A stretch of 64,000 bases of DNA. It comes from a virus. Its lineage: Duplodnaviria > Caudoviricetes. Positions 1 through 64,000 of this stretch are shown piece after piece; the stretch's first letter is position 1, and the number at the start of each line of letters is the position of its first letter. Both the position numbers and the translations under genes were made by a program. The stretch is from positions 5,419 through 69,418 of IMG/VR virus record IMGVR_UViG_3300043171_000012; one strand, written 5' to 3'. The notes under the pieces were generated by a model. It saw only the letters and a program-made list of their open reading frames with translations, did not search any database and was not told the origin of the DNA.

Positions 1-492
1 TCATCGCCAGTCTATGACAGCTACAAAACTCGTATGAACAACTTAGTAGTATCTAATATTTATGATGCTCAAATTAAATATGTTCATTCAAGTCTTGTAA
101 AAGATCTTAAGCACGCACAAGCAATTCACGTAATTAATCTTGATGCAGGTTATGAAGGTTCTATACTTAGACTAGACGGTTTATATAAACACGGTAGATC
201 TTACGATCTAATGAAATTTAAAGATTTTAGCGACACAGAAGCAACTATTGTTGGTTATGTAGCAGGTAAAGGTAAAAGGACGGGTACGCTTGGTAAATTC
301 ATAATGCTAGATGACGAAGGTATACAGTTTGGTTGTCCACCAGGCAAGGGTTATTCCTACAAGGATTTAGCTAATATGCTTAAGAATATTGATTCTTATA
401 TTGGTAAGCGTGCTACCTTTACTTATTTCCAACGAACCAAAGCAAACAGCTACAGACATCCACTATTTAAATGTATTAGAAATTATGAATAG
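1..492 (+). CDS. ATP-dependent DNA ligase, C-terminal part (5'-truncated by the window edge)
   Basis: Frame is open from base 1. Ligase motifs IV (YEGSILR), V (RSYDLMKFK) and VI (RHPLF) plus an OB-fold segment (GKGKRTGTLGKF). Confidence 0.88.
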   Translation, partial: SSPVYDSYKTRMNNLVVSNIYDAQIKYVHSSLVKDLKHAQAIHVINLDAGYEGSILRLDGLYKHGRSYDLMKFKDFSDTEATIVGYVAGKGKRTGTLGKFIMLDDEGIQFGCPPGKGYSYKDLANMLKNIDSYIGKRATFTYFQRTKANSYRHPLFKCIRNYE

Positions 493-679
493 AGATAAAC
501 ATATATGGGAAGGCTGGACTGTTGGTGACTTCATTGATGATATAGAACCTATATTTGATATGTGTGCTCCGTTTTATGATAAACAAAGTCTTAAACATTG
601 GGTAGCACAAGAACAACCATATTATAAAAGACATATACCAGAAGTTTATAACTATTTTTTACAAAAATCAGGATTATGA
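485..679 (+). CDS. Hypothetical protein (64 aa)
   Basis: ATG at 485 overlaps the ligase end (MNRDKHIWEGW...), more plausible than the 389 start. Confidence 0.65.
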   Translation: MNRDKHIWEGWTVGDFIDDIEPIFDMCAPFYDKQSLKHWVAQEQPYYKRHIPEVYNYFLQKSGL

Positions 680-786
680 GAAAGCTTATATACCAATTGT
701 ATAACGATAATATGATAAGCGAAGAAGTAGTACACTTATTATTAGATCAATATTATAATAGAATAAATAATAAAAGATATAAATGA
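676..786 (+). CDS. Small hypothetical protein (36 aa, MRKLIYQLYNDNMISEE...)
   Basis: Not in the ORF track. Fills the gap exactly with ATGA overlaps at both ends. Confidence 0.6.
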   Translation: MRKLIYQLYNDNMISEEVVHLLLDQYYNRINNKRYK

Positions 787-1268
787 ATATATTTTATTTA
801 GACAGAGATCCAGTTAAAGCTGCAGAGATACAATATAATAAGCATGTGGTTAAAATGATCTTAGAATCAGCCCAGATGCTTTGTACGGCTCATCATCATT
901 ATGCAGAGTTATATAATTATACAACATTTGTACCTTATAAAAAAGCTCATTACAACCACCCATCAACTATATGGGCTAGAGGTAATAGAAGCCAATACAG
1001 GTGGTTATATAATCATATGATCGCTCTTGGTGATGAGTATACTAAACGATATGGTAAAACTCATTTGAGCATTACTAAATGTAAGCGAACACTACAATTT
1101 CATCCTAATGGTATGCCTGATGGTTTTTTTAAAGAACCACCGCAGTGCATGCCTGATGAATACAAGGTTGAAAATGATAGTGTATCAGCTTACTGGAATT
1201 ATTATGAACAAGAAAAACAATCAATAAAAGGAAAAAATGAGCAAAAAATTAGCAGACCACTTAATTAA
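783..1268 (+). CDS. Pyrimidine-dimer DNA glycosylase (DenV/Pyr_excise-like)
   Basis: MNIFYLD...KHVVKMILESAQML, HPSTIW and EYTKRYGKTH pattern typical of the family. Confidence 0.8.
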   Translation: MNIFYLDRDPVKAAEIQYNKHVVKMILESAQMLCTAHHHYAELYNYTTFVPYKKAHYNHPSTIWARGNRSQYRWLYNHMIALGDEYTKRYGKTHLSITKCKRTLQFHPNGMPDGFFKEPPQCMPDEYKVENDSVSAYWNYYEQEKQSIKGKNEQKISRPLN

Positions 1269-1279
1269 AACCAATTATA

Positions 1280-1474
1280 ATGGAATTAACGATAAAATTA
1301 AATCTTACAGAAAGCCGAAGAAAAAAGGCGCACAAAAAATATCTAGAACTAGCAATAGCTAGTACACATGGTAATATCGTAACCCATTTATTAAATGGTG
1401 ATATAAAACTAGCAAAAATAAAAAGTAAACTTTTTTTAAAATATAACAGAAGATTAAAATACTTAGGACTGTGA
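1280..1474 (+). CDS. Hypothetical basic protein
   Basis: ORF in operon orientation; an overlapping 41-aa alternative ORF (1237-1362) also exists. Confidence 0.4.
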   Translation: MELTIKLNLTESRRKKAHKKYLELAIASTHGNIVTHLLNGDIKLAKIKSKLFLKYNRRLKYLGL

Positions 1475-1514
1475 CAACAGCCTTTAAGTATTAAAAAGTA
1501 ATAGGCTAATGTCA
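1470..1514. promoter_or_regulatory. Imperfect inverted-repeat operator, copy 1 (TGTGACAACAGCCT-N19-AGGCTAATGTCA)
   Basis: 14-bp left arm and 19-nt spacer length identical to the copy at 62390-62435; covers the ATG at 1509. Confidence 0.7.
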
Positions 1515-2123
1515 AAAGAAAGAAACATAAAATGGTTAAATGATAGACGTATTGTTTATAGGCAATTTCCTATAAATGATGCGCCTGATATTGAAACTAG
1601 TAAATATATGTTCTTTGAAAAAGGCACGTATGAGCATTATAGTTTATTTAATACTAAAGCTAAAATAACTACATACAAATCATTAAAATGGCACTTTCTA
1701 GTGTTATATTATTTAAATCAAGAAAATGGTTTACTACCATCACATGTATATGAATTTATTGCAAATAAAGAAAACGGATTTGTTACATTCTTTATTAGCG
1801 ATAGAAAATTAAACGAGATGATTGATGATGTGTTTACTATAGGTGGCGAGCCTCCTGTTAATAAGTTACGTAAAGTAATATTTAAAGACTTTTGCATGTT
1901 AACTACAAGTGAAAAATTAAGTATAGTAGGTAAATTAATAGGTAGATCTTCTAGAATTGACTCTGAAGCTATATATCAATGCATGCTTGATCTGAATGAA
2001 TTAGGTAAACATATATGTGTAGGTAAAATAGCTGGGTTATTAGATGTGTCTAAAAGAACAATATACCGTCATATAAATGACGAGTTAAAACAAGAAATAA
2101 AAATACTAAATGAAGAAATATAA
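1509..2123 (+). CDS. DNA-binding protein with C-terminal helix-turn-helix (candidate regulator or replication initiator)
   Basis: C-terminal IAGLLDVSKRTIYRHI HTH signature. Confidence 0.7.
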   Translation: MSKERNIKWLNDRRIVYRQFPINDAPDIETSKYMFFEKGTYEHYSLFNTKAKITTYKSLKWHFLVLYYLNQENGLLPSHVYEFIANKENGFVTFFISDRKLNEMIDDVFTIGGEPPVNKLRKVIFKDFCMLTTSEKLSIVGKLIGRSSRIDSEAIYQCMLDLNELGKHICVGKIAGLLDVSKRTIYRHINDELKQEIKILNEEI

Positions 2124-2865
2124 TGTACAAAACTATATTAGGTATAAAGAAGACATAAAAGCTTCTATGCCTGAAGGATTGTCTTGGGATGAGTATACTA
2201 GAGATGAACTTATAGTTAAGTTTATGCCTTTAGTAGAAAACTTAGCCAGAAAATTCTCAACAACTCAACAAGCTTCAGGAGTATTATCTATATTAGATTT
2301 ATTGCAAATAGGTAATGAAGCATTAACTAGAGCTGTGGATAAACTTGATTGGGAAATGTTATCTAAATCTGAAGATCAAGAAAAAACTTTAAAAAGCTTT
2401 TTTAGCAAAAGAATAAAAGGATCTATTAGACGTAGAATAGATATGCATAGCGGTAATATGAGGATACCTGAACATAAAATGAATGAAATAAGAAACAATC
2501 CTAAAAACAAAAAAATGGTTGAGATGTTTTTTATGTCTAAATTTTTATCTATAGATGCTCAGCCACTTAATGAAGAAGGTGAATCAATGGTACAACAGTT
2601 ACCAGACAACTCAGAACCTTACAATATAAATTTACTAAATATATACTTACAAGGGTTACTTAAGAAACATTTGAACGAACAAGAGTACGAGGTTCTTAGG
2701 TTATCTTACGGACTTGATTGTGACAAACATTCAGCTAAGCAAATAGCGGTATTGTTAAATATAAAAGGAGTAAGTGATTATGTGAGAGTTTCTGAAATAA
2801 AAAAACAAGCGGTACAGAAATTAATTGATAACGTAGATCACTCACAAGTGATTGATTATCTTTAG
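2110..2865 (+). CDS. Phage RNA polymerase sigma-70-family factor
   Basis: Region 2 (ELIVKFMPLVENLARKF...DLLQIGNEALTRAVDK, MRIP) and region 4 (LNEQEYEVLRLSYGL...IAVLL...RVSEIKKQAVQKL). Confidence 0.88.
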   Translation: MKKYNVQNYIRYKEDIKASMPEGLSWDEYTRDELIVKFMPLVENLARKFSTTQQASGVLSILDLLQIGNEALTRAVDKLDWEMLSKSEDQEKTLKSFFSKRIKGSIRRRIDMHSGNMRIPEHKMNEIRNNPKNKKMVEMFFMSKFLSIDAQPLNEEGESMVQQLPDNSEPYNINLLNIYLQGLLKKHLNEQEYEVLRLSYGLDCDKHSAKQIAVLLNIKGVSDYVRVSEIKKQAVQKLIDNVDHSQVIDYL

Positions 2866-2874
2866 TTTAAGTAT

Positions 2875-2903
2875 GTAAAACATAAAAATTATGTGTAATT
2901 ATA
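2875..2903 (+). promoter_or_regulatory. Putative middle/late promoter (GTAAA-N15-GTAATTATA)
   Basis: Intergenic, upstream of the replication operon; same boxes and spacing at 50471-50499, 62355-62383 and 34600-34628. Confidence 0.6.
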
Positions 2904-2927
2904 TTAATAAGAAAACCAAATAAACCA

Positions 2928-3476
2928 ATGACTATAAACGAAAAGCTGGCTACGATCCAGACTAAATTTAAATCGAAAAAAAGTAGATTTAATTCATTCG
3001 GCAAATATAACTTCAGATCAGCCGAAGACATCCTAGAAGCAACTAAACCCTTTCTCTTAGAGTTAGGAGTATCAGTAACAATCAATGAAGAGATTATCAG
3101 CGTTGATCCATTACCTATGATGCAGTCTACTGCAAACGTTAGTGATGGAGAAAACTCTATAAGCGCTACTGCTATTGTAGGTGTAGACTTGAATCAAAAA
3201 GGTATGAATGTACCTCAACAATTCGGATCAGCATCTTCGTATGCAAAAAAATACGCTCTCGGAAATTTATTTCTAATTGATGATACTGCTGATAGTGATG
3301 CAACTAATGATCATGGTAAAAAGAAGTTTAAGCCACAAAAACCAACTTTAACCTCTAAAAAAGATCCAGCTTATGAAAAAGCGGTTCAATATATAACAGC
3401 GGGTGGTAAAATAGAGGCTATAAAAGCTAAGTATGCACTTTCACAAGAAGTTGAAGGAGCACTAAACACACTATAA
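2928..3476 (+). CDS. ERF-family single-strand annealing protein
   Basis: NSFGKYNFRSAEDIL and QQFGSASSYAKKYAL...DDTADSD ERF motifs. Confidence 0.88.
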   Translation: MTINEKLATIQTKFKSKKSRFNSFGKYNFRSAEDILEATKPFLLELGVSVTINEEIISVDPLPMMQSTANVSDGENSISATAIVGVDLNQKGMNVPQQFGSASSYAKKYALGNLFLIDDTADSDATNDHGKKKFKPQKPTLTSKKDPAYEKAVQYITAGGKIEAIKAKYALSQEVEGALNTL

Positions 3477-3477
3477 T

Positions 3478-4209
3478 ATGAATAAAGAAAAAGTAATTGA
3501 AAAGCTACGTGATGACGAACATTACTACGGTGACTTTGGTAAAAAGTATCTTAGTAATTCTGATATCAGTACTTTACTTACAAACCCTTTAGCACTAGGT
3601 AAAGCTTCTGAAGCTAGACCAGCGTTTTTAGTAGGTGGATATTTTCACACTGCTATTCTAGAACCTGACAAACTTAAAAAGTTTAAGATTATAGAAGCTA
3701 CAACTAGAAATACTAAAGTGTATAAAGAGATGTCAGGCGGAGAGCTATGTCTTTTACAACACGAGGTTGATAACATAGAAAAACTAACAGATAAAATGTT
3801 AGCCAACAAGATATGTTATGATTTAATAAGAGAAGGACAATGCGAATATGAAGTGCCTGGCATTACAGAGCTTGAAGGTCATAAATGGAAAGGGAAAGCA
3901 GATATTATAAACCATTCAGAAAAGTTAGTTGTTGATTTGAAGACAACTGCAGATTTAAATAAGTTTAAGTATTCAGCGTCTAAGTACAATTATGATTCAC
4001 AAGCTTATATTTATAGTAAACTATTTGGTTATGAAATGGTTTTTATTGTAGTAGATAAAAACACAAGTCAAATAGGTATTTTTGACTGCTCACCACAATT
4101 TTATGAACGAGGTAAGGACAAAGTCGAAAGAGCAGTGCAGGCTTATGAATTATTTTATAAGTCTGAAGGCTTTGATCCAACTCAATATTTTATTAATAAA
4201 ACATTATAA
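3478..4209 (+). CDS. PD-(D/E)xK exonuclease (RecE/ExoVIII-like)
   Basis: LSNS, GGYFHTAILEP, KGKAD...VDLKTT, YDSQAYIY; adjacent to ERF. Confidence 0.82.
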   Translation: MNKEKVIEKLRDDEHYYGDFGKKYLSNSDISTLLTNPLALGKASEARPAFLVGGYFHTAILEPDKLKKFKIIEATTRNTKVYKEMSGGELCLLQHEVDNIEKLTDKMLANKICYDLIREGQCEYEVPGITELEGHKWKGKADIINHSEKLVVDLKTTADLNKFKYSASKYNYDSQAYIYSKLFGYEMVFIVVDKNTSQIGIFDCSPQFYERGKDKVERAVQAYELFYKSEGFDPTQYFINKTL

Positions 4210-4210
4210 C

Positions 4211-4387
4211 ATGGCAAAAACCAGAAAAAACCAAACAAAAGTATGTACAGTATCAGGAATTAGCACGAGTATAAATAATTTCTACAATAATCAAAATCAT
4301 ACTAAAGCTGTAGACAACCTAAGAAGAAATTCAGGTGCTACAAAAGAGCAAATAACAAGAATGTTTAACCAAGTAAATCAATATTAA
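4211..4387 (+). CDS. Hypothetical protein (58 aa)
   Basis: ATG at 4211 directly after the exonuclease stop. Confidence 0.6.
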   Translation: MAKTRKNQTKVCTVSGISTSINNFYNNQNHTKAVDNLRRNSGATKEQITRMFNQVNQY

Positions 4388-4388
4388 T

Positions 4389-4697
4389 ATGGCGAGTATA
4401 ATAAAAGCTAGTATTAACCTTAATGAAATACCTAAAGATAAAATATATGTAGGTAAAAAAGGTAAATACTTACCAATAACAATAACCCTAAATGACGAAG
4501 TAGATCAGTTCGGTAATCAAGGTCCTGTTGTTGTTGAACAATCGAAAGAAGAACGTGAAGCTAAAGTAGCTAAAACTTACTTAGGTAATGTTAAAGTTGT
4601 TTGGACTAACGGTGATAACGTAGCCGCTGCTCCTAGAACAGATCAACCACAACAAGCTCAACCGGTAGCTCAACCGGCAGATGATTTACCATTTTAA
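4389..4697 (+). CDS. Single-stranded DNA-binding protein (putative)
   Basis: Small beta-rich core, Gln/Pro linker and acidic DDLPF tail; lies between recombinase and primase. Confidence 0.72.
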   Translation: MASIIKASINLNEIPKDKIYVGKKGKYLPITITLNDEVDQFGNQGPVVVEQSKEEREAKVAKTYLGNVKVVWTNGDNVAAAPRTDQPQQAQPVAQPADDLPF

Positions 4698-4707
4698 ATT
4701 AAATTAA

Positions 4708-6426
4708 ATGCAGACAACAGAGATCAATGGATTTTTGATTGATGAATTCAATCAACATAAGCTTGAAGAGGGAAAAAAGCAGGGTATATGCCCTCTTTGT
4801 TCTCACGATAGAAAACCTAAGAATACTAAAGCAAAGTGTGCTTCGTATGATTGGGAACGGGGTCTCGGTACTTGTCACAATTGTAACACCTCATTTCAGT
4901 TACACACTTATCAACGTAAAGGTGCTAGTGAAAAAGAATATGTAAGACCAGTTGTTAAAGCTGATTCTGAAAAACCAGAGTTTTTAAGTGATAAAGTAAT
5001 TAAATGGTTTGAAACAAGAGGTATATCAGCTCAAACTCTTGTCGACTTAAATGTCGATGAGGGTGCTGAGTATATGCCGCAAACCGGTAGGACCGAGAAT
5101 ACTATAAAGTTTAATTACTTTATGGGCGATCAACTTATAAATGTTAAATACAGAGATGGTCGTAAGAATTTTAAATTATATAAAGGAGCTGAAAAAGTAT
5201 TTTATAATATTAATAGTATTGTAGGTTATGAATACTGTATTATAACAGAAGGCGAAATGGATGTGTTAGCATTACATGAGGCTGGTATACCTAATAGTAT
5301 ATCTGTACCTAACGGTGCTACATTAAATTCTAATAATCTAGATTATCTTGATAATTGTATAGACTATTTTGAAGACAAAGAAAAAATAATACTAGCAGTT
5401 GATTCAGACGAAGCAGGGCAAGCATTGCAATCAGAATTAGTCCGTAGACTTGGAGCTGAAGTTTGTTACTTAGCGTCTTTTGATGACTGTAAAGATGCAA
5501 ATGAGTACTTATTAAAACATGGAAAACAAAAACTGGTTCAGCGTATTACCGGTGCAAGACCCGTACCGCTTGAAAATGTTACGACATTCAGAGATATTGA
5601 AGATGAGGTTACTGACTTTGTTCGTAACGGCTTTAAGAAAGGATATCAAGTTGGCTTATCCAATTTTGATGACATTTTTAGTACTTATACCGGTCAATTT
5701 ATTACTGTCACTGGTATACCTAGTTCAGGTAAATCAGATTTTGTTGACCAAATGGTTGTCGGATATAATAGTAACTACGGTTGGAAGACGGCTTTTGCGT
5801 CGCCAGAGAATGCGCCAACGTATTTACATGCTCACAAACTAATGCGTAAAACCTGGCAAGGTATGCCTACTAGAGATGATATTGGTGGTGATAGATGGAA
5901 TCAAATAGCAGATCATTGTAATAGTAATTATTTTCATATTGACATGGAAAGATATACATTAGAATCTGTTTTACGTAAAGGTGCTGAACTAGTAAAACGT
6001 AAAGGTATTAAATGTTTAGTTATAGATCCTTTTAATAAAGTTAGAGACGTAGACTGTAAAACAGAAGATGTTAATCGTTATACAATGGAATATCTAACAA
6101 AGATCGAAGTCTTTGCTAAGAAGTATGATGTGTTAGTATTTGTTGTTGCTCACCCTACTAAGATGTATAAAGACAAAGATGGTAAAATGGAAGAACCAAC
6201 CATGTATAATATAAAAGGTGGTGGTGAATGGTATGACGCTAGTTATCATGGTATATTAGTTCATAGAAATTATGAACAAAAAACTGTTAAAGCCAAGGTA
6301 CTAAAAGTTAAATTTCAAAATCTTGGTGAAAACGGAGCTGAAGCACATTTTAAATGGGAGCCAAAGTCAGGTTGTTTTATACCACATGAAGCAATAAGTG
6401 ATAATGATCCTATGCCTTGGGAATAA
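4708..6426 (+). CDS. Primase-helicase (T7 gp4/Twinkle-like)
   Basis: Zn finger (CPLC...CHNC), TOPRIM (EGEMD, DSDEAG, KDANE), SF4 helicase Walker A GIPSSGKS, VIDP, VAHP. Confidence 0.93.
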   Translation: MQTTEINGFLIDEFNQHKLEEGKKQGICPLCSHDRKPKNTKAKCASYDWERGLGTCHNCNTSFQLHTYQRKGASEKEYVRPVVKADSEKPEFLSDKVIKWFETRGISAQTLVDLNVDEGAEYMPQTGRTENTIKFNYFMGDQLINVKYRDGRKNFKLYKGAEKVFYNINSIVGYEYCIITEGEMDVLALHEAGIPNSISVPNGATLNSNNLDYLDNCIDYFEDKEKIILAVDSDEAGQALQSELVRRLGAEVCYLASFDDCKDANEYLLKHGKQKLVQRITGARPVPLENVTTFRDIEDEVTDFVRNGFKKGYQVGLSNFDDIFSTYTGQFITVTGIPSSGKSDFVDQMVVGYNSNYGWKTAFASPENAPTYLHAHKLMRKTWQGMPTRDDIGGDRWNQIADHCNSNYFHIDMERYTLESVLRKGAELVKRKGIKCLVIDPFNKVRDVDCKTEDVNRYTMEYLTKIEVFAKKYDVLVFVVAHPTKMYKDKDGKMEEPTMYNIKGGGEWYDASYHGILVHRNYEQKTVKAKVLKVKFQNLGENGAEAHFKWEPKSGCFIPHEAISDNDPMPWE

Positions 6427-6668
6427 TGAGAAAAAAGAAACAAAAAGAAATATACTCTTATGATCAAAAAGATTTCGAGGCATACAGGTGGTGTATAAAC
6501 AATGGAATATATATATCACCTTATTGTAAAGAAAACTTTGTATCATGGTATATAGATATAGAGATAAATGGAAGAGTAAACAGATCCCCTAAATTTTTTA
6601 ATGAAAAAGAATTATGGGAGAAAATATTTGAATACTATAAATATTATTATAAAAAATATGCGAACTAA
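6426..6668 (+). CDS. Hypothetical protein
   Basis: Start coupled to the primase stop; ORF in operon. Confidence 0.6.
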   Translation: MRKKKQKEIYSYDQKDFEAYRWCINNGIYISPYCKENFVSWYIDIEINGRVNRSPKFFNEKELWEKIFEYYKYYYKKYAN

Positions 6669-7299
6669 ATTTTTACATGCAAACGAAGCATTCAACTGTA
6701 TACTACATGAATTACGAGTTGAAGGCATAGACTTTGGTGATACTAAAGCTTTATTTAATGTTGGTTTTACTATAGAAGATCCACTTGATAATCATATTAA
6801 AAACAGAGAACGTAAATGGAGTCTTGAGTATGCTGAAGCTGAATGGCAATGGTATTTGTCTGGTGATCCTAATATAATTAAGCTAGGTCAACTATATGGT
6901 AAGATACCACCTATATGGGAACGTATGGCTGATAGTGATGGCAATGTAAATAGTAATTATGGTTATCAATGGATGCGTAACAACCAAATAGATTATGTTG
7001 TTGCTAAACTTAGAGATAATCCAGATACTAGGCACGCTGCTATAAGTATATATGACTGTAAAGAGTATAATAAATATAGTAAAGATACTCCATGCACATA
7101 TGCAATACAATTTACAATAATTAATAATAAATTATGTATGTCTGTTTATATGCGTTCTAATGACATCTGGTACGGTTTCTGTAATGATCAGTATCAATTT
7201 TCATCATTACAAAAAATGATTGCAGACAGACTGTCTATGGATGTCGGATGGTATTATCATCACGCACATAATATGCATTTATATAATAATAAACTTTAA
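6658..7299 (+). CDS. Thymidylate-synthase-fold enzyme, probably a dCMP (hydroxy)methyltransferase type
   Basis: Catalytic PC, MRSND and HLY motifs; Asp rather than Asn at the E. coli ThyA N177-equivalent position (RSNDIWYGFCND). Start at ATG 6658. Confidence 0.8.
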   Translation: MRTKFLHANEAFNCILHELRVEGIDFGDTKALFNVGFTIEDPLDNHIKNRERKWSLEYAEAEWQWYLSGDPNIIKLGQLYGKIPPIWERMADSDGNVNSNYGYQWMRNNQIDYVVAKLRDNPDTRHAAISIYDCKEYNKYSKDTPCTYAIQFTIINNKLCMSVYMRSNDIWYGFCNDQYQFSSLQKMIADRLSMDVGWYYHHAHNMHLYNNKL

Positions 7300-7307
7300 G
7301 ATAAATT

Positions 7308-8084
7308 ATGTATTATTTATACCACATACCAGGTAAAAAGATCGGTGTTACACGTGATCTTAGTAGTAGAGTTTCCCTTATACAAGGCTATAAGGAGAAT
7401 GAGTATGAAGTTCTTGAACAGTCAGAAGATATAGATTATATATCAGACCGTGAAATAGAACTTCAAAAGTCTTACGGCTATAAGGTCGATAGAAAATTAT
7501 ATAAAAACTTATTTAATAAAATGAAAATAAACGCAACAGAACAAACCTCAACATTTCCTTGTCCGACTAGTAAATTAAAAGGAAGACTAATGGATAATCT
7601 AGGTTTAACTTGGAATACAGAATTCGGCCAGTTTAAAATAACAAAAGAGAATATAAGATGGATAATGGCAAACATTAAAACATCAATGTACAATAAAGAT
7701 AGATGTTATATCTATAACAAAGCTTTTTATGAAGCTTTCTTTAATCCAAAAGACAATGTAGAAAGTTGTTTAAAAAACAACAAAGACTGTGAAAGATTTG
7801 ATTTAATACGTAACTGGGCAGCTACAAGAGGTTTATATAACGAAGGTAATTCACATACACAATATGTTAAATTACAAGAAGAAGCTGGTGAGCTTGCTAA
7901 AGCATTACTTAAAAATGATAAACCAGAAATAATAGATGCTATAGGTGATATAGTTGTTGTATTAACTAATTTAGCTCATCTAGAAGGATATGATATAGAA
8001 TATTGTATTGATGAAGCTTATAAAGTTATAGCAGGTAGAACAGGTAAAATGATTAACGGAACATTCGTAAAAGATGCAGATTAA
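7308..8084 (+). CDS. MazG-like nucleotide pyrophosphohydrolase with an N-terminal GIY-YIG-like extension
   Basis: C-terminal KLQEEAGELA...IIDAIGDIVVVL...GTFVK; N-terminal YYLYHIPGKKIGVTRD. Confidence 0.78.
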   Translation: MYYLYHIPGKKIGVTRDLSSRVSLIQGYKENEYEVLEQSEDIDYISDREIELQKSYGYKVDRKLYKNLFNKMKINATEQTSTFPCPTSKLKGRLMDNLGLTWNTEFGQFKITKENIRWIMANIKTSMYNKDRCYIYNKAFYEAFFNPKDNVESCLKNNKDCERFDLIRNWAATRGLYNEGNSHTQYVKLQEEAGELAKALLKNDKPEIIDAIGDIVVVLTNLAHLEGYDIEYCIDEAYKVIAGRTGKMINGTFVKDAD

Positions 8085-8385
8085 AACTAAAGACAAGATA
8101 GTACAAAACGTACTAAGGAAGATGGACGAACGTAGCTTAATAGGTCAAAAGAAATATGGAGCTACAATGATGCAAGAAATAGAAGGTCAAAAGAAAGATC
8201 TCAATAGATTTATTATTGATGTACAAGAAGAACTAATGGATGCAATACTGTATCTTGAATCAGCTAAACATTGTTTGAGAGATGAGATAGAAGAAGCTAT
8301 GTTAAACCGTATAAATATTATAGGTCAAAACGGTAACGATGGAGAGCATTATCATATAGAAGTAAATGAAGAAGAAATCTTATAA
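8074..8385 (+). CDS. All-alpha nucleotide pyrophosphatase-like protein (putative)
   Basis: RSLIGQKKYG...QEELMDAILYL pattern common in phage nucleotide-metabolism clusters. Confidence 0.5.
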   Translation: MQIKTKDKIVQNVLRKMDERSLIGQKKYGATMMQEIEGQKKDLNRFIIDVQEELMDAILYLESAKHCLRDEIEEAMLNRINIIGQNGNDGEHYHIEVNEEEIL

Positions 8386-8821
8386 AAGAAAAAAAGGACC
8401 AGTACAGTCGAAGAAGATCTCATATGATGGGATCAACTTCGCGTCTGGTTTAGAACGTTATATGTATACGGCATTACGTAAAGCTAAGATAACAGCTTTA
8501 TATGAAGGTCAGACTTTTGAATTATCAGAAGCTTTTGATTTTCCTTTTGAGGCATATGAAAGATGTAGTAACGGTAAAGGAGAATATAAAAACAGAGGTA
8601 ATAAAAAAATACTGAATATAAAATATACACCTGACTTTGTAGGTAAGGGTTTTATAATTGAAACTAAAGGTAGAGCTAATGAATCATTTCCACTTAGATG
8701 GAAGTTGTTTAAAAAGCTTATAACAGAAAGACGATTAGGACCACTTACATTATATAAACCACAAAATCATAAAGAATGCGACGAGACAGTAAGGTTAATC
8801 CTTTCGAAGCTAAAAGAATAG
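8366..8821 (+). CDS. Endonuclease I-like Holliday junction resolvase (T7 gp3-like)
   Basis: FASGLE, YTPDF, IIETKG motifs. Confidence 0.8.
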   Translation: MKKKSYKRKKGPVQSKKISYDGINFASGLERYMYTALRKAKITALYEGQTFELSEAFDFPFEAYERCSNGKGEYKNRGNKKILNIKYTPDFVGKGFIIETKGRANESFPLRWKLFKKLITERRLGPLTLYKPQNHKECDETVRLILSKLKE

Positions 8822-8952
8822 CTAGGCAGAAATATGCTGAACGAAAAATAGATACGTGGTGGAAATGGAGTTTTGAAAATAGAAATAAAATAATCTACAA
8901 AGAGCTTGTAGAGATACAAAATAAATATGGAATAAAAGTATATGGCAAATAA
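8776..8952 (+). CDS. Hypothetical protein (58 aa, MRRDSKVNPFEAKR...)
   Basis: Translated by hand; fills the gap after the resolvase. Confidence 0.5.
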   Translation: MRRDSKVNPFEAKRIARQKYAERKIDTWWKWSFENRNKIIYKELVEIQNKYGIKVYGK

Positions 8953-9088
8953 GATTAAAGACTGGAGTTTATCTTTAGGGTTTTACCCGGGGATATTAAT
9001 AGGAATTAGAACATACGAAGAATTAGAGCAAACAACATATGTTTTGTATTTACCACTTGTTGATATAGCTTTAGAAGTATATAGATAA
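8942..9088 (+). CDS. Hypothetical protein (48 aa, MANKIKDWSLSLGFYPG...)
   Basis: Translated by hand; stop overlaps the nrdB start (TAATG). Confidence 0.6.
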   Translation: MANKIKDWSLSLGFYPGILIGIRTYEELEQTTYVLYLPLVDIALEVYR

Positions 9089-10056
9089 TGGGATTGTTTG
9101 ATGAGCGCGTAGCGTACAAACCTTTTGAATACCCTGAGTATTATACTGAGGGTTGGTTAAAACAAGCTCAGGCATTTTGGTTGCACACTGAAATATCTAT
9201 GAGTGGAGACATTAAAGATTGGAACGAAAAACTAAATGAATCAGAAAAAAACCTAGTAGGAAATATCCTGCTAGGCTTTGCTCAAACTGAATGTGCAGTA
9301 TCTGATTACTGGACACAAAAGGTAGTTGGTTGGTTCCCTAAACATGAAATACAACAAATGGCTATGATGTTTGGATCACAAGAAACAGTTCACGCTGTGG
9401 CTTATAGCTATTTAAATGAAACATTAAAATTAGAAGATTATGAAGCTTTTTTACATGAACCCGCTACTGCTGAGCGGTTTGATAATTTGGTCGCTTACGG
9501 CGGTAAGTCTCCTATTGGTATTGCAAAATCGTTGGCAATATTTAGCGCGTTCGCAGAAGGTGTTAGCCTATATTCTGCTTTCGCTGTACTTTATTCTTTT
9601 CAGTTACGCAATTTACTCAAAGGTATAGGTCAACAAATGAAATGGTCTGTAAGAGACGAAAGCTTACACAGTAAGATGGGTTGTCAATTATTTAGACATA
9701 TGTGTGAAGAGTATAGTGACTTACTTAGTTTATGTAGAGAAGACGTAATAAAGGCTGCTGAAACAATGGTGGATTTAGAAGAAAAATATATAGACAAAAT
9801 GTTTGAAATGGGTGATTTAGAAAACTTAAAATCAGAAGATCTAAAACACTTTATAAAAAAGAGAACAAATGAAAAACTTGTTGAACTTGGCTATGTCGAC
9901 TTGGGTAGCTATTTTGCGTATGACGACAAGGCAGCGTCTAATCTTGATTGGTTTTATCATCTTACCGGGGGCGTCACTCATACTGATTTTTTCGCTATTA
10001 GGCCAACTGATTATTCAAAAGCTGGAGAAAATGAGGACTATGAAGATATTTGGTAG
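9088..10056 (+). CDS. nrdB: Ribonucleotide reductase class I beta subunit
   Basis: KPFEYP N-terminus; metal-ligand motifs QTE, ETVH, AEG, DESLH; DFF...Y C-terminus. Confidence 0.93.
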   Translation: MGLFDERVAYKPFEYPEYYTEGWLKQAQAFWLHTEISMSGDIKDWNEKLNESEKNLVGNILLGFAQTECAVSDYWTQKVVGWFPKHEIQQMAMMFGSQETVHAVAYSYLNETLKLEDYEAFLHEPATAERFDNLVAYGGKSPIGIAKSLAIFSAFAEGVSLYSAFAVLYSFQLRNLLKGIGQQMKWSVRDESLHSKMGCQLFRHMCEEYSDLLSLCREDVIKAAETMVDLEEKYIDKMFEMGDLENLKSEDLKHFIKKRTNEKLVELGYVDLGSYFAYDDKAASNLDWFYHLTGGVTHTDFFAIRPTDYSKAGENEDYEDIW

Positions 10057-10614
10057 ATGATTTATATACAAGATAATTTTTTACCAAAAAATCTATATAA
10101 AGCTTTATTGAATTATGTTGATGATTTTGAGGAAATAAAGTATCCAGATAAATCTTTTTGGACTAAAGATCTACCTAATGAATTTAATAATTTCATAGTA
10201 GGTAAACTAGAAAAAATAGAAGGTAGAAAAATAAAGAATATATTATCTTTTGCTAGAGAGGCTAATTTAGGTCAAGATAATGATTGGCGCATACATAATG
10301 ATACTATAATAAATGGTGATCAACCAGATAGAGCTATAGTATTATATGTTAAAGCTAATGAAGATAAATTATATGGTACAGCTTTTTGGGAACATGAAAA
10401 TTACGGTCACACATATATTAAATCTAACAACGATGAGTTTGATAGAATGCTCAGAGAGGATTCAAACGATAAAACTAAATGGAGGTTAAACAGTGTTGTT
10501 GGTTACAAGGATAATAGACTATTGTCTTATCCGTGTGAGTATTTCCATAGCAAATACCCAGATGAATATAACAATCAAAGAATAGTAATTGTAATGTTTT
10601 ATAAATACATATGA
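10057..10614 (+). CDS. 2OG-Fe(II) oxygenase superfamily protein
   Basis: IQDNFLP start, HxD (IHND), GTAFW, NRL...YFHS, R-x-V strand. Confidence 0.7.
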   Translation: MIYIQDNFLPKNLYKALLNYVDDFEEIKYPDKSFWTKDLPNEFNNFIVGKLEKIEGRKIKNILSFAREANLGQDNDWRIHNDTIINGDQPDRAIVLYVKANEDKLYGTAFWEHENYGHTYIKSNNDEFDRMLREDSNDKTKWRLNSVVGYKDNRLLSYPCEYFHSKYPDEYNNQRIVIVMFYKYI

Positions 10615-10841
10615 AAGAAAATAAATTAATAGAAATGAAAAATAAAGTTGAGGCACTTACAAGGGTGTCTCAACATATGATTAATGAGCTAGCACAAATA
10701 AAAGATCTAGCTATAGGAACTTTAGAAACAATTAAAAACATGCCAGATTATGATGAAGCGATTAAAAAACTTAAAGCCGATGTTATTGAAAAGTCTAGTA
10801 AGGCAGAAAAGGCTGAGCCCTTGGAAGCGACTAGCGACTAG
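10611..10841 (+). CDS. Hypothetical coiled-coil protein
   Basis: ATGA overlap with the upstream gene. Confidence 0.6.
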   Translation: MKENKLIEMKNKVEALTRVSQHMINELAQIKDLAIGTLETIKNMPDYDEAIKKLKADVIEKSSKAEKAEPLEATSD

Positions 10842-11016
10842 AGCAGGATATATGGGTGCTGGTTTTTTAATAGCAGCACAATGGACATTGGAACCTAAGC
10901 TTTACATATTAGGTTTTATATGTGTAATGATTCAAACAGCATCAAGAAAGCAATGGAATTTAGTTGCTTTAAATTTTAATGGGCTAATAGCCTGGGTAAA
11001 ACATTTTATAGGATAA
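10780..11016 (+). CDS. Small membrane protein
   Basis: Basic N-terminus and about three hydrophobic segments; ends 1 nt before nrdA. Confidence 0.55.
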   Translation: MLLKSLVRQKRLSPWKRLATRAGYMGAGFLIAAQWTLEPKLYILGFICVMIQTASRKQWNLVALNFNGLIAWVKHFIG

Positions 11017-11017
11017 T

Positions 11018-12715
11018 ATGTGGAATAATGAATGGAAAAAAGGAGAAGATTACCCTACGTGGGGTAATACGGACGTATACAAGAAGACTATATCCGGGGG
11101 ATATTTATTTGACGGAGAAACACCTAGAGAAGCATACGTACGAGTCGCTAAAACAGTTGCTCGTAGATTATATAAGCCTGAAATGGCTGAAACGTTTTTT
11201 GATTATATTTGGAATGGCTGGCTTTGCCTTGCTAGCCCTGTATTGTCTAATACCGGGACTGATCGTGGCTTACCTATTAGTTGTTTTGGTATTGATGTAG
11301 CTGATAGTATACAGGATATAGGACAAAAGAATTTAGAGATGATGCTACTCGCTAAGCATGGTGGTGGAGTTGGTATCGGAGTTAATATGATTAGACCCGC
11401 CGGCACTAAAATAACAGGTAATGGAACATCAGATGGAGTCGTACCTTTTTGCAAGATATATGACTCAACAATTCTTGCAACTAATCAAGGAAGTGTCCGT
11501 CGTGGAGCTGCCTCAGTTAATATCAACATTGAACATGATGACTTCGAGGATTGGCTTGAAATCAGGGAACCTAAAGGAGATGTCAACAGACAATCGCTTA
11601 ACTTACATCAGTGCGCAATTGTTGGTGATAAATTTATGCGCAAGCTTGAACAAGGAGATAAGGAAGCTAGAGCTAGATGGGGTAAATTACTTAGAAAACG
11701 AAAAGCAACTGGAGAGCCGTATATCATGTTTAAAGGAAATGTTAACAAAGCAAATCCAGCAGCATATAAAGAAAACGGTTTAAAAGTACATATGACAAAC
11801 ATATGTTCAGAGATAACATTACACACAGATGAAAACCATAGTTTTGTATGTTGTTTATCATCTTTAAATTTAGCTAAATATGATGAGTGGAAAGATACAA
11901 ACCTTATTTATGACAGTATATACTTCCTTGATGGAGTCATGGAGGAGTTTATACAAAGAGCTAAAGGATTACGAGGCTTCGAGAATTCAGTACGCTCGGC
12001 TCAAAAAGGAAGAGCGTTGGGCTTGGGAGTATTGGGATGGCACACTTATCTACAAGAGAAAGGATTACCTTTCGAAGGGTTACTTTCTCAGTTTGAAACT
12101 AGGAAGATTTTTAGTCAGATCAAAATTGAAAGCGAAAGGGCTTCTAGAGATCTTGCTGAAATATATGGAGAACCTTTATGGTGTGTTGGTACCGGTATGC
12201 GTAATACTCATCTCCGTGCTATTGCTCCTACTGTTTCTAATAGTAAGCTTAGTGGAAATGTTTCTCCGGGTATTGAACCGTGGGCTGCAAATGTTTTTAC
12301 AGAGCAGAGTGCGAAGGGGACTTTCATTAGGAAAAACCCGACATTAGAGAAAAGATTAAAAAAACTTAAAATAAATAGTAAAGAAATATGGGACAAAATT
12401 TTAGCGGACGGTGGTTCGGTTCAAGACATAGAAGGTTTAGACGACTCTACGAAAGAAGTGTTTAAAACTTTTAAAGAAATAAATCAATTAGAATTAATAA
12501 GGCAAGCTGGATTAAGGCAGCAATATATAGATCAATCAGTTAGTTTAAATTTAGCTTTTCCTAGTTCAGCAACACCTAAGTGGATTAATAAGGTTCACTT
12601 TGATGCATGGAAAAAAGGCGTTAAGACTTTATACTATACAAGAACAGAATCTGTTTTACGTGGAGATATAGCTCAACAAGCAATGAGTGAAGATTGTTTA
12701 GCTTGTGATGGCTAA
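11018..12715 (+). CDS. nrdA: Ribonucleotide reductase class I alpha subunit (short, no ATP cone)
   Basis: ISCF, TNICSE, CCLSS, APTVS, KTLYY, C-terminal CLAC. Confidence 0.94.
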   Translation: MWNNEWKKGEDYPTWGNTDVYKKTISGGYLFDGETPREAYVRVAKTVARRLYKPEMAETFFDYIWNGWLCLASPVLSNTGTDRGLPISCFGIDVADSIQDIGQKNLEMMLLAKHGGGVGIGVNMIRPAGTKITGNGTSDGVVPFCKIYDSTILATNQGSVRRGAASVNINIEHDDFEDWLEIREPKGDVNRQSLNLHQCAIVGDKFMRKLEQGDKEARARWGKLLRKRKATGEPYIMFKGNVNKANPAAYKENGLKVHMTNICSEITLHTDENHSFVCCLSSLNLAKYDEWKDTNLIYDSIYFLDGVMEEFIQRAKGLRGFENSVRSAQKGRALGLGVLGWHTYLQEKGLPFEGLLSQFETRKIFSQIKIESERASRDLAEIYGEPLWCVGTGMRNTHLRAIAPTVSNSKLSGNVSPGIEPWAANVFTEQSAKGTFIRKNPTLEKRLKKLKINSKEIWDKILADGGSVQDIEGLDDSTKEVFKTFKEINQLELIRQAGLRQQYIDQSVSLNLAFPSSATPKWINKVHFDAWKKGVKTLYYTRTESVLRGDIAQQAMSEDCLACDG

Positions 12716-12788
12716 AGGCTAAAAGTTATGACTTTTTTATACATATAAAAACTAATATGTATAAATAATTAAATAATGTATACATATC

Positions 12789-12821
12789 AAAAAAGGGCTC
12801 TCGTAATGAGGGCCCTTTCTT
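12789..12821. terminator. Bidirectional intrinsic terminator
   Basis: AAAAAAGGGCTCTC-GTAAT-GAGGGCCCTTTCTT between convergent gene blocks. Confidence 0.85.
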
Positions 12822-12856
12822 GGTTACAGGAACTTTTGGGTATGGTACGCCCAGTT

Positions 12857-12973
12857 TTATTTTCGTCCCTTTCTTTTCTTGGAAGCCTTAGGCTTTTCCA
12901 TATAGTTCTTAAACATAAGTTTATATAATAACTTATTCCACGATGATTGTAATTTGTCTATTATTTTTTTCAT
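12857..12973 (-). CDS. Small basic protein (38 aa, MKKIIDKLQSSWNKLLYKLMFK...)
   Basis: Translated by hand; last ORF of the late block. Confidence 0.5.
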   Translation of the reverse strand: MKKIIDKLQSSWNKLLYKLMFKNYMEKPKASKKRKGRK

Positions 12974-12978
12974 AATTT

Positions 12979-13254
12979 TTAACATTTCCATCTACGTCTA
13001 GCGGCTTTACCTCTTTCACCGGTCCAACCTTTAGATCTAGCACAAAACGATTTTCTTCTTTTAGCGGCTTTACTGCCTGGTTTAACTTCGCCTGTTACAG
13101 CTGTTTTTAATTTACTTCCTGGGTTTTCTTTTCTATATTTTTTAACACCAGCAGATGTCATACCTGCGCCTTCTTTAGTAGAACGAAAGTTACGACCCTT
13201 ACCTTTAGTGGTTTTTCTAACCCTAGAAAATGGAGAGTTTTCTTGTGTATACAT
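12979..13254 (-). CDS. Small basic virion-associated protein (putative)
   Basis: Probable start MYTQENSPF; GAGMT...NPGSKLKTAVTG...RRKSFCARS...RRRWKC domain recognised from phage head-associated proteins. Confidence 0.6.
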   Translation of the reverse strand: MYTQENSPFSRVRKTTKGKGRNFRSTKEGAGMTSAGVKKYRKENPGSKLKTAVTGEVKPGSKAAKRRKSFCARSKGWTGERGKAARRRWKC

Positions 13255-13439
13255 TATTTTTTCTTTTTCTTTGGAACACAATTAGGTACAGTTTTTCCAC
13301 CTTTCTTTTTCATACCTATTGCCTCATAACCTTTCCAACAAGGGTTTTTCTTTTTTGATTTTTTTCTAGACAATCCTTCTTCTTGTTTTTTACCTTGTGT
13401 TTCTGATATTATTTTTTTAAATCCACCCTTCTTTAACAT
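13254..13439 (-). CDS. Small basic protein with a CWKGY...VPNCVP module
   Basis: Module recognised from T4-like cyanophage small proteins. Confidence 0.55.
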   Translation of the reverse strand: MLKKGGFKKIISETQGKKQEEGLSRKKSKKKNPCWKGYEAIGMKKKGGKTVPNCVPKKKKK

Positions 13440-13450
13440 TACTTAAGTTT

Positions 13451-13789
13451 TTAATTGTTTGTTTTTTTCCTTACTATTTTATTAGATCTTTCTATTGCAG
13501 CTTTAATCTGTTCTTCTGTTATAATAAGTTTAAAACTTATATCAGCGGTCCACTGCATTATTGCACTATTATCTCTATATAATATAACTAAAGGAACAGA
13601 TTTTACCTTCTTTTTAAAGTCATCAGACTGTTTTTCTAAGTATGCTACTTGGTGTTTCACACCTTTAACTTTATCTATTTTAGCTGAATTTCTCCAATTC
13701 CACTCTGAGTTTATTTCTAACAACGTGTACTCTTGAGAGAAGCATACGGTTGTTATAAGTATTGTTATTAAAGTTAAGATGTTTTTCAT
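13451..13789 (-). CDS. Exported protein, thioredoxin-like fold without CxxC (lysis cluster)
   Basis: Signal peptide MKNILTLITILITTVCFSQ; EINSEW and SVPLVIL resemble the Trx fold. Confidence 0.5.
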   Translation of the reverse strand: MKNILTLITILITTVCFSQEYTLLEINSEWNWRNSAKIDKVKGVKHQVAYLEKQSDDFKKKVKSVPLVILYRDNSAIMQWTADISFKLIITEEQIKAAIERSNKIVRKKTNN

Positions 13790-13792
13790 GAT

Positions 13793-14077
13793 TTACTTTT
13801 TTTCTATTATTTCGTATAATTTTTCATCTATTTTATCTAGTTTATCACTATTTTCTTCCACCTTAGATTGTGTGTTCATTATAGTTTCCCTAATCAATTG
13901 ATCTTTTAAATCATACTCGGTTCTAGTTACTGGTGGTTCAGGTAGCTCTTTAGCTAACTGAATATCCGCTTGTATAGCAAACCACATACCTGCCGCTGTT
14001 ATGACAAAGCTTACTATAATTATTAATGTCTTTAAATCTAAAGTTAACTCAGTGTTTTCTGAAATCTTGTTAGCCAT
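13793..14077 (-). CDS. Single-TM coiled-coil protein (holin or spanin candidate)
   Basis: One N-terminal TM segment, then coiled coil; next to the endolysin. Confidence 0.5.
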   Translation of the reverse strand: MANKISENTELTLDLKTLIIIVSFVITAAGMWFAIQADIQLAKELPEPPVTRTEYDLKDQLIRETIMNTQSKVEENSDKLDKIDEKLYEIIEKK

Positions 14078-14103
14078 ATTTATTTTTTATAAGGTGTTGG
14101 TGT

Positions 14104-14562
14104 TTAAATAATTTTGTATTTTGTTTTTTTGTTTTCTTTGTAAGCTTTTAAACATCTATTTCTGTTATCCTTATTGTTAACATAAGATACATGTATCCAA
14201 TCTGGGTTTGAATCCGTACCAAACTCCCATATTAGTTGATCAAAATTTAAATTGTTTTTTATCCAGTTATACATTTCTGCATTAGTTTTATAACCGTATG
14301 TATCATCAAGATCCATTGCTTGACCTTTTACGTGTTGCGAGGTTGACGAACCTCCTATGGCTTTGTTTAATTTTTCTGATCTAAACATGCTTGAAATTTT
14401 TATTGGACCACCTACAAAATCTCTTAATGGTTCAAATACATTTAAAGCAATTGTTTTCATCGCGTCTATTTGTTCTGTGTTAGGTTTATTATCTATCTGT
14501 CTACGTTTGGCTGTATTAGAATACACAGCCTCAGCATAAGATACGTGTTTACTTATTTTCAT
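14104..14562 (-). CDS. Peptidase M15-family endolysin
   Basis: SSMFRS...LNKAIGG, SQHVKGQAMD and WIHVSY zinc motifs. Confidence 0.88.
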   Translation of the reverse strand: MKISKHVSYAEAVYSNTAKRRQIDNKPNTEQIDAMKTIALNVFEPLRDFVGGPIKISSMFRSEKLNKAIGGSSTSQHVKGQAMDLDDTYGYKTNAEMYNWIKNNLNFDQLIWEFGTDSNPDWIHVSYVNNKDNRNRCLKAYKENKKTKYKII

Positions 14563-17500
14563 ATTCCGTGTTTTTCCACTAGTTTTTCTAATTTAAACTT
14601 AGGTGTCATAACACCTGTACTTCTTTCTATTTTTCTTAAACTATCTTCAACTTTTATAGGTATAGTTTTAAAAGCTTCTTGTCTGTATTTATAATAATCA
14701 GCTTTTTCTATTTTCTTTTTTTGCCTAGTTATTTTAGCCTTTTCTTTGCCAGCTTCTTTTCTAGATGCTTTAGCTTTTGTTTTTATAAAATCATGTTCTT
14801 CAATTTGAACTCCAGCATCCCAAGACCTCCAACCTAAAGCAAGAGCTATTCTTTGCCACTGTGTATTTCTAGTATCTAAAGCTTCTGTTATAGAATTAAT
14901 TTCATCAACAGCTCTATCTAAAGGTAGGTTTAGTGTTGCAGCGGATAAAGAACCTATCATATTATATGTAGGACTTAATTGAAACTTACCATCTATCATG
15001 ACATCAAAACCTCTTTCATTCATCACATCTTTTTCATATTGTAATGTTTGTAGTGCAGCGTTTATTTTTCTAGCTTTAGAACCTATAGGTGGTGATATCT
15101 GAAGTGCCGCAAGTATTACATCTCCTTTTTCTCTTGCGAAAACTGGCTTCTCTTGATATTCTATAAATTCTCTAATTGTATTTTTCAAAGTAACACCAAC
15201 AGCTCCAGCTAGACCTGATCCACGAACAATAGAATCAATCATACCATTAACTATTCTACTTATTTTATTTTCTTCAGCTTTTATTTTATTTTCGTCGTAC
15301 TTATCTTTTTCTTTGTCAGTAGCAAAATCTTCATCTTCATCATCAAATCCTGGTACTAAAGCAAACAACGCATTTTGTAAAGCATTAAAGATAAAATTCT
15401 GTATTGCGCCGTAGTATAATATTTTAGATATATTTTGTCTTTTACTTCCTCTATTATTTATAAGATCTTGCCCCGCTTTTTTAATAAGCCTAGTATACTG
15501 CATAGGTGTATTTTGAAAAGCTAAAACCAATCTACCTAAAACACTAGACTGTTGACCTGATATAAGCATTGGATCTGCTGACTGTTGTGTTTCGTCTGAT
15601 ATAGCACTAAAATCATCAAAAGCTTTTTGTTCTGCTTCAGCTAATTCATATCCAGCTTTTTTATATGTCTTTATTCTATTTCTATAAAATGTAGCCCCAC
15701 CTGTTGCTATAGCTATACTATCCGCAATCTGTGTAGGGGTAAATCCAATTTTTAATAAATAAGAAATCACACCTGTCATACCACCTTTTTTAGATGCTTG
15801 AGCTATTTCAGCTTCTTGTATATCACCTTCTAACCCGGATCTTCTTTGTTTTAATTTGTCTGAATTAAATAGCTTTATAACATCTTTCCAGTACTGTGGT
15901 TGGTTTGCTAAAGCTAAAGCAGCTTGCGCTGGGTTATTATCTGACCAGTTTATAAAGTTAGCAGAAGACATTAACTGTAATAAAGCAGATCTTCTGTTAA
16001 AGAACATTATAGCACCAACAGAGTTATTAACCCAATTGTTCCACTTCTCAACTAGTCTACCACCACCACTAGTTTTATTATTACCGCTCTTCATTCTACG
16101 TATAGAATCCTCTAAAGCTTCTCTTATTCTAAACCCATAAACAGCCTGTACTTTATTTAAGTTTTCTGGCGAAAATATTATATCTACATTTTCTATAAAT
16201 TCAGATAAATATTCTTTTCTATTTATATCTCTACCAACTCTACTTAAATCACCTATTATAGTGCTTGCATCCCAGAAATCATTTGGTTCAATAAAACTAT
16301 CTAATCTAGTTATCAATTCAACACCGTCTGCAAATTGAGTTAAGTCATTGTTTTCACTAACTAGCTTTACTACTTTGGCTTGATCTGTTTTTGATAAACC
16401 AGGTATTGTATAACCTGCTCTATCCCATAAGAATATTCTTATTGCTTCATCAGTAGTATATTTAGTTCCCTCAAATTTTTTTCTTAATTTCTTTTTTATT
16501 TTTGGGTACTTTTTTATTAAAGCTCTGTAGTCATTTGTTATTTTTTGTTTTGCTTGCTCTACAGCTCCAACACCTCTTAAGTAAGGCTTAATAAGTGCTT
16601 TGTCAAAAAATTCTTGATCTGCTTCACCTTGTTTACCTTTACCAGCAAATGTGTACATTGTCAAGCCTCTAAAGTCATCAGCTGATGGCGGTATGAAGAA
16701 AGAAAATCTTTTTTGTTTCACACCTCTTCTTCTAGCTAACGCATCTGAAAAAGTAGCTTTAGCTTTTACACCTTTATTTCTTTCTATCATAGCGTTGAAG
16801 TCATCGCTAAGTTTTTCGCTAAACTTTATTCTAGCTTGTTGAACTTTAGATTTAACATCTAAAACGCTTAACACATTTTTAACGGCTTTAACATTACCTA
16901 GATGATCGTCTGTAAAATAAAAATCATTATAGCCTTCAGCAAATTTACCTAGCATCCAATCTGCTTTTGCTTGAGGTCTACCATCTGCTAATCCAGTTAT
17001 ATTTTTTAAAGGTATATTTAAACCTAAACTTCCTAAAAATTCTTTAATAGGACCAGCTGCGTCCTGCGGTCTAGCTGTTAGTACAAATATATCTTCAGAA
17101 CCTCTAACATCTTGTATTTTTTTCGCAACATCAAATAGTGGTCCTTTCTTGCCATTCATTACTTTGCTAAACTCAGAAAAATCCCATACAGCTCCTTCCG
17201 CTTCCATTCTACCAGCATCTTTAGCAAACGTACCAGCGTCTATTTTACCAGTAGTTCCATCAGGCATAGTGTATAAAACGTTACTCTTAGTTTGAGCCAG
17301 TGTATCATCAAAATCAAATACTCTAGCTTTTTTAATTTTCTCAGAGTACTTAGGGCTTCTAGCGTTCTTCATAGCTTTGTCAGCTATGTTATCTTTTTTA
17401 ACTTGTGATTTAGCTTCTGGTTTAAACGTACCTCTAATGTAAGGGCTACCATCTGCGTTTATACTATATTTATCTTGAAAATTAGTTCCATCAATACTTA

Positions 17501-20500
17501 TTAATCCTTTTGGATCTATACCTCCATCTACGGTAGCTACTAGTTCGCTAAAATATCTATCATACCATTTGTTGCTTAGCAAATTCCAACCCATTGGCAT
17601 TTCACTACGAAGACCTACAGCTATAAGCTTTTTATCCATAGCTTTATCTAATGATATTAACTTATAGTTATCTATAACAAAATCATAAGCACTTTCAAAA
17701 GCACTTTTAGATAATGAAACATCTAGCAAATATAAGTAAGCAGATGTAGCAGGCATGGCATGCTCGTATTCAAACCTACTACCTGTTATATTGTTAGAGT
17801 AACCTACAAATTGAGCCCCAAGCTTATGCCAGTGTCCAGTATCACTACCTGTTATCTTTAGATAATTACCTATTACTTTAGCATTTTCCTTATTTGATTG
17901 TATAGCTTTATTAAACCTATACCACATAGCTTGATGAATCTTACCTACCTTTCTATTAAAAGCAGCTATATCACCTGATTTAACTTTTGCTTTTATAATT
18001 TCTTTTGTTTTGAAAAGCGTATCATAACCAGATATAGAGAAGTCACTAACACCTTCTACAGGCGCACCGTATTTTTGATTAGGATCTGTAGCAAGTTTTT
18101 TCATTTGATCTACATAATACTCTTTATAAAGAGACTTAGCTACGTCAGTCGTACCTAATACTTTTGAAGTCGGTGTAAACACAGTTCCGTAATTACCTTT
18201 TTTATTTGGCTTACCAAACCAAAAATCTTTAGGCATCAAGGGTAGTAAATTCTTTTTAACCTCAGCTACATATTTATCTACATCTTCCCTTGTTTTAAAT
18301 TTAAAAGTTCCATCTATACCGTATGCTTTAAGTAAACCGTCAACACCTCTTGTTTCTAACTTAAATACTGGGTTAGCTAATATGCCTTTTACTTTTTCAC
18401 TAAACTGAATATCAGATCTACCAGCTCCCATATCAGCTTGTATTTGCTTAGGCGATCTAGATGATTTTTTAGTAAATTTAGAAACCTTATCTCTAGCTAT
18501 AGTATTAGCTATCATAGAACCTTTCAACTTAGCTATACCATTTAAAAAAGTACCTATATTTCTATCGTAATTATTTAGTTGACCCATAGGTGTTATACCC
18601 ATATCTTCTTGCAACTTCTTTACGGTTTCGTTAGATATAGCTCCAGTAAACTCTTGTTTTAATCTTCTTATAAAAGGTTGACTGCTCAAACCTGATGATC
18701 TTTCCCCCGTTTTATCTGCATAAAAATAATCTAATACTCTACCTTTTAAACCTATAGATCTACCTTGTGTGTCTTTTGATACTATAACTTTTTCTCCCTG
18801 TGGTCCAACTTCAGATTCTTTAGACGCAACATTTGTTGGTGGTAATAACTTTAAAAACTTTCTTACCTCTTGAGCATCTCTAAAATCATCCTGTATTCTA
18901 CCAGCTTCTGAATTTTCAGGTATACCATTTACTATTTTTTTAGCGTAAGTTAAATTAGCGTTTTTAGATATTTTGTCATTAGATATATTATATATAGAGG
19001 CAGCTATTTTACTACCATATCTACTACTTATCTCTTTAAAATCTAACTTAAACGGAGCAACATCACTAGGTTTTACGTCAACTAGTTTTTCTATATCTTT
19101 TATATCAGAAGAAACAGCTTTAAACTTTCTAGGATCAATTTTAGATACCGTTTCTTTATCCTCCCTAGCTTTTCTTTCCTCTAGTGTTTCACTTGAATCT
19201 TGTGCTACGATATCAAACCCTGTACCTATTCTTGTTTGCTTAAAATCTTTAGGGGCTAATTCTTGTTTATAAAATTTATTACCTCTACCCATTTTAAAGA
19301 CATTGGTAACATAAGTTGTAAAAGCTTGCTTCTTACCGTTTTTATCTATAGGTTTGTAGTTTTTTATAATACTGTCAAACTCTGTGCCTACAAATCCCAT
19401 AGCATCAGCAGCTGCTATATCTCCTTTACCAACATTGTAACCCATAGCATTTAACGCTACAGATTGAAATTGCATAAATAAATCGCCGTACTTTTCAGGG
19501 TCTTTCATAAATTCACTAGTATCTTCTTTATACTCAATAGCTAGTTTGTTTACTGTTGACTTTTCAGAAAGTTTAGTATCTTTTCCTTTAAAGTTTTTTA
19601 ACGCTTTTTTTGTTGTTTTACTTATTTTACCGGATCTAAATGCTGCGTTGTTTGCCGCTAAGTATTTTAAGGCTTTTTCAGGTGTATTAAGTTTATTAGG
19701 GTTTACGCCATTAAAAATCCTGGTCATTAAGCTGTCTTCTTTTTCTATCTGAACCTCATCTTCGTAAGCATATAAATGTTCTTGCATGTATTTAGTATAC
19801 TCATCTCTATACTTTTCGCTGTTTTCAAAGGTTAAATTTTCTTCAGCATATAAGTTGTCAAGCATTTTTCTTACACCTTGGTCTACAGCTTTTATAGCTT
19901 GATTAGTAGTTTGACTTGCTGCAACCGCTAAGTTTTCAGCATATATCTTTCTATTATCTTTACTTATTCTTGCGTCATCTACAATGTGAGAAAACTCGTG
20001 AAGTATAACTGTACCAGCTCTGATCTGTCCTTTTTCTAAATCAGCTTTAGCACTTTCTTTGTCTTGAGTTATTATAGTGTTACCCATAACAGCTCCGTAA
20101 GTTTCGCCGTTATTAAATTTAGAAACAGCTTCTTTATATTCATTAGAATTAACGTCTACTCCTTCATCTTCAAGAGCTTTTTTTAACTCTTCTTCAGTTG
20201 TGTACTCTACAATGTTTACATTTTTTATATCTGCAAATATATCGCTAGCCCTAGTATTTACACCTTCAGCCACAGAAATAGCTCTTGATCTATCTAAAGC
20301 CATTTGATCACCAAGTTCTTTATATCTAGCTTCTTTTTGTTTTTTATTTAGAGGTTTGTCGTTTATAGTTTCATTTTCAACGATTTCTATAATTTCAGGG
20401 TTTGCTTTTGCTGCTCTTTTACTTTTTCTGCTAACACTTTCTCTTACATGATTTATAACAGCTACTATTTGATCTTCGGTAGATTTAGACTTATAATTAT

Positions 20501-23500
20501 CTTTGTTTACCTTTCTTAAATACTTATCATTGTTTGTCCATAAATCACCTAAACTTTCTTTAGCTTTCTTAGTGCTAGTAGATTTTTCTTTTATATTGTT
20601 AGCCTGTTTATCTAATACGTTTAGTTGAGTTTCGAATACTTTAGCCTCTTCTTTTGTTAAAGATTCTTTGTATGAATTTATAACTTCAGCTTTATCAACA
20701 TCAGACATACCAGGCATAACACCTGCTTGTGATAAAAGTTGTGACTTTATCAACTCAGTACCTATTAATCTCTTTACATCGTCAACATCGCGACCAAGAA
20801 TATCTACACCTAATCTATCAACTTCTAGTCCTTGCTCTTGTAGGTTTGAAGCCATGTCAGATAGCAACAACTCTTTTTGTTTGTTATCTAATTTAGAATC
20901 CTGTATTAATGTACTAAGTTCGTTATTATTTAGCCTAAGCTTGTTTATTTTTTCTTCAAACTTTTTAGTTGCATTATAGTTTACTATACCAGAATAAGCA
21001 ACACCTGGGCTTTGTGAAACACCTAATGTTATTATAGTAGACATAGCAGTGTCATCCCAAGCGCTAAGATCTAGTTCTCTATCAAGTATACCATACTCTG
21101 TTATAAATTGTTGACCACCATATATTAATTCTTCTTCAGCAAGTTCTCCAGCTCCTCTCGTTAATAAAGGCTTGCCTATTAAGTCAGCTACTTTCTGATA
21201 CTTATTTGCGCCTAAATTTTTAGCTATACTTGTTAAAGACGTAGGAGATTTAAAATCCTTTAAAAGTTTTATAGTGTTAGGAGCTGTACCTAAAAACCTA
21301 GTTACAGTACCTTCAATTATACCATTAGCTAATGAAGCGTTTACTATTTGGGAATCGCTTATTTCGTACATGGCTTTTGCTTGATTTATATCCCTCATAG
21401 TATTAGTATAAGTATAAAAATCTATAACACCGTTTTCGTAAGCCTCTAAAGCAATTTTAGCTTGCTTATCAGCTGTACCAACTATTTGTTGCTGCGTTTT
21501 TAAGTCACGATATGTTTGTGTACCTGATGATATACCAAATAAACCACCAATAGCGTTAGCTGTCATAGCAGAAGATAAACCAGCCGCTGATCCTACACCA
21601 CCAGTAGCTATAGCTAGTGTGATGTTACCAGACTGTTGACCTAATGTTCTAAAAAAATAAGTACCGAAATCCCCATCATCATAGCTTCCCATTGTTTCAA
21701 AGTACTCGTCTTTAGCATTTAATCTTTTTTGAGCCTCTAAAGCCCACTCAGAATCCACAAGCGTTGGCACGGATAGAAGTATTCCTGCAAAAGCATCATT
21801 AACGTCTTTAGCAAATAACTTACCTAATCCATACTCTTTCATAGAATCTTTAAAAACCTCAGAGTCTACTGGATTAGCTGCATAAAATTCAGAAACCTCT
21901 TTCTGCATATTTTCTAAAGTAGCAGAGTAGTCTGATTGAAGATTAGCAAAATCATTTTGTAACTTAAACATTTCAGATTTTACTTGATTAAATAACTTAC
22001 CCTCTTCCGTATTGAGTTTTCTACTATTTGTTAGTGAAAAAACTGGATCACCGCTAGGTGTATAGTCTACAGAAAGTTTGGTGTCTGCTGGTGCATTATT
22101 TAAAAGTTGTTTAGCTCTAGTGTTTAAAACATCACCTATATTTTTTTCATATATTTTAGGTAATTCTTCGACTTGTTCTTTTATTCTTTGATCAAATTTT
22201 TCTTTTTCAATTTTACCAATTCCTTGACCTAGTCTAATTAAGTTTTGATTACCAGACTTATGCATGATCCTTTCCCCTATAGTTCTAGATTTGTTAAGTA
22301 GTTCTTCTTTTTTTAATTCTTCAATACCTCTTTTATAAATACTCAAGGCAAATTCTTCACCCCCTATAGAGTTTATTTTTTCTCTTATGCCTTCTGATAA
22401 ACCTCCAAGGTTTTTAGCAGCTGTTACTGCTTTATCCATAGACACAGGTATTTTTATCATTTTATCTAACTTGGCATTATAAACCATTTGAGCGCCATCA
22501 TCTACACCTTTATACTGTCTTATTTCATTTATTTCTTCTTCAGTAAGTTTATTACTTTCTGAAAGTTCATTTTGCAACGTGCTTATTAAATCTTCACCAA
22601 AAGTTTTTCTAAAGTATTCTAAATCTAAAGATTTATTAGATGTAATAACTTTTTCTTCTTGCTTAACTTTTCTGGCTTTTTCTTCTAAGTAATTACTAGT
22701 TGCTTCGTAGCTGTTGTTTTTTATTATCTCATAACCTTCTTCGCCTAAATCTTCTTTCATGAAAGATCTTAGCTTATCTACATTTAACTTTTCTTCAACT
22801 ACAATACCATCTTTTAAGATATTGTAAGAATAGGGTTGATATGTTCCATCTTTTCTCGATCCACTAGATTGATTTACAGAAACACTATAACCAGTGCCTT
22901 CTAAAGCTTTGTTTACAACTGTATCATCTTGAGTTTCGCCAAGTATATCAGCTAACTGGCCAACAGTATTAACCACTAGCTCTTCATCTGTTTGGCTTTT
23001 ATATGCTTTGTCTAGCTTTTTTAAAATGTCTACAGCTTCATCTCTACCGTCTAAAGTAAATGGTTGTAAGTCTAGTTCTATGGATTTATCTGTTCCAGGT
23101 AAAACTATGTTTAACGCATTTCTAACACCCGTTTGTTCTATAAAAACACCCGGATATTCACTCATTAAAAATTCTTGAACTTCTTCCTCTGTCTTATCTA
23201 TAATAGACATTGGCTTATCGATATCCATTTCTGAATCTCTATAAGCATCTTTTAGTTTTTTCCTTACATTAGAATATTTTTCATCAAGTAGCATTTTGCC
23301 AGCTCTAGTGCCATTATACTTATCTCCAAATATACCTCCTGGTTCAACTTTTTTGTATTCCGATAAAATATCTTCCAGCTGTGATTCCAAAGCGAATCTC
23401 TCGGATGCTTCGGGAGTTTTGGGCGTTACAGTCGCATCCTTCTGGTCTACAACACCCTTTTGAAAATCTTTTCCAACATCTTCAATTTCTTTTGTGGTTA

Positions 23501-23618
23501 TATTATTTTTAGATAAATAATCATTTAAATTTAAACCCGCAGCTGAAGCAAAGTCTTTTACCTCGTCTATAGTGTACTCTTGACCGTCTATAATATAAAC
23601 TGTTTTTTTATCTGCCAT
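14559..23618 (-). CDS. Giant internal-virion (ejection) polyvalent protein, 3019 aa
   Basis: Follows the other internal-virion genes; contains HEFSH zincin, sigma-region-2-like, EHAMP HNH-like and DFDDT HAD modules. Confidence 0.75.
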   Translation of the reverse strand: MADKKTVYIIDGQEYTIDEVKDFASAAGLNLNDYLSKNNITTKEIEDVGKDFQKGVVDQKDATVTPKTPEASERFALESQLEDILSEYKKVEPGGIFGDKYNGTRAGKMLLDEKYSNVRKKLKDAYRDSEMDIDKPMSIIDKTEEEVQEFLMSEYPGVFIEQTGVRNALNIVLPGTDKSIELDLQPFTLDGRDEAVDILKKLDKAYKSQTDEELVVNTVGQLADILGETQDDTVVNKALEGTGYSVSVNQSSGSRKDGTYQPYSYNILKDGIVVEEKLNVDKLRSFMKEDLGEEGYEIIKNNSYEATSNYLEEKARKVKQEEKVITSNKSLDLEYFRKTFGEDLISTLQNELSESNKLTEEEINEIRQYKGVDDGAQMVYNAKLDKMIKIPVSMDKAVTAAKNLGGLSEGIREKINSIGGEEFALSIYKRGIEELKKEELLNKSRTIGERIMHKSGNQNLIRLGQGIGKIEKEKFDQRIKEQVEELPKIYEKNIGDVLNTRAKQLLNNAPADTKLSVDYTPSGDPVFSLTNSRKLNTEEGKLFNQVKSEMFKLQNDFANLQSDYSATLENMQKEVSEFYAANPVDSEVFKDSMKEYGLGKLFAKDVNDAFAGILLSVPTLVDSEWALEAQKRLNAKDEYFETMGSYDDGDFGTYFFRTLGQQSGNITLAIATGGVGSAAGLSSAMTANAIGGLFGISSGTQTYRDLKTQQQIVGTADKQAKIALEAYENGVIDFYTYTNTMRDINQAKAMYEISDSQIVNASLANGIIEGTVTRFLGTAPNTIKLLKDFKSPTSLTSIAKNLGANKYQKVADLIGKPLLTRGAGELAEEELIYGGQQFITEYGILDRELDLSAWDDTAMSTIITLGVSQSPGVAYSGIVNYNATKKFEEKINKLRLNNNELSTLIQDSKLDNKQKELLLSDMASNLQEQGLEVDRLGVDILGRDVDDVKRLIGTELIKSQLLSQAGVMPGMSDVDKAEVINSYKESLTKEEAKVFETQLNVLDKQANNIKEKSTSTKKAKESLGDLWTNNDKYLRKVNKDNYKSKSTEDQIVAVINHVRESVSRKSKRAAKANPEIIEIVENETINDKPLNKKQKEARYKELGDQMALDRSRAISVAEGVNTRASDIFADIKNVNIVEYTTEEELKKALEDEGVDVNSNEYKEAVSKFNNGETYGAVMGNTIITQDKESAKADLEKGQIRAGTVILHEFSHIVDDARISKDNRKIYAENLAVAASQTTNQAIKAVDQGVRKMLDNLYAEENLTFENSEKYRDEYTKYMQEHLYAYEDEVQIEKEDSLMTRIFNGVNPNKLNTPEKALKYLAANNAAFRSGKISKTTKKALKNFKGKDTKLSEKSTVNKLAIEYKEDTSEFMKDPEKYGDLFMQFQSVALNAMGYNVGKGDIAAADAMGFVGTEFDSIIKNYKPIDKNGKKQAFTTYVTNVFKMGRGNKFYKQELAPKDFKQTRIGTGFDIVAQDSSETLEERKAREDKETVSKIDPRKFKAVSSDIKDIEKLVDVKPSDVAPFKLDFKEISSRYGSKIAASIYNISNDKISKNANLTYAKKIVNGIPENSEAGRIQDDFRDAQEVRKFLKLLPPTNVASKESEVGPQGEKVIVSKDTQGRSIGLKGRVLDYFYADKTGERSSGLSSQPFIRRLKQEFTGAISNETVKKLQEDMGITPMGQLNNYDRNIGTFLNGIAKLKGSMIANTIARDKVSKFTKKSSRSPKQIQADMGAGRSDIQFSEKVKGILANPVFKLETRGVDGLLKAYGIDGTFKFKTREDVDKYVAEVKKNLLPLMPKDFWFGKPNKKGNYGTVFTPTSKVLGTTDVAKSLYKEYYVDQMKKLATDPNQKYGAPVEGVSDFSISGYDTLFKTKEIIKAKVKSGDIAAFNRKVGKIHQAMWYRFNKAIQSNKENAKVIGNYLKITGSDTGHWHKLGAQFVGYSNNITGSRFEYEHAMPATSAYLYLLDVSLSKSAFESAYDFVIDNYKLISLDKAMDKKLIAVGLRSEMPMGWNLLSNKWYDRYFSELVATVDGGIDPKGLISIDGTNFQDKYSINADGSPYIRGTFKPEAKSQVKKDNIADKAMKNARSPKYSEKIKKARVFDFDDTLAQTKSNVLYTMPDGTTGKIDAGTFAKDAGRMEAEGAVWDFSEFSKVMNGKKGPLFDVAKKIQDVRGSEDIFVLTARPQDAAGPIKEFLGSLGLNIPLKNITGLADGRPQAKADWMLGKFAEGYNDFYFTDDHLGNVKAVKNVLSVLDVKSKVQQARIKFSEKLSDDFNAMIERNKGVKAKATFSDALARRRGVKQKRFSFFIPPSADDFRGLTMYTFAGKGKQGEADQEFFDKALIKPYLRGVGAVEQAKQKITNDYRALIKKYPKIKKKLRKKFEGTKYTTDEAIRIFLWDRAGYTIPGLSKTDQAKVVKLVSENNDLTQFADGVELITRLDSFIEPNDFWDASTIIGDLSRVGRDINRKEYLSEFIENVDIIFSPENLNKVQAVYGFRIREALEDSIRRMKSGNNKTSGGGRLVEKWNNWVNNSVGAIMFFNRRSALLQLMSSANFINWSDNNPAQAALALANQPQYWKDVIKLFNSDKLKQRRSGLEGDIQEAEIAQASKKGGMTGVISYLLKIGFTPTQIADSIAIATGGATFYRNRIKTYKKAGYELAEAEQKAFDDFSAISDETQQSADPMLISGQQSSVLGRLVLAFQNTPMQYTRLIKKAGQDLINNRGSKRQNISKILYYGAIQNFIFNALQNALFALVPGFDDEDEDFATDKEKDKYDENKIKAEENKISRIVNGMIDSIVRGSGLAGAVGVTLKNTIREFIEYQEKPVFAREKGDVILAALQISPPIGSKARKINAALQTLQYEKDVMNERGFDVMIDGKFQLSPTYNMIGSLSAATLNLPLDRAVDEINSITEALDTRNTQWQRIALALGWRSWDAGVQIEEHDFIKTKAKASRKEAGKEKAKITRQKKKIEKADYYKYRQEAFKTIPIKVEDSLRKIERSTGVMTPKFKLEKLVEKHGI

Positions 23619-23619
23619 A

Positions 23620-25293
23620 TTATCTGTATATTGTTTTTAGCACTGCATCGGGAATTGTCTTGCCACTAAATTCATAAACACCAGCTGCGTTAGCCGAATA
23701 CTTACGAACCCCTTTTCCTTCATCATAACCATAGTAAACTTTTAAACCACTCTGACCGTATGTAGAGGGTGTAGGAACAACTGAGGCAAAAATTTCTTTC
23801 ATGTTCGCATTATCTTGTTTAACAGCTTTAAATATTGGATTAAAAATCTTATCGAATTGTTTTGGGGTAAAATTACCACCTGGTGTAGATTTTGTAGAAA
23901 GTGTTTCGTAAAAATAACCTTCCATACCTTCTGAGTAACCGTTTATACCAGCTTCATTAAGCTGATCAACATCTTCTTGACTTAATTTTCTGACAACTAA
24001 TTTAAATCCAGGTTGATCACCCATAGTTGCCATATTAGTTAATTCTTGCTCTGTATATTTAGCACCTGTTCTAGGGTTTACTTTATCTTTTAATGCTTCT
24101 TTATCAAAAGCATCAACACCCTCTACTTCAGGTACTAAGTCATAATGCTCCCGCATAGCAATCATCTCTAATTCAGTAATCGTTTTAACTTTTTGATCTT
24201 GAGTTTGCTTTAAGAATTTTTGTATGTTAACCTCACCCATACCTAGTCTTTGTTCTAAGTATGCTTGTATTGCTTCGGGGTTATCCATGCCTAAAACGTT
24301 TGCAGCTCTACCTCTCAATGTAGATTCAAACTTGCTATCCAGTGCTTGTATATCTACAAACTCTCTACTTATAACGTTTTGATAACCATCTTTACCAACA
24401 GAGGTTATAGGGTTTAATGCGGTTCTAAAAGATTTAGCTAACTCTCCGTTTTCATCTATACCTTGCTCTTTAGCTATCTCAGCGTAATTAGTTAAATCTT
24501 CTGTTTTATTAAGAAGATTACCATCCCACTGTGACATATTCTTTTGCCACTTAAATGTTACTGTACCGTCTCCGTTATCTTTTATAAAGTCTTTATTGAG
24601 ATCTAAGTTCTTTACTAATTCATTACTTTTCTTTAATGTACTCTCTATTGTTACAAAATTACCATCAGAAGTATGTGTTGCTTTTTTAGTTGACGTAACA
24701 CCATCTATAGCTATATTACTTAAACTCATACCAGCTAGTTGAGACGCTATTTGACCTGTAACACCATTGCTACCACCTTCCCAAAACATGGTTTTTTGTG
24801 GACCACTACTTCCATTATAAGACTTTATTAACTCTACGTCAGTCATTATCTTACCGCCGTCGTTAACTATTGAAGCCATGTTTGTGTTTGATCTGTTAAC
24901 TATATTTTGTAGCTCGTTTCTTTCTTCTCTACTTAAATTAGATTTAGTCATTAATAAAGTTTGAGCTTCTATAGAACCCATAACACCTTCACCACCTTGC
25001 ATTAATGTTTCTTGTATTCTTTGAAATTGTTCTATTAATGTTTTGTCAGCGTTAGGATCCGCTTTAGCTGTAGTTACAGCATCAGTTAGGTTTTTGTTTT
25101 GAGTAAGTGAAGCAGCTGTCCATACTGAATTAAACTTTTCTTGCTTCGCAGCAGCAATAGCTTTTTGCTGGTTTCTAAACTTCACTACATTTTGTATGCC
25201 TTGAAGCATAGTTTGTGTAACCTTAGCGGAGGCGTTAGCCCAAGCCATAGCGGATTGATCGTTTATTATTCTTGGGTTGTCGTATGCACTCAT
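23620..25293 (-). CDS. Internal virion protein (putative)
   Basis: Helical 557-aa ORF between the pilot-like and giant proteins (podovirus synteny). Confidence 0.55.
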   Translation of the reverse strand: MSAYDNPRIINDQSAMAWANASAKVTQTMLQGIQNVVKFRNQQKAIAAAKQEKFNSVWTAASLTQNKNLTDAVTTAKADPNADKTLIEQFQRIQETLMQGGEGVMGSIEAQTLLMTKSNLSREERNELQNIVNRSNTNMASIVNDGGKIMTDVELIKSYNGSSGPQKTMFWEGGSNGVTGQIASQLAGMSLSNIAIDGVTSTKKATHTSDGNFVTIESTLKKSNELVKNLDLNKDFIKDNGDGTVTFKWQKNMSQWDGNLLNKTEDLTNYAEIAKEQGIDENGELAKSFRTALNPITSVGKDGYQNVISREFVDIQALDSKFESTLRGRAANVLGMDNPEAIQAYLEQRLGMGEVNIQKFLKQTQDQKVKTITELEMIAMREHYDLVPEVEGVDAFDKEALKDKVNPRTGAKYTEQELTNMATMGDQPGFKLVVRKLSQEDVDQLNEAGINGYSEGMEGYFYETLSTKSTPGGNFTPKQFDKIFNPIFKAVKQDNANMKEIFASVVPTPSTYGQSGLKVYYGYDEGKGVRKYSANAAGVYEFSGKTIPDAVLKTIYR

Positions 25294-25306
25294 ATTTTTG
25301 TTTTAT

Positions 25307-25975
25307 TTAAAGTCCAGGAGCAGCAGCCATTAATCCTCCACCTATTCCACTTATAGCATTACCCCAAGCTTGACCTTGAGCAGCTTTAGCGTTTGCTTGA
25401 TTTTGTGAAGCTTGCTGCATATTACCAGCAGCAAATCCTAAGTCAGCGTTAGTTCTAGCTTCTCTGGCTTGAAACTCATACTGTATTCCAGCGGCATCTG
25501 CTTGTTGTAATCTCATTTGTTCACTCATCTTAAGCTTATCAGCCTCGCTTTGACCTTGTGCTCTAAGTTTCTCGTTAGCAGCTTCCTGTTGTTCTATACT
25601 AGCAGATATACCTTTTTTACTTTGTAATGCAGCTTGAGCTAAAGCGGTTGCACCACCTGCACCAGCACCTGTTGCTGCTAATAAATCTAAACTACTAGCT
25701 AAAGACATGTCAGCTTGTTCTGCTTGGAATTCAGCAGCTTGAGTTGCAACACCTAAATTAGCAAATGGATTACTTACCATACCACTAAGATCAGTAACCC
25801 CAGCGTATGGGTTTACTATAGGAGTTCTCTCTGATTTTATTTGCTCAATCTCTGCCCTAGCTCTTTCTTTTTCATTCTTATAGCCTTTTGCCGCTTGCTT
25901 AGCTTGATTAGCAGATACGGCTCCACCTATTGCTGTCGCTGTTACTCCTACTGCTATCGCTGTTACTACTGCCAT
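25307..25975 (-). CDS. Ala/Gln-rich internal virion (DNA pilot-like) protein
   Basis: Gly/Ala hydrophobic ends, coiled-coil core; synteny. Confidence 0.6.
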   Translation of the reverse strand: MAVVTAIAVGVTATAIGGAVSANQAKQAAKGYKNEKERARAEIEQIKSERTPIVNPYAGVTDLSGMVSNPFANLGVATQAAEFQAEQADMSLASSLDLLAATGAGAGGATALAQAALQSKKGISASIEQQEAANEKLRAQGQSEADKLKMSEQMRLQQADAAGIQYEFQAREARTNADLGFAAGNMQQASQNQANAKAAQGQAWGNAISGIGGGLMAAAPGL

Positions 25976-25986
25976 AAATTTAATTT

Positions 25987-26394
25987 TTAAATTATTCTTT
26001 TTATCATTTCATGAGAAGGTGTTTCATCAACAACCCAATCTAATTTTTTATGTATCTTTAACAGACTGTTACTTCTGCTTATTGACATAATGCATTTCTT
26101 ACCTGCATCTTTTACCATTTTTTCTACTGTTTCAATCAAAAGTTTTACAGCTAAAGGTCTAGCTCTTTTGTTGCCTTCAGGGTCTGATACGACCCAATCA
26201 AACCAGCATAAACCAGAATTGCTCCAGTATATAAATCCAGCCACAATAGGTTTATCTTTGTACTCAACCATCACCCCACCAGTTCCATTGTCTGGTAGTA
26301 TATCTTTACTTACTGCTGGCCAGCCCCAAGCTTTCCACCAGTTTTCTAACATACTATAGTCTTCCTCTAGTAATGTTCTTGTTTTAAAATCCAT
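25987..26394 (-). CDS. GNAT-fold protein in the virion module (putative)
   Basis: IVAGFIY...WFDWVVSDP...LLIETVEK pattern; typical position after the tail gene in podoviruses. Confidence 0.55.
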   Translation of the reverse strand: MDFKTRTLLEEDYSMLENWWKAWGWPAVSKDILPDNGTGGVMVEYKDKPIVAGFIYWSNSGLCWFDWVVSDPEGNKRARPLAVKLLIETVEKMVKDAGKKCIMSISRSNSLLKIHKKLDWVVDETPSHEMIKRII

Positions 26395-26404
26395 TTAATT
26401 TAAT

Positions 26405-27880
26405 TTAATAAGCCGACTGCACATATTCAGAAGAGACAGCAAATAACTCTTTGATTCCTCCCACTGCTGTTGCATCGTCTGTTGATATTGTTACTGTTGT
26501 AAAGTATCCTTTTATACCACTCATTTGGTTACCAAATATAACTTCACCTTGAGTAGATGGTGTTGCATTAATTAGGTTTGCAACATACTTGTTTTCTTTT
26601 CTAACGAAACCAGCATAGTTTCTATTATATGGAGGATTATCATTTCCAAATACAGTACCATACTGTGCTGGATAAATAACCTCGTTAGTGGCAGGGTTCA
26701 ATATATATTCTCCACCTAAATAACTAGGTATAGAAGCTGTAAGATCTGTAACGTTGTTATATGTTCCGTTATAACTATCAGGTCCAGTTTGATCAGATTC
26801 TATAGAGTCTATTCTCCAACCATTACTACCTTCATAGTTTATGGTTTTAAAGTTTTTAGACATGCTGACATTAGGGTTAAATATAAATGTTATAGATGTA
26901 TTGTTATTTACTCCATAAAAATTCCCTCTGTTTACAGAATCACTATAGTGCTGATATAGTATACCGTTATTAAAACTGTAAAAATCATTTCTTAAACTAA
27001 CCATAAACTCTGGTTTGTAAGTAAAGAAACTAGTCCAACCTCTTACTGACTCATCAAAAGACAATGTGCTGAACTTGTCGTCAGCTGTATTTTGTAAAGA
27101 CACCACATATTGTTTGTTGTGTATGTCCCAACCACCTGGCATATTTCCAGAACTAGTATTAGTGTTTACATTAGATAATTCATCTCTAAAGAAGTCATAC
27201 ATACCATAATTAGATATTTCAGTTATACCATCTCTAGACAGTCTTAATACTGCGCCTCTATCTGGATCAACAAAATATTTTCTAAATCCATAAGTTGCAA
27301 ATGACTCTGGATTTTTACCTATACCAAAATTACCTAAGTAAGGTACTATCTGACCTAACACTAAATTTAATTGACTTACTTGAACACCACCACCTTCAGC
27401 TGTATATATAGCATCTTTATCTATTAAAGAATAGCTAACTTTATTTTCTTGAAATATAGTTAAGTTCGTGTTTTCAGCAAATAACCTTTGTATACTACCT
27501 TGTGAAGGATCTAAACTTTTACTAATATCTTCACCTACTGGAAAAACATTTGTCTGGTTTATACCTGTTCTAGAATTAAATATTCCAGAATATATCAATG
27601 AGTTAATTCTCTGTATACCATTTAGTTCTTCTTCTACTAAAAAAGCTCTAGGCCCTAAATCAACAATAGTATTATTATAACCACCTCTTATTCTAGATTC
27701 TTCTACAAGCCAGTTATCTGTGGGACTATAAGCTGTTCCAACTTGGCTATAACCACCTTGCATATTACCAACTTTAGGAATACCTCTAGAGCCATTCCAT
27801 AAAGGTAGCTTACTTGAACTACCAATAGTCTTTTTCAATAGAAAAGAGTTGAAATATTTTACTTCTATTATAGCCGCCAT
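26405..27880 (-). CDS. Tail stabilisation/nozzle protein (P22 gp10-like part)
   Basis: GISKNPES-like motif (GIGKNPESFA), FVDPDRGAVLRLSRDGITEIS, GWTSF. Confidence 0.7.
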   Translation of the reverse strand: MAAIIEVKYFNSFLLKKTIGSSSKLPLWNGSRGIPKVGNMQGGYSQVGTAYSPTDNWLVEESRIRGGYNNTIVDLGPRAFLVEEELNGIQRINSLIYSGIFNSRTGINQTNVFPVGEDISKSLDPSQGSIQRLFAENTNLTIFQENKVSYSLIDKDAIYTAEGGGVQVSQLNLVLGQIVPYLGNFGIGKNPESFATYGFRKYFVDPDRGAVLRLSRDGITEISNYGMYDFFRDELSNVNTNTSSGNMPGGWDIHNKQYVVSLQNTADDKFSTLSFDESVRGWTSFFTYKPEFMVSLRNDFYSFNNGILYQHYSDSVNRGNFYGVNNNTSITFIFNPNVSMSKNFKTINYEGSNGWRIDSIESDQTGPDSYNGTYNNVTDLTASIPSYLGGEYILNPATNEVIYPAQYGTVFGNDNPPYNRNYAGFVRKENKYVANLINATPSTQGEVIFGNQMSGIKGYFTTVTISTDDATAVGGIKELFAVSSEYVQSAY

Positions 27881-27905
27881 ATTAATATAGTTACTTATTT
27901 TTTTA

Positions 27906-28301
27906 TTAACTTCCGCTACCTTTATATATTAATAGAGGTTTTGGATTAAATTTTTTATATGAAAAGTCTAAATGTTGCCAGAATAATCCATCAATCCATT
28001 CACCTTTTCTTTGTTTTGCTTTGCTATGACCTCTATCATAAGATTTAGCAGCACGTGGTTTTTGATTACCTATTTGATCTTCATTACAATAGTAAACATC
28101 AAATGGACCTAACCTTCTACTTTGTTCTATTAATTTAGAAACTTGGTTTGAATCACTAGACCCAACAATACATATGTCTATATCTTTTGTTTCTTGTTTA
28201 TAAATTGCGCCACCTACTAAATATACATCATAATTAGCCCATTTTAATTCTAACAATTTTTTTATATAGATATCTATTTCTTTTTTACTATACAGTTTCA
28301 T
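27906..28301 (-). CDS. Minimal nucleotidyltransferase (Pol-beta superfamily)
   Basis: VYLVGG...KDIDICIV (hG[GS]-x-DxD) and a later FDVY strand. Confidence 0.62.
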   Translation of the reverse strand: MKLYSKKEIDIYIKKLLELKWANYDVYLVGGAIYKQETKDIDICIVGSSDSNQVSKLIEQSRRLGPFDVYYCNEDQIGNQKPRAAKSYDRGHSKAKQRKGEWIDGLFWQHLDFSYKKFNPKPLLIYKGSGS

Positions 28302-31300
28302 TACACAATAGCAAACTGATAGTTTGATCCTATGTTTACGGTGGTAGTAGTTGAGCCAGCATAAGATCCGTTTGGTTTAGATGATTCCCATAAGTCTAAA
28401 GCGGCAGATTGACTTGTTGAACTAAAAAACCACTCACCGCTAAACCCAGAGCAACTTCCAGTGCAAGCGTTAGTTCTATCTAGTAATATTGGGTTAGAGT
28501 TATTTAAAGAGTCCCAATCATAATCAAAAATATACCATCCGTTGTTTGCTGTAGTGCTATCATTTATACTTATTATTGTGCATTCAAAATCATCACCTTG
28601 ACTTTCACCTGGTAATACTAATGTTAAAACATGATCCTTAACGTATTGAGGCGTGTTACCCATAGTTATATTAACCACTTGATCTGTTGAACCACCTGGA
28701 TCACTAGCTCTAGCTGTTATAGTGTAATTTTGAGTTATAAACCCACCACCCATATTTCTACTAAGCGTAGCGGTAGATTGTAGATTTGTAGCTGTGCTAG
28801 CTATTGAAAATCTATTCACATAACTATTACCGTTGGCACCTACAGCTGAAATAATGCTCCATGTGATATCTCTACCTGAGTTTAAATTACCGTTAGCCAC
28901 ACAAGGACTTGCTCCGTTTTTAGCTACAATGTTTGTTATCTGACTAGCTGATACGCTTAAATTTACGTCTATAGCATTTCCATTAGGACATAATATAGGA
29001 TTTATATTTTCTAAGTCTATGGTTCTTGAAAATGCTGTAGAATTATTAAAGCCGTTTACAGAAACAGTAAAGTTAAATATAAAAGTTCTTTGACCTACAT
29101 TGCTACCATACCAAACATTGTTTAAGAAATCTTGATTTATAGTTACAGTAAAACCAGTTGCTTGATTACCAGTCCAGTTTGAAAAATAACTTGTTACATT
29201 AGCTGGTGTTGATTCGTTATTCATAACGCTCGTCATAGCAAACACAACAGTGTTAGATCCAGATGGGGTAGTATCCGCAGTAGGTATAACTTGATTTGCC
29301 GCGTTTAAAGCTTTAACACCATTACTAGCATTAAAAACACTAGCATTAAGAGCGATTCCTTCATTAAAACCTACGGGTGTAAATCCAGACAAAGCAGTTG
29401 CCGCGCCAGTGTCTGTAGCTGTCACGTTGTTTATATCTGTTATTAATCCAGCTGACGTTGTTTCGTAATATATATCAATTAAAGAATCTACAGGATCCGT
29501 TTCCATTACAGATAACTGTTGTATTCCAGGGTTTATACCACCACGTCTACCAGTTATTTTAACTTGTTTTCCAACAGGTATTTGAGCATCATCATCAAAC
29601 AATAACCAATTCTTTTTATTAGTACCAGCAGCGTTAGAGGAAGCTCCAGAATCTGTACAATTTAATTTCCATCCAGAAATATCTATTCCTGTTTGACCTC
29701 CAACCCAATTTGCTTCAAAAGGATTAGCGCTACCAGGATATGCTATTTGTAGACCTAATACACCTGTTACAAATGCTGGCTGGTTTGATGATACGAAATA
29801 AGAGGTTGTATCATTAACAACACCATCATTGCAGTTAGTGCTTAAAGGAAAAAATGGTGTACCAAATATAGCACTGCCACTTTCGTAAGACTTATTACCA
29901 GAGGGGGTTACAAAGTCTGGTGCTTCACCTAATTTACTTTCTGTACTTAATCTAGCAATTAATGGATTAGAATCATATAAATAAAACTGAGGAAATTGAT
30001 CTGGAACAGGTGGATCACTAGGATCATAATCAAACAAGTCTCTAAGAGTTGATATTGTGGAAACTGTTAAACCTTTTTGTGTTGCTTGAAATTGTTTGTT
30101 ACCCTCACCTATAGTGTATTGAGCATTAGCAGCGTTATTAGTCGGTACTTTGTTTGTATTTATCACTCTTGGAAATAAACGAACTGAACTTCTAAATTGT
30201 TTTTGTTGTGGCCCAACTTCTGTTAAATCTCTAGGTACTTTGTTTATATTATCATTTAATAAAACAGCGTGAGATAAAGTATTTTGATTTTCATTAGTGC
30301 TATCTTCAGATGTTTTAGGTTGTCCAGCTATAACACCAGGAAGATATACATTATAGTAATCTTGTTCTGTTTGTTTTACAACTATCTTGTAAGAATACCA
30401 ACCTAAAGGATTATACTCAGAACTTGTTTTGTCTCCGTTGTATATACCTGGCCAATTAGTTGATGGATTAGGATCCGCTGGTCCTATAGAAGAATTTAAT
30501 ATTACCTTTAAAGAATCGCCTGGAAAAGTTTCGGTTTGAAGTGAAGCATCTCTATACGGTAAATATAAAGTCGATCCACCATAATTAGTTCCACCTGATT
30601 GTACATTATCATCAGCATTAGATAATATAACAGAAGAAGATCTTCCATATCTATCTGATAAAACAAAACCAACTTGATAATTTCTATTTTGCTTTAAAGT
30701 ACTGTTAGGGTATTCTACAATGCTAGTGGTATTAGTTACTTCGTTGGTACCTGTGTTTACAGCAAAAGCACTTTTAAACGTTGCTGCTAAATTATAATCT
30801 AATGACTCTGGAGAAGTGTGTTTGTTTTGATAATTACCATAAACAATTCTATTGCTTGTAACTTCTTGAGCTAAAGCCTTTACAGGAACCTTATCGTAAA
30901 CTCTAGTTAATTCTGATGGCGGAAGAGTTTTCCATGGTTTAGTAGAATTGTAAGAATAATTATAAAAAGTAGCATTTCCTGTTAGTTGATCTGATGTTAT
31001 AGTATCTACTAGTTGTATAGACAAGTTTCCAGATTCTTTATATATAATATCTATTTCATCAATATCTAAAGAACTACCAATAGTACCAGCAGTTAAAGAA
31101 GCTCCGACTTCATTTAATGGCATAGGAATTATTAATTGTATCTTATCTACTTTATTTTCCATAAACTGCACAACTGTACTCTGCAAAGCATCGTTCATAT
31201 CGTTTACGTTATCCGAAGCATCATATAAAAAATAACCATCTTGTTTAGGTATAAAAGCTACTTGAGTAAAAGGAGCTAATAAAGAGTATTCCCCGTCTTT

Positions 31301-32059
31301 AAATTTAAACCTATAAGAAAATCTAATAAACTTATCATCTAACAACTCTGTATCACCAACAAAATTAGGATCATAATAAGGATTGTTACTAGTGCCATCG
31401 GGTAGTTTTTCATCACTAACATTTTGCATGGTAGTTTGATAACTATTTACAGCTTGGTTTGTTGATGGTGAAGTAAAACTACTTGCTATAGTAGATGTTA
31501 TCTTTTGATAAAGTTGTATTGGTTGATATGGGTTAATTTTAGCTACACTTATTGTATCTTCACTATTGTAAGAATTGCCGTATGCCGCTGCTATTACTGT
31601 ATTAATTTTTCTAGGTTGATTTCTATTATCAGTAAAAAATAAAAAATCTTCTAAGACATTTATACCGTATATTTTATTTTGTGTAGAGAAATTTAAAAAA
31701 GCGCCTTCTACAAGTTTAACAGACGCACCGCTTAAAACATCATATCTAAATATATAATTTTTAGCTGTAGTACTATAAGTACTACCCGTGTGGTTAGTTA
31801 AAAAAACATATATAAAATTATTAATCTCATCTACATAAGTACCTATTGTTTTTAAAGTACCTGATGGTAGAGAAGCTAATAAAGAAAAATCTACTTTAAG
31901 CTGATTACCTAAAACGTTTTCTAAAGCACCTACATCTGCTCCTTCAGATCTACTAATCTGAGCGTTTATTGCGTTTCTGTATTCTCCTGACGGAACAAGT
32001 CTTGCGTCAAGATCTTTGTTCATTTTAGAAGCTATAAAAGCATTTTTAACTTCAGCCAT
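28301..32059 (-). CDS. Tail protein (nozzle/stabilisation family) with a C-terminal Ig-like extension
   Basis: KMNKDLDARL...GEYRNAIN, LFFTDNRNQPRKIN, RFSYRFK, NRIVYGNY motifs. Confidence 0.7.
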   Translation of the reverse strand: MAEVKNAFIASKMNKDLDARLVPSGEYRNAINAQISRSEGADVGALENVLGNQLKVDFSLLASLPSGTLKTIGTYVDEINNFIYVFLTNHTGSTYSTTAKNYIFRYDVLSGASVKLVEGAFLNFSTQNKIYGINVLEDFLFFTDNRNQPRKINTVIAAAYGNSYNSEDTISVAKINPYQPIQLYQKITSTIASSFTSPSTNQAVNSYQTTMQNVSDEKLPDGTSNNPYYDPNFVGDTELLDDKFIRFSYRFKFKDGEYSLLAPFTQVAFIPKQDGYFLYDASDNVNDMNDALQSTVVQFMENKVDKIQLIIPMPLNEVGASLTAGTIGSSLDIDEIDIIYKESGNLSIQLVDTITSDQLTGNATFYNYSYNSTKPWKTLPPSELTRVYDKVPVKALAQEVTSNRIVYGNYQNKHTSPESLDYNLAATFKSAFAVNTGTNEVTNTTSIVEYPNSTLKQNRNYQVGFVLSDRYGRSSSVILSNADDNVQSGGTNYGGSTLYLPYRDASLQTETFPGDSLKVILNSSIGPADPNPSTNWPGIYNGDKTSSEYNPLGWYSYKIVVKQTEQDYYNVYLPGVIAGQPKTSEDSTNENQNTLSHAVLLNDNINKVPRDLTEVGPQQKQFRSSVRLFPRVINTNKVPTNNAANAQYTIGEGNKQFQATQKGLTVSTISTLRDLFDYDPSDPPVPDQFPQFYLYDSNPLIARLSTESKLGEAPDFVTPSGNKSYESGSAIFGTPFFPLSTNCNDGVVNDTTSYFVSSNQPAFVTGVLGLQIAYPGSANPFEANWVGGQTGIDISGWKLNCTDSGASSNAAGTNKKNWLLFDDDAQIPVGKQVKITGRRGGINPGIQQLSVMETDPVDSLIDIYYETTSAGLITDINNVTATDTGAATALSGFTPVGFNEGIALNASVFNASNGVKALNAANQVIPTADTTPSGSNTVVFAMTSVMNNESTPANVTSYFSNWTGNQATGFTVTINQDFLNNVWYGSNVGQRTFIFNFTVSVNGFNNSTAFSRTIDLENINPILCPNGNAIDVNLSVSASQITNIVAKNGASPCVANGNLNSGRDITWSIISAVGANGNSYVNRFSIASTATNLQSTATLSRNMGGGFITQNYTITARASDPGGSTDQVVNITMGNTPQYVKDHVLTLVLPGESQGDDFECTIISINDSTTANNGWYIFDYDWDSLNNSNPILLDRTNACTGSCSGFSGEWFFSSTSQSAALDLWESSKPNGSYAGSTTTTVNIGSNYQFAIV

Positions 32060-32064
32060 TTAAT

Positions 32065-33324
32065 TTAGTGTTTTAACCATTTAGACTTACCTCTCATAAC
32101 TTGAACTATCTCGTCAAGTTTAATATTAGATAATCTTATTTTTGCATTTCTAAGCTTTGCGCTTTTTTCTCTTTTTAATCTTTGTACTATATATTCTGGT
32201 TGACCAATTCTGCTAGCTATCACAGCATGTGTTATATATGAATACATAGCATCTTCAGCTAGCTTAGGTACTCTAGTGTCCATATCAGTAGCTAAACCAT
32301 CTGATATATATTCAAATATAATTAACTTATCTTTTAAGTTACTTGAAAAAGAAACCTTACCTTCTCTTTCGTTCATGTTAAACCAACCATTTACTTGACT
32401 AGTTTGTGGTTCTAAACCAAACATTTGTCCCCAGCTACCGCCAAAGAAATCACCACCATAATCCCAATTATAAGCCCACATTTCATTAGTAAAATTGTTT
32501 GAATTTAAATCACCATTGATTAAACCAATATTACTATTATGCCACCTTTCTTGTGTTTGAGAAGTTCCTTCAACATCATTACCATAATTATCTTGTGTAG
32601 GTATACCCGATGAGTCTTGTATTTGAGTATTGTAAGGACTTGTCGTTAAGTTATTTGTTGGATATATAGGTCTTAAAACACCTAGTTGATCAACCCATGA
32701 AAGCTTAACGTAATTAACGTAATCCTGTGGTAAAACTAAAGTTAAACTATTTGGTATTGATAATTCAGAAGATTTAATACTTTTTAAAGTATCATAGCTA
32801 AATTCTTGTATAGCTCTTTTTGCGTGGAAAATAATATCAGTTCTTTTTACGTCTAATATAAGTTTTCCTTCACCAACAAAAGCTACCATAAAATTATTTA
32901 CAATATCCTGTAACTTTACATATTGGTAACCCCCATAGTTATCTTCAACTGTTTGACCAAAAGCTTTTTGATCAACTGTATTGCCATATTTACCACCATC
33001 TAGTATTTTTAATTGTACTACTATATAGTCAGAACTTGCCGTAGTAAATGTTATGTCATTACCACTAACAGTATAGTTAGTTGTTTTTTCTGTCCAACTA
33101 CCTGGTATTGCACTTGCACTAGTGTATATCTTAAAATTATTTAACGCATAGTTTTCTGTACCAGGCGTAGAATCATAAAAAATTAAATCAGTATTAAATG
33201 TAGTTTTTAATACTTGACCAGCAGTGTTAGTACCTTTAAAAGGTTGAGTACCTTGAAAGTATTGTTGACCAGTTTCCTGTATAAGTCCGTCTTGCGGTTG
33301 AGGTTTGATTACGCTACCTGCCAT
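32065..33324 (-). CDS. Tail ring/adaptor protein (putative)
   Basis: LPQDYVNYVKLS, EYISDG motifs; position between capsid and nozzle genes. Confidence 0.6.
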   Translation of the reverse strand: MAGSVIKPQPQDGLIQETGQQYFQGTQPFKGTNTAGQVLKTTFNTDLIFYDSTPGTENYALNNFKIYTSASAIPGSWTEKTTNYTVSGNDITFTTASSDYIVVQLKILDGGKYGNTVDQKAFGQTVEDNYGGYQYVKLQDIVNNFMVAFVGEGKLILDVKRTDIIFHAKRAIQEFSYDTLKSIKSSELSIPNSLTLVLPQDYVNYVKLSWVDQLGVLRPIYPTNNLTTSPYNTQIQDSSGIPTQDNYGNDVEGTSQTQERWHNSNIGLINGDLNSNNFTNEMWAYNWDYGGDFFGGSWGQMFGLEPQTSQVNGWFNMNEREGKVSFSSNLKDKLIIFEYISDGLATDMDTRVPKLAEDAMYSYITHAVIASRIGQPEYIVQRLKREKSAKLRNAKIRLSNIKLDEIVQVMRGKSKWLKH

Positions 33325-33330
33325 GATTTA

Positions 33331-34548
33331 TTATGATTTAGAGTTTGTTTCTTCTGCTTGAATTGCTTGAGACGCTATTTGTACTACTTGAGGATCTCTA
33401 ATAACAACACCTGCATAAGCTAATATTCTTAATATAACTTCTGTTTGTTCTATGTTAGATAATTCAAATTGAGTTGACAAAGATTTATTATAAATGTATT
33501 GACCCAAAGTTCCTGTAGTAAAACCCCACACAATGTTATTAGGTTTTCTTATATAACTTACTGTTACATCACTAGCTGTGGTTATAGATTCAGGATAAAC
33601 ATATATATGTTGTTGACCTGTATCATTACCACTAGTTCCTATAGTGGACTGCTCATATGTATAAATAGGGAAAGTTTCGGAAGGTTTTGTTATTGGAGAT
33701 AGGTTTAAATAAAGAAGTTCGTTTCTATCAACTCTTTGTATTTCTTTATCTTTAAATATAACAGTACCGATCCTATGTGTATTTGACGGGGGAAGAAAGT
33801 ATAATGATGTATTAACAGAAGTCACTGTAGCTGTAGCTAATGTTCCTGGACCAGTAACACCGATAACATCCCCCACACTGTAACCACTACCACCATTATT
33901 TGCTGTTATGTTTTGTATAGCACCAATACTAGGTGAGCTTAATTTTATAGTACATTGAGTACCTGTTTGCCCAGTTTGTACTATAGTTAATATTTCGTTA
34001 CCATTAGCATAACCTGTACCGGGTTGGTTTATTGTTATACCAGTAATATTACCACTAACACCAACACTATTTATATTTACAGTTAAACCAGTTCCACCAC
34101 TACCTGTTGTTGTAGCTAAATTTACACCATTTGTATAGTTTTGACCCGCGTTTATAACTGAAAATCCTGGAACTACAGTTTCAATATCAACAGTTAAACC
34201 ACTACCAGCTCCCACATCTGTGGTTGCTCTATTTGTAGCTCCTGAATAGCCAGATCCAGCATTAGTTATACTTAGTGATCTCACTAATCCTACAGGAACA
34301 CTTGTTGTTGTGCCAAATTGTTTAAATATAGATATTGCTGTATTATAATTTCTTTGTCTATTAACGTATTCTGTATCTGTTTGTGGTATTCTTAATAGTT
34401 GATTATAGTCCTCAAAATAGTTTTCGAATATTTCTAACTGTACTTGTGTAGCTAATTTATTAAACTCATCAGGCGTTATGTATCCTCTTTGTTCTTTATT
34501 TAAAATAGACAAGACAGTCGTGTATACTGTATTTACGTTAATTGCCAT
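33331..34548 (-). CDS. Head-tail adaptor/ring protein with inserted beta-repeat domains
   Basis: NKEQRGYITPDEFN...YIRKP...QFEL core interrupted by three I-x-N-x-G-x-[GN]-Y repeats. Confidence 0.6.
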   Translation of the reverse strand: MAINVNTVYTTVLSILNKEQRGYITPDEFNKLATQVQLEIFENYFEDYNQLLRIPQTDTEYVNRQRNYNTAISIFKQFGTTTSVPVGLVRSLSITNAGSGYSGATNRATTDVGAGSGLTVDIETVVPGFSVINAGQNYTNGVNLATTTGSGGTGLTVNINSVGVSGNITGITINQPGTGYANGNEILTIVQTGQTGTQCTIKLSSPSIGAIQNITANNGGSGYSVGDVIGVTGPGTLATATVTSVNTSLYFLPPSNTHRIGTVIFKDKEIQRVDRNELLYLNLSPITKPSETFPIYTYEQSTIGTSGNDTGQQHIYVYPESITTASDVTVSYIRKPNNIVWGFTTGTLGQYIYNKSLSTQFELSNIEQTEVILRILAYAGVVIRDPQVVQIASQAIQAEETNSKS

Positions 34549-34569
34549 AAGTTATTATTGTATTAATAT

Positions 34570-34595
34570 TAGGTGACCACACAAGTGATCACCTA
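34570..34595 (-). other. Hairpin at the presumed transcript 5' end
   Basis: TAGGTGACCAC-ACAA-GTGATCACCTA directly downstream of the promoter-like motif. Confidence 0.55.
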
Positions 34596-34599
34596 TTAT

Positions 34600-34628
34600 T
34601 ATAATCACTTGTTAATTTATTTTTTTAT
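34600..34628 (-). promoter_or_regulatory. Putative late promoter (ATAAA-N15-GTGATTATA)
   Basis: Matches the GTAAA-N15-GTRAnWATA family with one mismatch; upstream of the tail genes. Confidence 0.5.
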
Positions 34629-35382
34629 CTATAGATTTATATATCTCTACACCTTCATCGGTCTTCAAATATGCAGCAAATGCTGAATATGGATTTTCGT
34701 CAAAAGGAACAGTCATTAATTTTTTACCGTTAGAACCCCATGTAAAAGTTCTTTGATCTGCAGATAATTTAATTATGTTTATTTCAGTTGCTTTTATAGC
34801 AAAATTTCTAAGTTGAACATTTTCATCATTAGCTAAAGCTAAGAAGGTACTTGGGTTTTGTTTAGCAAATAAGAGTAAATCTCTTTTAATTTCTTTAGAG
34901 TTCATTTTACCTACCTGACTACCAAGCTCTACTCTTAATATAGCCTCTTGATGCTCTATGTCCATTTGTTTAGCTGAGTTTAAAGCATCTATTTCTAATT
35001 CAATACTAGCTAACTCATCTATTGCAACTTCAACTTTGTCGTGTTCTCTATATATACCATTTAATAAAGGGTGGTATAGTGATAACATTTTTTGTAAGTT
35101 CTGTTGATTTTTTTTAACAGTTAAAACACCGTCTTTAAAAGTTATGTGACCCATTGTAGCTTCACCTAATTGTTCATCTACAAAAACAGAGGATTGATTT
35201 GTTGCATAACGCAACTCTCTTTGCATTCCTTTTTGTTCGTCGTAAAATAATAAAGCGTGTTTTTTTGTATGCTTACTAGGTATAGTTAATGTTAACGGAC
35301 TTTTGTTACCCGTTAAATAATAATGTCTATCCTTTATTTCCCAGCCTTTTTCAGAGCTAAGGATTTCTTTAGTTTTTTTCAT
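34612..35382 (-). CDS. Hypothetical protein downstream of the capsid gene
   Basis: 256-aa ORF in the structural block. Confidence 0.6.
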   Translation of the reverse strand: MKKTKEILSSEKGWEIKDRHYYLTGNKSPLTLTIPSKHTKKHALLFYDEQKGMQRELRYATNQSSVFVDEQLGEATMGHITFKDGVLTVKKNQQNLQKMLSLYHPLLNGIYREHDKVEVAIDELASIELEIDALNSAKQMDIEHQEAILRVELGSQVGKMNSKEIKRDLLLFAKQNPSTFLALANDENVQLRNFAIKATEINIIKLSADQRTFTWGSNGKKLMTVPFDENPYSAFAAYLKTDEGVEIYKSIDKKIN

Positions 35383-35413
35383 AATATAATATAATTAAAT
35401 AATTTTAATAAGG

Positions 35414-35454
35414 GTAATAATTACCCCCGTCAGTACAACGAGGGTAAGAATTAC
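35414..35454 (-). terminator. Long hairpin after the major capsid gene (terminator, stabiliser or processing site)
   Basis: GTAATAATTACCCCCGT-CAGTACA-ACGAGGGTAAGAATTAC; only a weak U-tract. Confidence 0.55.
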
Positions 35455-35468
35455 ATTTGTTTAATCAG

Positions 35469-36953
35469 TTAGATCCCTTTGAATAATACAAAGTTGTTTC
35501 TAGCTTGAGTTACTAAACATCTTTCAGATAAGAAGTTTACTTCCATTGCATCTAACGAAGATGTGAACGCACCACCAACTGAACCAGTTAACCATGATTT
35601 CATTCTTCTGTCATCAGCTTGAGAAGCTCTATATCTTACGTGTAAGAAAGGACGTCTAATGTTTGTACCTAAGATTTGGTCATAAACAGTTGAAGTACCT
35701 GCAGGAACTAATACACCTTCGATAGAAGAAGGACCAGTAAGTGCACCACGCGTTGAAGCGTCGTTTAAGTATTTCCAATCTGTTTTATAGAAATCATAAG
35801 AACCTCTTCTAAATCCAGAGAATCCTAAGTTTAATGCCATTTCTTCAGAGTTTTCGAATAAACCGAAAGCTACACCACCTGCAAAACCTCCAGAGATACC
35901 AGCTAACATATCATCAAAATCAAGAGCAGTAGCTCTGTTTAAGAATAACATGTTTTCTTCAATAGCTCCTTGAGTGTCAAGGTTTTTAAGAATGTCATCA
36001 AATGAATCTAAACCAGCAGCAGCAGTGAAACCTACTTCAACGTTACCACCATTTTGAATAGCAGCAAATAAACCTTCAGTTCCAGGATTAGCAGCTGGTA
36101 CACCAGCAGCGCCTGCGTTAAGTTCACCTTCTACCATTGCCATTTCTAAGTAATCTTCAAATCTTAGTCTTGTTTCAGACTCAGCTTTTAGATACCATAA
36201 ATAACCTCCAGTACCATCTTCAGTAGAAACTTCTACCCAACCGATCTGAGCTGTGTCAGAACCATTGATTGTGTATTGGCTTCTTAAGATTATTGGAGAG
36301 TTAGAAAAAGTAGTAAATGCAGGATCAACAGTAACCATAGGGTTAGCAGCTGAAGCTCCAACGTTAGCGCCTTGAGGTGCGTTTAATGTACTACTTCCTT
36401 TTTGAAAGTCAGAACCATATACAAAGATCTTAACTGGATTACCGTTAACGATACCGCTAGCAGCAAGGTTAGCACCTTGGTAAGGTTCAACTGTTAATCT
36501 TCCTGGATTACCACCACCACCGGCAGCACGTGTATCAGAAGCTGTAACTAAACATTTTACTTCGTTTCCAAAGCCATCCATTACAACAATAGTTGATAGT
36601 GGAGAAATAACGTTTAGTACTGGCACAGCAGCATTAGCAGCTGTAACAGGGATTGTGATAGTTGCAGCAGCACCGGCAGCACCAGCAACTGTACAGTTAT
36701 CGTATGAAATGTGTAGTCTGTTTTGTTCAGACCAAATAACTTGATCAGATGTCATCGGCATTTCTGCTCCAACCATACGTAAAAATCCTGATAACGTTCT
36801 GTTACCATATCTTTCTACCTCTTGCTCATAAAGCTCAGGTAAGTATTGTTGTGCGAAATCGTTCGTGCCATTGTCAAATTGTAGATAATTACTCGCAAGA
36901 GTTTGTTGAGCTTGCGATGGTACTATCGAACCAAATTGAGGAGTTAAAGCCAT
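35469..36953 (-). CDS. Major capsid protein
   Basis: 494 aa after portal and scaffold; QQYLPELYEQEVERYG, GYLWYLKAESETRLRF, GFSGFRRGSYDFYK; strongly biased codons; downstream hairpin. Confidence 0.82.
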   Translation of the reverse strand: MALTPQFGSIVPSQAQQTLASNYLQFDNGTNDFAQQYLPELYEQEVERYGNRTLSGFLRMVGAEMPMTSDQVIWSEQNRLHISYDNCTVAGAAGAAATITIPVTAANAAVPVLNVISPLSTIVVMDGFGNEVKCLVTASDTRAAGGGGNPGRLTVEPYQGANLAASGIVNGNPVKIFVYGSDFQKGSSTLNAPQGANVGASAANPMVTVDPAFTTFSNSPIILRSQYTINGSDTAQIGWVEVSTEDGTGGYLWYLKAESETRLRFEDYLEMAMVEGELNAGAAGVPAANPGTEGLFAAIQNGGNVEVGFTAAAGLDSFDDILKNLDTQGAIEENMLFLNRATALDFDDMLAGISGGFAGGVAFGLFENSEEMALNLGFSGFRRGSYDFYKTDWKYLNDASTRGALTGPSSIEGVLVPAGTSTVYDQILGTNIRRPFLHVRYRASQADDRRMKSWLTGSVGGAFTSSLDAMEVNFLSERCLVTQARNNFVLFKGI

Positions 36954-36968
36954 AATTTGTAATTTTAA

Positions 36969-38180
36969 TTAGTTAAATTTTTTTGTTTTAATTTTTAATT
37001 TTGATGAATCTAAACCACTAATTGATTTTACTTTTAACCCGTTTATGAAAACATTTCCGTCAGCAACTTGCCTAGGTCCGTCTTTTGATGGATTCTTAGA
37101 GCTACTAATAACATTTTTAATGCCATCAGCTTTTCCTTGTTCATAAAAATGATGAGCTAGTTTATCAGCATTCATCGCAGCATACATTGCTTTATGATAC
37201 CCTTTTTGATCTACAATTTGACCTTCATTATTAGAAAATCTACTAACAAAGTTTTGTACATCAGATTGAGTTTCACCAACTTTAATGGGGTCTTTTACTC
37301 CATATCTAAATTTTTTATCTCCTACATTAAAATCAAAACCTTTGAAGTCTGAAGAAAATAATTTTTTAGTGTTGTCTCTAAAATCACCATGTAATTTAGT
37401 CGCAAGCTCTTGTTGTTGCTTGTAGTTGTTGTAAAAGTTTAAAGCTTCTTTTTGTTCTCCAGTGACACTTGGTTTCAACTTGATTTCCTCGTAATATTTA
37501 CTTTTTGAACTTTCTAAATAGCTTTTAGCTTTTGCAACTTCTTCTTTATATGCAAGTTTCTTCTTACGAATCTCTCTTGCTTCGTCCACATCTTCATCAA
37601 AGTTAAAAGAATCTTCCATTAGAAAGTTTATTTCTTCTTGATCTAAATGTGGTTTTGTTTTTTTATAATACTCACTTAATAGTTGTGCGCTATCAAGAGA
37701 GGAGTAATCTTTATTTAATGCTACATAATCTTCTACTGTACCACCAGTAGACTCCATGAAGTCAATTAATTTTTCGATGTTTTCAGGTAAAGGTTTATTA
37801 AGAATTTGTTGCTCTTGTTTAGCTTCAATAATTTCTTTTTTAATCTCCTTTACTTTATCTTCATCTTCTTCTGTTATTTCTTGGATTGGTGAAAACCCTT
37901 CAGTATCCTCAGTGGGCTCTTGTACTTGCTTGTCCACTTTAGTGCTATCTCCGGTTTGTTCGCCCACATCCACTTTTTCTGTTTCTCCGATTTGAATGGC
38001 ATCGTCTTTAGGTATATCAACCTTAACAACTTCAGGAACTATTTCCCCTGTTGCCTCTGGTTTAGTTAAATCTACTTTAACGGGATCATTATTAGTAATC
38101 CCTAGTTTTTTAGGTGTTTTCTTTTTTAATTTAAACTCACCCTCCTGTTTAACAGGTTCATTTGTTTTTGTTTCTGACAT
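36969..38180 (-). CDS. Capsid scaffolding protein (putative)
   Basis: Acidic low-complexity N-half, helical C-half; between portal and capsid genes. Confidence 0.65.
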   Translation of the reverse strand: MSETKTNEPVKQEGEFKLKKKTPKKLGITNNDPVKVDLTKPEATGEIVPEVVKVDIPKDDAIQIGETEKVDVGEQTGDSTKVDKQVQEPTEDTEGFSPIQEITEEDEDKVKEIKKEIIEAKQEQQILNKPLPENIEKLIDFMESTGGTVEDYVALNKDYSSLDSAQLLSEYYKKTKPHLDQEEINFLMEDSFNFDEDVDEAREIRKKKLAYKEEVAKAKSYLESSKSKYYEEIKLKPSVTGEQKEALNFYNNYKQQQELATKLHGDFRDNTKKLFSSDFKGFDFNVGDKKFRYGVKDPIKVGETQSDVQNFVSRFSNNEGQIVDQKGYHKAMYAAMNADKLAHHFYEQGKADGIKNVISSSKNPSKDGPRQVADGNVFINGLKVKSISGLDSSKLKIKTKKFN

Positions 38181-38208
38181 GATAAAATATTATATAATTA
38201 TTAATTTT

Positions 38209-40623
38209 TTAACTAGGCGGCATTATATCTTGTAAACCAAAGCTACCTAGTTGTGAAGAGTCTGAGCTTTCAAAGTCTACAGGCGCAGAATCGTTTTGTC
38301 TTTGATTTATTAATTGACTTTGTTGTGTTGCTTGTATTTTAGTTCTTTTGTCTTTGCGGTCTTCTATTTCTTTTTCTTTGAATCCTTTTGAATTAACTTC
38401 AATTTCAGCTAATTGTCTATCATACTCAAACTGCTGAGCCATTAAATGTTTTTTACCTTCTAGCTCCACTTGCATTCTTTGTATCTCAAATTGAGATTTT
38501 GCATTTTCTAAATTTACTTGTTGCTCGGTTAATGCTTGTTGTTTTTGAACCTCAGCTAACGCAGCTTGTTCGTTTGTTTTAGCATTTGCTTGAGCTTGCA
38601 TTTGTATATTTGCTTGAGCCGCTGCTTGATCTCTCTTGTATTTCTTTTTTCTTTTTTGTTTTAAAAGTTGATTAGCTAGCTTTAGATTTTTTATTTGTCT
38701 AACGTCAATAGCATCTTCTAAATCAATACCACCAGATTGCAAAGCTATTTGTATGTTTTGTTCTAACTGAGCTTTTTCTTCTGTGTCTGGCTCTAGTTCT
38801 AAAAATATACCAAAGTCATGTAAATTTAGATACTGTACTTCTCTTAATGTTTCTACATTGTAAAGAGATATACTTTCAATTAAGCTATTGGCAGTTAAAG
38901 GAAAGTTTAATACATCAGTAATTTTTAGTGATATGTTTTCACATATACGTAATGCTATATATAAACTAGCATTATTTATATGTTTTGTAGCAATGTTAGA
39001 TTGGTTAGCTGCCATTTTAGCTAAACCAACTAATGCATCTTTATCAGGCATACTACCATCACGTGCCTCGTTTAATCCCGTGACATCTCTTATCATTTGT
39101 AGGTAATACTGATATGTTTGTATTAGAGATTGTAATTTAGCTCCAGAGGCTGATGTCTGCAGTTCTTGTATAGGTACTTTACCTCTGTTAGGATCTCCAT
39201 CTTGAGTAAGTGATCTACCAACTATACTACCAGTTTGAAAATACATATTCAATGCTTCAGCTGGATTGTAGTTTGTTCCATTACCTAAGTCTACCTCAGC
39301 TAAACCATCCATATCTAAAAATACACCATCTGGCACCATACGCGCTAAAACTTGTTGCATTTTTAAATGTGTAATCTGTATCATGTCAGCAAAACCTGTA
39401 CATCTACCAACTAATGATTCTATTCTACCTTTATACATTTTAGGTGCACATATAGTGTAGTTCATTTCTACTTTAGTAGTATCAGCTGATGGTCTAGTCA
39501 TATTCTCAGCTAGCTCCCATTTTAACATTGTATTTGTACCTAAAACTTTAGCACCAGAATAAAGAACCTCAATAGACCTAGATACCTTTTCAAATGTATC
39601 GTTTTCTGGTGGATTAAACTCGTCTGTTTTTTGAATTATTTTTTCTAATCCTTGGTCAGTTCTTTTAAGTTTAAAAACTTGATTAGTATAAGTCTTATAT
39701 TCAAAGTATAAAACTTGAACAGTATTATTATCATAATTACCCCACCCAGTTATATACTGTTTGTTACCGGGCATCTCTTGAATTCTTTGTAATTCATCTT
39801 CTGAGATATCTGGAAACTGCTTTTTAAGTTCAGGTATTGTTATGGACTTAACTTCACCAACGTAATATATATCTTCGAAGTTTGGATCTTCTGTATAAGA
39901 GTATATTAAATAAGCTGGATCTACATAGTCTAATGTTATTCCATTAGCTTTATTAAAATTAGTTTTAGCAGCGGCTATTCCACACACAACTAAATCTTCA
40001 TTTAATCTTCTTTTAGTTAACTCCCATTTATTTTTTGCTAACGTTGTTGATATAGCTTCTTCTTCAGCTATTTCTACAGACTGTTTGTAAGACAGCTGCA
40101 TATGTAGTTCTAAATCTTCTTTTGTTTCAGGTAGTTGATCCTTAGGAACATTTGATGAAGACATGTTTATACCTAAATCTTGTTGAGCTTTTTGAATCTG
40201 CTCAGCGGCAAACATATCTTTAGCAACGTTAGTTGCATATTGTGTTCTTTGTTTTACCGACTCGGGGTCTTGTGAATAAGCTTTTATATCATACTCTTTA
40301 CTAGAAACACCATTTACAACTATATCTACAAACTTAGCAAGTATTGGTACTGGCTTCCAGTCAAGATTTAAATAACTTAAATCTCCATTAATAGATAATT
40401 CGTCTTTATATTTTTGAACGGACTGTTCTCCACGAGCGTATAAACGAAGATGATGAAAGTTATTAAAACTAGTCAAGTATCTATTACCGTTAGTTCTACC
40501 CGCACCAAACCATTCTGTCTCAATAGCAGAAGCTACTTGCGAACCGTATTCAAACGTAGCTTTTTCTGCGTCTGGTACTACCTGACTTGGAAACGCGCTA
40601 TTTGAGTTAGTGTATATTTTCAT
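38209..40623 (-). CDS. Portal protein
   Basis: 804 aa directly after TerL; SYLNLDWKPVPIL, VTGLNEARDG; Gln-rich coiled-coil C-terminus typical of podovirus portals. Confidence 0.82.
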   Translation of the reverse strand: MKIYTNSNSAFPSQVVPDAEKATFEYGSQVASAIETEWFGAGRTNGNRYLTSFNNFHHLRLYARGEQSVQKYKDELSINGDLSYLNLDWKPVPILAKFVDIVVNGVSSKEYDIKAYSQDPESVKQRTQYATNVAKDMFAAEQIQKAQQDLGINMSSSNVPKDQLPETKEDLELHMQLSYKQSVEIAEEEAISTTLAKNKWELTKRRLNEDLVVCGIAAAKTNFNKANGITLDYVDPAYLIYSYTEDPNFEDIYYVGEVKSITIPELKKQFPDISEDELQRIQEMPGNKQYITGWGNYDNNTVQVLYFEYKTYTNQVFKLKRTDQGLEKIIQKTDEFNPPENDTFEKVSRSIEVLYSGAKVLGTNTMLKWELAENMTRPSADTTKVEMNYTICAPKMYKGRIESLVGRCTGFADMIQITHLKMQQVLARMVPDGVFLDMDGLAEVDLGNGTNYNPAEALNMYFQTGSIVGRSLTQDGDPNRGKVPIQELQTSASGAKLQSLIQTYQYYLQMIRDVTGLNEARDGSMPDKDALVGLAKMAANQSNIATKHINNASLYIALRICENISLKITDVLNFPLTANSLIESISLYNVETLREVQYLNLHDFGIFLELEPDTEEKAQLEQNIQIALQSGGIDLEDAIDVRQIKNLKLANQLLKQKRKKKYKRDQAAAQANIQMQAQANAKTNEQAALAEVQKQQALTEQQVNLENAKSQFEIQRMQVELEGKKHLMAQQFEYDRQLAEIEVNSKGFKEKEIEDRKDKRTKIQATQQSQLINQRQNDSAPVDFESSDSSQLGSFGLQDIMPPS

Positions 40624-42840
40624 TTATTCAATTATTTTTGACATAAGACCGTTATTACTGTATTTTTTTATTCCTAGATCAAAAACTTTTTTCTCTAGAC
40701 GTGCTACAGGTCTATACTTGTTTTTATTACAAGCCATTATTGCTAAACCAGAGCTTATAGAAGCATCGTGTGTTGTTCTATTATTAATATTAAACTTGGC
40801 CCAATCCTCTAGTGTTCTTTGAAAATACATTTCCCCATGTTCACCATTGTTTTTTATGCCAATAAAATCTTCAATATATGATTCAATTGCAGCAGCGTGT
40901 GCTTGTTTTATATCTTCACTAGAGTTTGGTATTCCGCCTATCTCTCTTTCTGTTACTGATAATTTAAGTTTATCTGGTCTGTTCATTGCAAAACCTCTAT
41001 ATCCTCTTCTCTTAAAATGGTATAATAATCTAGGTTTATTATTCTCTGCAAGTATAGGCATACCATAGAATATGCAAGCCATTAATACATCTTCAAAAAA
41101 TATTTCTGCAGTTTGAGGTCTAGCTACATATTCAAGAAAAAAATGGTTAGCTGGTGCATCTTCCATGCTAAACTTAGTTAAGCCGTGTAAAGCTCCATTA
41201 GATCCTCTACCATCTACCGTTCCTGATATGTCATAACTATCACAACCAAAAGCACCCATGTGCTCATTTGCTGGATATTTTAAACCTCTTTTTATTATAA
41301 TTTTATTTTGCAAATGCGGTGATGGTATCCAAGATACATAAAATCTACCTTTATTATGAGGAACAAAAATAACTTTAGTGTCTCTTATTCCATTTTCCCA
41401 CTGAAAATTACCTTGAGTTACTAAGTTACTGTGTCTTAAATCTCCGTTCCAATCTATTTGCTCGTATATTTTAGTTAGATTAAATAAAGATTGTTTAGCT
41501 TCATCTCTAAAAGCATGCTCCTCTGTTCTTGGAAACTGGCGATAGAATTCATTTAAACCATCTTGATCACCTTTTAATCCTTCAACTTCATTCTGCCAAT
41601 ACTCTATTACACCTTGCTTTATCTTCGTGCCATGCGGATCTGTAACTGTTTTCTGTGGTGTGTCGAAGACAGGTACTCCATAAGAATCAATGTATCCTTC
41701 GTAATTCCATTCCATAGGAATGAACAAAGAATATAGTCCTGAGCGAGTCTGTCCATTGGCGTTTCTTTTTGTAACATCTGAATCGTAGTATAATTTTTTA
41801 AAATTATCTCCTCCTTTATCTAAAGCGTTTGACGTTGATCCCATCATACACTTACCAATTACTCTACTACCTAGTCTAAGGGTGGTTTTCGTAACCCTCC
41901 AGTTGTCGAGGATGTTGTTCGGCCTTTCCCATTTCCCCGATTCATCGTGGACGAGGAGTTTGAGTTTCTCCCCATCGTAGGCGTTATCACCCGTGTTCTT
42001 CCAGTCGATGGTCGTGTCCAAGCCTTCAAGGGCTTCTTGCTTGGATCTATCCTTGGAATCGAGTCGTCTCCTGGTAAATTTCGAGGCCGGGACCCTGTAG
42101 GCAAGCTCGGTCTTTGGACGGTCCATTCCGTCCTGGATGGGTTTGAAGAAGAACGGATAATTAACAGAGATTGGTACCACCTTGTCAGTGAACATCTTCT
42201 TAGCATCTTGTCCAGATTTGGACAATACACCGAACCGTGAATCCGAGGATATTGTTGCAAGATTAACAATTTCAGCTGATGACATGAAAGAAAATCCAGA
42301 TCGACGGTTCTTAAGGTAGCACATCCCATAGGATCTAGTATCGGCCTTGCAAGCTTCCCAGAATATAAAGAATAATCTGTTTGATTCCCTAAAGTCTGGC
42401 TTCCCAACATCAATCTTGGACCACTGCAAGTACATGTAATGAGTACCAGTAATATAAGTAGGAATGTCCTTATTAATGAACCAAAAACCTTTTTCTCTTT
42501 TATTAAACTCATCATTGATGTAATCATACCATTTTTCTTTAAATTCTATAGGATAATCCTCCCAGTCGAATATTGTTTTTATACTCTTAAATTCTACAGG
42601 TGGATCAACCTTGCTCCATTTTTTATTACCTAAATTAATAACTTTTTCTGGAGTAGATGGTAATGCTATTTTTAAATTATCTATTTCGTATACATCACCT
42701 ATAGTACCATCTTTAGATATTATAACAACATCGTGTTTTTCGTTATAACCATACTCCCACTTTTTATACTTATTATTTCTTTTAAGAATTTTAGCGTTAA
42801 TATAATTATCTAATATTTTATATAAACTTTGCTTATACAT
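40624..42840 (-). CDS. terL: Terminase large subunit
   Basis: Walker A-like KNRRSGFS, Walker B LLVHDESGK, motif III GST, nuclease GCDSYD...HDASISSG. Start at MYKQ (42840). Confidence 0.9.
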   Translation of the reverse strand: MYKQSLYKILDNYINAKILKRNNKYKKWEYGYNEKHDVVIISKDGTIGDVYEIDNLKIALPSTPEKVINLGNKKWSKVDPPVEFKSIKTIFDWEDYPIEFKEKWYDYINDEFNKREKGFWFINKDIPTYITGTHYMYLQWSKIDVGKPDFRESNRLFFIFWEACKADTRSYGMCYLKNRRSGFSFMSSAEIVNLATISSDSRFGVLSKSGQDAKKMFTDKVVPISVNYPFFFKPIQDGMDRPKTELAYRVPASKFTRRRLDSKDRSKQEALEGLDTTIDWKNTGDNAYDGEKLKLLVHDESGKWERPNNILDNWRVTKTTLRLGSRVIGKCMMGSTSNALDKGGDNFKKLYYDSDVTKRNANGQTRSGLYSLFIPMEWNYEGYIDSYGVPVFDTPQKTVTDPHGTKIKQGVIEYWQNEVEGLKGDQDGLNEFYRQFPRTEEHAFRDEAKQSLFNLTKIYEQIDWNGDLRHSNLVTQGNFQWENGIRDTKVIFVPHNKGRFYVSWIPSPHLQNKIIIKRGLKYPANEHMGAFGCDSYDISGTVDGRGSNGALHGLTKFSMEDAPANHFFLEYVARPQTAEIFFEDVLMACIFYGMPILAENNKPRLLYHFKRRGYRGFAMNRPDKLKLSVTEREIGGIPNSSEDIKQAHAAAIESYIEDFIGIKNNGEHGEMYFQRTLEDWAKFNINNRTTHDASISSGLAIMACNKNKYRPVARLEKKVFDLGIKKYSNNGLMSKIIE

Positions 42841-43111
42841 TTTTAGACCTTCCTTCAGCAAAACCTTTAAACTTTTTTTCTTTTGTTTCTTTAGGTTTTT
42901 CGTTTAATATATCTTTCTCTTCTTGAATTCTTGTTAATATTTCAAAAGCATCAAATATAGCTAATTTTTTTGTTGCTGCTGCGTTTTTTAAACGATCTGC
43001 TGATATATCATCACCAGAGTCTACAATAGGTTCTTTAGCTACCTTTATTAATTCATCAACCGCTATTTGCCCAGCTTGGATTATATTCAGTTTGGTTTTC
43101 TTTATCTCCAT
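42833..43111 (-). CDS. Small helical protein upstream of terL (small-terminase candidate)
   Basis: Position and size; DRLKNAAATKKLAIFDA helix. Confidence 0.45.
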   Translation of the reverse strand: MEIKKTKLNIIQAGQIAVDELIKVAKEPIVDSGDDISADRLKNAAATKKLAIFDAFEILTRIQEEKDILNEKPKETKEKKFKGFAEGRSKNV

Positions 43112-43667
43112 ATTTAATTACAATATCATTTGATTTCATACAGTACAATCTTTCATCATTAATAATAAAATCATACTCTCCATACGGGGTGTAACCAACA
43201 AGGTCTCCCTCGTTCACACCGGCGGCTTCTAACGAACTATTACCTATTTTTAATATACCAATAAGCTTTTGCTCTTTATCTACACTAAACTTACGTTTTG
43301 ATTTTAATGGTTTTATAAAACATCTATTGTTTATAGATTTAAAATCGTCGTCGTTTTTATTCTTATATAAATAAACTTGATCTAAAGAACAGAAATACAA
43401 ATCTTCTTTAAACCAAGACCTACTTTTTTTCTTTTTACCTTTTATGTCGTAAAAAGTTCTAAACACATTGTGATGTATAACTATTATGTCGCCAACATTA
43501 ATATGTGTTTTGTAAGCTAAAGGAATTGAAACAACTACAGCTAAGTTATTTACAAATTTAAAACTTTCTATCTTGGTGTTTAAAATTAATTTAACACCAC
43601 CTATATTTATATCGTTAGAATATTCTTTTCCAAGAGGTCTAACTATAAAGTCGTATAGTGAGTTCAT
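43056..43667 (-). CDS. Extended GroES-like co-chaperonin protein
   Basis: Two GroES-like halves (INVGDIIVIHH; VNEGDLVGY...EYDFIINDERLYCMKSNDI). Confidence 0.55.
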   Translation of the reverse strand: MNSLYDFIVRPLGKEYSNDINIGGVKLILNTKIESFKFVNNLAVVVSIPLAYKTHINVGDIIVIHHNVFRTFYDIKGKKKKSRSWFKEDLYFCSLDQVYLYKNKNDDDFKSINNRCFIKPLKSKRKFSVDKEQKLIGILKIGNSSLEAAGVNEGDLVGYTPYGEYDFIINDERLYCMKSNDIVIKYGDKENQTEYNPSWANSG

Positions 43668-43894
43668 TAATACTGTAGGTCGTACTCGATGGATATTGCC
43701 ATGTTAGAATTAAATTTCTTCCACGGCAATATTTCATCATCTTTCTTTATATGAATATTATAAGAATTGTCTTTAGTATTTTCTAGTATATGTGATATAA
43801 CATGACCACCATATACTTGTTGACCTAAAGAATAATGCATTGCATCATTTTTATAGTCAGAACCAATACTGATTTTTCTAATAATATTACTCAC
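43667..43894 (-). CDS. Hypothetical protein
   Basis: Translationally coupled ORF (IRKISIGSDYKNDAMHY). Confidence 0.65.
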   Translation of the reverse strand: MSNIIRKISIGSDYKNDAMHYSLGQQVYGGHVISHILENTKDNSYNIHIKKDDEILPWKKFNSNMAISIEYDLQY

Positions 43895-44144
43895 CTTTAT
43901 CTTCCTGTGATTCGATCTCAGAATAGGTACCGTCTTCTAAACTAATATTAACAGGTCCGTATTTTTCTTCTAAATCTTTCTTAACTTTATCTAGCTTTTC
44001 AATTTCTTCTTCAGCTAGTTTAGATAAACTGCATTGTCTTAATTGGTGAAAACCCATTTCAGTAAGAATTCCATTGTATTTAGCACTAAGCTCTTTTACA
44101 TTTTTTAATTCTTCTTCTGTAATCTTTTTTACTTCTTTACTCAT
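43887..44144 (-). CDS. Hypothetical coiled-coil protein
   Basis: LEEKYGPVNISLEDG; coupled ORF. Confidence 0.65.
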   Translation of the reverse strand: MSKEVKKITEEELKNVKELSAKYNGILTEMGFHQLRQCSLSKLAEEEIEKLDKVKKDLEEKYGPVNISLEDGTYSEIESQEDKGE

Positions 44145-44170
44145 TTGATTAAATTTAATTGTTATTAATT

Positions 44171-44629
44171 TTACTTATTATTATTATTACCTATACTTTT
44201 GAATTTTTCCGCTCCACGAGAACCAAAATACGCAACATACACTGTAACTAAAAGAGTTTGCAATAATGAAACCCATCCTTCAGCTACGTGAAACTCTATT
44301 TTAAAACTATCAAGCAATATAAGTATTACCATAGATACTGTTAAAAATATCAATGACATTGGACGGGTGTTTTTAGAAAGCCATGAATCGGATTTCATAT
44401 CACTTGCCCAACGTTTAGATACTTCCTGCATCTCTACTTGATCTTGTTCTAATAGTTTTAAAGCAGTCTCTTTGTCTTCAGGTTTGATAGTTTCGTCTTT
44501 TATTATTAAACCTTTGACAACGTTTAATAAGCCAGCGTCTGGCAATAAGTCACTTGCTACACCTAATATTCCTGGTGCAACACTACCTAAAAACTTACCT
44601 ACTTTTGTTTCGGAGAACTTCTTTTTCAT
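44171..44629 (-). CDS. Holin (3TM/GTA-like)
   Basis: RWASDMKSDSWLSKNTRP followed by two TM helices and AYFGSRG. Confidence 0.72.
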   Translation of the reverse strand: MKKKFSETKVGKFLGSVAPGILGVASDLLPDAGLLNVVKGLIIKDETIKPEDKETALKLLEQDQVEMQEVSKRWASDMKSDSWLSKNTRPMSLIFLTVSMVILILLDSFKIEFHVAEGWVSLLQTLLVTVYVAYFGSRGAEKFKSIGNNNNK

Positions 44630-44636
44630 ATAATTA

Positions 44637-45158
44637 CTAAAAGGAACTATCTTCTAACTTCTTTTGCAGTGTTGCAAATGCTCTAAAATTTACACTTTCT
44701 TTTGGGTAAGGATTTTTAGCTGTCCTCTGTGTTGCTTTACTTTTAAAAGAATTAAAATATGTTGAAGGATTACTACGAACCATTTTTTCAGTTTTTGGTT
44801 TTGGATCTGATCCTTCTCTAGAGATTCCTTTAGAAGCAGATTTCATTGATTCTTTTTTGTCTCCATCACCATCGATATCTATATAATCTGGTTTAGAACC
44901 TTTTCTTGACATTCCTTCTGATTTTTGTATACCTTTTAGTTTATCAGCTGGTACAGCATAAGAGTCTCCTTTCATATAAGATTCTCTATACATACCCGAA
45001 CCTTTAGTACCATCTTTAGCTCCTTTCATTCCTTTCAGATGTTGAACAGAGTTATCTAATGGACTCACTGTGTCTGTGTTACTCATGATTCTTGAAATCA
45101 TGTCTTTTCCGTGCTTAGCCCCTTTTCTACTTGGACCAAAGTTTTGTTTATATCCCAT
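44637..45158 (-). CDS. Basic low-complexity protein (candidate internal head protein)
   Basis: MGYKQNFGPSRK tag, repeated GxSR motifs, EF-hand-like DIDGDGDKKE. Confidence 0.55.
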   Translation of the reverse strand: MGYKQNFGPSRKGAKHGKDMISRIMSNTDTVSPLDNSVQHLKGMKGAKDGTKGSGMYRESYMKGDSYAVPADKLKGIQKSEGMSRKGSKPDYIDIDGDGDKKESMKSASKGISREGSDPKPKTEKMVRSNPSTYFNSFKSKATQRTAKNPYPKESVNFRAFATLQKKLEDSSF

Positions 45159-45166
45159 TGTAATTT

Positions 45167-45496
45167 TTAATATTTGTTATAGTTATCAGTTTTACTGTAA
45201 GCTTCTTTTTCCCAAGGTAAATTAGGATCACCTTCCCTCATTTTAGAGCGAGAGTATTTTTTTCCTTTCCAATAGACATTTTTACTATCATAATCTAAAT
45301 CACCTCTTTTTATTTGATCTATATGAACTTCTTCATGATCAATTATACTTTTAGTTTGTTCAGTATCTTTAGTAATGTCTTCTGAAATTAATATAGTTCC
45401 ATTTTTATTACCTTTACCTAATATACCCTCCGGTAATTCTCTTTCATATACTGGAGTAGTAGATAAAGCAAACGGTGATTTCATTTTAAAAGCCAT
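45167..45496 (-). CDS. Small zincin-like metallopeptidase
   Basis: IIDHEEVH (HExxH) and LPWEKEAY third-ligand motif. Confidence 0.7.
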   Translation of the reverse strand: MAFKMKSPFALSTTPVYERELPEGILGKGNKNGTILISEDITKDTEQTKSIIDHEEVHIDQIKRGDLDYDSKNVYWKGKKYSRSKMREGDPNLPWEKEAYSKTDNYNKY

Positions 45497-45497
45497 A

Positions 45498-45653
45498 TTA
45501 ATCTTTGTAAGGGAACATTTTGTTTAACGTTGTTTGTCTTTGTTTACAACCACAGGGAAGGTTAAGTCCGCTAGATACTTTATCTACAACGGACTTAATA
45601 CCTGTTTTTTCTGTAAACTTAGCAACATCGTCGCCTAATCCCTTAGATTTCAT
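45498..45653 (-). CDS. Small protein (51 aa, MKSKGLGDDVAKFTEKTGI...CGC)
   Basis: Translated by hand; fills the gap exactly; GLGD...CGC pattern. Confidence 0.65.
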   Translation of the reverse strand: MKSKGLGDDVAKFTEKTGIKSVVDKVSSGLNLPCGCKQRQTTLNKMFPYKD

Positions 45654-45655
45654 AG

Positions 45656-45949
45656 TTATGCTATAACTAATGCAGTTATCTTAACGCCTGTACTGTTTTG
45701 TACAATTGACATGATACCACCTGGGTTAGCAGTAATTGCTTTTTGAACAGCTTCTGCCCATTCTTTAGCTTTTCCAGTTACAGTAAATAAGAAACTTTTT
45801 CCAATACTGTTGTAAACTGTAAACTTGTTTGCATCTCCAGTACCATTAGCTAAACCTTGCGCTACTGATACAATATCTCCTAATAATAAATCAGAAGTTA
45901 CGTTAGCTACATTTACGTCTGCAGCTTTAATTTTAATGTAATTTGCCAT
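45656..45949 (-). CDS. Small structural protein (capsid decoration candidate)
   Basis: Ala/Val/Thr-rich 97 aa with capsid-like codon usage. Confidence 0.5.
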   Translation of the reverse strand: MANYIKIKAADVNVANVTSDLLLGDIVSVAQGLANGTGDANKFTVYNSIGKSFLFTVTGKAKEWAEAVQKAITANPGGIMSIVQNSTGVKITALVIA

Positions 45950-45960
45950 AATCTTTTTTG

Positions 45961-45995
45961 TTAAATGTTAAATGTTAAATGTTAAATGTTAAATG
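45961..45995. repeat. Tandem heptamer (TTAAATG)x5
   Basis: Five exact copies in the leader of gene 45656-45949. Confidence 0.92.
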
Positions 45996-46026
45996 TTTAT
46001 TTTGATTTGTCAGTTTACTCTGTTTA

Positions 46027-46518
46027 TTATAAATCTGTATCAATCTCACTTTGATCAATAGATGGGTTGTCGGAAAAAGCTGTACCTAAAGAAGCAATAC
46101 CTTCTGCTATTTTTTGAGACGGTGGGATTGGTAATTCATTTTGAACTGGTTGTTGTGGATCAAGAGATTCACTTTCACCACCTAATTCACCTTCTATTCT
46201 ACCTAAAGCATCCATTACTTCACTATGTTGTCTTAGTCTACTTCTACTACCTTTTCTCCCGGCAAGTTTTGTAGCAGCTCCAAAAACCCCACCAAGAAAG
46301 TTTGCGGGTGATTCACTACCCGTTGAGTTGTGACCATTGTAATTGTAACTACCATGAGCATCATCAAATAAAGCTTCAGCGTGGCCTCTGTGACCTTCTT
46401 TCATTTGCTGTCTTCCTCTTTTCACATCTTCTTCTTCCCACGAATTAACCATGTGATGTTTAGAGTGTTTAGCGTTTCCGCTATATTTACCGTAATGTCC
46501 TTTTTGTTTGTATGCCAT
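46027..46518 (-). CDS. Hypothetical protein with MAYKQ N-terminus
   Basis: His/Gly-rich N-half; shares the tag with neighbours. Confidence 0.55.
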   Translation of the reverse strand: MAYKQKGHYGKYSGNAKHSKHHMVNSWEEEDVKRGRQQMKEGHRGHAEALFDDAHGSYNYNGHNSTGSESPANFLGGVFGAATKLAGRKGSRSRLRQHSEVMDALGRIEGELGGESESLDPQQPVQNELPIPPSQKIAEGIASLGTAFSDNPSIDQSEIDTDL

Positions 46519-46528
46519 AATTTATTTT

Positions 46529-47080
46529 TTAAAACATTCCCCAACCTTTATAACCAGAGCTTTTTGGTTTACTTTCTTTAATATCGTATTTATCTGAACT
46601 AAAGAAATTATGAATTTTGTTTTTAGTTTTTTCTCTTTTTACAGTACGATCCATTTTTCTTTCGTTTCTTTTCTCTACTCGTACAGCTCTTTCAGACTGT
46701 CTTTTTTCAGTTCTATCTATTCTACCTTTTAATCTAGCTTCCTTAGCTTTATTACCTCCACCATCTTTTACTTTTTGTACTTTATTGTTTAATCTACCCA
46801 ACTTAGTAACACCACCTTCACCATCTTTTTTTATATCAGTTTTAGTGCCACCACTTGATTTTCCAGTAGAACCATCAATAGTCATACCACCTGTAGGTAT
46901 ATCAGATGATTGCACGTAAGCACTTGCATCTGTTGCTTTTCCTTGGTAATTTGAATACGCATTTTCTGCAGCTCCACCAATTTCAGCACCATATGCTTCA
47001 TTAGTTATTCTTGAAATGCCGCACATGGATACAGCTTTACCAGATTTTCTTGAAGGGCCAAAGTTTTGTTTATATGCCAT
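46529..47080 (-). CDS. Basic protein with MAYKQNFGPSRK N-terminus
   Basis: Tag almost identical to 44637-45158; Arg/Lys-rich C-half. Confidence 0.6.
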   Translation of the reverse strand: MAYKQNFGPSRKSGKAVSMCGISRITNEAYGAEIGGAAENAYSNYQGKATDASAYVQSSDIPTGGMTIDGSTGKSSGGTKTDIKKDGEGGVTKLGRLNNKVQKVKDGGGNKAKEARLKGRIDRTEKRQSERAVRVEKRNERKMDRTVKREKTKNKIHNFFSSDKYDIKESKPKSSGYKGWGMF

Positions 47081-47091
47081 AATTTGTTTTT

Positions 47092-47595
47092 TTAATCTAG
47101 TTTATCTAATAATACTATGTCAATAGGAGGTGTTGGTGAAGATGCAAAAACTTTTACCACTTGTAAATCAAGTATCTTACCAGCTGGAATGTTATTTATA
47201 GTTGTTGTATTTCCTGAAACATCTGTGATTTTAACATCACCTGTAGTTCCAAAGTACAAGGAATAGCCTTCGCTACCAGCTACATTGCCTTTATATATTT
47301 CATACACATCATTGGTTGCTATCGCAATGCCTGCTGTAGCTATAGTTATAGTTGTGTCACTTACTACGTTTTTAACTTGATAGCATTTGCTCTGCGTCTT
47401 GTTATATATAATATCACCACTGCTTATATTATACCCCAATGCGTTTGTTTTAGCATTTGTAAACTCAGCAGATGAATCAATTAAAGTTGTAGTATTAGAA
47501 CCCGCAGCCGCTGATCCAGTTTTCAATAACCCAGGTTGAGGTAAATTATAATCGTCACTGGGTATAACGGTTAATGATGCGTTGTATGTACTCAT
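47092..47595 (-). CDS. Hypothetical beta-rich structural protein
   Basis: SLYFGTTGDVKIT...NIPAGKILDLQVVKV core with an inserted domain. Confidence 0.55.
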   Translation of the reverse strand: MSTYNASLTVIPSDDYNLPQPGLLKTGSAAAGSNTTTLIDSSAEFTNAKTNALGYNISSGDIIYNKTQSKCYQVKNVVSDTTITIATAGIAIATNDVYEIYKGNVAGSEGYSLYFGTTGDVKITDVSGNTTTINNIPAGKILDLQVVKVFASSPTPPIDIVLLDKLD

Positions 47596-47607
47596 TTTTT
47601 TTATTTT

Positions 47608-47826
47608 TTATGATTCTTCTTGTGCAAGTATCACAGGGCTTGTTCCTTTGTAAGAAATAGGCGCTTTTAATATTTGCATTCCAGTTATACCAGAACTTGA
47701 ACCCATACCATGAGCTCTACCTGACTGATCTAGAGGTCCATCCCATATGTGAGATTCACCTACTATACCTACGTGTTTTCCTGGCTTCAATTTTTCCATT
47801 GATGGATCATATTTTAAATCGTGCAT
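47608..47826 (-). CDS. Hypothetical protein
   Basis: In operon; WDGPLD...HGMGSSSG. Confidence 0.55.
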   Translation of the reverse strand: MHDLKYDPSMEKLKPGKHVGIVGESHIWDGPLDQSGRAHGMGSSSGITGMQILKAPISYKGTSPVILAQEES

Positions 47827-47829
47827 AAT

Positions 47830-48279
47830 TTAGTTTTTATTTATTTCCTTGTTTATATCATTTATAGATGTAGTTAATACTTTATCCATATATGTTTTTC
47901 TTTTCATTATTTTATTTCTTCTAGTGGAATTTGGTATCTCTTCTTCTTGTAGCATTATTCTATACATCCTACTAATTAATTGTTTACCTTTAACAGAAAC
48001 CTTATATATATTATAAGTTTGATTAGTTCTATTTCTTTTTCTCCAAACAACTATCCAGTTATCTTTTATTAATCTACTCCATCTTCTATTGTCCCAACTA
48101 TAAGAATAAACACCTTTTTTAAAGTCTTTAATTGTAAATAAATCAATACAGTCCAAGTATATTAGTAACTCTAAATCAGCTTCATTTAAGTCGTTGTTTT
48201 TGGAAGCCCATTTGCGGATTATCCGGTAATGTTTAAGCAAGTTTATATCTTTTAAATCACTTGCTGATAGCTTTTTCAT
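47830..48279 (-). CDS. Winged-helix-like DNA-binding protein (putative)
   Basis: LNEADLELLIYL...RLIKDNWIVVWR...YKVSVKGKQLI resembles MarR-type wHTH. Confidence 0.5.
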   Translation of the reverse strand: MKKLSASDLKDINLLKHYRIIRKWASKNNDLNEADLELLIYLDCIDLFTIKDFKKGVYSYSWDNRRWSRLIKDNWIVVWRKRNRTNQTYNIYKVSVKGKQLISRMYRIMLQEEEIPNSTRRNKIMKRKTYMDKVLTTSINDINKEINKN

Positions 48280-48536
48280 AAAACAACGACCACGTCTTGT
48301 AATTTTATTACGTGGTATGACTTATCTTTTAATTCTATTTTGTGACCTGAATGTCTGTCATAAAATATAACATCACCAGTATTCAATCCCTCAACTTCAT
48401 CACCTACACTAATTACATTAGCTTTTAAATACCTAATGTCATCTTTGTGAGATTCCGCTAAAAGTAAACCACCTTTTGTTGAGGTAGTTCCTTCTTTTAT
48501 TTTTTCTATTATTAAATTTCTACCCAGCGCTTTCAT
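48276..48536 (-). CDS. groES: Co-chaperonin GroES
   Basis: TKGGLLL mobile loop, VISVG, GDVIFY; adjacent to groEL. Confidence 0.85.
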   Translation of the reverse strand: MKALGRNLIIEKIKEGTTSTKGGLLLAESHKDDIRYLKANVISVGDEVEGLNTGDVIFYDRHSGHKIELKDKSYHVIKLQDVVVVL

Positions 48537-50094
48537 CTACCCTTACGTTATTGATTACACAATCGGTTGACATAATAGTTGTAGCTACAGAAGCCGCATT
48601 TATAAGAGCACTTTTAGTAACAAGGGAAGGATCTATAATACCTTCCTTTACCATATTTACCATATTTCCTGTAACCACATCTAAACCATAACCTTCATTA
48701 GAGATTAAGTAATCATCTTGTTCCTTAGTTAGAGACAAACCTGCATTACTTAATATTTTATTGAAAGGCGCTTTGATAGCATTGTACAAACACTGTTGCC
48801 CTATTGATTTAGATTTTAAATTATTTGAAGCGTTTAACAAGGCTATTCCTCCACCTGGTACTATACCTTCTTTTATTGCGGCTTTAGTAGCGCAAATAGC
48901 GTCTTCGACTCTATCTGTTTTTTCTTTTAATTCAATATCAGAATTAGCACCAACCTTAACTATAGCTACTTTAGCTGACAATCTAGCTAATCTTCTTTCT
49001 AGATTTATAATTGTGTGTGGTTTATTTTTCTGCTTTAATTCTTTTTTAATGCTTTTTATAATATCTAGTACTTCGTTGCTTAAATCATCTACTGTTATAA
49101 TTGTTCTTTCATTGTCAGAAGAAGCTTTAACACATTGACCTAAGTAATCTAAGTCTATAACACTTAAGTCATCTCCTAGGTCTTCATTTACAATTGTAGA
49201 ATTTGTTAGCAAAGCTAAATCATCTAGAATTGTTTTTCTATTTAAACCATAAGAAGGAGGCTCAATAACATTAAGCTTTATATTACCTTTCATTTTATTC
49301 ATCATAAGAGCTGATAACACTGGTGGTTCTATTTCTGCTATTAACAACAATGATTTGTTATTTTTTATAACATGTTCTAAAACTGATTGTATTTGTCTTA
49401 TTGAATCTACTTTTGATTCCATTATTAAAACAACTGGATTTTCTAATTCAGCAGTTTTCTTTTCTTTATTAGTTGTAAAGTTTGCGTGAGAATAACCTCT
49501 ATTATATTCAACGCCTTCTAGTATTTCAACCTCTGTATTACCTGATTCGGAAGCTTCCATTGTTACAACACCTGTTGTGCCAACCTCTCTAAACGCATCA
49601 GCTATTAACTTACCTAGTTCTTTATCATTGTTAGTTGATATAGTTGCAACATTATCTATCATGTCACCTGACACTTCAATACTGTTTTCATCTATATAAC
49701 TTATAACATCATTTACAGCTTCTAAGATGTTTTGTTTAGTTACTCTTATACTAGTATCTTTTTGCTTAGAACTATAAACCTCGGCTAATATAGCATGTGC
49801 TAGTATTGTTGCTGTAGTAGTTCCATCTCCAGCTTCTTTTACTGTTTTACGTGCTGCTTCTTTTAAAAGTGTAGCACCCATATTGTGAATAGGATTTTTT
49901 AATATAATAGAATTAGCAACTGTAACACCATCCTTTGTTATTATAGGATCACCGTTACTGTCCTCCATTATCACACATTTACCGCTGGCCCCTAGTGTGG
50001 AGCCAACAGCACTTGTGAGTTGTTCTATTCCTTTAAATACTTCAAACTTAGCCTTGTCACCAAAGCTTAGGTTTTTGACTATTTTGTCAGACAT
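48520..50094 (-). CDS. groEL: Chaperonin GroEL
   Basis: ITKDGVTVA, GDGTTTAT, RVEDAICATKAA, GIVPGGG, GIIDP. Confidence 0.96.
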   Translation of the reverse strand: MSDKIVKNLSFGDKAKFEVFKGIEQLTSAVGSTLGASGKCVIMEDSNGDPIITKDGVTVANSIILKNPIHNMGATLLKEAARKTVKEAGDGTTTATILAHAILAEVYSSKQKDTSIRVTKQNILEAVNDVISYIDENSIEVSGDMIDNVATISTNNDKELGKLIADAFREVGTTGVVTMEASESGNTEVEILEGVEYNRGYSHANFTTNKEKKTAELENPVVLIMESKVDSIRQIQSVLEHVIKNNKSLLLIAEIEPPVLSALMMNKMKGNIKLNVIEPPSYGLNRKTILDDLALLTNSTIVNEDLGDDLSVIDLDYLGQCVKASSDNERTIITVDDLSNEVLDIIKSIKKELKQKNKPHTIINLERRLARLSAKVAIVKVGANSDIELKEKTDRVEDAICATKAAIKEGIVPGGGIALLNASNNLKSKSIGQQCLYNAIKAPFNKILSNAGLSLTKEQDDYLISNEGYGLDVVTGNMVNMVKEGIIDPSLVTKSALINAASVATTIMSTDCVINNVRVDESAG

Positions 50095-50122
50095 AATTTA
50101 ATTTAATTTAATTGGATTGATT

Positions 50123-50413
50123 TTATTTAAAGGTTTTAACGACTTGTGGTCCGCGAATATAAGAAAGTTTTTTCTCGTAATGGTTAATTGAAGCGTCAAT
50201 TGCTGACTCAGCACCTTCCATTGTTTCACGTCTCGTCACGTCGATCCAAGAATCTTCTTCTTTAGGATCAAGGTATTCAGTTTGAAAAAATCCGTTTGGT
50301 AGTTGAACAATCCTCCAGTTTTTTTTCTGAATTATATGTTCCCATACTTTCTTGGTTTCATCTGTAACTTGTGGTTGACTATTCCACGAACTAGTCTGGT
50401 AATAAAATGTCAT
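50123..50413 (-). CDS. Hypothetical protein
   Basis: WRIVQLPNGFFQTE...WIDVTRRET; first gene after a promoter-like motif. Confidence 0.65.
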   Translation of the reverse strand: MTFYYQTSSWNSQPQVTDETKKVWEHIIQKKNWRIVQLPNGFFQTEYLDPKEEDSWIDVTRRETMEGAESAIDASINHYEKKLSYIRGPQVVKTFK

Positions 50414-50470
50414 TGGTTTTGGTTTTTAGTTAGACATTGGTTAATGCTCTTCCCGAGCAGGGTATATTTG

Positions 50471-50499
50471 TATTATCACTTGTTTTTAGTAATATTTAC
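50471..50499 (-). promoter_or_regulatory. Putative late promoter (GTAAA-N15-GTGATAATA) for the groEL/packaging block
   Basis: Intergenic; same boxes and spacing as the other copies; followed by a small hairpin at 50445-50459. Confidence 0.6.
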
Positions 50500-50880
50500 C
50501 TATTCTTCTCCTTCCTCTTCCTCTACTGGTGGTGGTGGAGTTGGATTTTGCCATGTAAAATACAAGTCTTCGTTTACTGGCGTGATCTCAGATTCTATGC
50601 TTGCAGCTATACTAGCTTGCATTGCAGGCACATCTAACGAACCTTCTAACCATCCAATAACTACAGCTTCAAAAGCTTCAGTGTCTTCGTAAGGTACAAA
50701 AGAATCTCCAGCTACGTAAGTATAACCTTGTGTTCCAATGTTAGTTGATGAATAAGTTTTTCCTCCAGATTCTTCAGAACCAGTGTATCTGTAATGTACT
50801 GTATATATTACATTGTCTTCACCTTCTGCTTGAATATGAGCGTTCATTTGTGGGATATCCCATTTGTAAGTAATTGCCAT
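50500..50880 (-). CDS. Tail-fibre-associated small protein
   Basis: ITYKWDI...VIYTVHYRYTG...FVPYED...VIGWL pattern common beside fibre genes. Confidence 0.55.
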   Translation of the reverse strand: MAITYKWDIPQMNAHIQAEGEDNVIYTVHYRYTGSEESGGKTYSSTNIGTQGYTYVAGDSFVPYEDTEAFEAVVIGWLEGSLDVPAMQASIAASIESEITPVNEDLYFTWQNPTPPPPVEEEEGEE

Positions 50881-50919
50881 TTTTTAATTTTTAAAGATTT
50901 ATTTATTTATTTATTTATT

Positions 50920-51231
50920 TTATGGAGAGCATATTGAAACTGACGTGCACACGCCGCTTACTACTCTATAATAACCTAGTATATTACTACCACTTCCCGT
51001 CGTATAAAATCCATTTGAAGTTGCGGTTGTTCCTGTAGCATTGTCAAAAACATCATCATTTACTTGAGGATTAAAACCGGAACCATCGTGGTATTTTGTT
51101 GTATTTACAACCTGTGTACATACAAACTTTACATCGCTCTGCCCTGAGCCAGAGCTGAATGATGTTAGCGTTGCACAGTCTTTATCGTACCCGTACCAGT
51201 CTGAAAATTTATATGGATAAGCTATAGGCAT
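50920..51231 (-). CDS. Small tail-fibre-associated protein
   Basis: Ser/Thr/Gly-rich, Cys-containing; FSDWYGYD. Confidence 0.5.
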   Translation of the reverse strand: MPIAYPYKFSDWYGYDKDCATLTSFSSGSGQSDVKFVCTQVVNTTKYHDGSGFNPQVNDDVFDNATGTTATSNGFYTTGSGSNILGYYRVVSGVCTSVSICSP

Positions 51232-51241
51232 AATTTATATT

Positions 51242-51688
51242 TTATGGGCAACTACAATTAGTTGCTGTTACTGCTCCTGTTGTTGTATTTGTTGATATTG
51301 ATGGGCAGGTACAACTACCACCAAACCAAACTGTACCTGATGGACCTTGAATAAACCCACCGCCGCCAGTGTATACTGATCCGCTTACGTTACTATATAT
51401 AATAGTTCCTGTGGTTACCGCTGTCAAAGCCACTGTTGTGTACAGTGTTATTATCCCACCAGTGCCGTCGTAAATAGTAAAAGAATTGTATGTACCTCTA
51501 TCAGCAGGGTTTGGTGTGCATGCGGTATTTACAGTCGGATAAGAATTACCAGAACCATGACTATCCCCACCATTAATCATATCATACATAGATATTGGCC
51601 CAGTTATTGTTCCTGATCCCCAAGTGCCATATAATGCCTCTTGCGCTATAGATTCCATAGATAATGCTCCTGAGGTTGGTATAGCCAT
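51242..51688 (-). CDS. Small tail-fibre-associated protein
   Basis: MAIPTSGALSM N-terminus, typical after S74-bearing fibres. Confidence 0.55.
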   Translation of the reverse strand: MAIPTSGALSMESIAQEALYGTWGSGTITGPISMYDMINGGDSHGSGNSYPTVNTACTPNPADRGTYNSFTIYDGTGGIITLYTTVALTAVTTGTIIYSNVSGSVYTGGGGFIQGPSGTVWFGGSCTCPSISTNTTTGAVTATNCSCP

Positions 51689-54600
51689 TACTTATTACAA
51701 TTACAGTTATTTAACTTTAATTCCTCTATTTCAGCTTTTAATTCTTTTATAGCTTCTAATAATATAGGTGTTATACCTTGGTATCTTAAAGATAAATTAC
51801 CTTTACCATTATCTCTAACAAGTTCTGGTAACACTTCTTGAACGTCTTGAGCTATAAAACCTATATCTTCTTTTATCTCTAATATGCTCTCGCTATCTTT
51901 CCAGTCAAAAGTAACTCCTTGAAGTTGCATTGCTTTATCTAAAGCGCTTTCAATTGGTTTAATATTTTCTTTGTATTTTCTATCAGAAGGAGATCCATAA
52001 GCTATTACATCTCCTTTAACTGTCAAATCTCCACCGCCTGTAGTACTTGTATCTAAATCCATGTAAGCAATCTCTCCAGTACCAGACGCATCGTTACTCC
52101 ATCTAAAATTATAACCGTTTCCAGCTGTTACTTTAAATTGACCAGATTTAGTACCTGTTACATTTGGTTTCAAGTGTAGTACCGCATTACCAGCTGTGCT
52201 TGATTCAATTACAACATGAGGGTTAATAGCACTAAATTTGGCAATTTGACCACTAATAGTTCCTTTTCTAACTTCGAGTAAAGCGGAAGGGTTATCAATC
52301 CCAATTCCTACATTACCACCAGATTTTATACGCATGTATTCTGCAACACCAGCGGTGCTTTTTCCAACAAAAGCCAAATCACTAGCATCACTACCTGATC
52401 TTATAGCTACTATTCTACTTACAGAATTATTATTAGTACCCACAGTAAAAAGTAGTTGAGAAAAATTATTAGTATTACCAGCTGTGTTTGTATTATTTAT
52501 TGTAGTACCCGCAGAGGCTTGACCACCTGAATCAGTTGGACTGTAAACCGTGGTTTGACTTCCTTGAATATGTAACTTATTTGTAGGATTAGTCGTTCCA
52601 ATCCCGACGTTGCCGCTGGAGTCAATACGCATTTTTTCTGAGCCACTTGTTAAAAATCTATGATAACCACCAGTATCGTAACCCATGTAACCATAGGTTC
52701 CACCACCAAAAATCTTATAACTAGCACTAGAAGTTCCAAAGAATAAATTACCTTCATTTGAAGCAGTTGCTAAATATAAATCACCTGTCAAAGGATAACT
52801 TGATCCAGCTGAAAGTGGTAAATAAGGACCTGCGCCAGAACCTGGAACTGTAGTTGTTTTTACTACGTTACCTGAAGCATCTGTTCCTAATAAGTAAGTT
52901 GGAGTACCTGTGTTGTTTGTGGAATCGTAAGCGTTAAATTTAATAGCTCCAGCTAAACCTCTAGCAAATCTAGATTCTCCTTCAACATAAATACCACCAC
53001 CAACACCTCCTGAAATTGATCTTCCCACTGACATTACATAACCTGCAACAGATGGAGCAGAAACTGAGTTTGGATTATTAATACCAACTGCATCTCTAAA
53101 AGTATATGAAAAATTTGTACTAAAAGAAGCATCTGTACTAATATAACAACCGCCTCCTCCTAATCTAGTTCCGCCAGCTACATGTAATTTAGAATCAGGC
53201 GAAGTCGTTCCAATCCCGACGTTACCGTTAGTGTGTACACGCATGCGTTCAGAGCTTGATCCAGCTATGTCAGTAAATAATGCAATGTAACCTGTATTAT
53301 TTGCTCCTGCAGTTCCAGCTTGTATCATACCAACTGAACCCGCGTTATTTGCAAAGTTTACTGTAGAAACTACATCATTAGTATTGTTGTTCGCGTGTTG
53401 TAATCTTATTTCTGCTCCTCCAGCTGCTGAACCATCACTTCTAACTTCTAATTTAGCCCCAGGACTAGTTGTACCGATACCGACGTTGCCGGTGCTTGTA
53501 ATACGCATTCTTTCTGTAGGAGTATAATCCGTATTCGCAGTTAAACCGCTATTTGTAAAAACTCTAAAAACACCTGAGTCATAGCTAGTTATAGCTGCTG
53601 TGGTACTTGGCGCTCTGAATTTAGAAGAGTTATAGTAAAAACCGCTACCAAAATAAAGATACGTGTCATCTATAGCGCCAGCATATAAAGCATTAACGTT
53701 AGTTCCGTAATTACTTACTTTTAAAGCCGTAAATGGAGCAATTGCAGTTTTAACATCAAGCTTAGCTCCAGGTCCAGTTGTCCCGATACCGACGTTACCT
53801 CCATTAAAATGAGTTACTCCATTTGACCTTAAGGCAATAGTTGTTGAGCCAGCAGCAGTACTTGCAAATAAACCAGCATCAATACCACCAGGAGCGTATG
53901 CATTAAGATTACCAGCGAGTTGTAATTTTTCATTAGGCGTAGTCGTACCGATCCCTACGTTACCCAACTGCGTAAGTATCATAGTTGTTTCATTAACAGA
54001 CGTCGAGCTTCTAGTACTTCTTAAAAAAGCTAAATCAGAACCAAAAGGTTCGCTTGATGCAGTAGCAGGAGCTGTTACCATAGCTATATCCCACTTATAT
54101 ATATCTTCGTTATTAACCCCTGTTTGACTAGTCTTGAAAGTTAAAGCAGATCTTTTAGTACCTACAGCTTGAGAACTAACAGCGTTCCAACCTACCGTTA
54201 TATCATAATTACTACCATCATCTAATCCACCAACTTGTAAAGCTGTACCAGGGCTAGTCGTTCCAATTCCTAATCTGCCATTAGTTCCTGATAGAGTTAT
54301 TAAATTACCACTATCTAAATCAGAGCTAGTGCCAATCATAAAATTACTACCATTAGCACCTAAAGCAAAATCTGTTGCTGAAGAATTAAATGCTAAAAAT
54401 ATTTCACTAGCACTATTGTCGCCTATTGTTACATTCCCTGCAAAAGTTGCGTTACCAGTGTCTAAAAATGATACTGTTGGACTTGTGTCAGCACTATTGA
54501 AAAAATTAAGGTCACCATCAACATCTACTCCAATATCCCAACTTTCGTTTGCTGAATCATTTTCTAAAATTCTTATAGCTCTATGCGCGGTATCTGAATT

Positions 54601-55071
54601 TATTGATAAAGGTCTGCCAGGATCAGTTGTCCCAATACCAACGTTACCAGTGTTTCCGTTTATATATAATCTATCCGCGTTGTTTGTTTGGAATATTAAA
54701 GCTCTACCTGCACTATTACTACCTATTGTAGTAGCAGTGTCGTCCATGTGGAAAGATGTAGTGTAACCGCTTGTACTATTAGCAGAAAAATCAAAATGAG
54801 CAGAGGGGAAGTCTATACCTACCGCCGTGGTATTATTAGGTGCGTTTATAGTTAATTTGTGAATAGGATTAGTTGTCCCTATCCCAACGTTACCTGAATT
54901 GCTATTATATATACTGCTACCACTAGTAACCCAGAGACCTGTTCCAGGTACCGAGTTAGCGTCAACCCAGTCTATACCTGTTGAAGTTGTTGATAAGACT
55001 TGGCCTTCGCTCCCTCTATTATTATTACTGTCTAATAGGTATTTAGTTGAATATGTTTTTCCTGTACTCAT
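51688..55071 (-). CDS. Tail fibre with C-terminal intramolecular chaperone (peptidase S74)
   Basis: About 9 GNVGIGTTxP-type repeats; SDRKYKENIKPI...GFIAQDVQEVLPELV...LLEAIKEL. Confidence 0.88.
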   Translation of the reverse strand: MSTGKTYSTKYLLDSNNNRGSEGQVLSTTSTGIDWVDANSVPGTGLWVTSGSSIYNSNSGNVGIGTTNPIHKLTINAPNNTTAVGIDFPSAHFDFSANSTSGYTTSFHMDDTATTIGSNSAGRALIFQTNNADRLYINGNTGNVGIGTTDPGRPLSINSDTAHRAIRILENDSANESWDIGVDVDGDLNFFNSADTSPTVSFLDTGNATFAGNVTIGDNSASEIFLAFNSSATDFALGANGSNFMIGTSSDLDSGNLITLSGTNGRLGIGTTSPGTALQVGGLDDGSNYDITVGWNAVSSQAVGTKRSALTFKTSQTGVNNEDIYKWDIAMVTAPATASSEPFGSDLAFLRSTRSSTSVNETTMILTQLGNVGIGTTTPNEKLQLAGNLNAYAPGGIDAGLFASTAAGSTTIALRSNGVTHFNGGNVGIGTTGPGAKLDVKTAIAPFTALKVSNYGTNVNALYAGAIDDTYLYFGSGFYYNSSKFRAPSTTAAITSYDSGVFRVFTNSGLTANTDYTPTERMRITSTGNVGIGTTSPGAKLEVRSDGSAAGGAEIRLQHANNNTNDVVSTVNFANNAGSVGMIQAGTAGANNTGYIALFTDIAGSSSERMRVHTNGNVGIGTTSPDSKLHVAGGTRLGGGGCYISTDASFSTNFSYTFRDAVGINNPNSVSAPSVAGYVMSVGRSISGGVGGGIYVEGESRFARGLAGAIKFNAYDSTNNTGTPTYLLGTDASGNVVKTTTVPGSGAGPYLPLSAGSSYPLTGDLYLATASNEGNLFFGTSSASYKIFGGGTYGYMGYDTGGYHRFLTSGSEKMRIDSSGNVGIGTTNPTNKLHIQGSQTTVYSPTDSGGQASAGTTINNTNTAGNTNNFSQLLFTVGTNNNSVSRIVAIRSGSDASDLAFVGKSTAGVAEYMRIKSGGNVGIGIDNPSALLEVRKGTISGQIAKFSAINPHVVIESSTAGNAVLHLKPNVTGTKSGQFKVTAGNGYNFRWSNDASGTGEIAYMDLDTSTTGGGDLTVKGDVIAYGSPSDRKYKENIKPIESALDKAMQLQGVTFDWKDSESILEIKEDIGFIAQDVQEVLPELVRDNGKGNLSLRYQGITPILLEAIKELKAEIEELKLNNCNCNK

Positions 55072-58000
55072 TTAATATGTATTTCTTACTATGTTAACCC
55101 ATTCGTATGTTGAACTACCTGTTTGCATACACATGTCTGCGTAGCTTGCGTCTTCTGCTGTTACTTCTATTAATGATACATTGTCTATTACCCATTCGTT
55201 TGTGGAACTGTCATTTTGCGCCCAAAAAGAAATAACGCAAGTAGTATCAGTAGTTGTTGCTGTAAAAACTTCACTAACAACTTCAGAAGAGGTAAGTGCT
55301 TTTTGATAACCTACTGAAGAACCTACGGGTGATGTTTCAATTCCAACACGCATTGTTCCAGATGTTTTAACTGCACTATAACTTATTTTATATTTTTTAC
55401 CTGAAGTTATTGGTCCTATATCTTGGTAGAATGATTTATACTGCGCCACTCCACTTGTTTGCAAGCTAACTCCTGACGATGTCCACGTTGCTGAAGCCCA
55501 AGGATAAGAAGAGCTGTTTGTCCAATCAGTTAAATCAGTATCAAAACCACCATTAGTAACTAACTCTTCTCCATCAACCTCTACATATTCAGTACCTGTT
55601 CTATATCTCATTGTACCTACTTTAGTAGCTGAAGCTGTATCTGTGTCATTAGCTATTTGAATACCACCAGCAACTTGTAGTTTTGATTGAGGGCTAGTAG
55701 TCCCTATTCCTACATTACCTGCACCATCGATTACTAAATGGTCTGCTGAATTAACAGAACTGAGTATAAGACTTTGACCGCCACCAACTTCTCTTGCTTC
55801 AATTTCAGAAGTGTTAACGGAAGTTCCTAATTTAATTAGTGTGCCACCTGCTTTAGATAAGTGTAACTGTGAACTAGGAGCAGAAGTTCCGATCCCGACG
55901 TTGCCTCTATCTAATACAAGATTATTATTGTAAGTTGTGCCGTTATTTTTAACATTAAAATTATAAGTAACAACGCTACTAGTCGGTATATTTGTATCAA
56001 GTTCTAAAAAGTAATTTGATTCGCTAGGACTATATGACCATCTTTGAGGTGATGAATTGTCAGCAAAAGCCACATCTAGCGGAGCTGCAGGACTAGTAGT
56101 CCCGATGCCGACGTTACCGTTTGAATTAATACGCATTCTTTCTGTATCAACAGTAAAGAATTTCATATTACTACCTAATGAAACTGCTTTAATATCTAGG
56201 TCATCTCTGTCACTTGCGTTTAATTGTATTTTACCTCTTACAGTTCCAGCGTCTGTTAAATATAAGTTATCTTCTACTAAAACATCACCTGAAAAAGTTG
56301 AAGCTAAACCTCCTGATTGAGTAAAAGCGTCATCCACTGTAACTGCTCCGTTAAAATAAGCTGTTCCTTGGTTATAAAAATCGTAACTTCCGTGAGGGGC
56401 TGCTACTCCTACTCCTAGTTTTCCTAAAAAAGCTCCTGCTCCTGTAAAAGTTGCGTTACCAGTATCTAATGCTATTGATAATGGAGTAATACTAGATGTT
56501 GATAAAGTAAAATTAGTGCCTGATGCTGTTAATGATGGGTCTAAACCACCGCCAGCTAAGTTATCAAATATTAACTTTGGCGTTGATTTACTTATTGTTA
56601 AGTCCCCTGCGAAAGTTGAATTGTTTCCACTAACTGTTATAGGAGCGTTAGTTAAAGTATTTGACGTACCGGAGCCAGACCACATTGTTACTTTTTGCCC
56701 AGTACCAGATCCATCCAATACAGAAGAGTTGTCTACTTTTTCCCATTGATCGCTAGCACCTTGCTCTACAAATACTGCCCAGTCACCTACCTTCCAGTCT
56801 GTGATCCCGTCCAAGTTTGTTGTACCATCTACTGATACTATGTAGAAATGACCTGTAGTACCAGATCCACTTGTAAGTGTTGGTGTGTTTGTAGCTGCGT
56901 TCCACGTCCCTTGGAATACTAAACCTGCAGGTATTGTACCTATTAAGTTTTGCACAAAAGCTGTAGTGGCTACCGTGGTGTCGTTTGTAGCGTTTGCTTT
57001 TGTTACCGCCGTGGTGGCTGTATTTATTGTACCGTTTAAATCACCTAAGAAAGTTGTTGCGGTAGCAGCGCCTGTTACAGTAACACCTGTGTTTGTAGTT
57101 GATAATTTTAAATTACTATTGTAAAATAAAAAACTACCGCCACCATCAGTGAACTGAGCCATAGCATTACCATCCGTGTCTTGCAGGTATATAGCTGCAC
57201 CATTTGTTTGTAGATATAAAGAACCAGTTCCAACATCTTTTATGTAACTATGAGTACCGCTGTGATATATTTGAAGGTCAGACCCTGCTCCGAGTATTAG
57301 TTTCTTACTATCAGCTAAACTTACATTACCTGTAAAAGTTGCGTTTTGTGATGTATCTAAGGTTAAAGCAGTATTTACACCGTTTGTGTGAAATTCTAAT
57401 GCACTCCCAGATTCAGCTCTCATTATACCAGTTGTACCACTATATGATAATGTAACGAGAGCACTTGTATTCCCAAATTTTATAGATGCGGCTCCGTTTC
57501 CATAGAAATTAGAAGTTGAGGATGCTGTTACACCCCCTGTTACAGTAACACCTGTGCTTGTGGTTGCAAGTTTTTGTACATTCGCGTGGCGTAAACCTAC
57601 TTTTCCACCTTCAATAAATTGAACACCAACTTGACCATTGATGCCTGCAATTAAAACCTGTGTGCTACCTTGTAAATTTAATGTCCCTGTTCCTGTATCT
57701 TTTATATAACTATTACTTCCATCGTGGTATATTTGAAGGTCGTTTCCGTTACCAAATAAAGCTTTAGTATTATCAGTATGTTCTACGTTTGCTTGAGCAA
57801 CAGAAACACCACTTGTAATCCAGCCGCCAATTACAGTAACACCTGCACTTGTAGTTTCAAACTTTTTAGCACCACCATAATACAACTCAACTTGTGCACC
57901 ATCAATAGCTCTAATCATTAAAGCTGATTCAGCCGCGTTAGTTAAATCAAAATTTTGTGCAAGTATTTTTAAACTACCTACGCCTGCATCTTGAATATAA

Positions 58001-59631
58001 CTATTACTTCCATTATGATATATTCTTAAATCTTGTGAATTACCAAATTGTAGCGGCACGCTATCAATTAAATTTATTGGTTTACTTACTAAAGTTCTTA
58101 CATTAGTACCATCTAATTTAAAATATTCAACAATTCCACCAGATCCATCATCTGATCTAAATATAATATCTTTGTCATCTGCTTTCTGTGAAATATATAA
58201 ATGTCCCACATTGTTATTAATAATAGAATCTGCTGCATCATGAAATATTTCAAGGTCTGAACCTGTACCTAAGTTTAATTTAAAAGCATCAGGAAATACA
58301 ACTCCAGCAACTCCAGTCATTGTCCCACCAGCTAGTGGCAAGTAAGGACCGCCAATTATAGAACTACCGCTAGCATCAACCCATTGAGTTCCGTTTGAAC
58401 CGGTAGAAGTTAAAACATAGTTTGCAGCACCTTGAGAATTTAATCTATCTCTAAACGCTCCGGTAAGTCTCATATTACCAGAAATATGAAGTTTTTGCGA
58501 AGGCGCAGTAGTCCCGATGCCAACGTTGCCGCCAGATTGTATTGTCATTCTTACACCTGAGGCTCCGTGTTCTTTGATTTGTAAATCAGAATTTACTCCA
58601 GAAATAACAGGATTAAATGCCCAACCTCTGTTTGGATATGCAGCGTTTTTTATACCTAAAAATAAGGACTCATCTCCACTATTTGTAAAAACACTTAATT
58701 CCCCGTGAATATTTTGATTTCCTTGTGATGCAACCGTGTATTCGTTGACTTGTAATTTGCCAAGCGGACTAGTCGTCCCGATTCCAACATTTCCTGAAGA
58801 ATCAATACGCATTTTTTCAGATGAACTTGTAGCAAATCTTAAAGCTTGAGCTTCTCTAAGCCATAATCCTCCTGTTCCAGAGCTATCAAGAAAAACAGTC
58901 ATACCATCAGTACTAGTGGTGCCTTGACCACTAGATGTTAAATGTATATCTGTCTGCCCAGATGAATTTACATGAAGTAACCTTGCAGGACTAGTTGCCC
59001 CGATACCTACGTTGCCGCCGTTGAAGTATGAATTACCCGCTGAAGCAAACCTTATGGTCTCTGTTGCAGCGTCATTATGCATAGACATTCTTGAAGCATT
59101 ACCACTTGCTCCTACATAAAATTCAAATCTTTGCTCGTTGTTGTCTGCTTTAAATCTTACAAATTTACTTGTAGTAGTTGTTAATACTTCAAATTTGCTA
59201 CTAGGATTTGTTGTATTAACACCCACATCACCATCCGCATCTATATTTAAATAAGTTGTTCCGTTATTTAAAACTCTAAAGTTTCTGCCTCCGTAAGCAT
59301 TATTTGCATTTACATCTATATAAAAAGATCCTGTTGAATCTATTGTTGTTATTAACCCACTATTAAAATAAGCATCACCTTTAAATGTAGCTAATTTAGC
59401 TTCATCAACTCTAAATACTTCCGCGCTTCCAGCATACATTATGTTTTTACCAGTGGTAAAACTGTATATGTCTCCTGAAGTTTGTTGTAAATAGTGATCG
59501 CCAGTACCAAGCTTAAGTCTGGAAGAAAGTAATATGCTACCTGAAACCTCTAGTGATTCATTAGGGGTTGGTACTCCAATACCTACCTTAGCGGCGAAAT
59601 AAGCGTTATTTAAAAATGGTATATTTGCCAT
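55072..59631 (-). CDS. Long tail fibre protein
   Basis: About 9 GNVGIGT-type repeats, four DLxI[YF]H repeats, a carbohydrate-binding-like insert near the C-terminus. Confidence 0.82.
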   Translation of the reverse strand: MANIPFLNNAYFAAKVGIGVPTPNESLEVSGSILLSSRLKLGTGDHYLQQTSGDIYSFTTGKNIMYAGSAEVFRVDEAKLATFKGDAYFNSGLITTIDSTGSFYIDVNANNAYGGRNFRVLNNGTTYLNIDADGDVGVNTTNPSSKFEVLTTTTSKFVRFKADNNEQRFEFYVGASGNASRMSMHNDAATETIRFASAGNSYFNGGNVGIGATSPARLLHVNSSGQTDIHLTSSGQGTTSTDGMTVFLDSSGTGGLWLREAQALRFATSSSEKMRIDSSGNVGIGTTSPLGKLQVNEYTVASQGNQNIHGELSVFTNSGDESLFLGIKNAAYPNRGWAFNPVISGVNSDLQIKEHGASGVRMTIQSGGNVGIGTTAPSQKLHISGNMRLTGAFRDRLNSQGAANYVLTSTGSNGTQWVDASGSSIIGGPYLPLAGGTMTGVAGVVFPDAFKLNLGTGSDLEIFHDAADSIINNNVGHLYISQKADDKDIIFRSDDGSGGIVEYFKLDGTNVRTLVSKPINLIDSVPLQFGNSQDLRIYHNGSNSYIQDAGVGSLKILAQNFDLTNAAESALMIRAIDGAQVELYYGGAKKFETTSAGVTVIGGWITSGVSVAQANVEHTDNTKALFGNGNDLQIYHDGSNSYIKDTGTGTLNLQGSTQVLIAGINGQVGVQFIEGGKVGLRHANVQKLATTSTGVTVTGGVTASSTSNFYGNGAASIKFGNTSALVTLSYSGTTGIMRAESGSALEFHTNGVNTALTLDTSQNATFTGNVSLADSKKLILGAGSDLQIYHSGTHSYIKDVGTGSLYLQTNGAAIYLQDTDGNAMAQFTDGGGSFLFYNSNLKLSTTNTGVTVTGAATATTFLGDLNGTINTATTAVTKANATNDTTVATTAFVQNLIGTIPAGLVFQGTWNAATNTPTLTSGSGTTGHFYIVSVDGTTNLDGITDWKVGDWAVFVEQGASDQWEKVDNSSVLDGSGTGQKVTMWSGSGTSNTLTNAPITVSGNNSTFAGDLTISKSTPKLIFDNLAGGGLDPSLTASGTNFTLSTSSITPLSIALDTGNATFTGAGAFLGKLGVGVAAPHGSYDFYNQGTAYFNGAVTVDDAFTQSGGLASTFSGDVLVEDNLYLTDAGTVRGKIQLNASDRDDLDIKAVSLGSNMKFFTVDTERMRINSNGNVGIGTTSPAAPLDVAFADNSSPQRWSYSPSESNYFLELDTNIPTSSVVTYNFNVKNNGTTYNNNLVLDRGNVGIGTSAPSSQLHLSKAGGTLIKLGTSVNTSEIEAREVGGGQSLILSSVNSADHLVIDGAGNVGIGTTSPQSKLQVAGGIQIANDTDTASATKVGTMRYRTGTEYVEVDGEELVTNGGFDTDLTDWTNSSSYPWASATWTSSGVSLQTSGVAQYKSFYQDIGPITSGKKYKISYSAVKTSGTMRVGIETSPVGSSVGYQKALTSSEVVSEVFTATTTDTTCVISFWAQNDSSTNEWVIDNVSLIEVTAEDASYADMCMQTGSSTYEWVNIVRNTY

Positions 59632-59653
59632 CTAAAATTGTATTAAATTAATA

Positions 59654-61159
59654 TTAGACTATTGTTATAAGCGCAGTGTATGTGCCATTCGATACCACGG
59701 GTATAAATTTAAAGTCTAAGCTACCTGTTCCGTTTCCAGTTATATCTGGATATACTGTTTGTCTTCCTGATGTTGTAACCACCTCAGCCTTACAATTAGC
59801 AGCTAAAGCACCTGATCCAAACAAAGAAGTTACATCTACGGTAAATGTTGTTTCACCTCCAGAATCTGAACCACTGTTTAATAATACTGATGCAGCATAA
59901 GGATTTGCTTGAGGTTTTAATTGTACCCAACCATTTGACGATACTGTAAAGTTTGCACTGTCAAAACCAGATACACCTTTTTGTGTAGCACCATCAGTAC
60001 TACCAGCACCGGCAATATTATCATCAGCCTGTACAACTGTATAGTTTGATATAGCTGGAGATGAGTTTGCCGCAATAGCATTATTAGCAAATATAAAGTC
60101 ACCTGGTTCTAACGCTTCACCTAAGAAACTACCAGATACTGAGACTACGAAGTAATCACCTTGATCTAAAGCTATGTTACTTGACCCTTCTAAAGCTGGT
60201 GAGTTTGTAGCGGCGTTATAAGATCCTTTAAAAACACCAACACCTGCAACTAGTAATTCTACTTGACCTAAATTAACACCGTCTGTAGAAGCTGTACCAG
60301 TAGCAACATTGGTAAGCTTATTACTATTCATGTTAAGTGGACTAGCAAAACTATTCTCGTTTCCACTTGATGTTTGAGATATTTCACCACCAACATCTAA
60401 ATTACCCAATAAGGTTACATTACTGGTTAAACCAACTCTAAGTTCCGATGCACTTATTCTAGTCATTGTTGTTTGACCACTTGTTCCAGATATAGTTACA
60501 TCATCATTAGCTCCAGTACTAGGGTCTAATCTAATAGCTGAACCGGTTGGTGCAGTAAGTAAATCGTATGTAGTATCGTCGGAGGCAGGTATTGTTACTG
60601 TTTTAACATTTAATGCTGTAACGTGACCTGTTGTGTTTGTTGTAACTGAATCAATAGCGGTGAAAGTAGCACCATAAGCGGGTGCTGCTGTCGATGTTGT
60701 ATCTGTTCTAGAAGTTAAATCATGATTAACAATCGGTACAGGACCAGTTTGATTTGTTACATTTATATAAGTACCTCCTTGTACTTCTGTTATATCACCA
60801 AATGGTATAGTTGCCCATTTATTAGCTTTAGTTAAGAATCTATCAGCAGCGGTAGAAGTACCATCAACAGCGGTAAGATCTACCGTACCTACTGTTACGT
60901 TGCCAATAGCTGATGTATTATTTGTACCAAAAGCTACATAAGTACCGCTTGCGTTAGTGAAAGTTTCAACACCACTTGTAGCACCTACTTCTACCCAAGC
61001 GCCACCTGCGTATATCTTTAACGCATCTACTGTTGTGTCAAAATATACTTGACCTTCTACACCTGTTCCAGCCGCAGTATCGTTTGGTTGGTTTTCTATT
61101 CTAGGTTTTTCTAGAGTGTTTTGGTTAAAATCAACCGTGTTTAAAAAATTTATTGCCAT
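59654..61159 (-). CDS. Tail fibre/structural protein
   Basis: Thr/Gly-rich beta structure; FKGSYNAATNSP module shared with the long fibre (FQGTWNAATNTP). Confidence 0.65.
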   Translation of the reverse strand: MAINFLNTVDFNQNTLEKPRIENQPNDTAAGTGVEGQVYFDTTVDALKIYAGGAWVEVGATSGVETFTNASGTYVAFGTNNTSAIGNVTVGTVDLTAVDGTSTAADRFLTKANKWATIPFGDITEVQGGTYINVTNQTGPVPIVNHDLTSRTDTTSTAAPAYGATFTAIDSVTTNTTGHVTALNVKTVTIPASDDTTYDLLTAPTGSAIRLDPSTGANDDVTISGTSGQTTMTRISASELRVGLTSNVTLLGNLDVGGEISQTSSGNENSFASPLNMNSNKLTNVATGTASTDGVNLGQVELLVAGVGVFKGSYNAATNSPALEGSSNIALDQGDYFVVSVSGSFLGEALEPGDFIFANNAIAANSSPAISNYTVVQADDNIAGAGSTDGATQKGVSGFDSANFTVSSNGWVQLKPQANPYAASVLLNSGSDSGGETTFTVDVTSLFGSGALAANCKAEVVTTSGRQTVYPDITGNGTGSLDFKFIPVVSNGTYTALITIV

Positions 61160-61164
61160 GTTTG

Positions 61165-61845
61165 TTAGTTTAGATACGCTTTACCTGAGAATCCAGCGGA
61201 AAAGTTTAGTTGTATATTGTTATTGTCTATGTATTTTACTTCGCCGTTTATTACAACGTTGTTATTATTTATTACTGAAACTGAAGGGAATTTCCCTAAG
61301 TTATGCTGCACGTTCCATTGTGTCGATGCTACAGCTTGATTAAATATAAATGTTGGCGTACCTTGTGAAGATAGCGTGAAAACAGAGAAGTCATAAAAAA
61401 CATCATCTACTATAGAACCTTCCCCTTTTCTATTAGTTAGGTTTAATGTATAAAAAGCACCATTGTCTGTATAGCTATCAATAGTATAATGACCAAATGT
61501 ACTTATTTCGTTCTGTGCGTTTATAAGTATATCGTTACCCACTAAGTAATCCATGAATGCTACTACATTCTGACCAGACTTATCTGTGACTGATAGTTGC
61601 ATAGTAGTTATACTAGCAAATGTAGAGTTGTCTGCTGGACCTGTAAAATCACCTGGTCCTGCGTTACCTGTTTTAAATTGAAAAACCATCTGGGCAGATA
61701 TAGATATCTTACCCTTTATATTGAGGTATTTAGCTAATCCAGCAGCTGTAAACTGTCTTGTTAGCCTGTTACTAGCTTCTGTTCCTATCCAAGCATCAGT
61801 GTCTTGAATGGTTAAATCTATGGGATACGAACTTATTCTAGCCAT
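61165..61845 (-). CDS. Structural protein (fibre-associated)
   Basis: MARISSYP N-terminus; WNVQHNLGKFPSVSV...FSGKAYLN C-terminal domain. Confidence 0.55.
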   Translation of the reverse strand: MARISSYPIDLTIQDTDAWIGTEASNRLTRQFTAAGLAKYLNIKGKISISAQMVFQFKTGNAGPGDFTGPADNSTFASITTMQLSVTDKSGQNVVAFMDYLVGNDILINAQNEISTFGHYTIDSYTDNGAFYTLNLTNRKGEGSIVDDVFYDFSVFTLSSQGTPTFIFNQAVASTQWNVQHNLGKFPSVSVINNNNVVINGEVKYIDNNNIQLNFSAGFSGKAYLN

Positions 61846-61856
61846 GTGTTAGTTTA

Positions 61857-62330
61857 TTATGCGTATATTCTTATTTCTACTGTAGTTGTGCTTTCTATTA
61901 CATCTACTGCATTTCCGTTTTGTGAATTTATGTTGTAGAACTCTATAGCCGTAGTTGTTATATTTCTTGGTCTTAACATATGATGACCATCACCACCTGA
62001 TGTTACTAACGCTGTTGTTTTATTTGTAGTTAATGTTGCACCTGATATAGTTGCTGCATATCTACCACTAGCACTTCTAGTCCATGCTATTGTTCCACCA
62101 GTAGTATTCTGAAGTATTGTTGCAACTGGTGCTGCTGTACCTGCTTGAGTTATCAATGCTGTGTATACTGTATACCCTAAACTATATGAGTTAGCGAAAG
62201 AAGCAACGTCTGACACAGAGAAGTTCTGAGTTATAGGCAAATCGTTTGTATTCGCCGGTGGCGTACTTGTACCTAGTAGTAGATCATCTGCCTTTGGCGT
62301 ACCTTTAGGATAACTTTGTAGTATTGACAT
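61857..62330 (-). CDS. Structural protein, first gene of the late block
   Basis: N-terminus similar to the previous gene (SYP...D.LLGT); YTVYTALITQAGTAAP...VEIRIY. Confidence 0.55.
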   Translation of the reverse strand: MSILQSYPKGTPKADDLLLGTSTPPANTNDLPITQNFSVSDVASFANSYSLGYTVYTALITQAGTAAPVATILQNTTGGTIAWTRSASGRYAATISGATLTTNKTTALVTSGGDGHHMLRPRNITTTAIEFYNINSQNGNAVDVIESTTTVEIRIYA

Positions 62331-62354
62331 ATTTTTGAGTATTATTTATAGTTA

Positions 62355-62383
62355 TATACTTACAGATTTTAAAGTGTTTTTAC
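62355..62383 (-). promoter_or_regulatory. Putative late promoter (GTAAA-N15-GTAAGTATA)
   Basis: About 25 nt upstream of the first late gene; matches the copy at 2875-2903, including upstream TAT. Confidence 0.62.
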
Positions 62384-62389
62384 ATATAG

Positions 62390-62435
62390 TGTGACAACAG
62401 CCTGTTACTTAAGTATATTATAAGGCTAGTGTCAC
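62390..62435. promoter_or_regulatory. Inverted-repeat operator, copy 2 (TGTGACAACAGCCT-N19-AGGCTAGTGTCAC)
   Basis: Twin of 1470-1514; abuts the late promoter. Confidence 0.7.
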
Positions 62436-62596
62436 AGTAGTTATAAATATAGGGGTATAGTGCTGCCCACTCTTTTTCCACTACTTTTCTTCTAGCAAAA
62501 ATGGTTTTCATTTCACCGGGTTCCCCTTGTTTTATACGTTTTAGCCTATACGTTTCGCGTTTGCTTCACCTTCATATAAAAGCTTTATCTTTTTTT

Positions 62597-62630
62597 TACA
62601 GAACTACTACGGAATCTATTAGATAATATA
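62597..62630 (+). promoter_or_regulatory. Putative early promoter 1 (TACA-N7-TACG-N9-AGATAATATA)
   Basis: Three exact boxes with identical spacing in three copies. Confidence 0.68.
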
Positions 62631-62651
62631 CATGTAAGTTCATTAACATCT

Positions 62652-62805
62652 TGTCACTCAATCAATATCACTCAGATATTCTAGTATTAGTATCATATGA
62701 CAACTTGTCACTAAGTAATATGACAGATAGTCATGACAGTGTGACATAACTATAATTAATATTAGTATGACACTATGACACTTAGTGGTATGACAGTGTG
62801 ACATA
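62652..62805. repeat. TGACA/TGTCA iteron-like array (candidate origin or operator array)
   Basis: 10 pentamers in about 150 bp; ATGACAGTGTGACATA occurs at 62733 and 62790. Confidence 0.75.
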
Positions 62806-62834
62806 TTTAACAAGTAAACAAACTTACACATTTA

Positions 62835-62868
62835 TACAAACAAAATACGTAACAAACTAGATAATATA
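62835..62868 (+). promoter_or_regulatory. Putative early promoter 2
   Basis: TACA-AACAAAA-TACG-TAACAAACT-AGATAATATA. Confidence 0.68.
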
Positions 62869-62922
62869 AATGTAACTAATAAATAATAAATAATAAATAA
62901 TAATAACTTTAAATTCTTAACT

Positions 62923-63150
62923 ATGCAAACTTTAAATTCAAAACGCTTCGTAATTCGCAAATCTTTAATCGGCAAAAATCAAACTATTAATGTAACTTTT
63001 AAAAATGGCAAAACATTCACTTACAATCACGATAAAGCGTATGAAATAATGAAAAATAAATTATCAACTATGAACTGCTTCGAAAAGTATAAATCATACA
63101 CTTCTTCAACTAGCGTTCCAGTTATACTTCGCGATAAAGAAGTAGTATAA
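62923..63150 (+). CDS. Early hypothetical protein (75 aa)
   Basis: A-rich leader ending ACTATG; first ORF after the early promoters. Confidence 0.7.
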   Translation: MQTLNSKRFVIRKSLIGKNQTINVTFKNGKTFTYNHDKAYEIMKNKLSTMNCFEKYKSYTSSTSVPVILRDKEVV

Positions 63151-63244
63151 CTACTAACAACTTTGAGTTCCACTTGTTTCTATAAGTATAAAAATGCGAA
63201 CAAGTATGCGGAGTCGCACTCCTCGGTCATAGGTCTGAGTGCAA

Positions 63245-63290
63245 TGTCACTATGGTATATAAGTGTGTTCGATTCACACTGTGACAACTA
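63245..63290 (+). ncRNA. tRNA-like minihelix element 1
   Basis: TGTCACT / 11-nt linker / GTGTG-TTCGATT-CACAC / TGTGACA-A-CTA. Confidence 0.6.
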
Positions 63291-63307
63291 ATATTAAATA
63301 ATAAACT

Positions 63308-63517
63308 ATGTCTAAACTAAAATTCAGAGGATTTATTCCTGCAGTAACTAAATATGTAAAATCTAAATCACTAGTAGAAGTAGTGGCAGAACTAGCGATC
63401 TTCGGTTTCTTATTACCGTTAGCGGTAAGTGGTATCTCATTCATAATATTTATGATGGTAACAGGTCAATTCGACTACTCTCACTTAGATAGTATTAACT
63501 GTGAAATCTGTTACTAA
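63308..63517 (+). CDS. Early small membrane protein
   Basis: Long hydrophobic segment; ACTATG start context. Confidence 0.62.
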   Translation: MSKLKFRGFIPAVTKYVKSKSLVEVVAELAIFGFLLPLAVSGISFIIFMMVTGQFDYSHLDSINCEICY

Positions 63518-63654
63518 TGAGATATTACTCTAAAATACAAGAGAGATTTATAGATCGTGAAGAATACTTTGACGAGCTACTATTTGGTACACTCACAGAC
63601 GAGAACTATGAAAAGCCAATACAAAATAAATACGAAAACAAACAGATAATATAA
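63517..63654 (+). CDS. Early hypothetical protein (45 aa, MRYYSKIQERF...)
   Basis: Translated by hand; TAATG coupling to the upstream gene. Confidence 0.5.
   Translation: MRYYSKIQERFIDREEYFDELLFGTLTDENYEKPIQNKYENKQII
63620..63653 (+). promoter_or_regulatory. Putative early promoter 3
   Basis: TACA-AAATAAA-TACG-AAAACAAAC-AGATAATATA. Confidence 0.68.
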
Positions 63655-63683
63655 TAAAATACTAACTAATAAAATAATAAACT

Positions 63684-63803
63684 ATGTGCAATTACTCTTA
63701 TACACTACTAAAAATATCTTGGCGATTATACGACAAGCATTATACTAAACTAACTGATGAACAAAAATCTAAAGTTATAGATATCTACTACGATTTCTAC
63801 TAA
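63684..63803 (+). CDS. Early hypothetical protein (39 aa, MCNYSYTLLKISW...)
   Basis: Translated by hand; AATAATAAACTATG leader identical to that of 63308. Confidence 0.6.
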   Translation: MCNYSYTLLKISWRLYDKHYTKLTDEQKSKVIDIYYDFY

Positions 63804-63804
63804 A

Positions 63805-63848
63805 AGACATAATGGTTAATGTGAGTTCGATTCTCACTATGTCTACTA
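63805..63848 (+). ncRNA. tRNA-like minihelix element 2
   Basis: AGACATA / ATGGTTAAT / GTGAG-TTCGATT-CTCAC / TATGTCT-A-CTA. Confidence 0.65.
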
Positions 63849-63860
63849 AATAATAATACT

Positions 63861-63995
63861 ATGCAATTTATACTAACATGCCCTAACGGTAAAGAAATCG
63901 ACATGACTCGCTATATTGGTAAACAAATGGAAGGTGAGCTAACTAGACAAGATGTTCTTGACAGAATAGAGTTTTATAAATCAAATAATAAATAA
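63861..63995 (+). CDS. Early hypothetical protein (44 aa, MQFILTCPNGKEIDM...)
   Basis: Translated by hand; AATAATACTATG leader. Confidence 0.6.
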   Translation: MQFILTCPNGKEIDMTRYIGKQMEGELTRQDVLDRIEFYKSNNK

Positions 63996-64000
63996 TACTA

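Follow-up and report, generated by a model that had tools for sequence, protein, structure and literature searches.

A repeated junction motif and an embedded zincin-like peptidase in a giant, probably virion-borne cargo protein of an uncultured phage

Internal proteins of T4 and the inner body of phiKZ are processed by a separate assemblin-type protease at a site common to many head proteins, and RNA-virus polyproteins have an embedded protease that cuts at its own C-terminus. Many phages and conjugative elements encode giant polyvalent proteins, whose cutting has been only a proposal since 2017. The passages of that account that deal with embedded zincin peptidases propose that these process polyvalent proteins and give precedents both ways: P1 DdrB is cited as processed, whereas N4 vRNAP, ArdC, and TraC1 are reported to travel without being processed although they bear such peptidases (Iyer et al. 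2017; PMC5512222). Crassviruses keep large cargo proteins in the head or tail and extrude them ahead of the DNA, as the structural description of PhicrAss001 relates (Bayfield et al. 2023; PMC10172136). Phage phi24B gp47, as characterized in the relevant part of its preprint, is a 2811-aa virion polyvalent protein with LPD1, LPD5, and LPD38 domains and a MuF-C metallopeptidase (bioRxiv 10.64898/2026.04.10.717836). The protein family described here is an unusually clean test case, with one peptidase, four near-identical candidate sites, and natural site variants paired with peptidase variants. We suggest, with a probability of roughly 0.45, that its member in the analyzed DNA is an ejected cargo polyprotein whose linker motifs are endoproteolytic sites, with the embedded zincin as the most probable protease.

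The giant protein, its modules, and its neighborhood

A single stop-free ORF of 3019 aa (P0001) occupies positions 14559-23618 of the window, the 64,000-nucleotide stretch of DNA that was analyzed; it and all features below are on the minus strand. The product is predicted to be an internal virion or cargo polyvalent protein, probably carried inside the head of an uncultured marine phage. Homologues number 1765 at E ≤ 0.001 (among 8000 candidates scored). No cultured member of the family was found, as megablast and tblastn searches with the gene, aa 1100-2400, and aa 2270-3019 returned no match in 50,697 phage records. Pfam gave zero matches at E ≤ 1, including its LPD and MPTase models, and no families in four divergent homologues. 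For the C-terminal domain, an Atlas feature search pointed to clusters containing LPD39 (28% of members, score 0.95) and LPD38 (92%, score 0.94), which are language-model leads only.

After an N-terminal part of 1150 aa, the order of modules is a zincin-like domain, a sigma-domain-2-like module E, module F, a HAD domain of the T4 Pnkp type, and a conserved C-terminal domain of 750 aa. As in polyvalent proteins, unrelated modules are thus combined in one protein of a phage structural operon. The N-terminal region (aa 1-1150; 20169..23618) is acidic, has neither a Pfam or PHROG family nor the junction motif, and includes Gly/Ala-rich, moderately hydrophobic stretches at aa 609-627 and 666-696, whose hydropathy peaks of 1.2-1.3 are too modest to propose transmembrane segments. 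The piece comprising aa 1-1350 has a computed mass of 150.8 kDa and a pI of 5.0. The C-terminal domain (aa 2270-3019; 14562..16811) has the most invariant columns of the whole family and no Pfam or tblastn match. No PHROG or Pfam match to any RNA polymerase family was found in the protein, so that a T7-like domain, and with it the character of an N4-like virion RNA polymerase, was not recognized.

The location of the gene is consistent with a role in the virion. Upstream of it are two ORFs (28301-32059 and 26405-27880, together 26405..32059) that correspond to the N- and C-terminal parts of phrog_14478 and encode a crassvirus-muzzle-like tail protein (PF25729 crAss_MUZ_C, E 2.5e-8). A structural block (35469..42861) encodes the large terminase (40624-42861), the portal (38209-40623), a capsid-type structural protein (35469-36953), and a 403-aa ORF of no family. 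This synteny with crassvirus cargo genes fits the virion-borne, ejected role that the earlier note had assigned to the protein and is the basis on which we place it in the virion. The source of the DNA is best explained as an uncultured podovirus related to Flavobacteriia phages, with a crassvirus-type muzzle. The syntenic giants of MW202828 (3859 aa), Maribacter phage Panino (1829 aa), and Flavobacterium phage elemoE (gp18, 3694 aa) have no significant blastp similarity to the protein and no obvious single repeated junction motif.

The zincin-like domain (aa 1151-1348; 19575..20168) has the motif HEFSH at aa 1207-1211 (19986-20000), where the earlier note had located it, and a downstream Glu. 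None of the 30 aligned sequences departs from H1207, E1208, H1211, or E1280. In the AlphaFold model, HEFSH is in helix 50-68 and the conserved Glu in helix 119-135, an arrangement predicted to combine HExxH with a third ligand. Of 22 divergent homologues examined, 21 have a single HExxH at a distance of 142-233 aa upstream of module E, and HExxH also occurs in 32 of 33 homologues without a BLAST-detectable zincin and in all 18 IMG/VR giants examined. The domain also includes an SEK tripeptide (ENSEK, aa 1265-1269), a fifth next to the four discussed below, with no hydrophobic residue ahead of Ser.

Module E (aa 1354-1737; 18408..19559) begins with the helical fold of sigma-factor domain 2, as modelled, and continues as an alpha/beta domain with no family assigned. 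The description of this piece as sigma-like is accurate for its start: the fold is limited to the first ~100 residues (nt 19257-19559), and no sigma-4 was recognized. A profile of 30 full-length homologues had three rows at E ≤ 1 against PDB, of which only the sigma row (8x6g_H, E 0.071) is meaningful. Pfam Sigma70_r2 did not match the protein (E ≤ 1), and hhalign between the sigma gene of the phage itself and the zincin and module E alignment gave a probability of 0.08. Module F (aa 1743-2089; 17352..18392) has a confident fold and no named family in the Atlas. Its invariant E1952-H1953 close strand 231-234 of a beta hairpin, which is followed by helix 238-251 (model numbering). An HNH-like identity is a lead only, with the fold-search lists filled by HAD matches and F barely covered.

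The HAD module (aa 2095-2264; 16827..17336) is of the polynucleotide 3'-phosphatase type. It has an invariant DxDxT nucleophile motif at aa 2102-2106, and its modelled HAD Rossmann-like fold is closest to T4 Pnkp. Foldseek searches against PDB with both models gave no match at E ≤ 0.001, and a BFVD search returned only uncharacterized viral relatives and HAD/Pnkp phosphatases. Since the fold aligns to aa 2093-2252, the domain begins just past KYSEK and stops about 10 residues ahead of KFSEK, in agreement with its placement between these two motifs in the earlier note.

A short motif at module junctions

The pattern [KQ][FLY]SEK occurs four times in the protein, always C-terminal to the peptidase and at the positions previously claimed: J1 (KLSEK, aa 1349-1353; 19560..19574), J2 (QFSEK, aa 1738-1742; 18393..18407), J3 (KYSEK, aa 2090-2094; 17337..17351), and J4 (KFSEK, aa 2265-2269; 16812..16826). 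All stop-to-stop frames of at least 80 aa in the window together contain 15 SEK tripeptides; F, L, or Y precedes Ser only in the four junction copies, and no other ORF has the motif. It is very improbable that the motif is a by-product, whether of chance, of composition, or of a recombination joint that left a functionless remnant. K, E, and S are abundant in the protein, and because the pattern was picked post hoc from the observed data, homologues are a better control than shuffles. Nevertheless, shuffling the protein 20000 times gives an expectation of 0.038 matches per protein, with at least two matches in 8 shuffles and at least four in none. Moreover, the Ser codons of the copies differ (TCT, AGT, TCT, AGC), as had been noted, and the motif is conserved at fixed junction positions to about 30% identity, so that the repeat is kept at the level of protein.

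Most copies are predicted to be in flexible segments. In AlphaFold models, J2 (pLDDT <50 in both models), J3 (pLDDT <50 at model residues 344-374), and J4 (pLDDT <50 at 535-581) lie in linkers that separate confident domains. J1 is modelled as a short beta strand right behind the zincin (model residues 199-203, pLDDT about 64-75). J4 also belongs to an extended conserved segment, DVKSKVQQA[RK]xKFS, for which the model shows a helix.

Such a stretch could be structural, and a conserved linker or docking element that is never cut, in a protein that stays whole like N4 vRNAP, is a real possibility, though on balance a doubtful one. The copies might tether the protein to a common head or tail partner, act as hinges for threading through the tail, or take part in a non-catalytic zincin clamp. 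Unprocessed proteins with the same kind of peptidase domain provide precedents, at least in the peptidase passages of Iyer et al. (2017; PMC5512222). Conversely, HExxH with its catalytic Glu is invariant in the aligned sequences and almost every relative has an HExxH, which speaks for an active enzyme.

Across homologues, the motif marks module junctions. In 110 nonredundant metagenomic homologues, 173 of 184 matches to [KQ][FLY]SEK align exactly to J1-J4; of the other 11, ten flank extra or replaced modules and one is inside a domain. Thus, 183 of 184 matches fall at a junction or adjoin a module that was inserted or swapped. Unrelated modules have the same peptide at their edges and hardly ever inside, which is the pattern of polyprotein sites and counts against an uncut linker. 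Junctions differ in conservation. Two of them are near-invariant in [FYL]-S: all 91 aligned homologues have S at J2, and at J4, F is found in 100 of 102 and S likewise in 100 of 102. J1 is the least conserved: among 76 homologues with the zincin type of the window, [FYLM]-S is absent from J1 in 28 and from J3, which is missing from part of the homologues, in 12. More distant giants have repeated copies of K-[FYL]-S-[KR]-[ST] downstream of their own HExxH.

Variation in module content is also associated with the motif. An extra module with a novel core of 52-64 aa has the motif on both flanks (nine distinct homologue rows). Module F is replaced in 22 homologue rows, and in 18 of these the new module begins directly after the J2 motif. 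The right-hand edge of replaced modules is about 35-45 aa upstream of J3 rather than at J3, so the conserved unit there is the linker plus motif and not the motif alone. These patterns bear out part of the expectation that modules are gained or lost exactly at motifs, in that inserts and swaps adjoin the motif, but the right edges of swapped modules fall short of it and many homologues lack J1 or J3. That some 40 linker residues are conserved with J3 would suit an uncut linker. In contrast, a kinase insert of roughly 200 aa within HAD (18 rows), which is expected to stay attached, has no motif at either edge, consistent with a motif reserved for cutting.

Natural splitting of the gene was considered. 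Among 33 shorter relatives mapped (contigs of at least 20 kb), many begin at aa ~2080-2093, just before J3. In the one that could be checked (P0166 in L004), the start is internal and the frame is open to the contig end; the remaining short ORFs begin or end inside domains, and 18 IMG/VR loci examined of 41 found all have fused giants of 2435-3789 aa. There is thus no evidence for gene fission at junctions.

The residues that follow Ser vary with zincin type, as assigned by BLAST. With the zincin type of the window, [ED][KR] follows Ser in 62 of 76 homologues at J2 and 67 of 76 at J4. With other types, [ED][KR] is found in 0 of 34 at either junction, and K/R-x is found in 27 of 34 at each. Only two to three independent transitions occur on the C-domain tree (sign test p = 1), and the association cannot be separated from shared ancestry. 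Within a protein, the residues after Ser tend to match between J2 and J4 (+1 in 81 of 99, +2 in 80 of 99). In phylogenetically independent pairs, counts for concerted change of J2 and J4 were 3.3 versus 0, 3.2 versus 0, 2 versus 0, 3.0 versus 0.5, and 5.2 versus 0.5, always in one direction and never significant (median p 0.125-0.5). Concerted change of copies fits any common binding partner, a docking partner as well as a protease.

Relatives with a different, nonalignable zincin type retain the [FYL]-S core. T4-type prohead proteases cut at hydrophobic-x-Glu sites, that is, after the Glu of (L/I)-x-E. A constant core across zincin types, and the resemblance in shape of [FYL]-S-E to such sites, are compatible with junctions cut by another enzyme, such as a phage head-maturation or host protease, while the zincin cleaves, for example, cell walls or host proteins. 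The authors of the phi24B study likewise give the peptidase of a virion polyvalent protein a wall-degrading role, in the section of the preprint on that protein (bioRxiv 10.64898/2026.04.10.717836). This explanation is unlikely. In ORFs of at least 80 aa, hydrophobic-SEK is confined to the giant protein, which leaves capsid, scaffold, and other cargo proteins without the site. Scans of 30 window proteins in PHROGs and 10 in Pfam, small ORFs not among them, detected no prohead-protease family. Relatives with K rather than E after Ser are also a mismatch with a Glu-specific protease.

Proposed processing and comparison with known systems

Under processing by the embedded zincin, the flexible linkers between modules would end in hydrophobic-[KQ]-[FYL]-S-E-K and serve as processing sites. 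J1, at the C-terminus of the zincin itself, would be cut in cis, and J2-J4 in cis or in trans, to yield products of about 151, 43, 40, 19, and 85 kDa that are released inside the head or after ejection. Zincins usually accept a large hydrophobic residue in S1', and our guess for the scissile bond is therefore that between [KQ] and [FYL]. For the site preference of anthrax LF, the literature consulted gave only 'preceded by basic residues', on which nothing here depends. A complex prediction of the zincin (aa 1150-1345) with Zn and a J2 peptide (aa 1715-1760) scored 0.00 twice, and, run without controls, favors neither side.

A more elaborate scheme is rather improbable when taken as a whole. 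In it, the zincin cuts its own virion polyprotein at hydrophobic-[KQ]-[FYL]-S-[EK]-x, before [FYL], and frees an early sigma-like factor, a nuclease-like module, and an end-healing phosphatase, as code and peptidase co-evolve (SEK for one zincin type, SK[GST] for others). The freed sigma-like factor would re-aim host RNA polymerase at the incoming genome ahead of any phage gene expression. The freed RNA/DNA end-healing phosphatase (a kinase-phosphatase in relatives) would undo host defenses of the anticodon-nuclease type or others that damage ends.

The earlier note regarded the locus as its best candidate for an undescribed system, which is too strong, because processing of polyvalent proteins by embedded zincins was already put forward in the peptidase passages of Iyer et al. 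(2017; PMC5512222). The novelty lies in a defined junction motif together with sigma-like and Pnkp-type cargo. As in the polyvalent proteins outlined there, the protein is giant and multidomain, is encoded in a phage structural operon, and has HExxH with a downstream Glu and variable enzymatic cargo; unlike in those descriptions, which give no such motif, it has one that resembles a cleavage site. The terms 'sigma' and 'polynucleotide kinase' have zero occurrences in the main text of that paper.

Relative to N4 gp50 and the other cargo domains carried within IVP-D homologues, there is a similar format: a podovirus internal protein of about 3000-3500 aa with a peptidase domain and activity in the cytoplasm in the first minutes, to judge from the relevant passages (Hardies et al. 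2016, PMC4819975; Iyer et al. 2017). But N4 gp50 is reported there as packaged unprocessed, unlike our reading of the present protein, which has no RNA polymerase domain and no sequence similarity found to gp50. Its transcription-related module is sigma-like, and the host polymerase would therefore be used. Like the cargo genes of PhicrAss001 (gp45-gp50), the giant gene is downstream of a muzzle-type tail protein. The PhicrAss001 cargo described consists of separate genes (61-277 kDa), including RNA-polymerase-associated proteins, whereas here one ORF would be cut into pieces of comparable size; 'cleav', 'peptidase', and 'protease' have zero occurrences in the main text of that study (Bayfield et al. 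2023; PMC10172136). Also alike is phi24B gp47, a giant peptidase-bearing podovirus protein that is detected in virions by proteomics, is invisible in cryo-EM, and is proposed to be an ejection protein. Compared by description only, gp47 differs in that its preprint, in the parts on this protein, reports no processing or junction motif and reads the peptidase as wall-degrading.

A literature text search for virion-delivered sigma factors found none. If the sites are real, first-minute cargo would seem to include a sigma-like factor delivered by the virion and an end-healing enzyme of the Pnkp type, and the motif would allow cargo modules to be parsed in thousands of metagenomic giants. Like the internal proteins of T4 and phiKZ and the polyproteins of RNA viruses, the giant protein has short repeated sites at the edges of functional units. 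In contrast to T4 and phiKZ, only one protein has the site here, a zincin is the candidate protease, and the structural proteins scanned matched no protease family. Should self-cutting at the motif prove true, phage polyvalent proteins would gain their first processing site defined by sequence.

Module junctions in the giant protein

The 3019-aa giant protein carries four copies of the strict pattern [KQ][FLY]SEK: KLSEK at aa 1349-1353 (J1), QFSEK at 1738-1742 (J2), KYSEK at 2090-2094 (J3) and KFSEK at 2265-2269 (J4). A recheck of the ORF agreed with the earlier note on all five motifs (these four and the zincin HEFSH at aa 1207), their coordinates and the varying Ser codons. Shuffles of the giant protein predict 0.038 strict motifs per protein, and 0 of 20000 reached four copies. 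A word-seeded search with aa 1150-2300, in which 8000 candidates were scored, gave 1765 proteins at E<=0.001; the best 120, nearly all of them metagenomic and 2000-4100 aa long, were used, and removal of ten near-identical rows (P0102-P0111) left 110 homologues. When aa 1150-1460 were run exhaustively with HMMER, just 58 representatives out of 1.84 billion were recovered, and giants again predominate.

The homologues hold 184 strict copies, with 173 aligned to J1-J4, 10 beside modules that are extra or replaced, and a single copy, in P0094, within the HAD module. At J2 all 91 of the 91 aligned sequences keep the [FYL]-S core, as do 100 of 102 at J4. J1 and J3 are often missing; where these sites can be aligned, Ser is kept at J1 in 51 of 64 homologues, and of 78 at J3, 70 have Tyr and 60 have Ser. 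Two positions before the aromatic residue V, I or L is usual, so the fuller motif is hydrophobic-[KQ]-[FYL]-S-E-K. In AlphaFold models built on alignments (aa 1720-2300, mean pLDDT 77.1; aa 1150-1760, 73.3), J2, J3 and J4 are stretches with pLDDT <50 separating confident domains. J1, unlike these, is modelled as a five-residue strand directly after the zincin (pLDDT about 64-75).

Modules are added or exchanged next to these positions. In nine distinct rows the motif stands on either side of an added module, whose novel core is 52-64 aa long. Module F is replaced by a 296-419-aa module in 22 rows; in 18 of them the new sequence starts straight after J2, and it ends about 35-45 residues upstream of J3, implying that a conserved linker travels with J3. 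In four relatives HAD and the C domain are separated by a further module of 440-503 aa with an F-S motif behind it, and only one of the four also has the motif in front. Homologue positions and module exchange strongly support the reading that the motif marks module junctions, to which we assign a probability of roughly 95%.

Other variations were seen among relatives. A ∼70-aa mini-module (INKPFF...VKFSEK) lies between two junction motifs in P0036-P0038, P0044 and P0048-P0051, and would be freed as a small peptide if the sites are cut. In 18 rows, a ∼200-aa P-loop kinase (PF13671/PF06414) is inserted within HAD after motif I and without a junction motif, directly after DxDxT in P0024, P0027-P0033, P0060, P0119 and others. 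This kinase-in-phosphatase layout differs from that of T4 Pnkp, which has an N-terminal kinase and a C-terminal phosphatase. The 2858-aa relative P0073 is on a 665,756-base contig and may belong to a prophage or integrated element in a bacterial genome; other relatives are on ∼60-kb viral contigs.

Candidate proteases and predicted pieces

The earlier note proposed that the giant protein cleaves itself at the four motifs with its zincin. One HExxH upstream of module E, which has a sigma-2-like start, is kept in every family branch, including 32 of 33 homologues without a BLAST-detectable zincin, and was present in 18 of 18 IMG/VR giants examined. Its distance from E is fixed, at 142-233 aa, with all junction sites downstream of it, and more distant giants have several K-[FYL]-S-[KR]-[ST] copies downstream of HExxH. 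Homologues with the window's zincin type have [ED][KR] after Ser in 62 of 76 cases at J2 and 67 of 76 at J4; at each of these junctions, those with other types have it in 0 of 34 and K/R-x in 27 of 34. On a C-domain tree, zincin type changes only 2-3 times (type-motif association, p = 1), making the association inseparable from descent. Post-Ser residues at J2 and J4 vary together within one protein (NS/NS in P0095; KK/KK in P0040 and P0073; ER/ER in P0035 and P0099), and tests of concerted change were all in the same direction, none significant. Among carriers of such peptidases covered in passages of PMC5512222, P1 DdrB is processed and N4 vRNAP, ArdC and TraC1 are unprocessed. The frequent absence of J1 and J3 also counts against the zincin as the protease. 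Cleavage at the junction motif is plausible, and that the embedded zincin would make the cuts is a possibility we hold tentatively.

A head-maturation protease could instead cut the junctions. Of 15 SEK tripeptides in window frames of at least 80 aa, F/L/Y precedes only the four junction copies, and no junction motif was found in any other window ORF across all such frames. This confinement to one protein, and the lack of a recognised head-maturation protease among scanned window proteins, make this alternative unlikely.

Cutting at four sites would yield pieces of 150.8, 43.4, 39.5, 19.2 and 85.0 kDa, with predicted pIs of 5.0, 9.4, 9.5, 8.7 and 9.5, respectively. Module F has a confident predicted fold in which invariant E1952-H1953 ends a hairpin and is followed by a helix. 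HAD matches took up the fold-search listings, and the HNH-like identity proposed for F in the earlier note is a tentative candidate. The 750-aa C-terminal domain is the best conserved part of the protein; what leads there are to its identity come solely from language-model neighbours that carry LPD39 and LPD38.

Genome context

The virus record has 69,418 bases (CheckV completeness 100%; the window spans 5419-69418), and window G+C is 30-39%. PHROGs and Pfam matches give the order of the late operon, all on the minus strand. It begins with the large terminase (40624-42861), the portal (38209-40623), a 403-aa ORF without a family and a structural protein of capsid type (35469-36953). Several "virion structural protein" PHROGs come next, then two ORFs (28301-32059 and 26405-27880) that together make up a crassvirus-muzzle-like protein (PF25729, E 2.5e-8). 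After three small ORFs follow the giant ORF (14559-23618) and an endolysin (14104-14562). Positions 1-188 of phrog_14478 are matched by the muzzle-like 1252-aa ORF, and positions 923-1246, together with PF25729, by the 491-aa ORF. A 131-aa ORF (27906-28301) in between shows weak similarity to a nucleotidyltransferase (phrog_1614, E 3.4e-5). The region (26405-32059, minus strand) may represent a tail gene that was split or interrupted.

Podoviruses of Flavobacterium, Cellulophaga, Maribacter and Tenacibaculum have portals that share 40-49% identity with the one encoded here. Portal relatives have a giant gene in the same place (MW202828, 3859 aa; Panino, 1829 aa; elemoE gp18, 3694 aa, annotated "structural protein"), and similarity of all three to the window giant is undetectable. 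Sections of PMC10172136 describe PhicrAss001 cargo proteins as encoded after the muzzle gene, stored in the head/tail and extruded ahead of DNA. From synteny with these cargo genes, we infer that the giant protein is probably located in the virion.

A GroEL gene is at 48520-50094 (minus strand; phrog_5725, E 2e-136), and GroEL/GroES are also in MW202828, Panino and elemoE; phage GroEL may be needed for folding giant cargo or capsid proteins. Two neighbouring proteins of tail-fibre type, both very large (1127 and 1519 aa; 51688-59631, minus strand), share a repeat, ...S[GS]SEKMRID. The replication/nucleotide module (1-12715, plus strand) encodes an Erf-like annealing protein, exonuclease, primase-helicase, thymidylate synthase, MazG and a class I ribonucleotide reductase (9088-10056 and 11018-12715). 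On this side is also an ordinary sigma factor (2110-2865, plus strand; phrog_351, E 1.8e-18), which means that the phage acts through the host polymerase; no DNA or RNA polymerase was recognised among scanned ORFs. The phage may have two sigma-type proteins, this one and the sigma-2-like module of the giant, between which hhalign found nothing (probability 0.08).

Comparison with polyvalent proteins

Our literature search found neither a conserved junction motif nor sigma-like and Pnkp-type cargo in print for polyvalent proteins. A count over the main text of the 2017 survey by Iyer et al. gave 0 occurrences of "sigma" and of "polynucleotide kinase". By the definition in that survey, the giant is a polyvalent protein of the phage type, and passages of it (PMC5512222) propose self-processing of such proteins by an embedded zincin. 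Portions of Hardies et al. 2016 (PMC4819975) describe podovirus internal virion proteins that house cytoplasm-destined domains, and part of a 2026 preprint (bioRxiv 10.64898/2026.04.10.717836) describes a 2811-aa peptidase-bearing polyvalent protein in phi24B virions.
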